Of a stretch of 64,000 nucleotides of DNA, positions 1 through 64,000 are shown one piece after another (positions within the stretch are counted from its first letter, which is position 1; every line of letters starts with the position of its first letter). The DNA is from a virus. The position numbers were made by a program, and so were the translations under genes. A model generated the notes under the pieces. That model had not been told where the DNA came from. It did not search any database and saw nothing but the letters and a program-made list of their open reading frames with translations. The DNA is taken from the IMG/VR virus record IMGVR_UViG_3300047557_004430. One strand, given 5' to 3'.

Positions 1-630
1 TCAGGTAGGTCTGGTAGTTCAGGAACCTCAGGGTCTAATGGAAGCTCAGGTTCATCAGGTACATCGGGCTCAAGTGGTTCTTCAGGAACATCAGGCTCTA
101 GCGGTTCTTCAGGTACGTCAGGTACCAATGGTACATCAGGTACAAACGGCACAAGTGGAACATCAGGTTCTTCAGGAACATCTGGTAGTTCAGGTTCATC
201 AGGTACTTCAGGAACTAATGGTACGTCAGGGACAAATGGTACAAGTGGTACTTCAGGTTCTTCAGGAACATCAGGTTCAAGTGGTTCATCAGGTACTTCA
301 GGAACTAATGGTACATCAGGTACAAACGGCACAAGTGGTACTTCAGGTTCATCAGGAACATCAGGTTCAAGTGGTTCATCAGGTACAAGTGGAACATCTG
401 GGTCTTCTGGTACATCAGGTACAAGCGGTTCTTCAGGGACAAGTGGTACTTCAGGTTCATCAGGTAGAAACGGTAGTTCAGGAACATCTGGAAGTTCAGG
501 TTCATCAGGTACTTCTGGAAGCTCAGGTTCATCTGGTACATCAGGAACTAATGGTACATCAGGAACTAATGGTACAAGCGGAACGTCAGGTTCTTCAGGT
601 ACAGCAGGTTCATCTGGAAGTTCAGGACTT
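1..630 (+). repeat. Coding G-S-S / G-T-S / G-T-N triplet repeat (collagen/polyglycine-II-like)
   Basis: 9-bp periodic units such as ggttcatca, ggaacatca and ggtacttca. Confidence 0.9.
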
Positions 631-1110
631 GGAACAATTACTAACAACGTTAACAACTATGTCCTTACTGCGACAGGAACTGCGGGAACAATCAACGGTG
701 AAGCAAATCTTACCTTCGACGGTTCAACATTAACTGTTACAGGAGCGGTGAATATCTCAGGAGCATTAACCGCGGCTTCGAAGTCCTTCGATATCCCTCA
801 CCCAACAAAAGATGGTTGGAGATTGAGATACGGAGTGTTGGAAGGACCAGAACACGGTGTATACTTCAGAGGTAAAGTGACTGAAAATGTAATTGAATTA
901 CCTGAATATTGGACAGGTTTAGTTTATGAAGATTCGATTTCAGTAAACCTAACACCAATAGGAAATGCAAACCTACACTTTGTTGTGAAAATCGAAAATA
1001 ACAAGGTACATATCGACTCTGAGAATGGTGAAATAAATGCTTTCTTTGTGGTTAACGCTGAAAGAAAGGATGTTGAAAAAGTCCTTCTCGAATATAGACC
1101 AATTATTTAA
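1..1110 (+). CDS. 5'-truncated fibre protein: Gly-Ser/Thr triplet repeats plus C-terminal SKSF..LRxGxLEGPE domain
   Basis: Frame 1 is open from base 1 (SGRSGSSGTSGSNGSS...) through LGTITNNVNNYVLTATG...GEANLTFDGSTLTVTGA into the tracked 748..1110 ORF, which is in the same frame. The tracked 38..733 ORF is an off-frame shadow. Confidence 0.85.
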   Translation, partial: SGRSGSSGTSGSNGSSGSSGTSGSSGSSGTSGSSGSSGTSGTNGTSGTNGTSGTSGSSGTSGSSGSSGTSGTNGTSGTNGTSGTSGSSGTSGSSGSSGTSGTNGTSGTNGTSGTSGSSGTSGSSGSSGTSGTSGSSGTSGTSGSSGTSGTSGSSGRNGSSGTSGSSGSSGTSGSSGSSGTSGTNGTSGTNGTSGTSGSSGTAGSSGSSGLGTITNNVNNYVLTATGTAGTINGEANLTFDGSTLTVTGAVNISGALTAASKSFDIPHPTKDGWRLRYGVLEGPEHGVYFRGKVTENVIELPEYWTGLVYEDSISVNLTPIGNANLHFVVKIENNKVHIDSENGEINAFFVVNAERKDVEKVLLEYRPII

Positions 1111-1140
1111 GAAAAAATAAAATTAAACAAATCAAAAGCG

Positions 1141-1148
1141 TATTTATA
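1141..1148 (+). promoter_or_regulatory. Putative late promoter TATTTATA
   Basis: Recurrent motif upstream of structural genes; ATG at 1173. Confidence 0.6.
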
Positions 1149-1172
1149 TAAGAACTAAATACGCTTTTTTTT

Positions 1173-2135
1173 ATGCCTAATCTATATAAAGGTTTTTACT
1201 ATAATCCAACGACAAACACTATTTACATCGGCTCAAACGGTATTTTGGCTGGTAAGATAGACAGTTTGGGTAGAGTTGGATTCGGAGTAGGAGATGCGGC
1301 TTTAACTGCACAAGTTACTTTTTCTGGTTCATCAGGAACTCCTCCTCTTAGATTGATTGGGCTAACCGTCGACTCTTCAGCACCAAAATTTTTGGTAGTT
1401 GATAACGATGGGTTCATTAAGTTCAGAGAGGATGTAACAACAGGGGTAACAATTTCAAACAACGTTGTAACCACAACAAATAGTAGTGGAGGAACGACAA
1501 CGTTCACCGTAAACGCAATCACAGGTGGCACTTTTGCGGGAGAAACAATTACAGTTCAAGGTTCAGGTACAATTTCCAACATAACAGGTATAAAGACACT
1601 CTATAATACTGACGGAACTTTATCGGGAAATAGAGTGATAACGGTTGGGTCTAACTCAATTACTTTTTCAGGTGCTTCTGCTAACATGGTTAGAGTTATC
1701 TATACAGGTGCAACTCTATCAGATAAAGTTTTAGAATCAGGTACAGGAGCAGGTTCTAATTTCTATGTTACGGCAAATGGTGATTTATCCGCAACCTCCA
1801 AGTCTTTTTTGATTCCAAACAAACTAAAGCCAGGATTCATGTTAAGACATGGTTCACTCGAAGGACCTGAGCACGGGGTGTACGTAAGAGGTACTCTCAT
1901 AAGCCATAACAAAATCAAACTTCCAGACTATTGGGAATGGTTAGTTGATGAATCTACAATTACAGTTCAACTTACACCAATAGGAACTTTTCAGAAATAT
2001 CTAGTTAAGTCAGTCTCAACATCAGAAATCGAAATCTCCAATCTCGAGAATTCAGAAAACATAAATTGTTTTTATATTGTACATGGAGAGAGAAAAGATA
2101 TTGATAAAATGATTGTTGACGAAAAGACTAACTAA
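1173..2135 (+). CDS. Virion fibre/spike protein with C-terminal SKSF..LRHGSLEGPE domain
   Basis: 320 aa, beta-rich (G/T/S/V); C-terminal domain shared with flanking genes; paralogous to the C-terminal ~290 aa of 2135..6199. Confidence 0.75.
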   Translation: MPNLYKGFYYNPTTNTIYIGSNGILAGKIDSLGRVGFGVGDAALTAQVTFSGSSGTPPLRLIGLTVDSSAPKFLVVDNDGFIKFREDVTTGVTISNNVVTTTNSSGGTTTFTVNAITGGTFAGETITVQGSGTISNITGIKTLYNTDGTLSGNRVITVGSNSITFSGASANMVRVIYTGATLSDKVLESGTGAGSNFYVTANGDLSATSKSFLIPNKLKPGFMLRHGSLEGPEHGVYVRGTLISHNKIKLPDYWEWLVDESTITVQLTPIGTFQKYLVKSVSTSEIEISNLENSENINCFYIVHGERKDIDKMIVDEKTN

Positions 2136-5100
2136 TGGCTTGTAATTATTACGACTTATACATTGACCCGAACGACATAAACAATGCGGTCAATAATAAT
2201 GCCTACCTTGATTATACTGTATACGTCTCATATTATGATTGTGACGGAAATCTTCAAGTAACAACTTATGGTGCTAGCGGAACATTTACTAATGCATTTT
2301 GTTCTGATACAAGTTACGGTGTAATAACTTTATATTATTATAATACCGACCAGTATTATACTGCGCTTAATAGTAATACAACCGTTGCTGGAAACTGTGG
2401 TACACCAACCCCGACTCCAGCAGTCACAAGTACACCAACACCAACAAATCCTTATGGGTGTTTTTCTATAACTTATCAAAGTACAAATACAATTACAAAT
2501 AATTGCGGTGGTACAAGCTACCCGTATACTTATGAAACTTGGAGAATAAGTTATCTTAATGGTGTTGTGAACCAAAATGTTGGTGTAATGTGGGAATATT
2601 ACATCAATGACCCATGTGGTTCGAGTGGACCTGTAGGAGTAACAGCAACAATTTTACAAGGGAACTCTTACGTAGATGTTATCTTAGATACATCTGTATA
2701 CATTGATTGCCCACCTGACCCTACATGTTACGAACAAACAAATTATATGATTGGTATTGTGAGTGCAGATACGTCGTGTTCTGCATTAGCAGTAACTCCA
2801 ACACCAACAACAACAACTACTTTGACTGCCACCCCATCGACAACTCCAGCTGTAACCCCAACGCCAACGACAACAACTACCTTAACATCAACACCAACCC
2901 CAACAAATAACACTTCAATATGGCTTGGAACCGTAAATAATTACAATGACTCCTCCTCAGCCTGCGCAAACTATAGTACTTCAAGAAGTTTCTACGCAAA
3001 TCCTGGTAACAACTGGGGGTTGATTTCGAATGTTACAAGATTTTATGACGATGTATTCTTAACAACTCCGACTAATGGTGGAAATAAGTGGTATGGTGTA
3101 ACTAGAATGGGTGACCCAAACACTATCTATGCAATACAGATTGATACTAACGGTTATCTTATAAATTATACATCTTGTCCTACACCAACACCACAACCTA
3201 CTCAAACCCGTACTCCTGATGCAACGCCTGCTGTAACACCTACACAGACAAGGACACCAACAACAACTCCTACAGCTACTCAATTTACTCAATACACATC
3301 CGCAACAACTTGTAACACATTAATACAATCAAGTGCTTGGGGAGGCTCAGGGGGAAGAGGAATCTATACAATAACAGTTGATGTAGGTAATGGTACAGGT
3401 AATATGACCTTAACCTATGATGCACAAACAATACCTGATAGATTTCAGGTTTATTGGAATAATATACTTCAGATAGATACTGGATTTGTTTCCGATTGTT
3501 GGCCAAGTAGTTGTTCAAGTTATAATTCACAATTAAATGCTTTGGGATATTCCAACGTAAGTGGTCCTAACGGAAGTCAAAGTTTTAATAAAACCTCACA
3601 AAGTCCTTCTGTAATTACAATTGTTGTTACCGCACCTCTAACAAACACGGTTTGGTCAGGGACTCTATCTTGTCCAGCCGATGTGACCCCAACTCCGACA
3701 GCCGCAGTTACCTCCACACCGACACCAACTACAACAACAACTTTAACTGCAACACCTACGCAAACACCAACCACAACGACTACCTTGACCGCTACTCCAA
3801 CTCAAACTCCAACTACAACAACAACTTTAACTGCAACTCCTACACAGACCCCTACTACAACAACTACGTTAACTGCAACACCAACTCAGACTCCAACAAC
3901 TACAACAACACTTACGGCTACCCCAACACAAACATCTACACAAACTCCTACAACCACAACTACGCTTACTGCAACGCCGACTCAAACCCCAACAACAACT
4001 ACTACTTTAACAGCCACTCCGACTCAAACCCCAACAACTACTACAACTTTAACTGCAACGCCGACTCAAACCCCAACCACAACTACTACTTTAACAGCCA
4101 CTCCGACTCAAACCCCAACAACAACCACAACTTTAACTGCAACGCCAACTCAAACTCCCACACAGACTCCAACTACAACTACTACGTTGACTGCAACGCC
4201 AACTCAAACTCCCACACAAACACCAACTACAACTACTACGTTGACTGCAACGCCAACCCAAACTCCAACACAGACTCCAACAACAACTACAACTCTTACT
4301 GCGACTCCAACCCAAACTCCAACACAGACTCCAACTACAACTACTACGTTGACTGCAACCCCTACTCAAACTCCGACACAAACACCTACAACAACTACAA
4401 CTCTTACTGCAACCCCAAGTGAGACCCCAACCCAAACACCTACAACAACAACTACTTTAACATCTACGCCAGCAGAAACTCCTACACAGACTCCGACTAC
4501 CACAACAACACTTACCGCAACACCGACTCAGACAGCAACACAGACCCCAACGACAACCACAACCCTTACTGCAACAGCTACACAGACACCTACATCTCAA
4601 TTGACCCCAACTCCAACAAGTACACCTACACAAACAAACACACCGTCAAATAGTCCAACTCCTGCAATTACATCTACTCAAACTTCTACACCTACACAAA
4701 CCAATACCCCATCAAATAGTCCAACACCAAGTATTACTGCTAGCCCAACAAATACTCCAACACAAACAAACACCCCTTCTAATTCGGCTACACCACAAAT
4801 AACAACTACTCCGACTCAAACACCAACCACAACAACTACTTTGACTGCAACACCAACACAAACAAATACTCCTTCTAATAGTCCATCACCAAGTATTACC
4901 GCTAGTCCAACAACTACTCCAACACAAACAAACACGCCATCAAATTCACCAACTCCATCCATCACATTATCACCAACACCTACAACTACAACCACTCTCA
5001 CCGCAACTGCCACCCAAACTCCAACTACAACGACCACACTTACCTCAACTCCAGCTCAAACAAGTACACCCACACCTACCACAACAACGACTTTAACTGC

Positions 5101-6199
5101 AACTCCGAGTCAAACTCCAACTAACACTCCGACTACTACTACAACTTTGACCTCAACACCTACGCCTACAGATACACCATCAATTACAGAAACCCCAACA
5201 CCATCACCAACTACGACTACAACGATATCTGCAACCCCGAGTCAAACACCAACGTTAACCATGACTCCAACTACAACAACAACCCTGACTGCAACACCTA
5301 CCAACACACCAAGTCCAACACCTACAAACCATCCTGTTGAATTCGCGGCAAACGGATTTTTCTACGAACCATCAACAGGAAATCTCTATGCAACTACTGA
5401 CGAGACAATAAGAGTTACATTCAGCGGTGCATCCGTTGGCGTTAATTTTTTAAATCCTACTCAAATTATTTTTACAGCAGCAATTGCTCAGAGAGGACTT
5501 AAATTCATTGGACTCGAGTCAGGCAATTCAAATTTCTCTTTAGCCTCGGATTCTGATGGTGTAGTTTATAAGGTAAACGTACCTGCTGCCTCTATAAGTG
5601 TAACATCTTTTGATTCGGCTTCGGGAGGAACTGTATCAAATAACACGATTAATTTTACAGGTAATGGGGTCAATACAAGTGTTACTATTCCTGAAGTTTA
5701 TTTCACAAACGGTACGTTATCATCAAACAGAATTGTTTCAGTGGGACCATATTCCATTACTTTCGGAGGACAAGGGTCTTCAATATTCAAAGTTGTAAAT
5801 ACGACTGGAAATGCATTCGAAACGGGAACTTCTAATGGAATCAACTTCTATGTTGATTATCAAGGAGGTGTATATGCCACATCAAAATCGTTCTGGATTA
5901 ATAACCCAATTAAAAATGGTTACAAGTTAAGACATGGGTCTTTAGAAGGACCTGAGAACGGAGTTTACTTTAGAGGTAAAACAGATTTAGACAAAATTGA
6001 AATACCTCAAGAATGGAGTTGGTTGGTGGATTTTGATTCAATCACTGTTTCATTAACATCAACTTGTGGTGATGAATTATATGTAGAATCAATCACAGAC
6101 CTTTGGATTAAAGTCGGTGGGGTTGACTGTGAATACTTCTATGTAATAAATGGTGAAAGAAAAGATATTGACGATTTGAATATCGATTTAATAGGTTAA
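2135..6199 (+). CDS. Large virion surface protein: Cys-rich modules, mucin-like Thr-Pro stalk, fibre C-terminal domain
   Basis: 1354 aa; TPTTTTTLTATPTQ repeats; C-terminal ATSKSFWINN..LRHGSLEGPENGVYFRG. Confidence 0.8.
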   Translation: MACNYYDLYIDPNDINNAVNNNAYLDYTVYVSYYDCDGNLQVTTYGASGTFTNAFCSDTSYGVITLYYYNTDQYYTALNSNTTVAGNCGTPTPTPAVTSTPTPTNPYGCFSITYQSTNTITNNCGGTSYPYTYETWRISYLNGVVNQNVGVMWEYYINDPCGSSGPVGVTATILQGNSYVDVILDTSVYIDCPPDPTCYEQTNYMIGIVSADTSCSALAVTPTPTTTTTLTATPSTTPAVTPTPTTTTTLTSTPTPTNNTSIWLGTVNNYNDSSSACANYSTSRSFYANPGNNWGLISNVTRFYDDVFLTTPTNGGNKWYGVTRMGDPNTIYAIQIDTNGYLINYTSCPTPTPQPTQTRTPDATPAVTPTQTRTPTTTPTATQFTQYTSATTCNTLIQSSAWGGSGGRGIYTITVDVGNGTGNMTLTYDAQTIPDRFQVYWNNILQIDTGFVSDCWPSSCSSYNSQLNALGYSNVSGPNGSQSFNKTSQSPSVITIVVTAPLTNTVWSGTLSCPADVTPTPTAAVTSTPTPTTTTTLTATPTQTPTTTTTLTATPTQTPTTTTTLTATPTQTPTTTTTLTATPTQTPTTTTTLTATPTQTSTQTPTTTTTLTATPTQTPTTTTTLTATPTQTPTTTTTLTATPTQTPTTTTTLTATPTQTPTTTTTLTATPTQTPTQTPTTTTTLTATPTQTPTQTPTTTTTLTATPTQTPTQTPTTTTTLTATPTQTPTQTPTTTTTLTATPTQTPTQTPTTTTTLTATPSETPTQTPTTTTTLTSTPAETPTQTPTTTTTLTATPTQTATQTPTTTTTLTATATQTPTSQLTPTPTSTPTQTNTPSNSPTPAITSTQTSTPTQTNTPSNSPTPSITASPTNTPTQTNTPSNSATPQITTTPTQTPTTTTTLTATPTQTNTPSNSPSPSITASPTTTPTQTNTPSNSPTPSITLSPTPTTTTTLTATATQTPTTTTTLTSTPAQTSTPTPTTTTTLTATPSQTPTNTPTTTTTLTSTPTPTDTPSITETPTPSPTTTTTISATPSQTPTLTMTPTTTTTLTATPTNTPSPTPTNHPVEFAANGFFYEPSTGNLYATTDETIRVTFSGASVGVNFLNPTQIIFTAAIAQRGLKFIGLESGNSNFSLASDSDGVVYKVNVPAASISVTSFDSASGGTVSNNTINFTGNGVNTSVTIPEVYFTNGTLSSNRIVSVGPYSITFGGQGSSIFKVVNTTGNAFETGTSNGINFYVDYQGGVYATSKSFWINNPIKNGYKLRHGSLEGPENGVYFRGKTDLDKIEIPQEWSWLVDFDSITVSLTSTCGDELYVESITDLWIKVGGVDCEYFYVINGERKDIDDLNIDLIG
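3697..5330 (+). repeat. Coding Thr-Pro tandem array (14-aa/42-bp then 18-aa/54-bp units, then TPTQTNTPSNSP variants)
   Basis: Directly visible in the translation; boundaries approximate. Confidence 0.9.
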
Positions 6200-6870
6200 T
6201 CTCTATTATCAATAAAAATCATAATTTCTCTATAATAAGGTATAAATTCAGGATTCCAAACTTGCCAAGTTATATCAATTCCATCAAATGAAAGAACTTT
6301 GAAATTCGGAAATACTCTTAGGTAGACATCTCTGAATATTTTGAATTTTTCTTTCATCCAATCATCTCCTAAGTGCCACTCACCTGCAATTTTTCTAACA
6401 TTATTTTTAATCCAAAATAAATTTTCTATGGTGAAAATATCGTATTCCCCTGTTTCACAATCGGTTTTAAGGAAGTCTATCTTTTGTATATTATAATCCT
6501 CTATGACCTTTTTAAATGTGGTTGAATATAGTTTTTGATTCTCAGTTTTTTCAAATACAAACCCGAAATCAAACTCACCTACTTTATCGGAGATACCCTT
6601 GTTAATATGAGTTACGTTTCCATGCCTAGTATTATATACTAAAGTTTTAAACTCTTCATAACTTGGTTCGAAAGCAAAAACCTGTGATGGATTCTTATGT
6701 AAGATTGAAAATGTGAATGGACCAAGACTGGCACCAATATCAAAAACTACGTCACCTTCTTCAACTTCAAAATACCTTTCGTAAATTTTATCTTCAAAAA
6801 TTTCTCTTGTTACTGTCTCTCTGAAACCATCATAACATTTTGGTTCCCATTTAAATTGTTCTAAATTCAT
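6196..6870 (-). CDS. FkbM-family SAM-dependent methyltransferase
   Basis: VVFDIGASLGPFT, VFAFEPS and IDFLKTDCETGEYDI motifs. Confidence 0.85.
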   Translation of the reverse strand: MNLEQFKWEPKCYDGFRETVTREIFEDKIYERYFEVEEGDVVFDIGASLGPFTFSILHKNPSQVFAFEPSYEEFKTLVYNTRHGNVTHINKGISDKVGEFDFGFVFEKTENQKLYSTTFKKVIEDYNIQKIDFLKTDCETGEYDIFTIENLFWIKNNVRKIAGEWHLGDDWMKEKFKIFRDVYLRVFPNFKVLSFDGIDITWQVWNPEFIPYYREIMIFIDNRD

Positions 6871-9800
6871 TTTAATAAATTTTGTATTTTATCTATAACC
6901 ATCTGTGACGTGATTGACTTATGGCATTCAAACTGCCTTTCAGTTCCTTTGTGAACAGGACACCAATTCCAATCCCCTTTGTCGAACTTGAATTCAGGGT
7001 TGTTCCAACATCCATTACAAACGAGTGGATTTGTGATTCTGATACAATCCAAGTTGAACTCGTGGTCAGGTGTTGTGAAATTGCTTATCATAACAACCTT
7101 CTTTCCCATACCCCAAGACAACCAAGATAATCCGCTTGATAAACCGATGAAAAATTCACTATGATGAATTACATTCATTGTGTTTTCAATCGACACATCT
7201 TTAATCTTAGTTACATTCTGAAAATCATTATCTTCTTTTGAAACGTTGACTACCCTATAACCTTGAGAAACAAGGTAATTGATTAGTTCTTGCCACCCCT
7301 CCTTTGTCCAAAATTTACAGCCAGCAGTTGAGTTTGTCGCTATCGTAACATACTTCCCATCATAAGGTTTTTGTGAAATATGATAATCAATTCTTGGTTT
7401 GATTTCACTATAATCCAAACCTAATATGTTGGTTGCAGCTTTTTGCAATGGAATTGTATTTGGAACTTCAGGTTCTTTGTCTTTATTCCAAAACCAACCA
7501 AGCTTGTACATACCATGAATGTTATGGACAACACTTCCTGGTTCTACAAACTGCAGCTCAGGATAAACTTTTTTGAATAGTTTGTTCCAAAAAGTTGATA
7601 CAATTACATCACACTTATGTTTGTTTTTAAATTCTAAACAATAAGGAATCCAAGCAATTGAATCACCCAAAGATTTACTATCAAATGATATAAAGACTCT
7701 CTGTCCTTCATAATTCAAAGTTCTATCTAAAACTAAGGTCTTATCATCATAAACTTTTGTTCTCCATCTTGTAAAATATTGTCTATTAAGTTTAATCCAC
7801 GAATTTACAGGTAATGTGTTTTCATAATGAATTACACCTTTCTCATCGAAGAATTGAATTTTGAATTTGGAAGTTGAATCACCTTTCAATTCGAGATATG
7901 GTTGTTCAATATAATATTGAGTTATATGTAAGTTTGAAGGAATTCTATTTTGTGGAATTACATTAATTTCTTTAACCTTTTTGTAAAAGTCTATGTGGTC
8001 CTTAGCAAATTTTTCAACACTATTATTTGGTGTAACAGAGTTCTTCTTTTTAGAAAATAATGAAACTAGTTGGTCTTTTATTTTTACAACGTCAGAACTT
8101 TCAATAGGGGTAATGTATTCTGTAAACATGTCGAAATATTGAGGAAGATTTCTTGCTAATATTTGTAAACCAAAAGAAGCTGCTTCTCTTAAAACAATTG
8201 GATTACATTCCCATGTTGAGTTGAACATGAGAATATCTGACGCTTTCATAAACTCATCGATATCTTCTCTTTCACCCCAAACTTTAACATTGGAAGGTAA
8301 GTTTTTCATAATTGGTCCCCAATAATTTTCAAAGTTGGATGCTTGATTACCAACAAAATGGAATTGTACGTGAGGGTTTGATTGTTCAATAAGTCTCGCA
8401 ACTTCAACACCCTCCCCTTGATTCTTACCTTCAGTCCACAACCCGACGTTCAGAACGTGAACTTTGTCGATATCCAGTCCCAATTTTTGTTGAGATACCA
8501 TTTGTTCAAATGAAGTTCTTGATTTGTTTTCGATTGGAAACTCAAAAACCTGTTTCAAAGTCTCAACATCTTTAAATTGAACTCTATCATGGTATGGAGT
8601 ACAGAAAGCAAATCCATCAGGAACAAACGAAATATTTTTTGGGTCGAACCATATGTTGTGGCATGTTTCAACAACACGCCAAGTTCTTGAGTTATCGAAA
8701 AGAGCGTTCAATACATTTTTTGAGATTTTGTTAAAACTATCGAATCCTTCAGGTATTTCGTCAATGTGTACTATATCAATTGAATTCTTTTTAATTATCT
8801 CAATCAACTTCATGGAGTTTTCCTCGGAATGGTTGTCCAAGTTATTGAGTGTCCAAAATCTATCTTCAGGTATTAGTAACTTAATTTTGTTTCTTTGAAC
8901 AACGTAAGTTGTTGCGTATAGACAAAACTCTACCACATACAAATCAATATCAGGATAATATTTTAATATTGATTCAATCCTTTTCAGTAAATAAGATGGC
9001 ATTCCACCTGTTGAAAGGTGAGGGGCAAAAAATAAAACTTTCAACTTTTTGTTTTGTTTATTTTTAATTTTTTTGACCATTTCTCTCATCTTTTGTGGAT
9101 TTTTTTCACCGTGGAAAAACAATAAATGAGATAAATCCTGAGGAGCTCTTAACCAATCACCAAAAAAATTGAATTCATTCGGTCCTTTGTATTCAATCTC
9201 ATCATACATTTTATCAACTATATCGACACTTCCGTTAACATATATGTAAGGTAAACCTTGGTGGATATGATTTTTCCAAAGAAGAACATTAACAATTGTT
9301 TCTTCGTTGAATGGTGCGTAATGATTGATATTCTTCCAAATTTTTGGGTGGTTACACATCCAATACCACTCATCGATGAAATCTGTTGTTTTTTGACCAG
9401 CAACAAAATAACCTGTCTGTCTATAAAACTTTCTTATGGTTTGGTCAACACCGAATAATTTACATGCATTGTATTCCAAAGTAGATTCCCAATCTCCACC
9501 ATGTTGGGGTCCTCCACCGCCTTTCCCATATAGGGTCATATATTCATAGATACCCTCCACAAAATATGGGAATGAAGAATCTTTATCAAATAAAGAAAAT
9601 ATCTTGTCTACGTTAGGAGTTGCAACAGAGTCACTATCAACATAACAAACGGTTTCGGCGTGCTTAGAAAGAGCGTCTTTAATTATTAAAGGTCTTTGAA
9701 TTAAAATTTTGTAGATATCAGAGTTTCTTCTGTCTATGTAAAAATTATCATTTTCTTTTGTGTAACAATTATCTGATAAATTTTGAAGTGAACAATCCCA

Positions 9801-10664
9801 CCTGATAGTCCTTGTGTTAGATACCTCAACCACTTTGTCTGAATTCAACATGTAAACTATAATAGGTAGTTGACTGAATTCTCTGATTGACCTTACTGAT
9901 TCGTTTATGATATCGAAATAATTTTCGGTTGAATATAAAACATATGCTTTAGGGAACTTGAGGGCATTGAAATAGTTTTGTTCCATTTCTTTTTCGTAGT
10001 TTTGATGTTGTCCTTCATTGTCTGAAAAACTTTCAGATTGTGAAAAAACCATAGGTATTGTTATACCAAAGTTAAATTTTTTATGTTTCGGGGAGTGAAT
10101 AAACCTGTATTTTTCTGATGAACAATCGTTCAAAAACATATCTATTGTGCATTTGAATAACCAATGGTCTGACTTTAAAAAATTGGATAAGTGAGAATAT
10201 GTGTGTTCAATTATATTTCTTCTATAATAAAGAGATTGGCAACATAACATCTCTTCGAAAGAACCATGAGTTTCACCATTAACGTTTATCTTACTTCTTG
10301 GTAACAACTTTGTCCCCAAAGCAACTAAGTCATAGCTGTTTTTGATTTCATCCCAATCATTAAAAATTTTATTTAAATCACGTTTGTTAACATTATCGAT
10401 TAATTTAATATCATCTTCAAACACAATTAGGTCTTGGTCGTCAGACTTTAACACCTCCTCGAAAATTTTCAAAAAAGAAGCCGTACTTCCAAGTTTTTTA
10501 AACTCAGGTTCTTCCATCATCACTCCTTCAAAAATTTCATATCCTGTAAATCCCAATTCATCCAAAAGCCTTGTGGAGCTTTCCAGTCTATCAGTTCTGT
10601 GTGGTAGGTTTATTATGTAACCCCTATCTGCAATTTTTTTTCCTTTATAGAAGAGACCTTTCAT
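6867..10664 (-). CDS. Multidomain glycosyltransferase: GT25-like + GT-A (DxD) + GT4-like + Aah/TibC-type protein O-heptosyltransferase domain
   Basis: GYIINLPHRTDRL and IVFEDD; VCYVDSD; FFAPHLSTGGMPSYL, NQGEGVE, DILMFNSTWECNPIVLREAASFGL; VFISFDSKSLGDSIAWIPY, FFIGLSSGLSWLSWGMGKKVVMIS, CNGCW..WCPVH..FECHKSI. Confidence 0.85.
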   Translation of the reverse strand: MKGLFYKGKKIADRGYIINLPHRTDRLESSTRLLDELGFTGYEIFEGVMMEEPEFKKLGSTASFLKIFEEVLKSDDQDLIVFEDDIKLIDNVNKRDLNKIFNDWDEIKNSYDLVALGTKLLPRSKINVNGETHGSFEEMLCCQSLYYRRNIIEHTYSHLSNFLKSDHWLFKCTIDMFLNDCSSEKYRFIHSPKHKKFNFGITIPMVFSQSESFSDNEGQHQNYEKEMEQNYFNALKFPKAYVLYSTENYFDIINESVRSIREFSQLPIIVYMLNSDKVVEVSNTRTIRWDCSLQNLSDNCYTKENDNFYIDRRNSDIYKILIQRPLIIKDALSKHAETVCYVDSDSVATPNVDKIFSLFDKDSSFPYFVEGIYEYMTLYGKGGGGPQHGGDWESTLEYNACKLFGVDQTIRKFYRQTGYFVAGQKTTDFIDEWYWMCNHPKIWKNINHYAPFNEETIVNVLLWKNHIHQGLPYIYVNGSVDIVDKMYDEIEYKGPNEFNFFGDWLRAPQDLSHLLFFHGEKNPQKMREMVKKIKNKQNKKLKVLFFAPHLSTGGMPSYLLKRIESILKYYPDIDLYVVEFCLYATTYVVQRNKIKLLIPEDRFWTLNNLDNHSEENSMKLIEIIKKNSIDIVHIDEIPEGFDSFNKISKNVLNALFDNSRTWRVVETCHNIWFDPKNISFVPDGFAFCTPYHDRVQFKDVETLKQVFEFPIENKSRTSFEQMVSQQKLGLDIDKVHVLNVGLWTEGKNQGEGVEVARLIEQSNPHVQFHFVGNQASNFENYWGPIMKNLPSNVKVWGEREDIDEFMKASDILMFNSTWECNPIVLREAASFGLQILARNLPQYFDMFTEYITPIESSDVVKIKDQLVSLFSKKKNSVTPNNSVEKFAKDHIDFYKKVKEINVIPQNRIPSNLHITQYYIEQPYLELKGDSTSKFKIQFFDEKGVIHYENTLPVNSWIKLNRQYFTRWRTKVYDDKTLVLDRTLNYEGQRVFISFDSKSLGDSIAWIPYCLEFKNKHKCDVIVSTFWNKLFKKVYPELQFVEPGSVVHNIHGMYKLGWFWNKDKEPEVPNTIPLQKAATNILGLDYSEIKPRIDYHISQKPYDGKYVTIATNSTAGCKFWTKEGWQELINYLVSQGYRVVNVSKEDNDFQNVTKIKDVSIENTMNVIHHSEFFIGLSSGLSWLSWGMGKKVVMISNFTTPDHEFNLDCIRITNPLVCNGCWNNPEFKFDKGDWNWCPVHKGTERQFECHKSITSQMVIDKIQNLLK

Positions 10665-11605
10665 CGATTAACAATTTCTAAAATTTTATTAAATATTTGA
10701 AGTACAGTTGGGTGGCAAACAAATTCTGATTTACCTTCCAAACAGCCTACAAGCGGAGGGATTCCCCTAATCGAATTCCATTCTTTTACACCGTATCTCA
10801 TATCCGATGCACAAGCAATTTTACAATCCCCATCAACGTAATGGTACTTGTATTCTTGAGTCCCTTTTCTGAAAGGTGCTCTCAATTTCCAATGAACAGA
10901 ACTACCCAAATGGATTATCTCACAATCTGTAGTACCCGCCAGATGTAACATACCTGAGTCCATGGTAACAGTTGCAATACTTTTTTGCATTAACCACCAT
11001 GTCTGTGGAATATTGGCTTTGTTCATTAAATTCAAACCAAGTTTTATGGGGAAATCAAAAACAGGTTTGTCTACCATGTGGAATCCTATTTCACTTGAGA
11101 CCTTACCCATAGAAACAACTGCGATACCATAGTCATTCAACATCTTAGTAAGTAATTGCCATTTTTCCGCTGACCATGTTCTTGATGCCCATGTTTGCAC
11201 AGGATGAATCAAAACAAATTTTTCGGGTAAACCTTCAATTGGTTCCCACTCATCAGGAATGTAATCCATATCACACTCTTCAGGTAGTAATTGAAAACCT
11301 AAACCTGCCGCATGAAATTGACGGATGTCCATAACATTATGTCTTAATCCAATTCCATAAATGTTTTCTAAATTTGGCGCAAAACTTGTTAGGAGTTCAT
11401 ACTCCTCCATCAAACTTTCCCTTGATGTCTCATTCGTATTGAAAACTTTATCGACATAAGGATTATTTTTGAAAATTGTTACGTGGTCAGTTAGAACTGA
11501 AATCTTTTTTCCGTAAGCATAATATAACTTACGAAGCGATGGAGTGGCACAAATACTATCTCCTAAACCTTTACTGAGGTGTAAATCTAAAAGTGGGGAT
11601 TTCAT
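10661..11605 (-). CDS. GT9-family (heptosyltransferase-like) glycosyltransferase
   Basis: GLGDSICATP, SRTWSAEKWQLL and TMDSGMLHLAG motifs; ATG at 11605 (track starts at GTG 11611). Confidence 0.8.
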   Translation of the reverse strand: MKSPLLDLHLSKGLGDSICATPSLRKLYYAYGKKISVLTDHVTIFKNNPYVDKVFNTNETSRESLMEEYELLTSFAPNLENIYGIGLRHNVMDIRQFHAAGLGFQLLPEECDMDYIPDEWEPIEGLPEKFVLIHPVQTWASRTWSAEKWQLLTKMLNDYGIAVVSMGKVSSEIGFHMVDKPVFDFPIKLGLNLMNKANIPQTWWLMQKSIATVTMDSGMLHLAGTTDCEIIHLGSSVHWKLRAPFRKGTQEYKYHYVDGDCKIACASDMRYGVKEWNSIRGIPPLVGCLEGKSEFVCHPTVLQIFNKILEIVNR

Positions 11606-11644
11606 ACCCACAAAATATAATTAAAAAAATAACGGAAATCTATA

Positions 11645-12289
11645 TTAGGATTTATAAAAATAAGAGAGGGTATCAAGACCATTCCAAAACCCAACAGGTT
11701 CAAATTGGATGGTATTTTGAGAAATAATTTCCATATCAAATTCCTCTACAAAAGACCTAAAAAGTTCTGGATTCATGTTAGCTCTACCACCGAAGTTTTG
11801 GAAAGAATATTCTTCACCTCCACCAATCCATGAGTGATGAATAAAACCATATCCACCATTAACAAGAACTCTAGATATTTCTTTTACGTAACTTTCAACA
11901 ACGTTTTTGTGCATATGAACAAAGGAATCGAATGAAAAAACTAAGTCTACCGAATTTGTTGGTATCGAAGAAAGGGTTAAACCATCGTTAACATGGTATT
12001 CCTTGATATGAGAACCCAACTTCTTTTTTGTTTGTTCTATACAAGTTTCGTTCAAATCAACAACGATTAATTCATCGGCAAGAATAGATAAAAATTGACT
12101 GATTCTCCCATGACCAGGGGCAATCTCTAAAATTTTTTTACCTCTAAATTTTTTTAGGGGTTCGAACAGATAGTTATTCCATAGGTTCTCAGTCGTACCA
12201 AATGATTTTGACCATTCGTGACCCCCATCTGTCCACAAGCTTAATTTATTCCAAATCCTTTGCTCTTCGATATTATTAAAATCGCTCAT
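11645..12289 (-). CDS. Class I SAM-dependent methyltransferase
   Basis: ILEIAPGHGR, VVDLN, VDLVFSFDSFVH and SRVLVNGG motifs. Confidence 0.85.
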   Translation of the reverse strand: MSDFNNIEEQRIWNKLSLWTDGGHEWSKSFGTTENLWNNYLFEPLKKFRGKKILEIAPGHGRISQFLSILADELIVVDLNETCIEQTKKKLGSHIKEYHVNDGLTLSSIPTNSVDLVFSFDSFVHMHKNVVESYVKEISRVLVNGGYGFIHHSWIGGGEEYSFQNFGGRANMNPELFRSFVEEFDMEIISQNTIQFEPVGFWNGLDTLSYFYKS

Positions 12290-12293
12290 GAAC

Positions 12294-12301
12294 CAAATAT
12301 A
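12294..12301 (-). promoter_or_regulatory. Bacteroidota-type -7 box TATATTTG upstream of the glycosylation operon
   Basis: Matches TAnnTTTG, 4 nt before ATG 12289; no well-spaced -33 TTTG seen. Confidence 0.45.
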
Positions 12302-12328
12302 CTTAACAAAAATTAAAAGAAAATATGA

Positions 12329-12508
12329 CTATTTTTTTGAATCTTTTTTTGCCTGTTTTGAATTGTAAAGGCGTAACAACTTTAGAGAATCCTTATAATG
12401 TTTTTCAAGTCGGTCTAATTCTTCAAGTGATGTGTTTGTCTCGCTTGCCGCATTATACTGTTCCTCTGCTTCCTGAATAATCTTCTTTATCGTTTTAAGA
12501 AGTTTCAT
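12329..12508 (-). CDS. Small hypothetical protein (59 aa, MKLLKTIKKIIQEAEEQ...)
   Basis: Manual translation, below the track cutoff; TATTTAT at 12514-12520 on the same strand. Confidence 0.65.
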   Translation of the reverse strand: MKLLKTIKKIIQEAEEQYNAASETNTSLEELDRLEKHYKDSLKLLRLYNSKQAKKDSKK

Positions 12509-12513
12509 ATTTC

Positions 12514-12520
12514 ATAAATA
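12514..12520 (-). promoter_or_regulatory. Putative late promoter TATTTAT
   Basis: 5 nt upstream of ATG 12508. Confidence 0.5.
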
Positions 12521-12592
12521 TAACCAGAACCGCCCTTTATATTGTTTTGAACAAAACTATATTTTAAGGGTGATAAAAATAACATATCAAGT

Positions 12593-12600
12593 TATTTATA
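12593..12600 (+). promoter_or_regulatory. Putative late promoter TATTTATA
   Basis: Upstream of ATG 12617. Confidence 0.6.
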
Positions 12601-12616
12601 AGAGTAAATTAAATTG

Positions 12617-15600
12617 ATGGCGGGTTCGAATTATTATTTGCTTCAACAATGTGGTACCGCAAATACTGCTATAGGGTCTTCAGCTAATCCTGGATTGGTT
12701 GGTACATTCTATTATGAATCAATTCCAAACATTTGTTGGGAGGTTATAGGTACTGACCTTGGTCCCACCTATACTGTTGATATCGATACTTTGTTGGGGA
12801 TTTTGGATTGTACGGACCCTTTGTGTGGATTAGGTCCAACACCAACACCATCTGAAACCCCACAAATAACTTCATCACCAACACCAACTAACCCTGCTGG
12901 TTGTATAACATTAACTTATCAATCTAGTTTCTTCGGCTCAACATGTAACGGACCAAACACCTATGAACAACAAACATGGAGATTTGAATATACACCAGGT
13001 GTTGTTAATCAAAATGTAACTATTGATTATGAGTACAATCAAACGGACAACTGTCCAAGTGGTGGTCCTTCGGGTACTTTTACAGGTACAACGATAATTA
13101 CTGCAGGTAATTCTTACGTAGATATCTTTATCACCGCAAGTAACTATGATGATTGTGGATTTGGACCTCCGAACTGTTTTTCATTCACTCAATCTCTAAC
13201 AGGATTATTTTCCATATCGCCAGATTGTGTGGCTTTATCAGTTACACCCACACCAACACCTACACCAAACGAAACTCCAACACAAACACCTACGCCTGAT
13301 GTAACTCCAACAAATACTCAAACCCCTTCACCAACAAATTGTATTGTTTCTGGCTCCGCTTATTTTGGAGACACAATAGAAAAAGCTTGTTCTTATTCTG
13401 TATCGGGTATAAGTGTTATTTTCAGTGCGGACACTTGTGATTTGTGTACTGCAACCTCACTTACAGGTAATACATTTGCATCTCAAACTACTGGTACATA
13501 CTATCTCAACTATAACTCTCAGTATATTACTATTTCACTGACTCAGTTTAGTAATATTGTTTCAGTAATTTCAGTGGGATGTAGTGTTTGTCCGACACCT
13601 ACGCCAACCCCAACACCATCATCAACACCACTCGTTGATTGTTCAAGTTGTAGTGGAACAGGGTGGTTACCATATGATTCAACAACTTGTTATAGAATTT
13701 CTGTTACAGCTGCAACAGCACCTTCAACAATTGTAACAGCAGAACCTACAGGTGGATTTAGTGAATATTCTAGATACGGCTCATATTTTTATCAACCAGG
13801 TTATGATATTTGTGGTACAGGTTCAACTTACGGACTTGTTACTACTCAGGTAGTTTGGGCCAACTCAGGACAAACAACAAACATAGGACCTTTGAATAGA
13901 AGTGCGATATGGGATGTACCTGGTCCTGGTGCACAACCACCCTATAATACTTGGTTAGGTTTCTCAACTTGTTTATCTGGACTCACCTCTACCAAAACAT
14001 ATTATGTTGGTATCGCTGCGGATAATGATTGGAGATTCATTTTAGACGGGGTAACTATTTTGGATACCACAGTACCACCAGCCCCTTATGATAACTCAAC
14101 TTTAGCTTTCATTTTTTGGCATGTTTATCCTGTAACAATCGGTGCGGGAAATCACACTTTACAAGTTTTTGGATTGAATAGAGGTTCAGTTGCGGGTTTT
14201 GGATGTGAAATATATGATGCATCTTTATCCACGCTGACTGGGGCAACATCCTTGAACGACCTTAATATTATTTTCTCAACTAGCGGTCAGGCAACTTTCG
14301 ATTTAGTACAACAAGTTGGATTACCTCCATCCTCTTCTGGATGGACTTGTCCTTCTACCGCATATACATATTCTGTTTGTAGTGGAAATTGTACACAAGT
14401 CGAATATTGTGTAGTAGGAGTAACACCAACCCCGACTCAGACGCCAGATACAACACCAACCCAAACACCAACATTTACACCAACCCCGAATACAACACCG
14501 CCAATAACCCCGACACAAACCACGACTCAAACTACTACTTACACACCTACACCGACAACCACTGAAATTTGTGACGTAATAACTTGTGCCAGTCGTTGTT
14601 GTGAGGTAAAATTACTGAATGAAACAGGTTCCCCAATTGCATATTCGTACTACGATTGTGATGGTAATTTTGTGAGCTCATCACTAAGTGGTGGTGCAAA
14701 TACAACAATTTGTTTGGACCAATCCTATGGTGCGTTAAGTGCAGGTTCACTTACAGTTTATGATTGGGCTTGTTGTGCAGGACCGCCACCGACACCATCG
14801 GAGACACCTACTTCTACACCAACATTTACCCCGACTGAAACAGTTACGCAAACACCAAACGAAACACCTACCTCTACACCAACTTTTACCCCGACTGAAA
14901 CAGTTACGCAAACACCAAACGAAACCCCAACACAAACCCCTACCTTGACTCCCGACCCAACAAGTACACCTACAGCAACAGTTGGTTCAACACCGACCCA
15001 AACTCCTACCAATACTATAACTCCAACCGAAACTATTACTCAAACACCGACTGAAAGTCCAACAGAAACTCCTACACAAACACCAACTGAAACTATCACA
15101 CAAACACCAACAGAATCTCCGACTGAGACCCCTACAAATACGCCAACTCCAACTGAAACACCTACAAGCACTGCAGGAGTAACTCCAACTCCTACAGAGA
15201 CACCAACAGAGACTCCGACTGAAACACCAACAGAGACTCCGACACAAACCCCTACTAACACAGAAACTCCAACTCAAACTCCGACGAATACTCAGACACC
15301 GACAAATACAATGACCCCTACACAAACTATGACTCAAGGGTTTTTATATGGGTTTGCTGACTGTGTTACATTGGAAGAATTCAGATTTGAAGATGTGACT
15401 GGTACTTTAGTTGTTGGAAAAACTTATCTCATAACAGGTTCTTCTGAGTATGAAGGTTGTGCAACTTGTATATCGCCAGGAAGTGGTCCAATCTATCAAG
15501 GGGTTGGAGTTACTTTCACTGAGATGTCTGGATGTGGAGATGATTTTTGTCCAAGGGTATCAAGTAAAGCTGCTCTATTAGTAAACTGTAGAACTGAGGC

Positions 15601-17773
15601 AATATTCTACGCGAATGTGGATGCAGATACTGCTTACCAAGGTGCGGTTTATGAATACAATAATGGTTGTTATAGATTTGAAGAGTTCTCAGGTCCTGGT
15701 GGCCCTGACTTAGGAGCACCTGATTGGGGTGATTGTCCATCATGTTTAAATAACACACCAACACCTACACCATATTCTACACCTACTGTTACTCCAACAG
15801 TATCGTCTACACCTGCAGCTTGTGACTCAGGAGATTTTTGTTTGACTACAAGTTTGCCAGGTTTAGTTAACTACAACGGACAATATACATCAGGTTCAAC
15901 TTATAATGGAAGAGTTACTTATTCAGGTGGAAGTATCAGTACAGGTGTTGTTTACTACTTCACTTCATCAACAGAAAGTTATTGGTGTTTAAGTACAACT
16001 TTGGGAGGAACTTGTTTACTCAAAGGTTCCAACCCATGTTATTCTGCTTGTCCTGATATTTCATTCGGTTCGTTTGTTTCAGGTGTATGTCCAACCCCAA
16101 CACCAACCCCAATTGATTGTTCGACTTTTGATTTTAATGCATATTTCGATTGTGATTGGGAACCTGTTCCAACACCAAGTCCGTCAATTGATTGTGACGA
16201 TACTGGATTCCAAGTAACATCAATACCTTTAACTCCAACACCAACACCTTCGGGAGTTTTCTGTACAGGTAAAGCCGTTTCATTTGTGATTAACGAAATT
16301 CCATCAGAATCACCAACACCAACTCCGACACCAACCATTACTCTCACAAAGACTGTTGATGCGTCAGGGAAAGTTACATTCAATATTTTTGAAGAATCAT
16401 TCAGTTGTGTTTCTGTTAAAGTTCTCAATAAATGTGGTACAGATATAGAATACTATACTTCAGACCCACTTGTTTATAACAACACACCAGTTGGAGCAGG
16501 TATGGTAATGTTAGCAATAGTTAACGAAGAAATTATTTGTGTAAAGTACTTGAGAGATGATTCTAACCTGTCCTCTAACTCTAATGTTGATGCCGTACTT
16601 TCAATCTATGGAAACAACTGTACAAATTGTTCTGATTTACCAACACCTACACCAACAACCACACCTACTCAAACAGGTACGCCAAGTGTATCTATCACAC
16701 CAACACAAACTCAATCGCCAACTCAAACAGCTACCTCAACGCCAACCCCAACAACTACACCACCTCCAGGTGCTACACCAAGTGCGACACCAAGACCAAC
16801 TAACTCAAGCACTCCTACACCAACAAATACACCACAGGCAAGCCCTACCCAAACTCCGACCCAAACATTCACACCAACTCCTTCGGTAACACCTAATTGG
16901 AGATATGTATATTCTTCATGTTCTTCAATTTCACCTAATGTTTACCCAACATATTTGATTCAAACAGTACAATCTCCGATTCAGACTGTTGTCGGAAATC
17001 AATTTAAAGATAATCAAGGTAACTGTTGGACTTATGAGGGCAGATTCGAACCTAACTACATTCCACCACCATTAACAGTATCTCAATCTTATTCAGGTGA
17101 TTATTTTGCAGGACAACCAGCAATTACCTTTACCGCTTGTACTGATTGCCAAACAATCATAATACCTCCTTGTAATGAAATTTACTTCCAAGCAACTAAG
17201 TGTGGTACTTCAGATACTGTTGTAGTAAGAGCATGTGATTTGGGTCCTTGCCAAACTCTAAACTTTGGTATCACAACAGGTCAGTTCTGTGTTACACCAC
17301 AAGTTGGAATGACTGTCGGAGTATTTAATTCTGAAGGTGGAGATGATTTCTGTGTGGTTCTTGATTCAATAGTTTCACCTCAACCTTCAACTCTATATGT
17401 TGGAACACCAGCTTATGCAGGATTCTCATTCTGTTCTTGTCCTCTTTATAGAGTTTATAAAGGAAATTCGTGTGATGGACTAAATGTTGATGTTGCGATT
17501 TATGATTCACCGTTGAATCCGATTATACCAAATAACAAAGTTGTTAGCACAGACATTAAGTGTTACACAATTACCGAATATGTTGGAATCAAAAACGTTT
17601 ATCCGTTCTTACCAGGAATTGCACCTTTAGTCAGTGGACCAGCTGTGAATGATTGTCCAACGTGTTTATCACCAGGAGGAACTATATTCTGTAAAGTTGG
17701 GGATGATTGTTTGGAAGTTGCATTAACCCCAGGAGCTGCAACATGTGCAGACTTAGGATATCCTGACTGTTAA
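12617..17773 (+). CDS. Giant Cys-rich virion surface protein with Thr-Pro linkers and a PA14-like domain
   Basis: About 1718 aa; many Cys-rich modules separated by TPTPT/TPTET tracts; [29 protein letters not shown]; ATG at 12617. Confidence 0.75.
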
Positions 17774-17779
17774 AAAATG

Positions 17780-17787
17780 TATTTATA
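17780..17787 (+). promoter_or_regulatory. Putative late promoter TATTTATA
   Basis: 3 nt before ATG 17791. Confidence 0.55.
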
Positions 17788-17790
17788 AAA

Positions 17791-18009
17791 ATGGGACTTG
17801 AAGTAACAATAAACGGAATCACAGGTACATCACCATTCGACCTTTACATATGCCAACCAAACGGCAGTGGATGTTTTTATATTAGTACAATATCTAGCAA
17901 CTCATATAATTTCATAATCCCACCACCTTACGATACAGGTTTGGCTTATATGTTAAAAGTAGTTGATGCTCAAAACTGTATTATTTCAGGTGTAACAAGT
18001 ATAACATGA
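17791..18009 (+). CDS. Small beta-rich Cys protein, paralog of the N-terminus of 18006..19004
   Basis: 72 aa; alignable by eye with residues 1-69 of the next gene. Confidence 0.7.
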   Translation: MGLEVTINGITGTSPFDLYICQPNGSGCFYISTISSNSYNFIIPPPYDTGLAYMLKVVDAQNCIISGVTSIT

Positions 18010-19004
18010 GTCAGACAGTAACCATATCATCAGTAACAGCGAATACACCTGTTGAAATTTATTATTGTTCAGGTGCAACTTGTGTATATGTATCTACCGT
18101 TGCTACATTCCCATATACCTTTATAGTACCATCACCGTACTCAGAATCATCATTCACTATCAAATTGATTGATACACAGGGATGTATAATCGATGATGCA
18201 ATTTCAATTACACCTACACCTACACCAAGAGTAAGTCCATCACAAACCCCAACACCAACCTTTACACCAACACAAACTACAACGCCAACTCAAACTATAA
18301 CACAGACTCAAACACCTACACAGACACCATCACAAACCCCTACAAACACCCCAACTCCAACCAAACCGTCAACCGTAGTTCTACATCTTTTTGCTGCAAC
18401 ATGTACATCACCTGTGAGTTCTACAGGACTTTATACATACCAAGTAGACGCTGACCTTCTACCTGTTATAGGAGTTACAGTATATCAGACTGTGGCTGGC
18501 GGAACATTATTTAATCCATTCAACGGAGGAAATAATTTTCACATTCTCCAATTCGGAGGTACACTATATCAAGTTCAAATTAGTCCTTCAGGTCAAATCG
18601 TTTCTTTTATCAGTTGTGTTCCAGTAACCCCTACACCATCCATAACTCAAACTCAAACCCCAACTACAACAATTACGCCAACAACAACCACAACACCTAC
18701 ACCAACGGTTTCTCAAACACCGACCAATACACAAACTCCAACTAAAACCTCCACACCTGAGCCAACACCAACTTCTACCCCCAACTATTCATTCTATTTT
18801 GCAACACAATATTTGAACTGTGCTCAAAATAGTGCGGTGGGTGCGTATACTATTAGGGTTTCTCCTGAATTAGATTCTGGTCAATGGTTTTGTGGGGACG
18901 ATGGGTATCAATACCAATTTGCATCAAATACCGTAGGACCTTCTTATGATGTGACGGCTGTGGCAAATGCACTACCATCATCTTGTTACAATCTTCCTTG
19001 TTAA
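18006..19004 (+). CDS. Cys-rich/Thr-Pro virion surface protein
   Basis: 332 aa; two TPTQT tracts separating Cys-containing modules. Confidence 0.7.
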   Translation: MSQTVTISSVTANTPVEIYYCSGATCVYVSTVATFPYTFIVPSPYSESSFTIKLIDTQGCIIDDAISITPTPTPRVSPSQTPTPTFTPTQTTTPTQTITQTQTPTQTPSQTPTNTPTPTKPSTVVLHLFAATCTSPVSSTGLYTYQVDADLLPVIGVTVYQTVAGGTLFNPFNGGNNFHILQFGGTLYQVQISPSGQIVSFISCVPVTPTPSITQTQTPTTTITPTTTTTPTPTVSQTPTNTQTPTKTSTPEPTPTSTPNYSFYFATQYLNCAQNSAVGAYTIRVSPELDSGQWFCGDDGYQYQFASNTVGPSYDVTAVANALPSSCYNLPC

Positions 19005-19057
19005 GATTTATAAAATAATCCGATTTCTTATAATTATAGGATATAATAGTTCAATAA

Positions 19058-28641: not shown

Positions 28642-28995
28642 ATGACGCAGTTATTTTTATGGATGGTGATGACTTATGGTATCAGTAACATCCTTGTGTA
28701 TGGTAGTATTTTTAATGGACCAAGAAATAAAATAAACAAGTGGGCTTCCGATATCGATACCCCATTAAATGGTTTTTGGGTGTTCTTAGCAGATATGCTT
28801 AAGTGTATGATGTGTACCCCAACTTGGGTTGGATTTTTCTTTGGTATTTTCTTATATTCACCAGTTCACAATATTCTTGAAGTAAGTCCATGGGTATCAT
28901 GGTTCTTTGACGGTATGTTAGCTTCAGGTTCGGTGTGGGCAATAAATTCTATAATCGAGTGGTTCGAAACAAATAGACCACAACAAAACAACTAA
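28642..28995 (+). CDS. Membrane protein (DUF1360-like, CxxC)
   Basis: Three hydrophobic segments; LKCMMCTPTWVG. Confidence 0.55.
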   Translation: MTQLFLWMVMTYGISNILVYGSIFNGPRNKINKWASDIDTPLNGFWVFLADMLKCMMCTPTWVGFFFGIFLYSPVHNILEVSPWVSWFFDGMLASGSVWAINSIIEWFETNRPQQNN

Positions 28996-28996
28996 A

Positions 28997-29179
28997 ATGG
29001 GAACATCAAAAAAAAGAGGTGGTGCTAAAGCACACAGAAAAAGAGTGGCGGCAAGAAACCAAGAGGTCAACGCTCAAAGGTCTGCAATGCAAAAACTCAT
29101 GAATGAGTCTATGAAAATGCAAATCGAAGAACTAAAAAAGAAATACGAAGCTGAGTCAGGGACAACTCAAACACCCTAA
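28997..29179 (+). CDS. Small basic hypothetical protein
   Basis: 60-aa ORF in operon context. Confidence 0.65.
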   Translation: MGTSKKRGGAKAHRKRVAARNQEVNAQRSAMQKLMNESMKMQIEELKKKYEAESGTTQTP

Positions 29180-29183
29180 TAAA

Positions 29184-31562
29184 ATGAAATGGGATTTATT
29201 CAATCCAATACCAGAATTTAATTACACGAAAATGGCAAAGAACTTGGACATTTCAACGTTGGACAATCCATATATCCAAATTATTTGGGAGGACACATCA
29301 GAGAACTTTACTCAAGAGAGAATCAAATCTGTGAAGCAGTATTTCATGAAAAAATATGCTTCAACGAATATTAACGTAATCACCAAAGTAAAAACGACCG
29401 ACGATGTTCAACAGACCATAGATGTTTCAGTTAACATTATGGATAAGAATTATTTGAAGGAACTTATCAAAAATTTCTTGGAGTCCAAAAATCTTGAAAA
29501 ACACTATGAACAAGTTCTGAACATTGACTTAGCGGTTGAAAACAGAATGTTGATTAATGAAGTTGAAGTCACACCATTTAAGAGATGGTACATTAAAAAA
29601 ATTGAGTTCAGTAATTTCCTTTCCTATGGTGAAAACCAAGTGATTGATTTTACTAAATGCGATGGTATTACAGTGGTTGAATCGGACCCACCAAACTTTG
29701 GAGGTAAAACTGTTTTGACGGTAGACCTTCTACTTTTTCTATTTTTCAACACTACATCTAAGACTCAAAAGGCTGAGGAAATCTTTAACAGATTTACAGA
29801 TAAGAATAAAGTCGTCGTGAGAGGGGAAATTGTTATTGACGGTGAGGAATATCTCATAGCACGTCATATTGAAAGAAAGAAAGCGAAATCTGGTGAATGG
29901 AATGTTAAAACTGAACTTGAGTTTTTCAAAAAACTTGGTGACGGTCAGTTACTTAACTTTACTGGTGAACAAAGACGTGAGACAGAAGAATTTATCAAAA
30001 CTTCAATTGGAAATATTGATGACTTTTTGATGACCATTCTTACAACTGCGTCAAACTTAGAGGATTTGTTGGATGCAAAACCAACTGCTCGTGGACAAGT
30101 TCTAAGTAGATTTTTGGGACTTGAATTTCTGAAAAAGAAAGAGGAGAATGGTAAAGAAATATATTCCGAGTTCTCGAAGGGTATGTTGTCTAATGTCTAC
30201 AATACTGAGACATTGAAACAAAACATCAGTGATGCAAAAGAAAACATCACCACCCTATCAAACGAAATTGACGAAGCCAATCGTAAAATAGCTGACGTAG
30301 ATAATAGACTACAAAAGGGTCAGGATTACAAAGACAACTTATTAAAGTCAAAGTATACGGACATTGATAAGGACCTAATCATACTGAACCCAGTTAATCT
30401 TGAGAGGGAAATCAACGATTACAAACAGACCCTACAAAATATTCAAAGACAAATCAATGATGTAAAAATCGTTGAACCCAAAGAGTTTTATCATGAGGAC
30501 AAACATGATGCTGTTAAAGACAAATTAAAATCCGTCAATGGTGAATTAGTTTTAGCAGAAAACAAGGTTGAGGAAATACAAGAATTGGTTGAAAAGTATG
30601 GTGACGGAATCCAATGTGAACACTGTGGTATCAAGTTAATGGAGGCTGAGTTAACAAAGAAAAAGATTGAACAACTTGATGCATACAAGAAAATGGTTAA
30701 GGAGTTCGAAAAAGAAATTAAGACGCTTGAGAAGAAAGAAGAATCATTCACTCAACTTAAAAAAGATTTTGATGAGTACGAAAAAAACAAACTCATCAAG
30801 GAAAAATATGAGATTTCTCTTGAATCCAACACAATCAAACTTGGTCAATCAGAAGAGAAATTAAAAAGATATCAAGATGTTCAAGACAAGATTAAAAAGA
30901 ACAACGATATCGATGCTCAGTTGATTAAAGCAAATATGAGAATTGATGACCTCATTTCCGAAAAAAGGGGTTATGAAAGAACACTTACATCAAATCAGGT
31001 TCAAATCAAAACCTTGGAAAATCAAATTGAAACTAACCATGATTTGATTGGAAGAATCGCTGAAGAATTTGAAAGAGAAAAAATCTATAAGATATATTTG
31101 GAGGTATTCGGTAAGAATGGAATTTCCAAAATCATCATGAAAACTATGATGCCATTAATCAATCAAGAACTCCAAAGATTACTGATGGATTCATGTTATT
31201 TCAACTTAGAAATCAGAATCAACGACAAAAATGAGGTTGAGTTTATGATGATTGATAATTCTACGGGTATAGAAAAATTGATGACTTCAGGTTCGGGGTA
31301 CGAGAGAACTATCGCAGCAATGGCTTTGAGAGCAGTTCTTTCTAAAGTATGTTCATTACCAAAACCAAACATTATAGTTTGGGATGAGGTGTTCGGAAAA
31401 ATTTCTAACGACAACTTGGAGATGGTAGGTGAATTCTTCTCAAAAATGAGAGAGTACTTTGAAAAGATATTTGTAATCACACACAACCCATTGGTAAACA
31501 ACTGGGCTAATAACGTGGTCAGAATCACCAAAACAGACAATATCTCAAGAGTAAGTCAATAG
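29184..31562 (+). CDS. sbcC: SbcC/Rad50/gp46-like SMC ATPase
   Basis: KIEFSNFLSYG, NFGGKT, central coiled coil with CEHC zinc hook, SGSGYE, IVWDEVFG, VITH. Confidence 0.9.
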   Translation: MKWDLFNPIPEFNYTKMAKNLDISTLDNPYIQIIWEDTSENFTQERIKSVKQYFMKKYASTNINVITKVKTTDDVQQTIDVSVNIMDKNYLKELIKNFLESKNLEKHYEQVLNIDLAVENRMLINEVEVTPFKRWYIKKIEFSNFLSYGENQVIDFTKCDGITVVESDPPNFGGKTVLTVDLLLFLFFNTTSKTQKAEEIFNRFTDKNKVVVRGEIVIDGEEYLIARHIERKKAKSGEWNVKTELEFFKKLGDGQLLNFTGEQRRETEEFIKTSIGNIDDFLMTILTTASNLEDLLDAKPTARGQVLSRFLGLEFLKKKEENGKEIYSEFSKGMLSNVYNTETLKQNISDAKENITTLSNEIDEANRKIADVDNRLQKGQDYKDNLLKSKYTDIDKDLIILNPVNLEREINDYKQTLQNIQRQINDVKIVEPKEFYHEDKHDAVKDKLKSVNGELVLAENKVEEIQELVEKYGDGIQCEHCGIKLMEAELTKKKIEQLDAYKKMVKEFEKEIKTLEKKEESFTQLKKDFDEYEKNKLIKEKYEISLESNTIKLGQSEEKLKRYQDVQDKIKKNNDIDAQLIKANMRIDDLISEKRGYERTLTSNQVQIKTLENQIETNHDLIGRIAEEFEREKIYKIYLEVFGKNGISKIIMKTMMPLINQELQRLLMDSCYFNLEIRINDKNEVEFMMIDNSTGIEKLMTSGSGYERTIAAMALRAVLSKVCSLPKPNIIVWDEVFGKISNDNLEMVGEFFSKMREYFEKIFVITHNPLVNNWANNVVRITKTDNISRVSQ

Positions 31563-31565
31563 AAA

Positions 31566-31597
31566 TTTGTTTTCAGAGGGATTGTTTACTATATTTG
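31566..31597 (+). promoter_or_regulatory. Bacteroidota sigma70 promoter TTTG-N20-TATATTTG
   Basis: TTTG at 31566-69, TATATTTG at 31590-97, ATG at 31602. Confidence 0.7.
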
Positions 31598-31601
31598 CTC
31601 C

Positions 31602-32078
31602 ATGCAAATTTTTCTTCCTTATTCTGATATGAGAAAGTCCCTTCAAACTCTCGATAACAAAAGGTTAGGGAAACAACGTGTTGAGACTTATCAAATCATA
31701 TCTGCAATTACTCGTAGACCAAAATTAGATGGAACACCCTACAAAGGGTGGTTAAACCATCCTTGCACAGTGATGTGGAGAGATTACGTTCCCGCACTCA
31801 AACTTTACATGAATTACGCAATTGCGGAATGGATTGTACGTGGATTTAAAAACACAATGGATTTTGAACAATATATCGAAGACCAAGTAGTATTACCACC
31901 TTTCATCGGTAATGAAAGATTTCATTCATCACACAGAGCAAACTTATTAAAAAAAGAACCTGAATTTTATCAGAAATACGGATGGACAGAAAATCCTACA
32001 GACCCATATGTATGGATGGATGCTGAAGGAAAATGGTATGAACAACATTCAGGAAAAATTGGGAGGGTATATCTATGA
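31602..32078 (+). CDS. Pyrimidine-dimer DNA glycosylase-like (MSMEG_6728/DenV-related)
   Basis: MQIFLPY..LDNKRLGKQRVETYQI, NHP..MW, HSSHRANLL. Confidence 0.75.
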   Translation: MQIFLPYSDMRKSLQTLDNKRLGKQRVETYQIISAITRRPKLDGTPYKGWLNHPCTVMWRDYVPALKLYMNYAIAEWIVRGFKNTMDFEQYIEDQVVLPPFIGNERFHSSHRANLLKKEPEFYQKYGWTENPTDPYVWMDAEGKWYEQHSGKIGRVYL

Positions 32079-32614
32079 AACATTTAACATTCAAAAAAGG
32101 TGGTGTTGAACACACACCAATCAAAGTTTGGAAAACAGATTCTGTTACCGAAGTGGCAATCTATCAAGGAAATCGTGGTGAAAACCCCGAACTTGATTTT
32201 GTGGTTAAGTACAAGGAAGAAGGTAAAAGACTCCGAACTCCGTCTCATACACATTGGATTGTTGACCTACTGGTCAAAGGTTCAAAGGGGACTGTTCACA
32301 AATCAACTAATCTTTTGAATTACGTAAATGACCTTATTAAAATTTATGATGAGTCCGTTAGATTCCAATCACATGAAGAAAGAATAAAGTATGAGTTGAA
32401 ATACCCCAAACTGATGGTCTCCAAACACTCAAATTTACAAGGTGAAGGATACTACAGTATTGAAACTTTGACTGCCTTTGTTGAGCTCTTTTCTAAGTGT
32501 GAAAAACAATCTGACGAAGCATTTATGTTCCGTAGCTTACTTAGTTTAGTAAAAGAGTATTGTGAAGGAAAAAAAGATTTTTACCAAATAGTTGGGTTAT
32601 CAAAAAGAGTTTAA
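32075..32614 (+). CDS. Hypothetical protein
   Basis: 179-aa ORF in operon. Confidence 0.65.
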   Translation: MKHLTFKKGGVEHTPIKVWKTDSVTEVAIYQGNRGENPELDFVVKYKEEGKRLRTPSHTHWIVDLLVKGSKGTVHKSTNLLNYVNDLIKIYDESVRFQSHEERIKYELKYPKLMVSKHSNLQGEGYYSIETLTAFVELFSKCEKQSDEAFMFRSLLSLVKEYCEGKKDFYQIVGLSKRV

Positions 32615-32616
32615 CC

Positions 32617-32624
32617 TATATTTG
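32617..32624 (+). promoter_or_regulatory. Bacteroidota-type -7 box TATATTTG
   Basis: Upstream of ATG 32639. Confidence 0.5.
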
Positions 32625-32638
32625 TATCAAATAAACTT

Positions 32639-33163
32639 ATGAGAAATTATATTTTAACAGTATTCGGAAACTTTGAATCTGAGAAGGAATGCCAAGAAAT
32701 GGCAATTTCATTAACACCAATAGTTGATTCACCTAATCTCAAGTTTCAACATACCAAAGGAACGCTAATCTTCCATTTCGCAACAGAGGTTTCCAAAGAG
32801 GAGATATATGATTACGTAGGTGGTATTCTTTTTGGCGTTACTGAGGCTTACATCTTAACGGAGTTGAATGATAAGGTTACCTTTTCAATGCCAAAGGATA
32901 TAAAAGACCATCTTTTAGATTTGGAAAACCAGACAGAGGATGTTGAAATGTTTATTGATATGAGATTAGAAAAAAACAATCTCAGAATTAATGAAGATGA
33001 AGAAGAGGATGATGATTTTGTTGCTTTGTTATTGGATGAGGTAAAAAGAAAAGTAAAAAAACCATCACTCGACCAACTTTTAGATAAACTGAATAGTAAA
33101 GGCATTGAGTCACTTACCAAATTTGAAAAAGAAACTTTAGACGAATATTCAAAAAATTTATGA
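32639..33163 (+). CDS. Hypothetical protein with C-terminal DUF6576-like helix motif
   Basis: LDQLLDKLNSKGIESLTKFEKETL. Confidence 0.55.
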   Translation: MRNYILTVFGNFESEKECQEMAISLTPIVDSPNLKFQHTKGTLIFHFATEVSKEEIYDYVGGILFGVTEAYILTELNDKVTFSMPKDIKDHLLDLENQTEDVEMFIDMRLEKNNLRINEDEEEDDDFVALLLDEVKRKVKKPSLDQLLDKLNSKGIESLTKFEKETLDEYSKNL

Positions 33164-33567
33164 TTAGAGGAATAACCGCAGGAACTTTTGATTTACTTCA
33201 CACGGGTCACATACTGATGTTAAAAGAAGCTAAGGAACAGTGTGATTATTTGATATGTGCATTACATGTTGACCCATCAATCGAACGCGAATCCAAAAAC
33301 AAGCCAATCCAAACTGTATATGAGAGATACATACAATTGAGAGCTGTTTCATATGTTGATGAGATAATTCCCTATGAAACAGAGGAAGAGTTGGAAACGA
33401 TTCTCCAAACTGAAAATATTGATGTTAGGATAATTGGGGAAGATTATCTCGGAAAATACTTTACAGGTCATTATCTTTATGAATCTGGAAAGATGGAACT
33501 CCATTATAATAAAAGAGCCCATAACTATAGCTCAACGGAACTTAGAAACAGAATAAAACAATCTTAA
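33160..33567 (+). CDS. Cytidylyltransferase-family nucleotidyltransferase (TagD/HldC-like)
   Basis: GTFDLLHTGH (HxGH), YERY, VDEIIPYETE, YSSTELRNRI. Confidence 0.85.
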   Translation: MIRGITAGTFDLLHTGHILMLKEAKEQCDYLICALHVDPSIERESKNKPIQTVYERYIQLRAVSYVDEIIPYETEEELETILQTENIDVRIIGEDYLGKYFTGHYLYESGKMELHYNKRAHNYSSTELRNRIKQS

Positions 33568-33568
33568 T

Positions 33569-34366
33569 ATGAAACAAAAAAGTGTAATTCCAATCAATCA
33601 AGAGGAGATTAGTGTTTACCTTAAAGATGTGAGGAAACTTAAAGTTATGACTCCTGAGAGGGAAAGGGTACTCGCGGAAAAAATGTTATCAGGAAAAATC
33701 TCACTTAAAGAAAAAGAAGAGATTAAAAAGGAAATACTTGAGGGTAATCTTAGATTTGTTATCACCGTATCTAAACAATATCAAAACCAAGGACTTGATT
33801 TACCCGATTTGATTGCTGAGGGAAACTACGGGTTAATGAAGGCAATCGAAAATTTTGATTGGTCCAAGAAATTAAGATTTATCTCCTACGCTGTTTGGTG
33901 GATTAGACAATCAATCCTACAATCTTTAAATGAAAATGCAAGAACTATTAGACTCCCCGTTAACGTAGTTCAAGAATTACATAAAGCGAAAAAAGAGCTT
34001 GATGCTAACGGTACAGAGTTACCTGAAAAGTTTGTTAATCTCCCAAGTATGGTTAATTTGGACAATCCATTTAATGAAGAAGGGGATACTTTATTGGATG
34101 TAGTTCCTAATCCAAACGCTGAATCGGCAGACGCAGGGTTATCTTCTGATGAAACTTTGAAAGACAAACTTCTTGCGATATTGGATGTGTTAGACGAAAG
34201 AGAAAAAACAATTATTCAAGATTATTTTGGACTATCTGGTTCGACAAGAACTTTGGAAGATATTGGTAATGATTTTGATTTAACCAAAGAAAGGGTTAGA
34301 CAAATAAAAGAAAAGGCTTTACGTAAATTACGAAACGAAACTGGTTCGTTGTTCGACTACCTGTAA
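33569..34366 (+). CDS. rpoD: RNA polymerase sigma70 factor, Bacteroidota RpoD/SigA type (no region 1.1)
   Basis: NLRFVITVSKQYQNQG, DLIAEGNYGL, FISYAVWWIRQSI, TLEDIG..LTKERVRQIKEKALRKLR. Confidence 0.9.
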   Translation: MKQKSVIPINQEEISVYLKDVRKLKVMTPERERVLAEKMLSGKISLKEKEEIKKEILEGNLRFVITVSKQYQNQGLDLPDLIAEGNYGLMKAIENFDWSKKLRFISYAVWWIRQSILQSLNENARTIRLPVNVVQELHKAKKELDANGTELPEKFVNLPSMVNLDNPFNEEGDTLLDVVPNPNAESADAGLSSDETLKDKLLAILDVLDEREKTIIQDYFGLSGSTRTLEDIGNDFDLTKERVRQIKEKALRKLRNETGSLFDYL

Positions 34367-34375
34367 TTAAAGACT

Positions 34376-34404
34376 AAAGGGTGTATTTATTAGATACACC
34401 TTTT
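34376..34404 (+). terminator. Hairpin/terminator after the sigma gene, overlapping a TATTTAT motif
   Basis: AAAGGGTGTAT-ttattag-ATACACCTTTT; TATTTAT at 34384-34390. Confidence 0.55.
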
Positions 34405-34445
34405 ATATTTTTTATAATTCGGTGTTGTATTAAAATTATAAAACT

Positions 34446-34727
34446 ATGAAAAAATTTTTAGAGAATAATTTCACAATTATTGTTCTTGTAATCGCAATTT
34501 TGAGTTTTTTCAAAAGTTGTGGAGACTCAAGAGATATTGCTAAAATCAAAACAGAGATAAAAGCAATCAAAGATTCAACTTACACAAAGACTGAGTTGGA
34601 TAGAGAACTTAAGATTTCAGGTCTTGAAGCTGAAAAAAGAATGATTCAGGCTACAGATAGAAAATTGTTGGACGTTAGAAGACAAACTGAAATTGAAGAG
34701 GAGATAAAAAGACTAAACAAAAAATAA
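34446..34727 (+). CDS. Membrane-anchored or lipoprotein coiled-coil protein (spanin-like?)
   Basis: N-terminal hydrophobic helix ending FFKSC, followed by a coiled coil. Confidence 0.5.
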   Translation: MKKFLENNFTIIVLVIAILSFFKSCGDSRDIAKIKTEIKAIKDSTYTKTELDRELKISGLEAEKRMIQATDRKLLDVRRQTEIEEEIKRLNKK

Positions 34728-34728
34728 T

Positions 34729-35457
34729 ATGTCTTGGTTTCAAAAAAACTTTAGGACTTTGATTTATGTGGCATTTCTTGTGCCAATTATCACGGTTGCT
34801 ATCGTTTCTATATCACACGTTACCAAATGGTATGGTATTTCAAATCCTTTGAGTTGGTCAATATACCTTTCAGTAGGAGTTGAAATTGCTGCTCTATCCG
34901 CTTTAGCGGCAATCGCAGCACAAATGGGTAAAAAAGTATACTTTCCATTTATTATTGTAACATTAATTCAATTTATTGGTAACATATTTTTTGCTTATCA
35001 ATATATTGATATGAATAGTCAAACATTCAAAGATTGGGTTGATATGGTAGACCCTGTTGTCCAATTTTTGGGTGTTGAAAGTGGTGACTTAATTGGTCAC
35101 AAAAGATTTTTAGCGTTATTTGCTGGAGGTATGTTACCTATAATTTCATTGTCTTTCCTTCACATGTTGGTAAAATTTGAAGAAGAGGAAAAAAAGAAAT
35201 TACCAGTACAAGACTTGGAAATAGATATTGAAAAGTTGAGTACTGAAGCGGGTAAGTTAGAGGCTGAAGTTGAAAAATCAAAATACACTCCTTCACCCGA
35301 AGAGTTAGAGAAATTAGAAGAAGAATTAAGAAAATTAAATGAGAAAAAATTCGGAACTCTTCAAGAAGAACAACCATTACCTGAACCAATTTTAGTGGAG
35401 GAAGTTAAACCTTCACCAATAAAAAAAGTTTTAAGCTATTTGAGAAGGGATGCTTGA
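34729..35457 (+). CDS. Four-TM membrane protein with acidic coiled-coil tail
   Basis: Hydrophobic segments; precedes an amidase homolog (holin-like position). Confidence 0.6.
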   Translation: MSWFQKNFRTLIYVAFLVPIITVAIVSISHVTKWYGISNPLSWSIYLSVGVEIAALSALAAIAAQMGKKVYFPFIIVTLIQFIGNIFFAYQYIDMNSQTFKDWVDMVDPVVQFLGVESGDLIGHKRFLALFAGGMLPIISLSFLHMLVKFEEEEKKKLPVQDLEIDIEKLSTEAGKLEAEVEKSKYTPSPEELEKLEEELRKLNEKKFGTLQEEQPLPEPILVEEVKPSPIKKVLSYLRRDA

Positions 35458-36061
35458 TATCAAAAAATACGGAACTTTCAAACCGAAAGGTAAACAAAAG
35501 AAAAAAACACAAATCATTTTATCTCATACATCAAGGGAGGTCGAGCAATACTTGGCCTCCCTTAAATTTAGATATAATGGTAGTTTTGACCGCATACCAA
35601 ACTTCATTATAACTAGGAAGGGTGAAATACTTCAACTTATACCCGAAAACCACTACAGCAATTTTTTTACCAACGAAACGGTTAATCAAAACTCAGTTTT
35701 CATTTCTTTGGAGAATCTAGGGTGGCTCGAGAAGAAACCTTTATCTAATTATTATATTAACTGGATTGGGAGTATTTATAAGGGAGAAGTTTATGAAAAG
35801 AAATGGAGAGATTTCTTTTTTTGGCAACCATACACTCAAGAACAAGTTCAATCACTTGTTGAGTTGTGTTTCCAATTAACAGACACTCTTCAAATTGAAA
35901 GAAGGTCAATAGGTCATAATACTAAAATTGATGGTATTACAAAATGGAATGGTATAATTTCAAGAAGTAATATCGATAGTAGATACACTGATTTGAACCC
36001 TTCATTTAATTTCGAAAACTTCACAAAATTTTTTGAAAATGAACAACAATATGCTGAATGA
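35450..36061 (+). CDS. Amidase_2-fold protein, probably catalytically degenerate
   Basis: IILSHTS, FIITRKGEILQLIP, NSVFISLEN, YTQEQVQSLVELC, TDLNPSFNF. Confidence 0.7.
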   Translation: MLDIKKYGTFKPKGKQKKKTQIILSHTSREVEQYLASLKFRYNGSFDRIPNFIITRKGEILQLIPENHYSNFFTNETVNQNSVFISLENLGWLEKKPLSNYYINWIGSIYKGEVYEKKWRDFFFWQPYTQEQVQSLVELCFQLTDTLQIERRSIGHNTKIDGITKWNGIISRSNIDSRYTDLNPSFNFENFTKFFENEQQYAE

Positions 36062-36614
36062 AAGATATGATGAGATTAAAAGTCTCCTAAGAAAATCAAG
36101 AATGCTCGTAGAGCAGGATACACAAATAAACGTAGCCAAAGACCTTGAAAAGAGAGTTTCACAGGACAACGAATATGAAACTGCCGTTTCAGATATCGAA
36201 CAAGGTGAGGAACCAACTCAACAGGATAAAGTACAGAAGTATAGAATTTCGGGAGGTATTTTAGCCCTACACGGAAAAGACAAGTCTGATTTAGATATAA
36301 CAACTGACGATAAGGTTGCGTTCCAAGAAACGATGGACGAATTCGTTGAAGAGGTTTCTGACTTAGTAGATTTCAACGTCTTGAATGTATATCCTAACAA
36401 CGTAGAATGGTCGGGTAAAGTTATTGACGAAGATTTGGAATTCATTTTCACAATTGGTGAGGATAGTGGAATATACATCAACGGACAGATGGTTAAGGTT
36501 GACCAAGAATTTTTGGACATGATTAATAAACTTCAACAATTTTACCAAAAGTTTAAATCCAAGTGGGGTAAGGTTTTGGCAAGTAGAAAGAAGACAAAAG
36601 AATCACCAATGTAA
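36051..36614 (+). CDS. Hypothetical protein (possible head-associated)
   Basis: Tracked ORF; ATG 36051 or 36039 preferred over TTG 36033. Confidence 0.6.
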   Translation: MLNERYDEIKSLLRKSRMLVEQDTQINVAKDLEKRVSQDNEYETAVSDIEQGEEPTQQDKVQKYRISGGILALHGKDKSDLDITTDDKVAFQETMDEFVEEVSDLVDFNVLNVYPNNVEWSGKVIDEDLEFIFTIGEDSGIYINGQMVKVDQEFLDMINKLQQFYQKFKSKWGKVLASRKKTKESPM

Positions 36615-36615
36615 T

Positions 36616-36978
36616 ATGATAACAAAGATTTTAGACTTTTTGAAATCCAACTATAAAACAATCCTTAAAGTAATTTTTGGTTTGTTTTTGTTGTATTATA
36701 TAATTTTTTTCCTCACTCCTTCTGTGAAGATAGGTGTTGAACAAAAAAAACAATTGGACTCATTGAATGTCTTGGTTAAACAACTTCATGAGGACAACAT
36801 AAAACTTGAGAATAAAATTTCTGATTTCAACAGTGAGATTGAGCAGGTAGACAAAAATATACAAGGGATAAAGGGTCAGAAAACAATTATAAAAGAAATT
36901 TATCATGAAAAAATTAGTACTGTTGATAAGCTTACTGTTGCTGAAATCGATAGCTTTTTCGCAAACAGATACAAGTAA
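36616..36978 (+). CDS. N-terminal TM + coiled-coil protein (i-spanin-like)
   Basis: TM followed by heptad-rich region; overlaps next gene by 74 nt. Confidence 0.5.
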   Translation: MITKILDFLKSNYKTILKVIFGLFLLYYIIFFLTPSVKIGVEQKKQLDSLNVLVKQLHEDNIKLENKISDFNSEIEQVDKNIQGIKGQKTIIKEIYHEKISTVDKLTVAEIDSFFANRYK

Positions 36979-37315
36979 AGCTGAAAAAACCTTTCCAATA
37001 TCTACGGTCAGATTAATCATGAAAGATTTGATTAGTGGTGATTCAGCTAAAGCTCAACTTAAATTGACGGAAGCAGAGGTGAAAGAATTAGAGAAAAAAG
37101 TAGTCCTTAAGGATAGTATAATAACAACTCTCAGAATCAAAGAAACTAATTACGTAGGTATAATTGATTCTGAAAAACAAAAATTTCAAATTGTTCAGGA
37201 TTATTCAAAAAAACTTGAATTTGATTTGAAGAAAGAAAAGGTGAAAAATAAATTTAAATCCATAGTAGGAACTGGGATTATAGTTGCCCTGTCCTTCTTT
37301 TTAATAACAAAGTAA
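36905..37315 (+). CDS. Signal peptide + coiled coil + C-terminal TM protein (spanin partner-like)
   Basis: MKKLVLLISLLLLKSIAFSQ; C-terminal IVGTGIIVALSFFLITK. Confidence 0.5.
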   Translation: MKKLVLLISLLLLKSIAFSQTDTSKAEKTFPISTVRLIMKDLISGDSAKAQLKLTEAEVKELEKKVVLKDSIITTLRIKETNYVGIIDSEKQKFQIVQDYSKKLEFDLKKEKVKNKFKSIVGTGIIVALSFFLITK

Positions 37316-37560
37316 TGGCTCTTACAAATTCAGAAGTTAAAGAAATCGAAGTAATGGTCCGTAAGGAAATAAGAAACTTTATGGAAAACAATACTGTGAG
37401 ACAGTTTGAAGATAAACTTATGGATAAAATTCAAAAGGAAATTAAAAGGGGTAAATTAGAAGGAGACATAAAAGACATAACTCTAAGAATGTTCCGTGAA
37501 TTCTATCAATTCATGTGGATGAACAGAAGTTATTGGGAACCAAGATTGAAAAACGCATAA
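37315..37560 (+). CDS. Hypothetical protein
   Basis: 81-aa ORF in operon. Confidence 0.65.
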   Translation: MALTNSEVKEIEVMVRKEIRNFMENNTVRQFEDKLMDKIQKEIKRGKLEGDIKDITLRMFREFYQFMWMNRSYWEPRLKNA

Positions 37561-37562
37561 GG

Positions 37563-38771
37563 ATGAAAAAAGATGCTTCAAAAGATTTCAAAGCTGCTGT
37601 GGATAAAGCATTCACAACACAACCTAACGTAAAGTTAAATTCATCTACCATGAAAGATGCGATGAATCTAAAACAACAGTTTAAAGAACAGGAAGAATTA
37701 GAAGGAGGTGTTGGTGATAAAATGACTCTGAGACAAATTGCCAACAAACATGGTGTGAGTTTGTGGGATTTGGTTAGTCAATTCGACTTAGGGGTTGAAG
37801 TTGAAAGAGAGCATACAAATGATTTGAAAAAAGCCATGGAAATTGCAGTCGACCATTTAACCGAGGACCCAAAATACTACCAAAAACTCAATAAAATTGA
37901 AAAGAATGTAGAACCAAAAGTAAGTGCAAAAAAACAATTCGCTCAAGACTTACAACAAGATAAAGATTTCCTTGATTTCAAAAAAAGAGCTAAGTACAAA
38001 GAAGGTTACAAAGATTTCAATTTCGGAACTCCAAACGTTTCACACGATGACCCATATATTAAAAAAAGAAAATGGAGTAGACCTGGTAAAGAAGAAACAT
38101 TCGAGAACATAGATAAAGAGTTGAAAGGTAACGATAAGGATATGGTAAACGGAATCATTGAAATTCTAAATCAAATTGAAGATAAAGAAAACAGGATGAA
38201 GGTTGCCAAAAACATGATTCAAAAATTTAAGAAAGAAGGAATTAAGTTTGACTACAATGATTTCTTTCAAAAAAGTGATTTGAATAAAAAGGCTGAAACC
38301 AAAGAAGCGACAGGTTCAGGTTCATCAGGAGCCTTTGTTGGACCGATTGCATTCAAAGATAGCGAGTTTTTGAGGAACAGTTTCAAGGAAACACCTAAAC
38401 TGAAGGAAGGATTAGCCACGAATGCGATGGGTCTTCACGGTGTAGAGAAAGCAGAAACAAAAGAGGCAACTGGTTCAGGTTCGGTAGGAGGATATGAATC
38501 ACCATCAATGTGGGCTAAATCAACAAAAAAGAAAGATTGGGGTCCAAGTAGAAAAACACAAGTCCCTGGTGGCTCTTTTGTTAAAGTCAAAAAAAAGTGT
38601 ACGAAGTTCCCTTACTGTAACCAAGGTGATATTAATGCACTTATTTTAAGTAAAAATGAATCTGTAAAAGAAGCAGTACGTTCTATCTCCAAGAAATATA
38701 ATGTATCGGAAAACGTTATAATATCAATTTTGGAGCATGAGTATTTCAAACTCAATAAAAGAGGAAAATAA
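37563..38771 (+). CDS. Probable internal head protein with DUF5661-like module
   Basis: LGVEVEREHTNDLKKAMEIAVDHLTEDPKYY; duplicated ETKEATGSGS; ATG 37563. Confidence 0.55.
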   Translation: MKKDASKDFKAAVDKAFTTQPNVKLNSSTMKDAMNLKQQFKEQEELEGGVGDKMTLRQIANKHGVSLWDLVSQFDLGVEVEREHTNDLKKAMEIAVDHLTEDPKYYQKLNKIEKNVEPKVSAKKQFAQDLQQDKDFLDFKKRAKYKEGYKDFNFGTPNVSHDDPYIKKRKWSRPGKEETFENIDKELKGNDKDMVNGIIEILNQIEDKENRMKVAKNMIQKFKKEGIKFDYNDFFQKSDLNKKAETKEATGSGSSGAFVGPIAFKDSEFLRNSFKETPKLKEGLATNAMGLHGVEKAETKEATGSGSVGGYESPSMWAKSTKKKDWGPSRKTQVPGGSFVKVKKKCTKFPYCNQGDINALILSKNESVKEAVRSISKKYNVSENVIISILEHEYFKLNKRGK

Positions 38772-38774
38772 TGA

Positions 38775-38782
38775 TATTTATA
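38775..38782 (+). promoter_or_regulatory. Putative late promoter TATTTATA
   Basis: Upstream of ATG 38797. Confidence 0.6.
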
Positions 38783-38796
38783 TAAAAAACACACAA

Positions 38797-40539
38797 ATGA
38801 GTAAGTTTGAAAAACATATTGATAGTTTAATTACTAAGATTCTCAACGAAGAAATTGAGAGTAAAGTTAAAACAATTTCAGAAGAGATGGGTGAATGGCA
38901 AGAGATTGAAGTTGACGAAGACCTTAAAGGGGGTCAAAAAAAATTAGACGTTGCAGCACCTAAAGGTAAATTAACCGCAGCCGATTTCAAAAAACTTCGT
39001 TCCAAGAAAAAGGAAACTAAAGAATTCTTCTATGATGATGATTCTATCGAGGATGCTGAAGAAAAATCTCAAGACGAACCAACATATGTTGGAAGAGGTT
39101 TGAAAGATAATAAAATCAAAGCTGATTTGAGAAACAGAATCTTTGGTTCTTTCGATGACGAACATGGTTGGTTCGATGATAAGGATAGACAATTTACTGA
39201 TGAATTTGATTTCGATTTTGAAGAAGAAACTTTTCCTGACTTTGACTCATTGATGTCCAAATATGGAGATAAGCAAAGTTGGTTTGCACCTCATGATGGA
39301 CAGAAATTTTTTAAAATCTATCAAGACAAATTTGGAGGTGCTCCATTCAGAGTTAGAAAAATGAAAGACTTGGGGGAAGAAGCAGAAACTGAAGAAGGTA
39401 ATGCGTTCACTGGTGCTTTAGCTAAGGCTAAAGAAAGTGGAAAGGACTCTTTTGAAGTTGATGGGAAGAAATTCAATGTTAAAGAAGGTAAAGGTAAAAA
39501 ATGTGAGAAGTGTGGAATGATTGACTGTAAATGTAATCACAAGAAAGAAACCAAAGAATCGGAGAAAAAATGGATTCAGAAAACAGACATGAAGAAGGGT
39601 GCTTTACATAAAAAATTGAATGTACCTGAAGATGAAAAAATTCCTCAGTCTAAATTAAAGTCTTTGAAAAAAGAATTGATGAAAAAAGCTGAAGGGGAGA
39701 AAAAATTATCTGCTTCAGATTCTAAATTACTTAAACAAGTAAATTTAGCTCTCACACTTAAAGGTATCAAGGAAAGTTCAAATACCATCTCATTCACTGA
39801 AGATGAATTGATTGATTTCATTGAAAATATTGTAGTAGAACAGAAAGTTAAAGATAAGGCTGAAAAGGAAAATATATCAAAGAAAAAACCTGAAGGTTTA
39901 AAGAAGACAGAAAAAGCGTTAGCTGGTTCAAAAAAAGAAAACGAAGACTACGCTAAAGAAGTCGTTAAAAAAATGAAAGATTACGTCAAAAAGGGTTCTA
40001 ACGGTGAATTCAAAGAAAATCCAGAAGAATTTCCTGAAAGTAATTATGACCTTTCGGGAATGAAAGAAAAAACAAAAAAATATCATCCGTCACAAGCGGT
40101 AGATGAGTACATTGAAGCTTTCGCATATCCTGGTCAAACAAATTTAGTATTCGATGAAATTAAACCTGAGGATGAAAAAATCGAGATGTATTTGAAGGGT
40201 AATTCCAAAACAGGAAATGCCGTAAAAGATAAGGATGGTAAAGCTTTAGGTAACGTTGTACCAAGTGAAGTCGGTGAAAAATTCATGAAAAACTATAAGG
40301 ATAATTTGTATGGTGCTGAACAAATGAATACATCTTATAAAAGGCAACCAATGCCCATAGAGACTGCGGGTGAAGAAAAAACACAAGGAGGTCTTTCAAA
40401 ATTCAAAGGGTCTTCAACTAAGAAAGCATCGAGTATTTTTAATAAGTTGGAGTCAGTTGAAGACAAAAAACTTCAAGTGGTTTCAGAGGAGATGAAAAAG
40501 ATGAAAAATCTTATATCCTACAACAGAAAGACACAATAA
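38797..40539 (+). CDS. K/E-rich probable internal head/prohead core protein
   Basis: Late motif; many xxE motifs (ILNEE, ETKE, IKES); LKGGQKKLD..DFKKLR module; ATG 38797. Confidence 0.55.
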   Translation: MSKFEKHIDSLITKILNEEIESKVKTISEEMGEWQEIEVDEDLKGGQKKLDVAAPKGKLTAADFKKLRSKKKETKEFFYDDDSIEDAEEKSQDEPTYVGRGLKDNKIKADLRNRIFGSFDDEHGWFDDKDRQFTDEFDFDFEEETFPDFDSLMSKYGDKQSWFAPHDGQKFFKIYQDKFGGAPFRVRKMKDLGEEAETEEGNAFTGALAKAKESGKDSFEVDGKKFNVKEGKGKKCEKCGMIDCKCNHKKETKESEKKWIQKTDMKKGALHKKLNVPEDEKIPQSKLKSLKKELMKKAEGEKKLSASDSKLLKQVNLALTLKGIKESSNTISFTEDELIDFIENIVVEQKVKDKAEKENISKKKPEGLKKTEKALAGSKKENEDYAKEVVKKMKDYVKKGSNGEFKENPEEFPESNYDLSGMKEKTKKYHPSQAVDEYIEAFAYPGQTNLVFDEIKPEDEKIEMYLKGNSKTGNAVKDKDGKALGNVVPSEVGEKFMKNYKDNLYGAEQMNTSYKRQPMPIETAGEEKTQGGLSKFKGSSTKKASSIFNKLESVEDKKLQVVSEEMKKMKNLISYNRKTQ

Positions 40540-40579
40540 AAATTCACAAATTTATAATTTCAATTATTATTCTCCATAG

Positions 40580-41047
40580 ATGACTTCTATGGAGAATTTT
40601 TTTAATTGGATGTCCAAGACAATCCCAGATGAGGAGGTTTTGGTTTGGTTCAATGTGCATAACATGAACTACGAAAAGATTGAGTTGTTTGGGGATATAT
40701 TCAAATCACTCAATCAAACAATTGTGGACACATATATGGGTGAATCGGAGGGTGAAACTAAAATTTCACTAACCCCTGAAGACAAAGAAAATCACTTTGA
40801 GTGGTGTTGGAATACCTTAATTAAGAACTTCAAAAAAGAAGAAATTCATATTAAGTCGAATGGTGAACATAAGGAGTATTTCAAGCAATTCTTTTTGGAC
40901 AGTTTCTATAACCAGTCACAAGAAAATGTAAGAATATCAATACCAGAATTCTTGAATGATGTCTTTGATGTAGAAAAACCATTTTCGAAATCCGACTTAG
41001 ATATTTTAACAGAATTATACAAACTTATTGAGAAGAACATGGAGTAA
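40580..41047 (+). CDS. Hypothetical protein
   Basis: 155-aa ORF. Confidence 0.65.
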   Translation: MTSMENFFNWMSKTIPDEEVLVWFNVHNMNYEKIELFGDIFKSLNQTIVDTYMGESEGETKISLTPEDKENHFEWCWNTLIKNFKKEEIHIKSNGEHKEYFKQFFLDSFYNQSQENVRISIPEFLNDVFDVEKPFSKSDLDILTELYKLIEKNME

Positions 41048-41086
41048 AAAAAACCTTGTTTTTATTTACACCAGAACAAAAAAAGT

Positions 41087-41094
41087 TAAGTTTG
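41087..41094 (+). promoter_or_regulatory. Bacteroidota-type -7 box TAAGTTTG
   Basis: Upstream of ATG 41129. Confidence 0.45.
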
Positions 41095-41128
41095 TAGAAT
41101 AAATAAACTTTTTTCAATAACTCGAAAA

Positions 41129-41311
41129 ATGGAAACATTAGAACAAATCAAAGAAATGGCTGAAGTGTTATCTGTTGATACCACAAAGTTTTTCAAAGGA
41201 AACAAGAGTGCTGGAACAAGAGCAAGAAAAACTGCACAAGAATTGAAAGCTCTTCTCCAAAAATTAAGAGGTGAAATCCTTGAGCACAAAAAGACTGAGA
41301 CTAATGCATAA
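41129..41311 (+). CDS. Histone H1-like (Hc1-family) nucleoid protein, Bacteroidota type
   Basis: DTTKFFKGNKSAGTRARKTAQELKAL. Confidence 0.75.
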   Translation: METLEQIKEMAEVLSVDTTKFFKGNKSAGTRARKTAQELKALLQKLRGEILEHKKTETNA

Positions 41312-41492
41312 TATTGAAACGATATATTTGTTTATATTTGTTTTTACAATATTAGTAACATTAAGAAATGTCGCAAGGTTTATAAGTGCCCTGTTACAAA
41401 AAGAACCAAAACCTTTGGTTTACAGTAACAGGGAACTTATCCTTTTTGGTTTATCGTTGAGTTATATTATCACTTACATTTTAACACTATGA
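41304..41492 (+). CDS. Small two-TM membrane protein
   Basis: ATG 41304; two hydrophobic segments. Confidence 0.65.
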   Translation: MHNIETIYLFIFVFTILVTLRNVARFISALLQKEPKPLVYSNRELILFGLSLSYIITYILTL

Positions 41493-41920
41493 GTTTTTAC
41501 AAAGAAATAGCCAGTTTTGGGGAATACATTCATTCAATCAGAAGATTAAAAGATTATATATCATTTGACCTCAAATTCCCTTCCAAGTGGAGTCTACCAA
41601 AATCATTGGTCGATGAGAGTCAAGTTGTACCCTTTGATGCTGAAGACCAAAATTTCAAGGGGATATCATTCGTTACTGAGTTCAACGAAAGTTCAATCAA
41701 CAATATCCTCACAAAAGTTTTGAAAATTATCAAGATGAATAAAGAAAGAGAGATAAAGGAAAAACTATTCAAACAAACAATTGAGCAACTAAAGGATACT
41801 TTTGAAAAGAACGATTTAGATAAATTAAAAACCCTTTATTTTGATTTCGAGATAGAGGATACAGATTTAAATATTAGTGATGAGTCAGAGAACGGAGAAA
41901 ATACTGAATTGGCTCAGTAG
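41489..41920 (+). CDS. Hypothetical protein
   Basis: 143-aa ORF. Confidence 0.65.
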   Translation: MSFYKEIASFGEYIHSIRRLKDYISFDLKFPSKWSLPKSLVDESQVVPFDAEDQNFKGISFVTEFNESSINNILTKVLKIIKMNKEREIKEKLFKQTIEQLKDTFEKNDLDKLKTLYFDFEIEDTDLNISDESENGENTELAQ

Positions 41921-42068
41921 TGAGAAAAATAAAGACCAACGTCAGTTAGAGAAAGAAAAAGAACTTTTCATCAAACAAATAAAAAAACTGAAAAAAGATG
42001 ATTTTTTCCCTAAACCAAAAAAACTTAGTTTATGGCAGAAAATAAAAATACTAATATCGGGGATTTAG
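41880..42068 (+). CDS. Small basic hypothetical protein
   Basis: Overlapping ORF in operon. Confidence 0.55.
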   Translation: MSQRTEKILNWLSSEKNKDQRQLEKEKELFIKQIKKLKKDDFFPKPKKLSLWQKIKILISGI

Positions 42069-42262
42069 AAAAATTGGCACTTATTGCTGAATCAGTCCAA
42101 TCAATTTACAAGGGTAAGGCTACCGTTGTGTTTGAATTGGAGAGTGACGAGTACAAGTCGGTCATAAATCATTTCAGAGAGATTGATAGACATCACAAAA
42201 GATTTTCAATCGATGTATCAGGGACTGAGTTCCACTTTTTACTTACTGAGGAAGAGAAGTAA
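42032..42262 (+). CDS. Hypothetical protein
   Basis: 76-aa ORF. Confidence 0.55.
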   Translation: MAENKNTNIGDLEKLALIAESVQSIYKGKATVVFELESDEYKSVINHFREIDRHHKRFSIDVSGTEFHFLLTEEEK

Positions 42263-42881
42263 ATTTTCTATAAAGGATTTTTTTATCGAATCCGTTGGAT
42301 TCCAACAAACTATAAAGATATTTTTTTTGAGGGGTAGAGCTGTCTTTCACAAATAGACAATCACCCCTCTTTATTTTATGAAAGTGAGACGAGACGCACT
42401 CTATAAATCTTATAGATTCTTCTTCAGACTTTAGAGTAAAAAGACTGAATTTTTCATCATCCTGAACTACAACTTTATTATTCAAAGAATAAATCATTTT
42501 GATTCCATCACCCTTCAAGTATTTTTTTACAAATTCATCAACGAATATTTTTCTTTTTGTTTGTAAGTCAAAAATAGATTCAGGTTTTTTGTAAGGAGAT
42601 ATGAGAATTAAAGTCATCCCCTTTTCATCCAATTTCACTTTCAGAAATCTCCCGAGGTCATCGGTTAGATAAACAGGCTCTTTTTGTTCTGAACTCATGT
42701 GGACGATTCCCAATTCGTATGAGGTGAGTTTACCCGACTCAACTTGAACATCAAAAATAACTTCATCAGATTCTTTCATCTTCGATTTAAAAAAAGAATG
42801 TGCCTTCTGTGCTGTAATAAACTTGTTTATTATTTTCTTCTTTTTTTTATCCTTGAAGAGTACAACCGAATAGTTCGCCAT
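42243..42881 (-). CDS. Hypothetical protein
   Basis: 212-aa ORF on the minus strand. Confidence 0.65.
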   Translation of the reverse strand: MANYSVVLFKDKKKKKIINKFITAQKAHSFFKSKMKESDEVIFDVQVESGKLTSYELGIVHMSSEQKEPVYLTDDLGRFLKVKLDEKGMTLILISPYKKPESIFDLQTKRKIFVDEFVKKYLKGDGIKMIYSLNNKVVVQDDEKFSLFTLKSEEESIRFIECVSSHFHKIKRGDCLFVKDSSTPQKKYLYSLLESNGFDKKILYRKFTSLPQ

Positions 42882-42883
42882 AT

Positions 42884-43801
42884 ATGAAAAATTACTATAA
42901 AATTTTAGAAGTTGAAGAGAATGCGTCAGAAGATGAAATCAAAAAGAGTTATAGAAACCTTTCGAAAAAATTTCATCCAGATATAAATCCTAATGGTGCT
43001 GAACAATTTAAAGAAATTAATGAAGCTTACGAAGTTCTAGGAGACAAAGAAAAGAAACAAACTTATGACTTCAAAAGAAAAAACCCGTATCAGGGGAGTC
43101 AGTTTGAAAACCTCTTTGATTCTATTTTTAATAGAAATCAACAACAAAATCCACGTAGAAAACAAGCACCAGATAAGATTATTAAACTTCAAATATCGCC
43201 TTTAGAGTCATTTTTGGGTTCAGAAAAAGATATTCAATATTCACGGGATTTACCATGTAATTCTTGTAAAGGTTCAGGTGGGGATAGAGTTGTTTGTACT
43301 AGTTGTGGTGGTCAGGGTTTTCATGTTAAAACATTTGGTACAGGGTTTATGGTACAACAAATCAGGACTGTTTGTGGTACATGTAATGGACAGGGTTATA
43401 TGATAACTGAAAGGTGTTATTTATGTGGAGGTCGTGGAACAAGTCAAACAGTTAATGAAATTAGAATTCGAATACCTGTTAATGCAGATAATGGTCAATT
43501 CTTGAAACTACAAAATTTGGGGGATTTCAAAAATGGTGATATTGGCGACTTGGTTATTCAAATTGAGTTGATTCCTAAAGATGGTTTTGAAAAAATGGGG
43601 AATGATTTAATTTATAATTATTTTTTGGATTTGAGTGGACTAACTCAAGAAAAATATATAATTCCTCACCCAGAGGGTAACCTGAGTATGGATGCTCCGA
43701 AAATATTTGATACTTCAAGACCGTTAAGGCTTAGAGGTAAAGGATATTCAGGTGGAGATATGTATGTTAAACTTAACGTTAAATTCCAAAGACCAATCTG
43801 A
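42884..43801 (+). CDS. dnaJ: DnaJ co-chaperone with zinc finger
   Basis: NYYKILEV..FHPDIN J domain; four CxxCxGxG repeats; C-terminal domain. Confidence 0.92.
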   Translation: MKNYYKILEVEENASEDEIKKSYRNLSKKFHPDINPNGAEQFKEINEAYEVLGDKEKKQTYDFKRKNPYQGSQFENLFDSIFNRNQQQNPRRKQAPDKIIKLQISPLESFLGSEKDIQYSRDLPCNSCKGSGGDRVVCTSCGGQGFHVKTFGTGFMVQQIRTVCGTCNGQGYMITERCYLCGGRGTSQTVNEIRIRIPVNADNGQFLKLQNLGDFKNGDIGDLVIQIELIPKDGFEKMGNDLIYNYFLDLSGLTQEKYIIPHPEGNLSMDAPKIFDTSRPLRLRGKGYSGGDMYVKLNVKFQRPI

Positions 43802-43943
43802 GATATTCAGTTAGTTGTCTAACTAAAATAATAGTACCGTAAATTGAGGTTCCGAGAACCCAAAAACCAAAAGCAGCGGTAGCCCACTGTTTAAAGTTGG
43901 TATTTTTTTGTTTACATTTTTTACAACCTTGTTCTTCAGACAT
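43779..43943 (-). CDS. Small membrane protein (54 aa, MSEEQGCKKCKQK...)
   Basis: Manual translation; CxxC plus TM segment. Confidence 0.5.
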   Translation of the reverse strand: MSEEQGCKKCKQKNTNFKQWATAAFGFWVLGTSIYGTIILVRQLTEYLRLVFGI

Positions 43944-43950
43944 ATTTATA
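43943..43950 (+). promoter_or_regulatory. Putative late promoter TATTTATA
   Basis: 3 nt before ATG 43954. Confidence 0.5.
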
Positions 43951-43953
43951 ATT

Positions 43954-44130
43954 ATGGTTAACGAGCAAATTATTAAGAGAGTTCTTTATCAATATCTTGA
44001 TGAGAAAGAACAAAAGAAATTTAAGAAACCTCGTAAGTATAGTCAATCCTATTGTAAGGCCACCCCATGTTCGAAGATGGGTTTCACACAGAAGGCTTCT
44101 TGTCGTCCCTATAAAAATTGTTATAAGTAA
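43954..44130 (+). CDS. Small Cys/Lys-rich protein
   Basis: MVNEQIIKRVLYQYLDE..YCKATPCSKMGFTQKASC; ATG 43954. Confidence 0.65.
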   Translation: MVNEQIIKRVLYQYLDEKEQKKFKKPRKYSQSYCKATPCSKMGFTQKASCRPYKNCYK

Positions 44131-44166
44131 ATTTGCTTTTTTTGTTTTTTTTACTATTATTAACTT

Positions 44167-45006
44167 ATGTTAAGTTATATAGGTGGAAAATCAAAAATCG
44201 GTAAATGGATAGTGGATTACTATCTCAGAGACATGGAAACGTATGTAGAAACATTCGGTGGAATGTTTTGGTGTTTCTTTAATATGGACTTGGGACAATT
44301 CCCAAATCTAAAGAGAGTTGTCTACAATGACTTCAATCCTCTAAATTACAATCTGTTTCAATGTGTTCAGAATCCATCTGAACTACAAAGAGCGCTTGAC
44401 GCAATACCAGTACAACAACGTGGGGTATATGTGACTGATTTTAGTTACAAAGATAGGTTTAGAGAGTATCAGACAGAACTATTTTCATCAGGATTCACCA
44501 TAAATTATCCTGATTATGAAGTTGCTGCGAAATACGTTTACGTTGTGACCCAAGTATTCAGTGGTAGTAAACCTGAAACATCATCATTCATAGACCTAAA
44601 GGGGGAATACCGTTCAAAGTATCTTACATTTAGAGATAAGCTTTCTAAACCAAGTTGGGTTGAACATTTTACCAAAATCTCACATGTAGAAAATATGGAT
44701 TTTCAAGAGGTAATTGAAAAGTATGACTCACCTTCGACTTATATCTACTTAGACCCACCTTATTGGAAAACTGAAAACTATTATTCTAACCACGATTTTG
44801 ATAGGGCTGACCACGAAAGACTTGCAAACTGTCTCAATTCTGTTCAAAGTAAATTTAGTCTATCATATTATGATTTTGATTTATTACACGACTGGTACCC
44901 CGAAGATAGATTCAGATGGGAGAAAAAAGAATTTGCTAAAGCGGCAGCGGCAAAAAAAGGTGTAAAACAAAATATGGGCGAAGAGCTTTTGATATTGAAT
45001 TATTAG
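44167..45006 (+). CDS. dam: Dam-family DNA adenine methyltransferase
   Basis: YIGGKSK, YVETFGG, VVYNDFN, IYLDPPY. Confidence 0.9.
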   Translation: MLSYIGGKSKIGKWIVDYYLRDMETYVETFGGMFWCFFNMDLGQFPNLKRVVYNDFNPLNYNLFQCVQNPSELQRALDAIPVQQRGVYVTDFSYKDRFREYQTELFSSGFTINYPDYEVAAKYVYVVTQVFSGSKPETSSFIDLKGEYRSKYLTFRDKLSKPSWVEHFTKISHVENMDFQEVIEKYDSPSTYIYLDPPYWKTENYYSNHDFDRADHERLANCLNSVQSKFSLSYYDFDLLHDWYPEDRFRWEKKEFAKAAAAKKGVKQNMGEELLILNY

Positions 45007-45026
45007 TTATTTTTGTCTCAACAATA

Positions 45027-45034
45027 TATTTATA
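45027..45034 (+). promoter_or_regulatory. Putative late promoter TATTTATA
   Basis: Upstream of ATG 45051. Confidence 0.6.
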
Positions 45035-45050
45035 ATAAAATTCACGGTAG

Positions 45051-46370
45051 ATGAAATTTACATCAATTTTGAGACAAGTAATTTTAGAGCAGTCGAGGTT
45101 CGAGATTTTGAGAGATGCTCTAACAAAACCCACTACAGATAAGAAGGGTGAAAAACAAAAGCCTAAGATGTCTATCGGTGAGTTTTTGCAATTGGTACAA
45201 GCTGACCCAACCACAAGATTAAACAACGTTGACCCTGAGACTGCTGACTCAAAGGAACTTGCTAAAATCAAAGCTGGTGGATATGTTCAGTGGTTAATCA
45301 AAAACTATTTAAATCCAAGAACGGAAAGAGCTCCTGGTGATACAGGCTACGAAAAAGAAGTTAAGCAAGTCAAAGAAACTTTCATGGAAGACTTGTATAA
45401 AGTCTCTGACGACTTGAAAAAATTCGAAAGATTCAAGGGGAGATTACCGAAAGAAATGAGGGACATCAACAACTTGACTCCAGACCAATTATATGATGCG
45501 GTTAAAGATTTCGATTTAACCTTGGCAACAACTACAAAATCTGAAAGAAAAAGTGCACCTGTTCACCCTGGCGCAAAATTACTTTACGATGGTCAGGATT
45601 GGAGAGTTATTGAAATTGAGAACAAAGGTGCGACAGGTAAAGAAGCGGCTTGTTTCTATGGTGGAAACAACAAAGAAACAAGATGGTGTACTTCGGCTCC
45701 TGGTGCAAGTTGGTTTGATAGATATATCAAAGACGGACCACTTTATGTAATTTTCAATCCTAACGACCCTAAAATTGCTCCTGAGACAGGATTACCTGTT
45801 GAGAGATATCAATTCCATTTCCCATCAGGTCAATTCATGGATAAAGACGACCGTAGTGTTGACCTCATTAAGATGTTGAATGGTCCAATGGCTGAGTTGA
45901 AAACTATATTCAAGCCTGAGTTTGCTAAAGGTCTTACAGTAGGTGGAGAAAAGTTGGTTATTGATAGTTTCAATCATGGTGCTATTGGTAAGTTCATCGG
46001 ACTTTATGGTCTTGATGACCTTATTGATAACTTACCTGAATCACTGAAAGAGTTCCAAATTCAAAACAGAGACAACAAGAACGAAATCAATATCTCAATT
46101 CCTGAATCAATCTCAAGATTCAAAAATCTTCAGATGGTTCTATTAGACAACTGTATTGATAGTGTTCCTGAATCAATTTGTGAATTACCAAAGTTGAAAT
46201 TCTTGGCTCTTATCAACAACCCGAAACTTAAGAGTATTCCTGAGTGTATTGGTAACCTACCTAACTTATTCTTCCTAAATTTAAAGGGAAGTGATAATGT
46301 ACAGGTTCCTGAAAGTATCAAGTCTAAAGGTACTGATATGGGTAATGGAATGTGGGATTTACAAGATTAG
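45051..46370 (+). CDS. Protein with ACFYG..TRWCT domain and C-terminal leucine-rich repeats
   Basis: EAACFYGGNNKETRWCT; IPESISRFKNLQMVLL, VPESICELPKLKFLAL, IPECIGNLPNLFFLNL. Confidence 0.75.
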   Translation: MKFTSILRQVILEQSRFEILRDALTKPTTDKKGEKQKPKMSIGEFLQLVQADPTTRLNNVDPETADSKELAKIKAGGYVQWLIKNYLNPRTERAPGDTGYEKEVKQVKETFMEDLYKVSDDLKKFERFKGRLPKEMRDINNLTPDQLYDAVKDFDLTLATTTKSERKSAPVHPGAKLLYDGQDWRVIEIENKGATGKEAACFYGGNNKETRWCTSAPGASWFDRYIKDGPLYVIFNPNDPKIAPETGLPVERYQFHFPSGQFMDKDDRSVDLIKMLNGPMAELKTIFKPEFAKGLTVGGEKLVIDSFNHGAIGKFIGLYGLDDLIDNLPESLKEFQIQNRDNKNEINISIPESISRFKNLQMVLLDNCIDSVPESICELPKLKFLALINNPKLKSIPECIGNLPNLFFLNLKGSDNVQVPESIKSKGTDMGNGMWDLQD

Positions 46371-46389
46371 TAATCATTAAATTTATTAT

Positions 46390-46668
46390 ATGAGCGTTGA
46401 TGTTGATATCTACATGAATAACATCATCAAGTTCTTCAAACAAAATGAAAAAGACTTATTGAACCTTGTACCAAAACACAAGGAAGATGAGTTTTATAAC
46501 AGAATTCGTGAAGTTGCTTTGGAGAACTTTGAAAATGGTAAGGAAGTCAGTCTTACCAGGGTTCAATTAATTGATGTTTGTAGAGAACTTAATGAAAAGA
46601 AATTAGAACCTGTTGAAATACCAGCAAGTTTCATGAAGACAAAATTTGGTCTTATTTGTTTAAATTAA
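46390..46668 (+). CDS. Hypothetical protein
   Basis: 92-aa ORF. Confidence 0.65.
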   Translation: MSVDVDIYMNNIIKFFKQNEKDLLNLVPKHKEDEFYNRIREVALENFENGKEVSLTRVQLIDVCRELNEKKLEPVEIPASFMKTKFGLICLN

Positions 46669-46669
46669 T

Positions 46670-46701
46670 TTTGGCAGTTTGATTCGAGGTGATTATCTTT
46701 G
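46670..46701 (+). promoter_or_regulatory. Bacteroidota sigma70 promoter TTTG-N20-TATCTTTG
   Basis: TTTG at 46670-73, TATCTTTG at 46694-701, ATG at 46721. Confidence 0.7.
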
Positions 46702-46720
46702 TAATCTAAATCAGTCAAAT

Positions 46721-47476
46721 ATGTTAACACTCGAAACTCTCCGTAATCTAACTCCGTCAGTATTCTCTACGTCTCCATCTCCAAAGATGTCCAACAAGTA
46801 CACCTTCGTTCCTACGATTGAAATTCTTGAAAATTTCGACCGTGAGGGTTGGAAGGTATACTCAGCGAAACAATTGGGTGGTGGTCAGTTCTCAAGCCAC
46901 GAGCTTCGTCTCCGTAACGGTGATTTACCACAGGTTGGTGATTCACTTGTCGAGGCGGTTATCAGAAACTCTCATAATGGTATGAGCACGTTTTCTGTAA
47001 GTGCAGGTCTTTTCCGACTTGTATGTTCTAATGGTCTCACAGTCCCAACTTCAGTTGCGGATGCAATCACTGTGAAGCACATGAAAGTTGATATGGGTGC
47101 TGTTAGAATGATTACAGACGAATTTGCAGACCGTCTCCCTGTTATTCAAAGGTCAGTTGGTCGTATGGAGTCAACCACCCTCAATGAAGAAAGAACTATG
47201 GACCTTTTGTCCAAGGCGTCTTTGATTCGTTGGGAAAAAGGTTCTGTTCCATCGACACTAAAACTAACTGACTTGATTTCTCCTGAGAGAAACGAAGACC
47301 AAGGGAATTCAGTTTGGAAGGTATTCAATGTAATCCAAGAGAAATTTGTTCGTGGAGGTACTCAGTACCAATCCAAGAGAGGTCGATTGGTGACTATGAA
47401 AGAACTCAAAAACTTTCAGAACATCAATAAGATTAACACGAACCTTTGGGAGTTAGCGGAGTCTTACTGTGTTTAA
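46721..47476 (+). CDS. DUF932-family protein
   Basis: NSHNGMSTFSVSAGLFRLVCSNGL, VWKVFNVIQE, LWELAE. Confidence 0.85.
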   Translation: MLTLETLRNLTPSVFSTSPSPKMSNKYTFVPTIEILENFDREGWKVYSAKQLGGGQFSSHELRLRNGDLPQVGDSLVEAVIRNSHNGMSTFSVSAGLFRLVCSNGLTVPTSVADAITVKHMKVDMGAVRMITDEFADRLPVIQRSVGRMESTTLNEERTMDLLSKASLIRWEKGSVPSTLKLTDLISPERNEDQGNSVWKVFNVIQEKFVRGGTQYQSKRGRLVTMKELKNFQNINKINTNLWELAESYCV

Positions 47477-47478
47477 TT

Positions 47479-47505
47479 GAAGGGGGTTTACCCCCTTCTT
47501 TTTTT
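47479..47505 (+). terminator. Rho-independent terminator
   Basis: GAAGGGGG-ttta-CCCCCTTC followed by a T-run. Confidence 0.85.
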
Positions 47506-47509
47506 ATTC

Positions 47510-47517
47510 TATATTTG
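47510..47517 (+). promoter_or_regulatory. Bacteroidota-type -7 box TATATTTG
   Basis: 4 nt before ATG 47522. Confidence 0.5.
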
Positions 47518-47521
47518 TTTT

Positions 47522-49141
47522 ATGAGCAACGAAATTTTCAAAATAAGTTTTGCCAAACATCATTCTGAGAAGTTCAGAGATGCCACATCTTTGGATGACC
47601 CTGATACCCAGTTATACTTAACTGACTACTCACCAAAACATCCATATTTTACTCGTGAAAAAGTATTCACGGATGAGCAAACATTTGTAGATAATTTTGG
47701 TAATCCGATGTATTCTGTTCAGAGAGAGCACCTTATGGTTGTAATTGAAGAGAAGGAAGAAAAAATTTCACTTAAAATTTTTTGGGGAGGTAAGGATAGA
47801 AGAGTTGGAAAGACTTGGTTCAGAAGAACTAAAAACGTTGAGTTTTTGACTGTGAACAGAAAGACAGGGGATTTTTATTTTGGTTACCTCCACAACTATC
47901 AAAAAAAGAGAAAGTTTACCAAATCGATTAGAAGAAATTATTTCTTAGGAAAACCTGTTTCTTCCACATTTGCCAAGTTAAAAAATATTCTCAATTTATA
48001 TCATCCTAATCCCTCTGAAATTTTATTTGAGGTTTCATCCAAATTTTTGAATAACATCTGTCCTGAACATATTGGTATGGACAGTGACCAAAGGTTGATG
48101 AAGTTTTATTTGGATAAAAAGGGTTTTAAATATCCAAATAACTTTTGGGTCTTCTCTGAATTTATGTGGGGTAAAGACTACAGAAAAGTACTCAAAAAGA
48201 ACCAACATAGGATTGTTGATACATTTATGCAACTTTGGGGAATCAAAGGAAAGAAGGTAAAAAAATATCTTCACGAAATCGATTCAATTAATATCGCCAC
48301 TTATAAATTTGCTAATGAACTTTTCGGTGACGACTGGATAAATCAAGACGGAGATTTTATCAAAACTGTCTTGAGTTATACACCACAAACTTTCAAAGTT
48401 CCTGAAAATTTCAAAAGCGGTATGTCCATGGAGGAACTCAGAAGAGTCTATTCTTCATTCAAAGAAACAATCAGCGGTGATTATCTCAATGCATGGACAT
48501 TCCAAGACCATATCAACACATACTCAAAGCTCAAGGATTACGGTGAGACAGAGCTAAAATGGTTAACAGATGGTACCGATTTCAAAAAGTTCCAAGAGGA
48601 ACACTATTTGTGGTCTGAAAAACTAGACCACTATCGAAAGGGAAGTTACACAAGAACATACCCTCAATATTTTTATGACTCTATTGAAAAAGAGATTGAT
48701 GGGTATTTTCCTGTTATTCTGAAAAGTAGCGAAGAATATAACAAAGAAAGTTACATTCAACAAAACTGTGTTAAGGGTTATATTGGAAGGGTAAGTTCAA
48801 TGATTATATCATTAAGGAAAGGTGACCCTGAATCTGAAACTAGGGCTACTATCGAATATAGAATAGTTTATCTCGAAAATCTCGACAAAATACATGTCGA
48901 TAGAGTCCAAACACTTGGTAAATACAATCAACGTTTGGATGAAACTTGGAATGAAGTTCTATTTAAATTAGACGAAATTGTGTTATCTTGCCATCAAGAA
49001 AAAAACTTCGAACCAGTGAAAATATCGAAGTTGTGTGCAAATGGTACACTATTAGAGTCTGAGTCACATTTCGATGAAAGTGGAAATTTGACTTGGACAA
49101 ATAAAAAACATAAAGTAGAATCATATTACGACGAATGGTAA
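47522..49141 (+). CDS. PcfJ-like domain protein
   Basis: C-terminal LKSSEEYNKESYIQQNCVKGY..IISLRK..RATIEY..QTLGKYN. Confidence 0.65.
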   Translation: MSNEIFKISFAKHHSEKFRDATSLDDPDTQLYLTDYSPKHPYFTREKVFTDEQTFVDNFGNPMYSVQREHLMVVIEEKEEKISLKIFWGGKDRRVGKTWFRRTKNVEFLTVNRKTGDFYFGYLHNYQKKRKFTKSIRRNYFLGKPVSSTFAKLKNILNLYHPNPSEILFEVSSKFLNNICPEHIGMDSDQRLMKFYLDKKGFKYPNNFWVFSEFMWGKDYRKVLKKNQHRIVDTFMQLWGIKGKKVKKYLHEIDSINIATYKFANELFGDDWINQDGDFIKTVLSYTPQTFKVPENFKSGMSMEELRRVYSSFKETISGDYLNAWTFQDHINTYSKLKDYGETELKWLTDGTDFKKFQEEHYLWSEKLDHYRKGSYTRTYPQYFYDSIEKEIDGYFPVILKSSEEYNKESYIQQNCVKGYIGRVSSMIISLRKGDPESETRATIEYRIVYLENLDKIHVDRVQTLGKYNQRLDETWNEVLFKLDEIVLSCHQEKNFEPVKISKLCANGTLLESESHFDESGNLTWTNKKHKVESYYDEW

Positions 49142-49500
49142 ACAAACCTGATTATATAATTGATTTAGAAAGTAAGGACGGTGTTTTCTCTATAATGAGA
49201 TTCCACATGTTCGATGTTTTTGCTCTCAAGTATTTGGATGAAAAAAAATACGAAAGAGTTTATGAAGAAGGTTCGGTTAAAACAAGTGGTAAGGCTAAAT
49301 GGAATGAAGTAATCTATAAGACTGCACAACCATTCTACTTACATTTCTCAAACGATACTGAAGATGACGAACAGTATTGGTTGAATATTTATTATAAACC
49401 AGATAGAAGGTCGGAATTAATATTTTTCACAACGCAAGTTTTAAAACCAATTAAAGATGGAACAAATAACAACACAACAACTGAAGGACAAAATCAATAA
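49135..49500 (+). CDS. Hypothetical protein
   Basis: 121-aa ORF. Confidence 0.6.
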   Translation: MVNKPDYIIDLESKDGVFSIMRFHMFDVFALKYLDEKKYERVYEEGSVKTSGKAKWNEVIYKTAQPFYLHFSNDTEDDEQYWLNIYYKPDRRSELIFFTTQVLKPIKDGTNNNTTTEGQNQ

Positions 49501-49777
49501 CGGAGAAAATTTTGTTTTGGATTTATATGCAACATGGTGTGGACCATGTAAAATAATGTTAGGTAACTTATCAAAGGTCAATGAATCTTTGATTAAAGAA
49601 TCAACTCAACCAAAATACAACATATATAAGTACGATATTGATTCTGATAGAGATTTTGTTGTGAATGAGCTAAACGTTAGAAGTGTACCAACCATAAAAA
49701 TTTTCAAATCGGGACAAGAGGTTTTTTCAAAACCAGGTGTTATGTCTCCTAATGAAGTTCTAAATTTATTGAATTAA
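49457..49777 (+). CDS. trxA: Thioredoxin
   Basis: YATWCGPCK, VRSVPT. Confidence 0.9.
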   Translation: MEQITTQQLKDKINNGENFVLDLYATWCGPCKIMLGNLSKVNESLIKESTQPKYNIYKYDIDSDRDFVVNELNVRSVPTIKIFKSGQEVFSKPGVMSPNEVLNLLN

Positions 49778-49778
49778 T

Positions 49779-50081
49779 ATGAAGGACCTTAATGTGATTG
49801 TTTATACTATGAAGGGATGTCCCCACTGCATTGAATTCAAAAAAATGTTAAAAGAGGCGAAGATTAAGTTCTTCGATAGAGACATCGACAAGTTTCAAAA
49901 AGAATATGACCTCTTCTCGGAGATAACAAAAAACGATATGGTTCCTGCTATGTTAATTATAGAGGGGGATGCTGATGACTACAAATCATACACATATGTT
50001 CCTGAAAAAAATTACAACGAGTTGAATGAAGCTGTGGATATTATTAGAGGTCACCAAGTTAAATTGGGAATAATTAAATAA
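49779..50081 (+). CDS. Glutaredoxin-like protein (CPHC)
   Basis: VIVYTMKGCPHC, MVP. Confidence 0.8.
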   Translation: MKDLNVIVYTMKGCPHCIEFKKMLKEAKIKFFDRDIDKFQKEYDLFSEITKNDMVPAMLIIEGDADDYKSYTYVPEKNYNELNEAVDIIRGHQVKLGIIK

Positions 50082-50796
50082 TAATAAAATCCTTGACGGG
50101 TTCTTTTAACACGTCATGTTCTTCGAGTGGATTTGTGAGTTCAATACTCCAATCCACTTTTTTCATTTTATCTGATAACCTATTGAAATCGAAATCAAAC
50201 ATATCCAAAATCGCAGATTGAAGTCTATCGTCTTCATGTTTGAAAAATTCATCAAATACGACAAATTTTTGGTCACCATTTTCATCTTTGTCTTTTGAAA
50301 TTGTGAAGGTTAATGATGTGTGTGGGTAATTTGAAGGTATACTATAAAAAATATGTTTGCTGTAATAATATAAATCTCTCCCTTGGCTCAAAGAATGTCC
50401 AAAGGGAAATTCAGATACAAACAACAGTTCATTCTTTTCAATTATATTTTCAAAATTCTCAACATCCTTGTAGTGGTATGAGCAGTTGGGGGTGTTATTG
50501 TGTAAAGTATGAGTAAGTTCGGTTACTTCTTTCAAGTCCGAATCATATTCAATCAAGTCTATTGTGTGAGTCAATTTTCTTTCGTCAACATATTCTTTGT
50601 ACTTTTCATTGAATTCTGAAATTATGTTTGGAATGAATAAAACTTCCTTCGAGGTTGTTTTTCCTTTGATTACATAAAAGTTTTCACAATCAACGATTCT
50701 GATAATTGAATTTTCTTCACTTGGTATTTTACCCATAATAAAGTCGGAAAGTAGATTTACAAGAAATTTTTTACCGCCTATTTTTTTAAGGTTCAT
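50074..50796 (-). CDS. Hypothetical protein with weak similarity to the N- and C-terminal parts of SAM synthetase (MetK)
   Basis: Manual alignment only; catalytic motifs absent. Confidence 0.4.
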   Translation of the reverse strand: MNLKKIGGKKFLVNLLSDFIMGKIPSEENSIIRIVDCENFYVIKGKTTSKEVLFIPNIISEFNEKYKEYVDERKLTHTIDLIEYDSDLKEVTELTHTLHNNTPNCSYHYKDVENFENIIEKNELLFVSEFPFGHSLSQGRDLYYYSKHIFYSIPSNYPHTSLTFTISKDKDENGDQKFVVFDEFFKHEDDRLQSAILDMFDFDFNRLSDKMKKVDWSIELTNPLEEHDVLKEPVKDFIII

Positions 50797-50868
50797 CTGA
50801 TGTAATTATTAATTGAACAATCATAGAAATTATAAAAATAAAAATGAATACAAATCAGTAGTTAATTG

Positions 50869-50876
50869 TATTTATA
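50869..50876 (+). promoter_or_regulatory. Putative late promoter TATTTATA
   Basis: Upstream of ATG 50896 (collagen operon). Confidence 0.6.
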
Positions 50877-50895
50877 GTAACAGAAAAAATCATTC

Positions 50896-53829
50896 ATGGG
50901 TGATATATTAATAGTTCCAAGTAATACGTTAGCTCCTCAACCTGACCGAATACCTTATATTAACTGGGTCAACAATAGTACCAGTAATTGGAAAGTCGTA
51001 TCTGGCTCGACAATTAACATCAGTGCTCCTGCTCAAACAAATACACTTTCGGTACAGATTTCTAACCTTATTATTTCAGTTGTTGCCTTGAATGTAAGAA
51101 ACAACTTCACCATCAATGGTATTCAAGTTATTGACGGGACAGCAAATTGGATTGGACCTGATACAGGTATTGCTGGGGCTCAAGGGGCTACAGGTGCTCA
51201 AGGAGCCCAAGGTGCTCAAGGAGCCCAAGGTGCTCAGGGTTCAGTTGGTGCTCAGGGTGCTACTTCAGGAGCACAGGGAGCCACAGGTGCTCAAGGGGCA
51301 ACAGGAAGTACAGGGGCTCAAGGTAATACAGGAGCACAAGGAAATACAGGACCACAAGGAGCCACAGGTAATACAGGGGCACAAGGAGCCACAGGTAATA
51401 CGGGGGCTCAAGGTAATGTGGGGGCTCAAGGTAACACAGGAGCTCAAGGTGCTGTGGGTTTGACTGGGGCTCAGGGTTCAACAGGAGCACAGGGACATAC
51501 AGGAGCTCAAGGAGCCACAGGTACTACAGGTGCTCAAGGACCTACGGGAGCTCAAGGTAATGTGGGACCAACAGGTGCGGTAGGACCAACAGGAGCCCAA
51601 GGTTCGACAGGTGCACAAGGTGCGGTAGGTCCAACAGGAGCGGTAGGTAATACAGGTGCTCAAGGTCCGACAGGTGCACAAGGTAACGTAGGACCAACAG
51701 GTGCAGTAGGACCTACAGGAGCTCAAGGTTCGACAGGTGCACAGGGAAATACAGGAGCTCAAGGAGCCACAGGTAATACAGGTGCTCAAGGTCCAACAGG
51801 TGCACAAGGTAACGTGGGACCGACAGGGGCGGTAGGACCAACAGGAGCCCAAGGTTCCACAGGAGCACAAGGACATACAGGAGCACAGGGCGCCACAGGA
51901 AACACAGGAGCCCAAGGACCGACAGGTGCACAAGGTAACGTTGGTCCAACAGGTGCGGTAGGACCGACAGGGGCTCAAGGTTCTACAGGTGCTCAGGGAC
52001 ACACAGGAGCTCAAGGAGCCACAGGTAATACAGGAGCTCAAGGACCAACAGGTGCTCAAGGCAATGTTGGACCAACAGGTGCTGTAGGACCAACAGGAGC
52101 ACAAGGTTCTACAGGTGCTCAAGGTTTTGTAGGACCAACAGGTGCAGTAGGACCAACAGGAGCACAAGGTTCCACAGGTGCTCAGGGTGCCGTAGGACCA
52201 ACAGGTGCCGTAGGACCAACAGGCGCTCAAGGTTCCACAGGGGCTCAAGGTAATACAGGAGCACAAGGTGCTGGTGGTGGTGCAGGAGCGACAGGTTCAC
52301 AAGGAGCCACAGGTAATACAGGAGCACAAGGTGCTGCAGGTGGAGGTGGAGCGACAGGTTCACAAGGAGCCACAGGTAACACAGGAGCACAGGGTGCTGG
52401 TGGCGGTGCAGGTTCAACAGGTGCTCAAGGAGCCACAGGTAATACAGGTGCTCAAGGTGCTGCGGGAGGTGGTGGAGCGACAGGTTCACAAGGAGCTACG
52501 GGACACTCAGGGGCACAAGGTGCTGGTGGTGGTGCAGGTTCAACTGGTGCTCAAGGAGCCACAGGACACTCAGGAGCGCAGGGTGCTACGGGAGGTGCGG
52601 GAGCAACAGGTTCACAAGGTGCAACAGGACATCCAGGTGCACAAGGTGCGACAGGTTCACAAGGTGCAACAGGAGCTCAAGGAGCCACAGGACATTCAGG
52701 AGCACAAGGGGCTGTAGGGCCAGGTGGAGCCCAAGGTTCTCAAGGAGCTACAGGACATTCAGGAGCACAAGGTGCGGGTGGAGCAACAGGTTCACAAGGA
52801 GCTCAGGGTGCCACAGGTCACTTTGGAGCTCAAGGGGCTTTAGGTCCAGGTGGAGCACAGGGTTCTCAGGGTGCCACAGGTCACTTTGGGGCTCAAGGGG
52901 CTGGTGGAGCTACAGGTTCCCAAGGTGCTCAAGGAGCTACAGGACATTTTGGTGCTCAAGGGGCTGTAGGGCCAGGTGGAGCTCAAGGTTCTCAAGGAGC
53001 CACAGGACATCCAGGAGCACAAGGTGCGGGTGGGGGCACAGGTTCTCAAGGTGCACAAGGTGCCTTTGGTGGTTATGGACCACAAGGTGCACAAGGAAGC
53101 CAAGGTTCTCAAGGTGCAGTAGGTGGTAATGGGCCTCAAGGTGCTCAAGGAGCACAAGGTGCTGGAGGTTACCAAGGTAATTCAGGTGCTGGTGGTAACA
53201 CTGGTGCACAAGGTGCTCAAGGACCTACAGGTCCAACGGGACCTGCTTCATGTTCGTGTTACGCACACCTAATCAATTATAACTGTAGTTCATATTATTA
53301 CGCTTGCCAAACAGGTTTGTGTGGCTCAGCTTCCGTTTATGCTTGTGACGCATTATGGGATGGATGTTACGGTATTCAACTATACCAAGACAGTGGATGT
53401 TCTTCTAATTTTGGTGGGGGTGGAATTAGCGCAAGACAGGGTTCAGCATGTGCTGGAAGCATTAGTGGAGGATATTACACATACGGTTATTTATGTTCTG
53501 ATAGAAGACTCAAGAAAAATATAGTCACTTTAGAAAATTCATTGAAAAATATACTTCAAATTGATACTGTAGAGTTCGATTGGAATGAAAAACTAACAGA
53601 CGGAAAGTATAGAGATTTCAAAGGATTGAAAAAAATCCATTCAGTTGGTCTAATTGCACAAAATGTTAAAAAATTCTATCCAACGGTTGTTAAAACAAAT
53701 CATGAAGGATACTATTATGTTGAATACATAAAACTCAACGCGGTTTTAGTTGAAGGTATAAAAGAACAACAAGTATTTATTGATGATATAGAAAATCAGA
53801 TAAAAGAATTAGAAAGTAAATTTATATAA
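50896..53829 (+). CDS. Collagen-like fibre 1 with Cys-rich tip and peptidase S74 chaperone
   Basis: G-X-Y repeats 51166-53247; [24 protein letters not shown]. Confidence 0.9.
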
Positions 53830-56477
53830 TGCCGACTAACGTAATCATATATCCTAACGGTCTTGCTGGTGGTAACACAAACCCTCACGCAGTTTTTGAG
53901 GATTCTGGTGGTTCAAGAATTCAGTTGAACGTAGGGACCGACGGAATAATTGTTGTATCATCAACGACAAATTCCAATATAGTTACTTTAGGTTCAACAA
54001 TAACTGCAAGTGGAAGTTCTGTAACAGGGACAGGAAAAGCTGTATATGTTGGTGGTGTTAAAATGATTGAATCTGATGGTACATGGGCAGGTCCTAAAGC
54101 AGGAATATCAGGTGCTACAGGTTCTCAAGGTGCTTCAGGGGCAACAGGTTCACAAGGAGCAACAGGGGCACAAGGACCTCAGGGTGCTCAAGGTGGTCAA
54201 GGAGCTCAAGGAGCACAGGGTTCACAAGGAGCCAAAGGCGGTCAAGGGGCACAAGGTGGTCAAGGTGCTCAAGGGGCACAAGGTGGTCAAGGTGCTCAGG
54301 GAGCCCAAGGTGCAAATACAGGAGCTCAAGGTGGACAAGGAGCCCAAGGTGGACAAGGAGCCCAAGGAGCTCAAGGTGCAAACACAGGTGCCCAAGGTGC
54401 TACAGGTAACACAGGAGCTCAAGGAGCTCAGGGTGCTCAAGGTGCAAGTACGGGAGCTCAAGGAGGTCAAGGAGCTCAAGGAGGTCAAGGAGCTCAGGGT
54501 GCTCAAGGAGGACCAACAGGGGCTCAGGGTGCAACAGGAAGTACAGGAGCCCAAGGTGCTCAGGGAGCACAAGGTGGAACGACAGGTGCTCAAGGTGGTC
54601 AAGGTGCTCAAGGTGGTCAAGGGGCTCAAGGTGCTCAGGGAGGTCCAACAGGGGCTCAAGGAGCTACAGGTAATACAGGTGCTCAGGGTGCTCAAGGAGC
54701 TCAGGGGGCAAGTACAGGGGCACAAGGTGGTCAAGGAGCTCAGGGTGGTCAGGGTGCTCAAGGTGCTCAGGGAGGTCCAACAGGTGCACAAGGAGCTACA
54801 GGTAATACAGGAGCCCAAGGTGCTCAAGGAGCCCAGGGAGCTAGTATAGGAGCCCAAGGAGGTCAAGGTGCTCAAGGAGGTCAGGGTGCTCAAGGTGCTC
54901 AAGGAGGTCCAACAGGGGCTCAAGGAGCTACAGGTAACACAGGAGCCCAAGGTGCTCAAGGAGCACAGGGGGCAAGTATAGGAGCCCAAGGAGGTCAAGG
55001 TGCTCAAGGAGGTCAGGGTGCACAGGGAGCACAAGGGGGAACAACAGGTGCTCAGGGAGCCACAGGAAATACAGGTGCACAAGGTGCTCAGGGAGCACAG
55101 GGTGGAACAACGGGTGCTCAAGGAGCTACAGGTAACACTGGGGCTCAGGGAGGTCAAGGTGCACAAGGTGGAACGACGGGTGCTCAAGGCGCTACAGGTA
55201 ACACAGGAGCCCAAGGAGCTCAGGGAGCTCAGGGAGCAAGTACGGGTGCTCAGGGAGCAACAGGTGCTCAAGGTAATACAGGTGCTCAGGGAGCCCAAGG
55301 TGCAAGTACTGGTGCTCAAGGTGCTACAGGAGCTCAAGGTAACACAGGTGCCCAAGGAGCTCAGGGTGCAAGTACAGGAGCTCAAGGGGCAACAGGAGCT
55401 CAGGGAGCTCAAGGTGCTCAGGGAGCCCAAGGTGCCAGTACTGGTGCTCAAGGTGCTACGGGAGCCCAAGGTAACACGGGTGCACAAGGAGCACAGGGTG
55501 CAAGTACAGGAGCCCAAGGAGCTACGGGTGCTCAGGGAGCTCAAGGTTCTCAAGGAGCCCAAGGAGCGAATACGGGGGCTCAAGGTAATACAGGTGCCCA
55601 AGGTAATACAGGTGCGCAAGGAGCCCAAGGAGCGAATACGGGGGCTCAAGGTAATACAGGTGCTCAAGGTGCTCAAGGTTCTCAAGGTGCCCAAGGGGCA
55701 AGCCAAGGTGCTCAAGGTGCTGGTGGTAACACAGGTGCTCAGGGTTCACAAGGTGCTCAGGGAGGTAACACAGGTGCACAAGGAGCTACAGGTGCTCAAG
55801 GTGCTCAGGGTTCTCAAGGTGCCCAAGGGGCAAGCCAAGGTGCTCAAGGTGCTGGTGGTAACACAGGTGCTCAGGGTTCACAAGGTGCTCAGGGAGGCAA
55901 CACAGGTGCACAAGGAGCTACAGGTTCTCAAGGTGCTCAAGGAGCACAAGGTACTTACACAGGTGTCCAAGGTTCTCAAGGAGGTGGAGGCTCTCAAGGA
56001 GCACAAGGAAGTCCATCAGGTGTACAAGGTGCTCAAGGTGCGACAGGGTCACAAGGACCTCAAGGTGGTCAAGGTTCTCAAGGTGGACAAGGTGCTCAAG
56101 GTGCTCAGGGTTCTACTGGTCCAACAGGTCCCCCTTCAGACCAAAGATTGAAAGACAATATCAAACCTTTAAGTGACGTAATCAATAAAATTAAGTCGAT
56201 TGAAGGTGTTAAGTTTGAGTGGTTAGACCATCCAAAAATTAAAAAAGACCCGAATATTGCACTGCCTTACGCTTTCGAGGGAGGTTCAGTTGGTTTCATT
56301 GCTCAAGACTTAGAAAAAATTGTTCCTGAAGTGGTATGGACAGATGAGGAAGGTTTCAAATCAGTAGATTATGATTCAATGGTTGCCTTTGGTATTGGTG
56401 CGATAAAAGAACAACAAGTAAGAATTGAAAAAATTCTTCAAAGAATAAATTCATTGAAAGAAAAATTAAATGGCTGA
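53829..56477 (+). CDS. Collagen-like fibre 2 (periodically interrupted) with peptidase S74 chaperone
   Basis: Repeats 54102-56135; [24 protein letters not shown]. Confidence 0.9.
54309..55904 (+). repeat. 66-bp/22-aa periodic array: G-X-X-X tetrad plus six G-X-Y triplets
   Basis: Tetrad 1 at 54309 (GANT) and tetrad 25 at 55893 (GGNT), exactly 24 x 66 bp apart. Confidence 0.9.
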
Positions 56478-59109
56478 AGATATAATAATAACCCCTGGTA
56501 GTGGTCAGATAGATTTTCAAGACACAGGTAATACCTCAACGTTACTCGTTGTCTCGAGTGGTACCTTGCAATGGAAAAGAGGTGCTACAACTTATCTAAC
56601 TTGGAATCCAGCAGCACCAACTTTCAGAGTTAGTGACGCTGACTTAAGACTTACTACTAAACTTGTAAATAATGCTTTAGACCCATTAATCAATTCTACA
56701 GGATGGCTCGGTAATCCTGAACCAACAGGTTCTCAAGGTGCCCAAGGTGCTAAAGGATTTACAGGTTTTTCAGGAGCCACAGGAGCCACAGGAACTCAAG
56801 GAGCCGTAGGACCAACGGGTGCTAGTGGAGCCACTGGTTCCCAAGGTGCGGTTGGTTCACAAGGAGCAGTTGGAGCTCAAGGCTCTGGTGGAGCTACAGG
56901 TTCTCAAGGTGCGCAAGGGGGTCAAGGAGCCCAAGGAGCAGTTGGGGCACAGGGTAATACTGGCTCACAAGGTGCTCAAGGAGGTCAAGGTGCCCAAGGT
57001 GCTCAAGGAACTCAAGGAGCACAAGGTGCTACAGGTTCCCAAGGAGGTCAGGGTTCTCAAGGTGCAGTCGGGGCTCAAGGAAATACAGGTTCACAAGGTT
57101 CACAAGGGGGACAAGGTGCTCAAGGAGCTCAAGGAGGACAAGGAGCCCAAGGAGCTACAGGTTCTCAAGGAGGTCAAGGAGCCCAAGGAGCAGTTGGAGC
57201 TCAAGGCAACACAGGTTCACAAGGTTCTCAAGGAGGACAAGGAGCACAGGGAGCCCAGGGTGGTCAAGGTGCTCAAGGTGCTACAGGCTCTCAAGGAGGT
57301 CAAGGAGCACAGGGGGCTGTTGGAGCACAGGGTAACACTGGCTCACAAGGTTCACAAGGAGGACAAGGTGCTCAAGGTGCACAGGGTGGACAGGGAGCAC
57401 AAGGTGCTGTAGGTTCACAAGGAGGACAGGGTGCACAAGGTGCTAAAGGTTCTCAGGGTGCAACAGGCAGCCAAGGTTCTCAAGGTGGTCAGGGTGCTCA
57501 AGGTGCACAGGGTGGACAGGGAGCACAAGGTGCTGTTGGTTCTCAAGGAGGACAAGGTGCTCAAGGTGCTGTTGGTTCACAAGGTGCAACAGGGAGCCAA
57601 GGTTCACAAGGTGGTCAGGGTGCTCAAGGTGCACAGGGTGGACAAGGGGCACAAGGTGCTGTTGGTTCACAAGGAGGACAAGGTGCTCAAGGTGCACAGG
57701 GTGGACAAGGAGCACAAGGTGCTGTAGGTTCACAAGGTGGTCAGGGTGCTCAAGGTGCACAGGGTGGACAAGGGGCACAAGGTGCTGTAGGTTCACAAGG
57801 GGGTCAAGGAGCCCAAGGTGCTCAAGGTTCTCAGGGGGGACAAGGTGCTCAAGGAGCTCAGGGGGGACAAGGTGCCCAAGGTGCTCAAGGTTCTCAGGGG
57901 GGACAAGGAGCCCAAGGTTCTCAAGGCGGACAAGGTGCTCAAGGAGCCCAAGGTTCACAAGGGGCTAAAGGTGCTCAAGGTTCTCAAGGGGGTCAAGGAG
58001 CCCAAGGTGCTCAAGGTTCACAAGGGGGTCAAGGTGCTCAAGGTTCACAAGGGGGTCAAGGAGCCCAAGGTGCTCAAGGTTCTCAAGGTGCGAAAGGGGG
58101 TCAAGGTGCTCAGGGAGGACAAGGTGCTCAGGGAGGACAAGGTTCACAAGGTGGTCAAGGAGCTCAAGGTTCAACAGGAGGTCAAGGAGCTCAGGGAGGA
58201 CAAGGTGCTCAAGGAGGTAAGGGAGCCACAGGTCCTACAGGAGGACAGGGTGCACAAGGTTCACAAGGTGGTCAAGGTGCTCAAGGGGCACAAGGACCAG
58301 GTGGTGGACAAGGTGCTCAAGGAGCCAAAGGAGGTCAAGGAGCACAAGGAGCCCAAGGACCAGGAGGAGGACAGGGTGCACAAGGTTCACAAGGTGGTCA
58401 AGGTGCTCAAGGGGCACAAGGACCAGGTGGTGGACAAGGTGCTCAGGGAGCCAAAGGAGGACAAGGTGCTCAGGGTTCACAAGGACCAGGTGGAGGACAA
58501 GGAGCCCAAGGTTCACAAGGTGGTCAAGGTGCCCAAGGAGCCCAAGGACCAGGTGGAGGACAAGGTGCTCAGGGAGCCAAAGGAGGACAAGGTGCTCAGG
58601 GTTCACAAGGACCGACAGGGTTCCAAGGGTTTAATGGTGCGACGGGTGCTCAAGGAGCACAAGGTCCAGGTGGTTCAGGAGGGGTACAAGGTGCTCAAGG
58701 TGCCACAGGTGGTGGTGGTCCAACAGGTGGTGGAGGAGGTGGTGGAGCACAAGGTGCTCAAGGAGCTCCTGGCCCAACAGGACCTTCAGGTCCATCGGAT
58801 ATAAGATTCAAAACTAATATTAGACCAATTACAGACGCAATTGAGAAAATATCCAAAATCAGGGGAGTTAACTTCAATTGGAATAATTCTAAGATGAATG
58901 ATGGGTTAGTTGATGTAGGTTTCATTGCACAAGAGCTCCAGTTAGCTTTTCCTGAATTAGTTGCAGGTAAAGAAGATGATGAGAATGTTTTGGTGGTTAG
59001 GTATGAATCTTTAATTGCAGTTTGTTTAGAAGCTATCAAACAACAAAGTGAAATCTTAGATTATAGTGAGAAAAAATTAGATGTATTGGAAAGAAGTTTA
59101 GGAATATAA
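56470..59109 (+). CDS. Collagen-like fibre 3 with peptidase S74 chaperone
   Basis: Uninterrupted G-X-Y 56728-58797; [23 protein letters not shown]. Confidence 0.9.
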
Positions 59110-59111
59110 AC

Positions 59112-59957
59112 TTACTTTTTATTAATAATATCTTTTATTTCGAAAGTTGTTTCGTACAACATACTCAGAAATTTCTTCCAAATTTCAGGATTGAATTTCT
59201 TAATCATCTGAACGTAATATAGATAGTAAGGTTCTTCTTCACCTCTATTCATAAAGTCTGCTAAATGGGGCATATCTGCCGTCCAATTTTTGAGGGCTTT
59301 CGGAGTTTCTTCACTTACGTGTTCATCATTTACTCTGAAAAGAATATCTTTACTTAATGGACTCAAAGGTTCTCCTTTTGCGAAATATTCCAAAATATTC
59401 TTCAAGGAATTATTTAGCATTTCCAAATTTTCGGCTTTTCTTGTTCTTTTAACTCTTCTAGTAAATTCTTTCACTAATCCCTCTAAAAATTCATTGGATA
59501 TTGCAAAGAACTCTACAGGATGACCCCAATAATCTTTATCGGATTTTTCGTCATAAGTCATCATGTACCTCGGAGACCAATGAACACTTTGAGTTGGGTC
59601 AGCGGCGTGTAGCATTTCATGGTAGATTGTGAGATACAAATTCTTTTTTGATTCGTAGTATTTAGGATTAACTTCAATAACCATATCTGCTGGGTCCAAG
59701 GATTTTGATGGTCTTAAATCCATAAAACCTATATATGAAAGTCTTGGATTAACGTAAACTCTGACCAAACCATCAACCCCGTTTGCGGTTTTCATTGGAA
59801 TGACTCCCATTAACTCTTTTCTTCTTTGGAGGTCTTTTTTTCTTTCACTCCAAAGCTTGTCCACCATTTTATTCATTCTATCTAATGTTTCAGGAGCAAA
59901 CTTATATCGTTTTGCTTCTGTGATAACACTTGATAATATGTTTACGAATTTAATCAT
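59112..59957 (-). CDS. Putative zincin metalloprotease-like protein
   Basis: IYHEMLHAAD, YWGHPVEFFA. Confidence 0.55.
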   Translation of the reverse strand: MIKFVNILSSVITEAKRYKFAPETLDRMNKMVDKLWSERKKDLQRRKELMGVIPMKTANGVDGLVRVYVNPRLSYIGFMDLRPSKSLDPADMVIEVNPKYYESKKNLYLTIYHEMLHAADPTQSVHWSPRYMMTYDEKSDKDYWGHPVEFFAISNEFLEGLVKEFTRRVKRTRKAENLEMLNNSLKNILEYFAKGEPLSPLSKDILFRVNDEHVSEETPKALKNWTADMPHLADFMNRGEEEPYYLYYVQMIKKFNPEIWKKFLSMLYETTFEIKDIINKK

Positions 59958-60735
59958 TACTTAAGTCAGTAGACCAATCTATATTTATTTTCTTAGGTTT
60001 TATTTTACCTGCATAGGAATCAAAAACTTCTTTAAACGGAATCTGAGCTTCTTTTATACCTTTGATTGCAGTCATCGGATACTCTACCCCTGTAGATAAA
60101 TAGGCTTGAATCTCATCATTTACAACATTTTCACCATAACCCATACCACTTATTTTTTTCGACAAGTTTTCTCTAATGTTGGGGTTAAGTCTTTCTATGT
60201 TTTTGAGTTGTTTGTTTTTATAAATTGGGGAGGAATAGAATAAACCGTGAGCGACTTCGTGGAAGATTAAAGAGGGGTCTTCACCATTACTTTGGTCAAT
60301 TCCGATTAGATAGAAATTATCATTACCAACTATGTTTCTGATAGTATCAATAACACTGAACATTATTAGGTCATAAAAATTCAAATCAGGTATCAACTTC
60401 ATACATGATTCTATTGAATCACATGGAATGTTGTACCCAGCCCAATCTTCATGATATGAGAAGTAATCTTTTTTTGTTTTATCTTTGTAATATTTCACAT
60501 AATCATACCACTTGAAACCCTTACCTCTGAAAGTTTCCGAATCTGACTCATAGAACTCTTGATATCTCATGAATACCCTTGCTCTTAACCTATCATCTTT
60601 GATAACCAAAGCAAAAATCTTTGGGTACATCTCAAATAATTCAATTTGAGAAAGAATATTATTGATATTCTTTGGTGGCTTTTTGGAAGGAGAAAACCCT
60701 CTTTGTTCCAATAATGTATATTTTATGTATGCCAT
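59950..60735 (-). CDS. Putative zincin metalloprotease-like protein
   Basis: IFHEVAHGLF, NDEIQAYL. Confidence 0.55.
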   Translation of the reverse strand: MAYIKYTLLEQRGFSPSKKPPKNINNILSQIELFEMYPKIFALVIKDDRLRARVFMRYQEFYESDSETFRGKGFKWYDYVKYYKDKTKKDYFSYHEDWAGYNIPCDSIESCMKLIPDLNFYDLIMFSVIDTIRNIVGNDNFYLIGIDQSNGEDPSLIFHEVAHGLFYSSPIYKNKQLKNIERLNPNIRENLSKKISGMGYGENVVNDEIQAYLSTGVEYPMTAIKGIKEAQIPFKEVFDSYAGKIKPKKINIDWSTDLSND

Positions 60736-61736
60736 TAGAAGTGGTCTCCGAAATATTCGTTTATGTTTTTATCAACTAATCTGTGGTCAGGATAGTCAGG
60801 TGCTTGTGCACTTAGACAATCTTTGTCGGCTTCAAGTATACCAAGAAAACTACCATGATATTCTAATGTTCCTGAATTACCGTAACCTTTGTTGTTATCC
60901 AGGTAATCAACAACAAGTCCCTCGAAGTCTCGGATTGGTAATCTATATTTTTCTACCTTCACATCTTTTTTGTAGGGGTGTTGGGTGTAAACCCACTCAC
61001 CATTTTTAGTATCGAAATAATCATCAAGTTCATGGAATATGTTATCATAAACTTCATGTTCATATGCTGAATTGTATGCACTTGAATGAACTGAATATAA
61101 GTCACTTTTTATATCACTCAGTTCATCCTTTAACAAGGATTTGATTGACTCATCATTATCGATAATTCTTGCTACATTTTCAGGAGTTATTACCCAAAAA
61201 TCTTCATGACCTTGCTCAGTAGCAATCAATTCCATTTCTTCTGTTTCAGGTGAGAGTTGCTTACCCTCTAATTCTTTAAGAACTCTTTGTTTGAAAAGTT
61301 CCAAATTTTGAGGTGTTAACTCTTCAATTACGTCTCTAACAACATCATCAGTTGTGTCCCAATATGGTTCAAAAACATCATCACCTTTAAGAATACTTTC
61401 AATAGTGTCTCTACTCAAATCATATCTTGCCCCATCACAAAAAAGTCTTGCTAAATCTTCTCTATCTCCCTCCCAATATACTTGGTCTTTGAAATCAATG
61501 TCGTTCATCAATTCCTCCATCCATTTGTAAAATTCTGATTTATCATTGTTATATAACCATAAGAGATAATAATTTTGCCATACATCTCCGTTACCAGCAT
61601 TGTGTGGGTCTATTTCACCCATCAAACCTTTTCTATTCAATATAGAAAAAAAAGTATCGTAGTCGTTGAAATACTTTTCGACATCCAAATCATCGTTATT
61701 GAACATCTCCACAAAATCTTCTAATGAATATTCCAT
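60735..61736 (-). CDS. Acidic hypothetical protein
   Basis: ATG 61736 just downstream of TATTTATA; D/E-rich. Confidence 0.65.
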   Translation of the reverse strand: MEYSLEDFVEMFNNDDLDVEKYFNDYDTFFSILNRKGLMGEIDPHNAGNGDVWQNYYLLWLYNNDKSEFYKWMEELMNDIDFKDQVYWEGDREDLARLFCDGARYDLSRDTIESILKGDDVFEPYWDTTDDVVRDVIEELTPQNLELFKQRVLKELEGKQLSPETEEMELIATEQGHEDFWVITPENVARIIDNDESIKSLLKDELSDIKSDLYSVHSSAYNSAYEHEVYDNIFHELDDYFDTKNGEWVYTQHPYKKDVKVEKYRLPIRDFEGLVVDYLDNNKGYGNSGTLEYHGSFLGILEADKDCLSAQAPDYPDHRLVDKNINEYFGDHF

Positions 61737-61739
61737 GTA

Positions 61740-61747
61740 TATAAATA
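61740..61747 (-). promoter_or_regulatory. Putative late promoter TATTTATA
   Basis: 3 nt upstream of ATG 61736. Confidence 0.55.
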
Positions 61748-61773
61748 CAAAAAAGGGGACAAATTTTGTCCCC
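61748..61773 (-). terminator. Rho-independent terminator for 61799..61990
   Basis: GGGGACAA/TTGTCCCC stem with T-run on the minus strand. Confidence 0.75.
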
Positions 61774-61798
61774 ATTTATATTTAGATTGTTCAAATAG

Positions 61799-61990
61799 TT
61801 ATTCTTTGACCCAGCCGTTGGTACCTTTAGCTTTCCCAACATTATAATACTTCTCAACAGTCTTCTTAATTGATTCTTTGAGAGTTGCATTTCTTTGAAT
61901 TGCCGATTGTTGAAGTGCTTCTTGTTGAGCCTGTTGTTGTTCAGGAGAAGGTTGTGCTTGATTACCTTTATTTTTACATCCGCATCCCAT
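61799..61990 (-). CDS. Small MGCGCK protein
   Basis: 63 aa; own late motif (62019-62026) and terminator. Confidence 0.75.
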   Translation of the reverse strand: MGCGCKNKGNQAQPSPEQQQAQQEALQQSAIQRNATLKESIKKTVEKYYNVGKAKGTNGWVKE

Positions 61991-62018
61991 AATGAGTGAT
62001 TTTTTTTTTGTTTATAGA

Positions 62019-62026
62019 TATAAATA
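62019..62026 (-). promoter_or_regulatory. Putative late promoter TATTTATA
   Basis: Upstream of ATG 61990. Confidence 0.55.
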
Positions 62027-62057
62027 TTACCTTAAACCAATTATAATTACCCAAAGA

Positions 62058-62064
62058 TATTTAT
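62058..62064 (+). promoter_or_regulatory. Putative late promoter TATTTAT
   Basis: Upstream of ATG 62078. Confidence 0.55.
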
Positions 62065-62077
62065 TAAATAAAAGTTG

Positions 62078-63835
62078 ATGAAATTTTTTCAAATATTAAA
62101 AGAAAGTAGGGTAGAGGACTTCAAACAGAAGTATGGTAGGAAATTTGATGCTCAACAGATACAACAAATAATAGACAATGTTCCACAGAAATTTTTGGAT
62201 TGGGTTGGTAAAAACCTTGATACAATAGGTTACCAATCTAACTTTCATTCTTTGGTTCGAACTCTTGGTGATTTCGAAAAAATTGGGTCTAATTTAGATA
62301 AAACCGATATCAACGATTATAAATCCCTCAAAGAATTGTTTGATGCAGTTCAAAACTATTCACAGAGACCTAAAAGAGATTATAAAAAGGTTGAGGGTGG
62401 TAATGTTGTATTTGATGATGGAAGATATTTTGTTGTAAACCCTGAAACACATCAGGCATCATGCCATTACGGTAAGGGTACAAAATGGTGTACAGTTGCT
62501 GATTCGGATTATCAGTTTCAGAATTACAATAAAGAAGGTAAACTTTTTTACATACTTGATAGAAATTTGGATTCAGCAGACCCGTTTTATAAGGTTGCTT
62601 TGTTGAAAAAATTTGATGGAAACAACTCCTTTTGGGATGCTGTTGACCAAAGTACTTCATTAGTTCCAGCTCAAATGGGAACAAAAAAATTTGAGGAAAT
62701 GATGTCTCAGATTGAAAATTACATGAACAGCCAATATTCCGAGCAAATTAAAATATTCAAAGATAAAGAGGCAGCAAAGAAAGAGAAAGAAAGACAAGAG
62801 GCACTGAGATTAGCAAGAATTTTGAATGATAGAAGGGAGGAAGCTAATGATAGAAGAATTGAAAACGAATGGGAGTTAGGTCCGAATTGTCCTGAAGAAG
62901 GTTTAAAAGCTCATGCTTTGTTGGAATGGTTATCCGATAATAACGATGTTGAAGTCAAAACTTCTCAGGATAGAATTGAGATTGATAGATTAAAAGTGGA
63001 GATAGAAAGATTACAAACTCAGTATGATGAAAGTGAGGATGTTGAAACAGATTTGTTGGATGAAATCAGTGACTTAGAAGACGAACTAGAAGAATTAGAA
63101 AATAAAATTGACGTTTATAATATAATACCTGTAGGTGGATATTATGAAATGGATGAATTTGAAGTGATTGATGCTGGGTTAGATGACCGTAGATATGCGG
63201 TGGGTGATGAAGATGAGGTACAAAGAAGTTGTTACGATAAAGTAGATGGTTTAATAGATGATATTGGTTATGAGGGTTTCAGTCGTGGTTTTGCTCAATC
63301 TTATATAGACGCTGATGCTGTTGCTAGTCACGCTGAGGACTATTGGTCTGATGACGTTTATAATAACCCTGAAGTTTATTTAGACGAGAGTGAAAGATTG
63401 ATTTCAGATGTTCAAGAAAGAGAAATTAGTGTTTTGGAATATAGAATTTCCAAAACTCAAAAAGAGATTGAAAATCTTGAGGAAATTAAAAACGATGATA
63501 ATGAAGAGGAAATTGATGAAAAGATTTCAGAACTTCAGGATATCATAACCGAAATGGAAGATGAAATTGAATCAATAAAAGACGACCCACAAGGAGATTT
63601 CCCTGATGACTTAGTGCAAGAAAAGATTGAAGAATTAGTTGATGATGCGAGAAGTGACCCCCAAGGTTTCCTAAATGAACACGGTTTTGATTGGTCAGAC
63701 TTTATAGATAAAGATGAATTTATTCAAGGTGTAATTGATGCTGATGGGTATGGGCACACACTCAATGGATATGACGGGAATGCAGATGAGATTAAAATAG
63801 AGGGAACATGGTATTACGTAATGAGAATTGATTAA
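62078..63835 (+). CDS. Protein with ASCHYG..TKWCT domain and acidic coiled-coil C-terminal region
   Basis: ASCHYGKGTKWCT is shared with 45051..46370; ATG 62078. Confidence 0.7.
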   Translation: MKFFQILKESRVEDFKQKYGRKFDAQQIQQIIDNVPQKFLDWVGKNLDTIGYQSNFHSLVRTLGDFEKIGSNLDKTDINDYKSLKELFDAVQNYSQRPKRDYKKVEGGNVVFDDGRYFVVNPETHQASCHYGKGTKWCTVADSDYQFQNYNKEGKLFYILDRNLDSADPFYKVALLKKFDGNNSFWDAVDQSTSLVPAQMGTKKFEEMMSQIENYMNSQYSEQIKIFKDKEAAKKEKERQEALRLARILNDRREEANDRRIENEWELGPNCPEEGLKAHALLEWLSDNNDVEVKTSQDRIEIDRLKVEIERLQTQYDESEDVETDLLDEISDLEDELEELENKIDVYNIIPVGGYYEMDEFEVIDAGLDDRRYAVGDEDEVQRSCYDKVDGLIDDIGYEGFSRGFAQSYIDADAVASHAEDYWSDDVYNNPEVYLDESERLISDVQEREISVLEYRISKTQKEIENLEEIKNDDNEEEIDEKISELQDIITEMEDEIESIKDDPQGDFPDDLVQEKIEELVDDARSDPQGFLNEHGFDWSDFIDKDEFIQGVIDADGYGHTLNGYDGNADEIKIEGTWYYVMRID

Positions 63836-63862
63836 AAAGAAAATAGTGTTATTCTTTTTCAA

Positions 63863-64000
63863 ATGGCTAGACAAAAAAAACAATCTTTCAAATTGGACCC
63901 TGAGTGGATGTTAAAGAAACCTGTGGATTTTGAATTCAATAAGTACACACTCTTGGATTATTTACAGAAATGTGAAAACAGGTTCAATAATTTGGAAATA
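63863..64000 (+). CDS. 3'-truncated hypothetical protein (MARQKKQSFKLDPEWMLKEPVDFEFNKYTLLDYLQ...)
   Basis: Manual translation, open to the window end. Confidence 0.6.
   Translation, partial: MARQKKQSFKLDPEWMLKKPVDFEFNKYTLLDYLQKCENRFNNLEI

What the first reader, a model, noticed from the sequence alone, without database searches (positions are those of the whole stretch)
6867..10664. Four glycosyltransferase domains in one polypeptide, ending in an Aah/TibC-like domain with an intact Cys tetrad
Seen: GT25-like (about 9960-10664), GT-A with DSD (about 9050-9955), GT4-like (about 7965-9045), then a TibC-like beta-domain plus GT-B with CNGC..WCP..FEC (about 6867-7920). Known: the TibC/Aah Cys tetrad binds ferric iron, the enzyme forms a dodecamer and uses ADP-heptose, and heptose is reported absent from Bacteroides LPS cores. 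Inference: a processive assembly line that primes Ser/Thr and then elongates, possibly using a non-heptose donor in a Bacteroidota host.
Basis: partly seen in the sequence, partly recalled or inferred. Interest (0 to 1): 0.78.

Follow-up and report, generated by a model that had tools for sequence, protein, structure and literature searches.

The report
Phage four-domain fibre-glycosylating enzyme
A large uncultured freshwater phage encodes one 1265-residue soluble protein that joins four sugar-transferase domains, the last a true but "thumbless" relative of the E. coli adhesin-heptosylating enzyme TibC; it lies between giant threonine/proline-rich phage proteins and most likely sugar-coats them, though no experiment has tested this.

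Summary
Window 6867-10664 (-) is one 1265-aa ORF with four glycosyltransferase domains at almost exactly the stated boundaries:
- GT25 fold
- GT8/GT6-like GT-A with an invariant D343-S-D345
- GT4 with an E-x7-E motif
- a TibC/Aah-type domain: TIGR04414 279 bits against a cut-off of 200; TM 0.85 to PDB 4RAP

The catalytic Asp, the phosphate and sugar contacts and all four iron-finger Cys are kept. Three things differ from TibC. The ring-forming beta-hairpin thumb is 10 residues shorter. The adenine-contact Arg286 is Thr. The domain falls in an environmental and phage sister clade of the classical autotransporter heptosyltransferases.

The host is a jumbo phage, syntenic with a complete 326-kb IMG/VR genome, and no autotransporter was found in five related phage records (two complete). 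The likely acceptors are the adjacent giant Ser/Thr-rich proteins. 42 of 53 related loci hold one, against about 18% of random windows.

Relatives carry an RfaE-like kinase and adenylyltransferase, but the donor remains unknown. A dodecamer is doubtful.

This scan has already found the same kind of enzyme in at least 10 other phage genomes. I found no paper describing it. I class it as a new variant of a known kind.

The parts
6867..10664 (-). P0001: a 1265-aa soluble four-domain glycosyltransferase. Stop codon at 6867-6869. No transmembrane segment (maximum KD19 0.98).
9960..10664 (-). Domain 1, residues 1-235: GT25-fold GT-A with an invariant E83-D84-D85.
   Evidence: Pfam PF01755 26.7 bits. 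Fold match to ColGalT1 Z 16.9-17.7 and mimivirus R655 Z 15.3. Invariant columns.
9030..9959 (-). Domain 2, residues 236-545: GT8/GT6-like retaining-type GT-A. The DxD motif is D343-S-D345 (nt 9630-9638).
   Evidence: No Pfam hit. Fold matches LgtC Z 16.1, BoGT6a 15.6, glycogenin 14.3, GlyE 13.9. D343 and D345 invariant.
7965..9029 (-). Domain 3, residues 546-~900: GT4 GT-B with an E-x7-E motif at 819-827.
   Evidence: PF00534 44.3 bits and PF13692 36.9 bits. Motif. Present in 53 of 53 related IMG/VR loci.
6870..7964 (-). Domain 4, residues ~901-1265: TibC/Aah-type (BAHT-like) domain with a beta-barrel, a GT-B core and a Cys4 finger. Key residues are D1001, T1113, K1117, S1176, W1181 and C1216/1219/1235/1247 (Cys codons between nt 6924 and 7019). 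T1162 stands in place of TibC R286. The thumb is shortened by 10 residues after residue 1146.
   Evidence: TibC residue roles from PMC4358343.
10661..11611 (-). Separate 316-aa GT9-family glycosyltransferase. It overlaps the P0001 start by 4 bp and is a distant GT9, not TibC-like.
   Evidence: PF01075 38.3 bits. LPS heptosyltransferase models score only about 22 bits. BLASTP to domain 4 gives E 3e-4. 77% identical orthologue in G001.
11645..12289 (-). Class I SAM methyltransferase, 214 aa.
   Evidence: PF08241 and PF13649 47.7 bits each.
12329..12508 (-). 59-aa charged ORF at the head of the minus-strand operon. Function unknown.
   Evidence: Sequence. Called as a gene on the identical JGI contig.
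6196..6870 (-). FkbM-type methyltransferase, 224 aa. It overlaps the P0001 stop by 4 bp.
   Evidence: PF05050 28.8 bits. phrog_8156. Fused to the GT in many relatives.
2135..6199 (+). P0002: 1354 aa, 31% Thr and 10% Pro, with 42/54-nt tandem TP repeats at 3725-4575. It converges on the enzyme operon and is a candidate acceptor.
   Evidence: No Pfam family. No N-terminal hydrophobic signal.
12614..17773 (+). P0003: 1719 aa of Cys-rich modules joined by TP linkers. It diverges from the operon and is a candidate acceptor.
   Evidence: 48% identical orthologue lies next to the GT9 gene in G001.
18006..21622 (+). Two further TP-linker proteins (332 and 854 aa). The second carries SprB repeats. Both are candidate acceptors.

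Best explanation
P0001 is the central enzyme of a phage-encoded, cytoplasmic, stepwise protein O-glycosylation system. It works with the adjacent GT9 enzyme and two methyltransferases, and together they build a short, probably methylated oligosaccharide on Ser/Thr of the phage's own giant Thr/Pro-rich (mucin-like) surface or fibre proteins before or during virion assembly.

Shown:
- The four domains and their folds.
- Intact catalytic and nucleotide-sugar-binding residues in the TibC-like domain.
- Solubility of the enzyme.
- The operon layout.
- The phage context.
- The recurrent neighbourhood with Ser/Thr-rich giants.

Inferred:
- The TibC-like domain makes the protein-sugar bond, probably with an ADP-activated heptose.
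- The GT4, GT8-like, GT25-like and GT9 units extend the glycan.
- The methyltransferases cap it.
- The swappable outer modules diversify the glycan between phages.

Because the ring-forming thumb is missing and the domain is tethered to about 900 further residues, it probably does not work as a TibC-style dodecamer.

BAHT active site:
- D110, K230 and W305 are kept in all 121 close relatives. In 147 diverse sequences (145 cluster representatives plus this protein and the Mel-JY01 domain) D110 and W305 are invariant, K230 is in 146 and the four Cys are in 146 each.

Location and layout:
- There is no TM segment in the enzyme and no signal-like N-terminus in P0002 or P0003.
- The GT9, P0001 and FkbM genes overlap by 4 bp.

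Phage identity:
- No cellular genome is held for the window.
- The window is collinear with 263-309 kb of a 326-kb IMG/VR genome that CheckV rates 100% complete.
- PHROG hits are present.

No classical substrate:
- No autotransporter domain was found in five related phage records, two of them complete.

Acceptors:
- Four TP-rich proteins flank the operon.
- 42 of 53 related IMG/VR loci of at least 15 kb hold an ORF with at least 200 residues in windows of at least 50% Ser+Thr, within 10 kb of the enzyme. About 18% of random 21-kb windows of G001 do.
- Sister-clade genes in bacterial MAGs and chromosomes also have a convergent ORF of 34-38% Ser+Thr next door.

Donor:
- G001 and other relatives carry overlapping cupin, adenylyltransferase and PfkB kinase genes. 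The best family hits of the last two are rfaE domains II and I.

Modularity:
- GT4 plus the BAHT domain is present in 53 of 53 loci and domain 2 in 39 of 53.
- GT25, FkbM, PF13489, PF04488 and PF04230 modules come and go.
Against: - No glycan, glycoprotein or virion proteome exists for this phage or any relative.
- It is not shown that P0002 and P0003 are virion proteins. They have no Pfam or annotated PHROG family.
- The neighbourhood statistic uses a background from a single genome, and the loci include near-duplicates such as L026-L034.
- TibC recognises a folded beta-helix, not disordered TP repeats, so the true acceptor sites could be the Cys-rich modules or other proteins, such as the collagen-like fibres at 50.9-59.1 kb.
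- R286, whose Ala mutant abolished or largely diminished TibC activity (PMC4358343), is Thr here. It is variable across the sister clade.
- The RfaE-like genes score below the curated cut-offs (105.8 against 181.5, and 113.6 against 345). They are absent from one complete relative, G002, and were not found in the window. No gmhA was found.
Confidence: 0.6

Rival explanations
1. The system is the same, but the order of steps differs. The GT4 domain primes Ser/Thr with a hexose or HexNAc, as GtfA does for streptococcal serine-rich repeat proteins. The GT8-like domain extends, as GlyE does. The TibC-like domain adds heptose either to other sites or to the growing glycan.
For: - GT4 plus the TibC-like domain is the invariant pair in 53 of 53 loci and also in Mel-JY01.
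- Domain 2 resembles GlyE of the SRRP pathway at Z 13.9.
- That GtfA is a GT4 which primes Ser-rich repeats is established knowledge recalled from memory, not tested here.
Against: - Of the families named here (GT25, GT4 by Pfam, BAHT), the BAHT family is the only one whose characterised members all act directly on protein Ser (PMC4358343).
- The domain keeps the beta-barrel and the iron finger. In TibC the iron finger takes part in substrate recognition (PMC4358343).
- No GtfB-like partner was looked for.
Confidence: 0.15
2. The enzymes modify host components rather than the virion. Targets would be host surface proteins, adhesins or envelope glycans, and the purpose would be to block superinfection or to reprogramme the cell surface during infection.
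For: - Phage glycosyltransferases that alter host serotype are well known, as cited in PMC12619734.
- A SprB-repeat protein hints at a link to the gliding adhesins of Bacteroidota.
Against: - The enzyme is soluble and has no membrane segment. Seroconversion systems, from memory, act at the membrane.
- The operon is embedded among phage genes for Ser/Thr-rich giants, and this pairing recurs in 42 of 53 loci.
- The genome is a roughly 300-kb phage. Integrase or lysogeny genes were not searched for.
Confidence: 0.1
3. The enzyme builds a glycan on a non-protein acceptor, such as hypermodified phage DNA bases or a free or lipid-linked polysaccharide. On this view the Ser/Thr-rich neighbours are a coincidence.
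For: - Multi-glycosyltransferase DNA hypermodification in phages has been reported (Pyle et al. 2024, cited in PMC12619734).
- GT4, GT8 and GT25 enzymes commonly act on glycans.
Against: - TIGR04414 scores above its cut-off, and the TibC-specific beta-barrel and Cys4 finger are kept. In TibC the finger takes part in substrate recognition (PMC4358343).
- No hydroxymethyl-pyrimidine synthesis genes were seen next to the operon.
- The neighbourhood with Ser/Thr-rich ORFs is about four times the background.
Confidence: 0.06

Closest known systems
TibC and Aah, the bacterial autotransporter heptosyltransferases (BAHT; TIGR04414; PDB 4RAP/4RB4; Yao et al. eLife 2014, PMC4358343)
   Same: - Same fold: beta-barrel, atypical GT-B and Cys4 finger, with TM 0.85 and 30% identity.
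- Same catalytic Asp, the same phosphate contacts (Thr and Lys) and the same heptose-O4 Trp.
- Ser at the TibC P300 position, as in Aah.
- A soluble cytoplasmic enzyme.
   Different: - Fused behind three other GT domains and encoded by a phage.
- No autotransporter substrate was found in the related phage genomes.
- The beta-hairpin thumb, needed for the dodecamer ring, is 10 residues shorter.
- R286, the adenine contact, is Thr.
- It belongs to a sister clade, separated at 100% local support from the Enterobacterales, Burkholderiales and Negativicutes BAHTs.
- Neighbours are Thr/Pro-rich repeats, not AIDA-type beta-helix repeats.
Serine-rich repeat protein (SRRP) glycosylation of streptococci (GtfA/GtfB, then GlyD/GlyE and others; PDB 5GVV)
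   Same: - Cytoplasmic, stepwise O-glycosylation of very long Ser/Thr-rich repeat proteins by soluble GT4 and GT8 enzymes encoded next to the acceptor gene.
- Domain 2 matches GlyE at Z 13.9.
   Different: - Here the enzymes are fused into one chain and joined to a BAHT-type domain.
- No accessory Sec system is involved.
- The acceptors are phage proteins.
- Homology to GtfA itself was not tested.
Chlorovirus PBCV-1 A064R (three-domain enzyme with two GTs and a methyltransferase; N-terminal domain PDB 2P6W)
   Same: - A virus-encoded soluble multi-domain enzyme that combines GT-A domains with a methyltransferase to build a glycan on the virus's own structural protein.
- Domain 2 matches 2P6W at Z 13.3.
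   Different: - PBCV-1 makes N-linked glycans on the capsid protein of a eukaryotic virus.
- It has no GT-B or BAHT domain.
- It has a different domain order and no Ser/Thr-rich repeat acceptors.
Virion O-glycosylation of mycobacteriophages (Freeman et al. 2023, Cell Host Microbe, PMID 37329881; cited in PMC12619734)
   Same: Phage-encoded glycosyltransferases decorate the phage's own structural proteins. This is the only experimentally shown case of phage virion glycosylation that I found cited.
   Different: - There the glycans sit on C-terminal extensions of capsid and tail-tube subunits, in actinobacteriophages.
- No BAHT-type enzyme is reported in the text I could read.
- The primary paper was not read here.

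Membership tests
BAHT (TibC/Aah, TIGR04414) | Scores above the curated cut-off of the family model, and far above the LPS GT9 models. | tested here: met
   TIGR04414 scores 279.1 bits against a cut-off of 200. heptsyl_trn_I scores 25.7 bits.
BAHT (TibC/Aah, TIGR04414) | Protomer fold: an N-terminal flattened beta-barrel plus a GT-B core with a reduced N-lobe. | tested here: met
   The AF2 model has pLDDT 93.7. TM is 0.85 at rmsd 2.2-2.4 A to 4RAP, against 0.39-0.50 to WaaC/WaaF.
BAHT (TibC/Aah, TIGR04414) | Catalytic base Asp110 and donor contacts Thr226, Lys230 and Trp305. | tested here: met
   These correspond to D1001, T1113, K1117 and W1181. All are invariant in 121 relatives. Residue roles are from PMC4358343.
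BAHT (TibC/Aah, TIGR04414) | Arg286 contact to adenine N1, the stated basis of ADP-sugar specificity. | tested here: not met
   This position is Thr1162 in all 121 close relatives. Among 147 diverse sequences it is variable: T 44, R 35, V 25, I 13, L 13, A 10.
BAHT (TibC/Aah, TIGR04414) | Four-Cys iron finger (C339, C342, C358, C370). | tested here: met
   C1216, C1219, C1235 and C1247 align with the TibC residues. They are kept in 146 of 147 diverse sequences. Iron binding itself cannot be tested here.
   There is a 10-residue deletion that removes the tip in all 121 relatives. This region is 16 residues long against 25 in four bacterial BAHTs.
BAHT (TibC/Aah, TIGR04414) | Dodecameric assembly. 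| not testable with these tools
   Only inferred to be unlikely, from the missing thumb and the N-terminal fusion of about 900 residues.
BAHT (TibC/Aah, TIGR04414) | An autotransporter (AIDA/TibA-type) acceptor encoded alongside. | tested here: not met
   PF03797 is absent from five related phage records, including two complete genomes. The neighbours have no Pfam family. In bacterial loci the AIDA gene is adjacent.
BAHT (TibC/Aah, TIGR04414) | Falls inside the clade of characterised BAHTs. | tested here: not met
   In a FastTree of 136 rows, the window lies in an 86-row clade of environmental, phage and MAG sequences. This clade is separated at 100% local support from the 50-row clade that holds the AIDA-linked and TibC-like enzymes. 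The tree is midpoint-rooted with no outgroup.
BAHT (TibC/Aah, TIGR04414) | Uses ADP-heptose as donor. | not testable with these tools
   The only evidence is indirect. RfaE-like kinase and adenylyltransferase genes occur in the syntenic relatives G001 and G005 and a kinase in G004, but not in complete G002. No gmhA was found.
GT25 (PF01755) | Pfam score above the gathering threshold, a GT25 GT-A fold and an acidic metal-binding motif. | tested here: met
   26.7 bits against 24, which is marginal. ColGalT1 GT25 domain matches at Z 16.9-17.7. E83-D84-D85 is invariant.
GT8 (PF01501; LgtC/glycogenin type) | A family HMM match plus a GT-A fold with DxD. | tested here: inconclusive
   There is no Pfam hit. 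The fold matches LgtC at Z 16.1 and glycogenin at 14.3, but GT6 (BoGT6a) scores 15.6, which is a tie. DSD is invariant.
GT4 (PF00534) | Pfam score above threshold and an E-x7-E motif in the C-lobe. | tested here: met
   44.3 bits against 26.4. The motif lies at residues 819-827.

The most novel reading that the evidence does not exclude
Freshwater jumbo phages coat their fibres with a mucin-like glycan layer. A thumbless, non-dodecameric TibC-type domain would put a phage-supplied ADP-activated heptose on hundreds of Thr residues in TP repeats. The fused GT4, GT8-like and GT25-like domains, the neighbouring GT9 and the methyltransferases would then extend and cap it. Shuffling of the outer modules between phages would give each lineage a different glycan. 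This would be a phage-encoded, diversifying glycan shield or adhesin of a kind not described for any virus of bacteria.
Probability: 0.3. Interest if true: 0.8.

Novelty: new variant of a known kind. Interest (0 to 1): 0.62.

Why it matters
According to the one paper I read that discusses it (PMC12619734, citing Freeman et al. 2023), glycosylation of phage particles has been shown experimentally in mycobacteriophages; I found no other case cited. Protein O-heptosyltransferases are known only as partners of Gram-negative virulence autotransporters.

Here the same enzyme type appears in a structurally altered form. It has no ring-forming thumb and a changed adenine contact, and it is fused to GT4 and other transferases. 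The BAHT-like domain is abundant: 756 clusters at 50% identity score E <= 1e-30, mostly in multi-domain proteins. At least 229 IMG/VR contigs carry close relatives. The partner is different too, namely giant Ser/Thr-rich phage proteins.

If the inference holds, it would have four consequences:
- It would widen the BAHT family's biology from adhesin maturation to virus particles.
- It would provide a natural single-chain glycan assembly line for glycoengineering.
- It would suggest that the large Ser/Thr-rich ORFs of environmental phages are glycoproteins, which bears on host recognition, particle stability and grazing or defence evasion in lakes.
- It would show that the automatic name these proteins carry in JGI records, 'autotransporter strand-loop-strand O-heptosyltransferase', is over-specific.

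Tried and rejected
- **Dimer prediction.** Complex prediction with two copies of domain 4 gave no verdict (score 0.00, controls not run). It is not used as evidence either way.
- **Whole genome.** None is held for the window, so the rest of this phage could not be searched for gmhA, hldE or gmhB. Relatives were used instead.
- **gmhA (TIGR00441).** No match in five related phage records. Only two are complete, so this is weak evidence of absence.
- **Window search for the G001 genes.** tblastn with the G001 adenylyltransferase and kinase found only a 28% identical CTP_transf_like ORF at 33160-33567 and no kinase.
- **Known phages.** Megablast of 20 kb of the window against GenBank phages found no match.
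- **Sequence search of residues 1-560.** PDB found nothing, and Pfam found nothing for 230-560. The fold search was needed.
- **P0002 and P0003.** Pfam found no family. An Atlas look-up of the P0002 C-terminus gave only unnamed viral clusters.
- **Strict Thr+Pro criterion for neighbours.** It flagged only 23 of 53 loci. Many relatives have Ser/Thr-rich but Pro-poor neighbours, so I replaced it with a Ser+Thr criterion. A loose version of that had a 54% background and was tightened to at least 200 residues, which has an 18% background.
- **Bacteroidota promoter box TAnnTTTG.** 80 hits against 83 expected, so it is not usable as host evidence.
- **Literature.** No paper links BAHT/TibC to phages. 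There is no paper on Mel-JY01 in the library.
- **'Moraphages' (PMC12619734).** They resemble this lineage: freshwater, 200-307 kb, predicted Bacteroidota hosts, four core GT groups. Identity with this lineage was not tested.
- **Second TibC-like enzyme.** I considered and rejected the idea that the neighbouring 316-aa GT9 is one. BLASTP gives only E 3e-4 over 77 residues, and it has no Cys finger.

Full report
**1. Observation**

Window 6867-10664 on the minus strand is one uninterrupted 1265-codon ORF, P0001. Its start overlaps the stop of an upstream 316-aa gene by 4 bp, and its stop overlaps the start of a downstream 224-aa gene by 4 bp. The three are very probably co-translated members of one operon. 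A class I methyltransferase gene (11645-12289) and a 59-aa ORF (12329-12508) complete it. The region has 31-34% G+C.

**2. The four domains**

Sequence models recognise three of them:
- GT25: 26.7 bits against a cut-off of 24, residues 58-134.
- GT4 (Glycos_transf_1): 44.3 bits, residues 725-872.
- NCBIfam TIGR04414 'autotransporter strand-loop-strand O-heptosyltransferase': 279.1 bits against a cut-off of 200, residues 933-1262.

LPS heptosyltransferase I reaches only 25.7 bits.

Residues 230-560 match nothing by sequence. I folded residues 1-550 with an alignment of 29 relatives (A1; pLDDT 87.4, pTM 0.80) and searched structures:
- Residues 5-235 superpose on the GT25 domain of human ColGalT1 (Z 16.9-17.7) and on mimivirus R655 (Z 15.3).
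- Residues 235-540 superpose on retaining GT-A enzymes of the GT8 and GT6 types: LgtC 16.1, BoGT6a 15.6, glycogenin 14.3, GlyE 13.9, PBCV-1 A64R 13.3.

The GT4 domain has an E-x7-E motif at 819-827. BLAST of the four segments against 120 relatives gave sharp, reusable boundaries at about 235, 545 and 930, because the segments occur in different combinations.

**3. The TibC-like domain**

- By sequence, residues 955-1260 align with TibC (PDB 4RAP) at E 1e-53.
- A model of 885-1265 built on 52 diverse sequences (A2; pLDDT 93.7) matches TibC at TM 0.85 and rmsd 2.2-2.4 A, including the N-terminal beta-barrel. WaaC and WaaF give only 0.39-0.50.

I took residue roles from the TibC paper (PMC4358343) and TibC numbering from a 406-aa E. 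coli plasmid homologue. I then scored 121 close relatives and 147 diverse sequences (145 representatives of 50%-identity clusters plus this protein and the Mel-JY01 domain).

Kept:
- catalytic base D110 (D1001 here)
- T226 and K230, the beta-phosphate contacts
- W305, the heptose O4 contact
- C339, C342, C358 and C370, the iron finger
- F368

The stereoselectivity position P300 is Ser, as in Aah.

Changed:
- R286, the adenine N1 contact, is Thr in all 121 relatives and is variable across the wider clade.

A tree of 136 domains places the window in an 86-row clade of metagenomic, phage and MAG sequences. That clade is separated with 100% local support from a 50-row clade holding the AIDA-linked Salmonella enzyme, the TibC-like E. 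coli enzyme, and the Burkholderia, alphaproteobacterial and Negativicutes BAHTs. The tree was made with FastTree and is midpoint-rooted with no outgroup.

The domain is therefore a true BAHT homologue with an intact active site and Cys tetrad. It belongs to a distinct thumbless branch, and the dodecamer cannot be assumed.

**4. What carries it**

- No cellular genome is held for the window.
- Neighbouring genes hit PHROG families.
- The window also holds a phage sigma factor, an endonuclease V-like gene, an amidase and an SbcC-like nuclease.
- Of the 100 window ORFs of at least 80 aa, 44 match ORFs of G001, nearly all in collinear order with 263-309 kb of that 326,291-bp IMG/VR contig, at mostly 60-85% amino-acid identity. 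CheckV rates G001 100% complete.

The element is therefore a jumbo phage. Its exact sequence also occurs on short contigs of JGI sample 3300044825.

Host evidence is thin:
- One neighbour has SprB repeats.
- The closest hits in cellular genome bins are contigs binned as Chitinophaga (60%) and 'Bacteroides' (52% and 47%).
- The TAnnTTTG box is not enriched.

A published lineage of large freshwater phages with predicted Bacteroidota hosts and four core glycosyltransferase groups ('moraphages', PMC12619734) may be related. I did not test that.

**5. Family and modularity**

- The 120 best full-length relatives (at least 1435 bits) all contain domains 2-4, and 68 also have domain 1. This set is biased by ranking on total score.
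- Other modules are swapped in: FkbM, PF13489/PF08241 methyltransferases, PF04488, and a PF04230 pyruvyl-transferase-like insert.
- In 53 IMG/VR loci of at least 15 kb, chosen only by domain 4, a GT4 like domain 3 is present in 53, domain 2 in 39, the separate GT9 in 19, FkbM in 26 and domain 1 in none.
- An isolated phage, Microcystis phage Mel-JY01, has a 1226-aa protein annotated 'methyltransferase FkbM' that is a GT4 fused to a TibC-like domain (TIGR04414 317 bits).

The invariant unit is GT4 plus BAHT-like. The other modules are variable decorations.

**6. Likely acceptors**

The operon is flanked by P0002 and P0003. P0002 is 1354 aa, 31% Thr and 10% Pro, with 42/54-nt tandem repeats. P0003 is 1719 aa of Cys-rich modules joined by TP linkers. 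Two more TP-linker proteins follow. None has a signal-like N-terminus, and P0001 has no membrane segment, so enzyme and candidate acceptors would meet in the cytoplasm, as TibC meets TibA.

Five related phage records, including two complete genomes, have no autotransporter domain.

Across relatives, 42 of 53 loci hold an ORF with at least 200 residues inside windows of at least 50% Ser+Thr, within 10 kb of the enzyme. About 18% of random 21-kb windows of G001 do. The loci are not independent and the background comes from one genome. Sister-clade genes in bacterial chromosomes or MAGs (a Methylococcales MAG, Pseudobdellovibrionaceae and others) also have a convergent ORF of 34-38% Ser+Thr immediately downstream. 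This recurrent pairing is the main argument that Ser/Thr-rich proteins are the acceptors. It remains an inference.

**7. Donor**

I could not search this phage's genome beyond the window. In the syntenic complete relative G001, three overlapping genes encode:
- a cupin
- a 139-aa adenylyltransferase whose best NCBIfam hit is rfaE domain II (105.8 bits against a cut-off of 181.5)
- a 247-aa PfkB kinase whose best hit is rfaE domain I (113.6 bits against a cut-off of 345)

The same trio is on two ENA contigs. G005 has both enzymes and G004 has the kinase. Complete G002 has neither. No gmhA was found.

This points to an ADP-activated sugar of the heptose type made by some of these phages. It does not settle the matter, especially as R286 is replaced.

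**8. Mechanism and rivals**

- **Best reading (0.6).** A cytoplasmic, stepwise O-glycosylation line for the phage's own Ser/Thr-rich surface proteins. The BAHT-like domain makes the protein-sugar bond, the other GT units extend the glycan, and the methyltransferases cap it.
- **Close rival (0.15).** The same system with the GT4 domain as primer, by analogy with GtfA of the streptococcal SRRP pathway. That analogy is recalled knowledge and was not tested.
- **Less likely.** Host-surface modification (0.1), or non-protein acceptors such as DNA (0.06).

**9. Comparison and novelty**

The enzyme works like TibC/Aah at the active-site level and passes the family's HMM, fold, catalytic-residue and Cys-finger tests. 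It fails four family features: the thumb, the adenine-contact Arg, the adjacent autotransporter, and placement inside the classical clade. Conceptually the system resembles SRRP glycosylation, chlorovirus A064R and mycobacteriophage virion glycosylation.

I found no paper linking BAHT-type enzymes to phages. JGI's pipeline already names these proteins 'autotransporter strand-loop-strand O-heptosyltransferase'. This scan has reported the same enzyme type next to Ser/Thr-rich or collagen-like fibres in at least ten other phage genomes, with the same conclusions.

This instance differs in two ways. It has a GT25-fold first domain instead of a methyltransferase, and its neighbours are Thr/Pro mucin-like repeats rather than Gly-Thr-Ser fibres. 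I class it as a new variant of a known kind.

**10. Limits**

Everything about substrate, donor, metal and oligomer is inferred from sequence, models and gene neighbourhood. The dimer prediction gave no verdict. The tree has no outgroup. The neighbourhood statistic is rough.

Noticed in passing
G001 (IMG/VR 326-kb relative) 213.2-214.8 kb = L082 1082-2611; also L105 and L107 9242-10744: Three overlapping genes encode a cupin (127-136 aa), an adenylyltransferase (best family hit rfaE domain II) and a PfkB kinase (best hit rfaE domain I). A 317-aa unknown follows. There is no gmhA in the genome. This may be a phage route to an ADP-heptose-like sugar that uses a cupin in place of the SIS isomerase.
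   Followed up: partly
L199 14301-23053 (G001-type relative, just past the FkbM gene): A radical SAM gene, four PF13640 2OG-Fe(II) oxygenase (prolyl/lysyl-hydroxylase-like) genes, a methyltransferase and a Hint/intein protein lie beside the glycosylation operon. With a GT25 (collagen hydroxylysine galactosyltransferase-like) fold in this lineage, protein hydroxylation followed by glycosylation is worth testing. The window ends before the equivalent region.
   Followed up: no
L118 4750-8430 (Microcystis phage Mel-JY01, PP395634): Protein WWT39291 (1226 aa) of an isolated cyanophage is annotated 'methyltransferase FkbM'. It is in fact a GT4 fused to a TibC-like domain (TIGR04414 317 bits) and sits next to a 'structural protein' gene. 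This is a cultivable system in which virion glycosylation could be tested.
   Followed up: partly
L142 9196-10089, L127 9980-11581, L120 9600-11126, L122 11608-14418: Sister-clade TibC-like genes in bacterial MAGs (a Methylococcales MAG contig, Pseudobdellovibrionaceae and others) each have a convergent ORF of 34-38% Ser+Thr directly downstream. The enzyme and Ser/Thr-rich-protein pairing is therefore not confined to phages.
   Followed up: partly
window 33160-33567 (+): A 135-aa CTP_transf_like nucleotidyltransferase lies just upstream of a phage sigma-70-type factor gene (33569-34366). It is only 28% identical to the RfaE-like enzyme of G001. Its role is unknown.
   Followed up: partly
One copy lies 5 nt before the ATG of the methyltransferase gene, which is too close to be read as a promoter with confidence.
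   Followed up: yes
window 2135-6199 (+); L085 7098-9627: On the 100% identical JGI contig, the gene caller split the Thr/Pro-repeat gene into a 350-aa piece and an out-of-frame 250-aa piece. The A/C-rich repeats leave several frames open, so automatic annotations of such acceptor genes are unreliable.
   Followed up: yes
window 770-1110, 1790-2135, 5870-6199 (+): Three consecutive genes end in the same domain of about 115 aa (phrog_17490 and phrog_28536, function unknown). Atlas neighbours are unnamed viral clusters, with one weak lead to a Bacteroidota PTL_trimer cluster (score 0.83).
   Followed up: partly

Follow-up and report, generated by a model that had tools for sequence, protein, structure and literature searches.

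A conserved 22-residue period in a viral collagen-like fibre and its possible place in a mixed three-chain collagen

The stretch of viral DNA analysed here (IMG/VR record IMGVR_UViG_3300047557_004430, 64,000 nucleotides; hereafter the window) carries a cluster of three collagen-like fibre genes, F1, F2 and F3 (Table 1), and in the central gene the run of G-X-Y triplets is interrupted by a four-residue unit with a period of 22 residues. This period is conserved among viral loci and is not a one-off amplification. It is possible to hypothesize, with about even confidence, that F1, F2 and F3 each supply one chain to a single heterotrimeric collagen, in which each tetrad would be a bulge of one chain.

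Table 1. Genes of the F1-F2-F3 cluster and parts of F2 (positions in the window)
Feature	Position	Strand	Details
F1, collagen-like fibre gene, 977 aa	50896..53829	+	90-aa N-domain, 231 triplet units in 7-unit rows, ~83-aa Cys-rich domain, Peptidase_S74 domain
F2, collagen-like fibre gene with periodic tetrads, 882 aa	53829..56477	+	Start overlaps the F1 stop codon
F2 N-terminal domain, 91 aa	53829..54101	+	
F2 leading collagen, ahead of the first complete 22-residue unit	54102..54254	+	
F2 array, 25 units of 66 bp (22 aa)	54255..55904	+	
F2 two degenerate end units, 19 aa each	55905..56018	+	Five triplets and a tetrad each (GTYT, GSPS)
F2 C-terminal collagen tail	56019..56135	+	13 unbroken triplets, continuing straight into the S74 motif
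F2 Peptidase_S74 intramolecular chaperone domain	56136..56477	+	PF13884, 49.8 bits against a cut-off of 22
F3, collagen-like fibre gene, 879 aa	56470..59109	+	Shares 8 nt with the end of F2; 86-aa N-domain, 230 triplets without a break in 7-unit rows, S74 domain

The collagen of F2 comprises 189 G-X-Y triplets and matches PF01391 (collagen) with an E value of 1.5e-41. At the C-terminal end, PF13884 scores 49.0 bits in F1 and 61.4 bits in F3, next to the 49.8 bits of F2 (curated cut-off 22), and a S-D-x-R-x-K motif occurs in F1, F2, F3 and their orthologues; in F2 the domain opens at this motif (S-D-x-R-L-K), with no linker between it and the collagen. A domain between collagen and S74 is found in F1 only, and across clusters it measures 77 to 95 aa and is Cys rich. 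Neither the three N-domains nor the Cys-rich domain of F1 matched a Pfam or PHROGs family. The collagen domains contain 1.5 to 4.3% Pro and 0 to 1.2% charged residues, F2 having 37% Gly and 1.5% Pro.

In F2, 23 unbroken triplets precede the first tetrad, and from there 25 four-residue units follow at nucleotides 54309, 54375 and so on to 55893 (residues 160, 182 and so on to 688, counted from zero), spaced by exactly 22 residues (66 bp) every time, so that each repeat unit consists of six G-X-Y triplets and one G-X-X-X tetrad. The tetrads are GAST (seven), GANT, GGPT and GGTT (four each), and GASI, GASQ and GGNT (two each). The last two, GTYT (nt 55950) and GSPS (nt 56007), each follow five triplets with a spacing of 19, which brings the total to 27 G3G interruptions (three non-Gly residues between two Gly) amid regular triplets. 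The translation and its unit split thus reproduced every tetrad and position that the first-pass annotation had read from the letters, including the two end tetrads. It had also stated that the neighbouring fibres carry one or no interruptions, and the unit split of the translations gave a single break (GATS) in F1 and none in F3. As a contrast to F2, the neighbours do differ in their breaks, but a period of seven triplets is common to all three, and F1 and F3 are probably partners of F2 rather than independent comparators.

The pattern of three consecutive (G-X-Y)6 + G-X-X-X units matched 23 times in the window and never in 100 dinucleotide-preserving shuffles. The autocorrelation of the DNA, one of the checks proposed beforehand, peaked at 66, 132 and 264 bp in F2, where a higher-order alternation of 132 bp is present, and at 63, 126 and 252 bp in both neighbours. 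Since the 25 units of F2 share on average only 72% DNA identity (range, 58 to 98%), the array is not the product of a recent amplification.

A scan of IMG/VR DNA with the same three-unit pattern, which answers the earlier call for a database search with (GXY)6-GXXX, returned at least 120 stretches. At least 34 loci carry fibres of the F2 architecture, corresponding to 32 distinct proteins, including those of the window and of its close relative L001, and among the matches listed we could notice up to 38 modules per protein and up to 37 consecutive spacings of 22 residues. The N-domains of these orthologues are 30 to 50% identical to that of the window, and at this distance the period is retained, contrary to what the first-pass annotation would have expected of a recent neutral amplification. 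In two loci (L051 and L081), some units consist of five triplets and a 7-residue break and are still 22 residues long. The tree of N-domains placed the period-22 fibres in one clade (SH-aLRT 95) of 16 period-22 rows and one plain row; the F2 N-domain defines an orthologous group containing all period-22 fibres. The F2-type gene is always the central one in a conserved F1-F2-F3 cluster, and the F1 and F3 orthologues on the same contigs have 0 to 6 breaks and rows of seven triplets as in F2.

Among 596 units of the family, all six triplets of the unit keep their Gly in 100% of cases. The triplets flanking the break are G-A-Q in about 88% of cases, with an entropy of about 0.8 bits against about 2.3 bits for the middle triplets. 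The break follows the consensus [G/S]-[A/G/S]-[V/N/T/S]-[T/Q], and in the relatives 17% of the breaks feature the replacement of the first Gly with Ser, which makes them G6G breaks. The description of the period as deliberate holds in the sense of conserved, as the orthologues keep it. Within the unit, the triplets that flank the break vary least.

Protein searches gave a different picture: both a word-index search with F2 residues 1 to 160 and phmmer, run exhaustively against 1.84 billion representatives, returned generic collagen matches only and no second 22-period array. As the scan of IMG/VR DNA recovered orthologues, these negatives are misleading. Among the cultured phages of INPHARED, no relative was found outside the S74 domain, whose matches are annotated as tail fibres; blastn matches to the F2 array in cultured phages were rejected as relatives, being unrelated collagen genes. 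The first-pass annotation did not recognise the architecture as a described one, and no account of such a fibre was found in the literature searched.

A relationship among the three chains is suggested by their lengths. With each tetrad counted as one triplet, F2 lies within 0 to 2 units of F1 and F3 in 9 of 11 clusters, at lengths from 118 to 306 units. Where all three genes could be compared, F1/F2/F3 count 225/224/223, 302/302/303, 195/195/194, 144/143/142 and 118/120/118 units; the comparisons of two genes gave 215/216 for F1/F2 and 305/306, 175/173 and 169/168 for F2/F3. With the window and L081 set aside, the unit counts differ by 1.07 on average (absolute values; maximum, 2), and by 8.05 when residues divided by three are used; in 20,000 permutations of the pairing of clusters, the observed median difference was never reached or undercut. 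The two clusters outside this range are the window itself, with 231/217/230, where F2 is 14 units short, that is, exactly two rows, and L081, with 355/315/322. In its distal alternating block (55600 to 56020), F2 of the window shows four rows; with six, as might be if assembly had collapsed the array, this main exception would disappear.

The history of the repeats is mirrored as well. The row-similarity matrices of the three paralogues are correlated with r values of 0.2 to 0.84, at least 0.45 in 12 of 18 pairs, the correlation being highest at zero row shift in most pairs and the permutation p value at most 0.0005 in 14 of 18. In one block, the window and L001 differ by a row (three against four), and this is so in all three genes. 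With the length lock, the tandem-repeat arrays of three genes are seen to co-evolve row by row, in itself an unusual behaviour. Furthermore, relative to the S74 motif, the Gly phases of F2 and F3 are one residue apart in 9 of the 11 clusters (linker 0 versus -1), an offset identical to that between the staggered chains of a triple helix.

A further feature concerns F3. When the levels of F3 and F2 were compared by counting units from the C terminus, the F3 unit adjoining an F2 break level was G-G-Q in 170 of 220 cases, with Gly at X in 79% and an entropy of 1.6 bits versus more than 3 elsewhere, phase relations of this kind hinging on the chosen start and end of the collagen, which are uncertain by 1 to 2 units. 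The offset is identical in 7 of 9 clusters, L034 and L063 being off by one unit, and in the window G-G-Q adjoins 25 of the 27 F2 break levels.

Taken together, the lock in units, the mirrored rows and the in-phase G-G-Q of F3 suggest a single-chain bulge in a mixed three-chain helix, and they point away from the stand-alone homotrimeric fibre that the first-pass annotation had assumed. From them we infer the heterotrimer, the geometry of the bulge and its function, which could be as follows. Judging by the known behaviour of S74 domains, the three C-terminal chaperones would gather the chains and then be cleaved off, the triple helix nucleating at this end. All three chains run in rows of seven triplets, with one surplus residue per row in F2; this residue would loop out of its chain without any gain in axial length, and the Gly at X of F3 at the same level could leave space for it. 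The product would be a rod of about 200 nm, at about 0.86 nm per unit, with a mark every 6 nm or so, in which the bulges may hold the register of three nearly featureless, proline-poor and charge-free chains, disfavour homotrimers of F2 and display a Thr or Gln knob. The window also encodes a large multi-domain glycosyltransferase (6867-10664), and the Thr, Ser and Asn of the breaks might carry O-glycans, as the first-pass annotation had considered. As a domain between collagen and S74 is present in F1 alone, the mixed fibre would have one head.

We would advance only tentatively the wider proposal that a family of large uncultured phages makes an obligate A-B-C heterotrimeric collagen in which a periodic knob-in-hole code sets register and chain choice. 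In such a code, one chain might carry one additional residue per seventh triplet and a second chain Gly at X at the same level; any change in row number would perhaps have to be copied into all three genes; and the code might replace proline, hydroxyproline and charge pairs as stabilisers and register setters of collagen.

The prediction of complexes bears on the N-terminal end. The N-domains of F1, F3 and F2 (F2 as the partner), each with eight triplets, scored 0.81, against 0.44 for the best of three controls. Of 80 solved complexes 58 attained that mark, as did 2 of 110 mismatched pairs; since close cousins of a true partner pass as well, the score does not tell a mixed trimer from a homotrimer. 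The runs agreed in at least 90% of contacts, with a partner pLDDT of at least 84, and the predicted interface includes the first eight triplets. The model supports trimerisation of the N-domains.

Against a heterotrimer it has to be considered that every S74-chaperone fibre known to us is a homotrimer, that the counts in the window (217 versus 231 and 230) and in L081 do not match, and that the three S74 domains could come together only if the intervening domain of about 83 aa in F1 looped out. Moreover, G-G-Q in F3 could be a column of an ancestral repeat and no contact at all, given that the F2 tetrad G-G-x-T/Q resembles G-G-Q plus one residue, and the phase relations vary with the chosen collagen limits and differ by one unit in L034 and L063.

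The same precedent of the S74 fibres speaks for a homotrimer of F2, the main alternative and the picture behind the first-pass annotation, which we consider less likely, with each tetrad breaking all three chains and 25 to 38 stiff segments of 6 nm separated by hinges, kinks or knobs; F1, F2 and F3 would then be three separate fibres kept to equal reach by selection. Interruptions that coincide in several chains of collagen IV do raise local flexibility (bioRxiv 10.1101/2020.09.27.315929), and the conserved G-A-Q flanks would equally suit a designed hinge. Separate fibres would also tolerate the shortfall of 14 units in F2 of the window, and all three fibres could have inherited one 7-unit pattern of soft spots, which would be seen as G-G-Q in F3 and as the tetrad in F2. 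However, a match within 0 to 2 units over 118 to 306, in units and not in residues, is far tighter than the shared reach of flexible fibres needs, and gains and losses of rows hit one and the same block in all three genes. With so little Pro and charge, an F2 homotrimer broken in all its chains every six triplets should be weak, as general knowledge of collagen stability would have it, and two of the three fibres would be left without a distal domain once S74 is cleaved.

A rope of three homotrimers lying side by side in register, with no mixed helix, would account for the locked lengths, the mirrored gains and losses of rows and the marks in phase, and would retain the S74 homotrimers. We regard it as improbable: it requires an additional level of assembly that nothing points to, the instability expected of an F2 homotrimer remains, and that the inserted residues do not count towards length is left unaccounted for unless they bulge in the rope too.

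Neutral history, in which a 63-bp unit gained a 3-bp insertion and was then amplified, the period having no meaning, would agree with the base periods of 63 and 66 bp, suggestive of a single insertion event, and with an array that grows and shrinks by whole units of 66 or 132 bp. Conservation largely refutes it, and we give it very little credence: the period is kept at 30 to 50% N-domain identity, a divergence that rules out near-identical strains, though the units of the window have drifted to 72% DNA identity; the paralogues of the same genomes remain unbroken; the flanking triplets are more constrained than the middle ones; and the 22-residue length survives 7-residue breaks. A fold without triple helix, in which 18-residue G-X-Y runs form polyproline-II strands and the tetrads turns of a snow-flea-antifreeze-like bundle, would suit the high Gly (37%) and the near lack of Pro (1.5%) of F2 but was rejected as scarcely credible on the 23 and 13 unbroken triplets at the F2 ends, the paralogues with about 230 unbroken triplets and matching unit counts, the trimerising S74 domain directly after the collagen and the first eight triplets inside the predicted trimer interface.

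Among the known systems closest to F1-F2-F3 are C1q, whose A, B and C chains are encoded by three clustered paralogous genes, and other ABC heterotrimeric collagens of animals, where triplet numbers are matched, a break occurs in some chains only and trimerisation is directed by a C-terminal domain; in C1q, the A chain has one residue inserted at the bend of the stalk. Different from C1q, the cluster is viral, it would form a rod of about 200 nm with 25 to 38 strictly periodic one-residue insertions in one chain, it has neither hydroxyproline nor charge pairs, its C-terminal domain is a self-cleaving S74 chaperone and not gC1q, and the heterotrimer is here a proposal. With the S74 tail fibres and tailspikes of phages (endosialidase type), F1 to F3 share the C-terminal PF13884 domain and its S-D-x-R-x-K start; the known ones are homotrimers with beta-helical or other shafts, whereas here a very long collagen shaft is found in three length-locked paralogues.

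In the nomenclature used for interrupted collagens of the collagen IV type, the F2 tetrad is a G3G break with one inserted residue (PMC11923368). The breaks of animal collagens are irregular and flanked by the salt-bridge triplets K-G-E and K-G-D (PMC11923368), and breaks have been linked to flexibility (bioRxiv 10.1101/2020.09.27.315929); those of F2, by contrast, are strictly periodic and flanked by G-A-Q, in a collagen that has almost no charged residues. The collagen-like tail fibres of E. coli O157:H7 prophages (PMC3368898) and other prokaryotic collagens (PMC8968730) likewise have collagen segments whose folding is aided by flanking trimerisation domains, but they are short, are taken as homotrimeric and have no periodic breaks described. 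In the virophage DSLV2, three consecutive paralogous genes give a heterotrimeric fibre that is supported biochemically (PMC12724248), with evidence from co-purification, while F1 to F3 are known from sequence; the DSLV2 fibre has a gp37-like fold and not a collagen one, measures about 16 nm and lacks repeat arrays.

If F1, F2 and F3 do form a mixed helix, they would offer a simple experimental system of three small genes that need no hydroxylation and could plausibly be expressed in E. coli, in which one may ask how three near-featureless chains pick their partners and hold register over 200 nm, and a register code independent of charge pairs would be relevant to designed collagen materials. 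To our knowledge, descriptions of natural heterotrimeric collagens are confined to animals, and the collagens of prokaryotes and viruses are treated as homotrimers. Even if F2 is a homotrimer, periodic one-residue insertions conserved across a family would be a natural model of how interruptions shape the mechanics of collagen. As to the geometry of the row, the idea that a row of seven triplets completes a supercoil turn in a 7/2 helix of imino-poor collagen was rejected on the opposite rule, according to which imino-poor regions tend to 10/3 symmetry (PMC7824840).

Unit parsing of F2, one of three neighbouring collagen-like fibre genes (F1, F2 and F3), confirmed the array described in the first-pass annotation, namely, 25 G-X-X-X tetrads of the types listed there, spaced by exactly 22 residues (66 bp) and followed by two further tetrads, each preceded by five triplets. 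Three consecutive units of six triplets plus a tetrad match at 23 places in the window, compared with none in 100 shuffles. In the autocorrelation that the annotation had proposed as a check, F2 peaks at 66, 132 and 264 bp, whereas F1 and F3 peak at 63, 126 and 252 bp; thus, all three genes are built on rows of seven triplets, with one codon more per row in F2. In the current collagen nomenclature, a one-residue insertion of this kind is a G3G break (PMC11923368).

The three proteins share the same layout: an N-terminal domain (N-domain) of 86 to 91 aa, for which no known family was matched, a collagen-like region of ~680 to 690 aa, and a C-terminal Peptidase_S74 intramolecular chaperone domain (S74), above Pfam's cut-off in each case. 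Among them, F1 alone carries, between collagen and S74, a Cys-rich domain of ~83 aa, which matches no Pfam family, is kept in all F1 orthologues (77 to 95 aa), and would be the sole distal head of the fibre system. PHROG matches, an SbcC-like gene and close IMG/VR relatives (contigs of 20 to 320 kb) suggest that the source is a large uncultured phage; cultured phages have only the S74 domain in common with F1 to F3, annotated there as tail fibre. Since the genes just upstream are nonstructural, the fibre operon lies outside any obvious tail module. A fourth collagen-like ORF, devoid of an S74 motif, is found at the window edge, and the next two ORFs have a common C-terminal domain matching phrog_17490 and phrog_28536.

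Positions of the fibre genes, their elements and other genes in the window
Feature	Position (nt)	Remarks
F1	50896-53829	same orientation as F2 and F3; overlaps neighbour
F1 distal alternating block	52671-53064
F1 Cys-rich domain	53221-53480	F1 residues ~781-868
F2	53829-56477	same orientation as F1 and F3; overlaps neighbours
F2 tetrads at 22-residue spacing	54309-55893
F2 distal alternating block	55641-56018
F3	56470-59109	same orientation as F1 and F2; overlaps neighbour
F3 distal alternating block	58239-58613
Fourth collagen-like ORF	1-1110 (+)	open at 5' end; 69 triplets; PF01391
Next two ORFs	1173-2135, 2135-6199
Glycosyltransferase protein	6867-10664 (-)	1265 aa
Genes just upstream of fibre cluster	46679-49141, 44167-45006	DUF932, PcfJ-like protein, DNA methyltransferase

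L001, a close relative whose N-domain is 80% identical, carries this three-gene cluster too, and its F2 contains 27 tetrads at exact 22-residue spacing, the first at the same residue as in the window. A residue-blind DNA pattern for three consecutive units found at least 120 stretches in IMG/VR, and the database search for (GXY)6-GXXX suggested at first pass was thereby answered: among the matches listed, there are at least 34 viral loci of the same architecture (at least 32 distinct proteins, including those of the window and L001), with up to 37 consecutive spacings. Large protein-sequence searches with F2 did not recover these orthologues. Identity to the N-domain of the window F2 goes down to 30 to 50%. 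A tree of the N-domains groups the period-22 proteins in a single clade (SH-aLRT 95), made up of 16 period-22 rows and a plain one; on the same contigs, proteins of the F1 and F3 types have 0 to 6 breaks. In L051 and L081, some units consist of five triplets and a 7-residue break, still totalling 22 residues, with the tetrad's first Gly substituted, mostly by Ser. Over 596 units, the triplets flanking the break are ~88% G-A-Q, the middle ones are variable, and the break reads Gly (81%) or Ser (17%); Ala (44%), Gly (30%) or Ser (14%); Val (28%), Asn (23%), Thr (20%) or Ser (19%); and Thr (60%) or Gln (30%). The period, whose loss in homologues had been named in advance as a refutation, is thus kept across orthologues, so that the array is a trait under selection in this family of orthologous fibres. 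The one exception within the F2 clade is L062 (IMGVR_UViG_3300046000_012596), a cluster of different layout: its protein with an F2-type N-domain shows no more than four breaks, and 19 period-22 spacings lie in a second fibre, truncated at the 5' end.

In the simplest model, whose chances we judge from the sequences to be even, F1, F2 and F3 each supply one chain to a single collagen triple helix, with every tetrad forming a one-residue bulge in one chain. Such a helix would account for the match of lengths in units (triplet-equivalents, a tetrad counting as one and a 7-residue break as two) rather than in residues.

Collagen length (units) in the three fibres of each cluster
Cluster	F1	F2	F3
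L001	225	224	223
L011	302	302	303
L066	195	195	194
L102	144	143	142
L063	118	120	118
L037	215	216
L051		305	306
L024		175	173
L034		169	168
Window	231	217	230
L081	355	315	322

With the window and L081 left out, the counts match within a contig to a mean absolute difference of 1.07 units (maximum 2), against 8.05 by residues/3, although lengths vary widely between contigs; the inserted residues therefore add nothing to the matched length. When cluster pairing was permuted, a median difference as low as that observed occurred in 0 of 20,000 cases. Moreover, the three genes switch row type at the same rows of seven units, as expected if all chains share one helix: row-similarity matrices correlate (r = 0.2 to 0.84; permutation P ≤ 0.0005 in 14 of 18 gene pairs), peaking at zero row shift in most pairs. 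In one block, F1, F2 and F3 each count three rows in the window but four in L001, so that an identical row change became fixed in three separate genes after these two close relatives had diverged.

The model would also explain why a missing side chain is kept in a second chain at the break level. G-G-Q occurs in the F3 unit adjoining the F2 break in 170 of 220 cases (counted from the C terminus), at an identical offset in 7 of 9 clusters, although phase assignments of breaks and marks are uncertain by 1 to 2 units and the motif could be an inherited repeat column instead of a contact, both of which count against the heterotrimer. F1 shows a weaker mark, G-[N/H]-x. In 9 of 11 clusters, F2 collagen joins the S74 motif without a linker and F3 collagen is one residue shorter, an offset equal to the triple-helix stagger. 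A mixed helix could likewise explain how an F2 chain that is nearly uncharged, has 1.5% Pro and is broken every six triplets might be stable, and, as one fibre, the presence of a distal domain on one protein of three. The bulge might serve as a lock for register and partner choice, and may present, at intervals of ~6 nm, a knob formed by Thr or Gln. Three consecutive paralogous virophage genes have been shown biochemically to give a heterotrimeric, non-collagen fibre (PMC12724248).

Complex prediction with the three N-domains and first eight triplets scored 0.81 (at best 0.44 for three controls), a mark that 58 of 80 solved complexes attain, as do 2 of 110 mismatched pairs; with at least 90% contact agreement between runs and a partner's pLDDT of at least 84, it supports trimerisation of the N-domains, but does not separate mixed trimer from homotrimer, since paralogues are expected to pass too. 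A jointed homotrimer of F2 alone is rather unlikely but a serious contender: the S74 fibres known to us are homotrimers, and the position of the extra F1 domain between F1 collagen and F1 chaperone also speaks against the heterotrimer. So does the window F2, exactly two rows (14 units) shorter than its partners, with two 14-unit pairs of rows in the distal alternating block, compared with three in F1 and F3. Because these repeats are 90 to 98% identical, assembly collapse is possible, and the short F2 reflects either a very recent expansion that it has yet to match or a collapsed 132-bp repeat. Three homotrimers bundled in register appear improbable, and neutral amplification (mean DNA identity among the 25 units is only 72%) or a non-collagen fold very much so.

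In the literature, we found no description of collagen periodically interrupted in the F2 manner, nor of heterotrimeric collagen in a phage; new here are the strictly periodic one-chain insertion, the conservation of this insertion throughout the family, the matching mark that another chain bears, and the co-evolution of three repeat arrays row by row.

Four-residue units are ~4 times rarer than five-residue ones in a set of 248 further collagen-like proteins. In eight unrelated metagenomic collagen fibres (P0030, P0045, P0041, P0066, P0107, P0221, P0206 and P0222), G-x-G breaks, which lack one residue, recur with partial periodicity 23 residues apart, up to six consecutive; breaks near a seven-triplet module may be a wider theme. 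In the long collagen-like proteins P0151 and P0131, tetrads including G-G-A-T, G-S-A-T and G-G-A-S recur, either with spacings that alternate between 85 and 40 residues or irregularly; one-residue insertions in microbial collagens thus seem commonly to take the form G-[G/S/A]-x-[T/S]. Finally, the window's glycosyltransferase protein, with GT25-like, GT4-type and GT9-type regions, is a candidate enzyme for glycosylation of these Thr-rich fibres; animal collagen galactosyltransferases belong to GT25.
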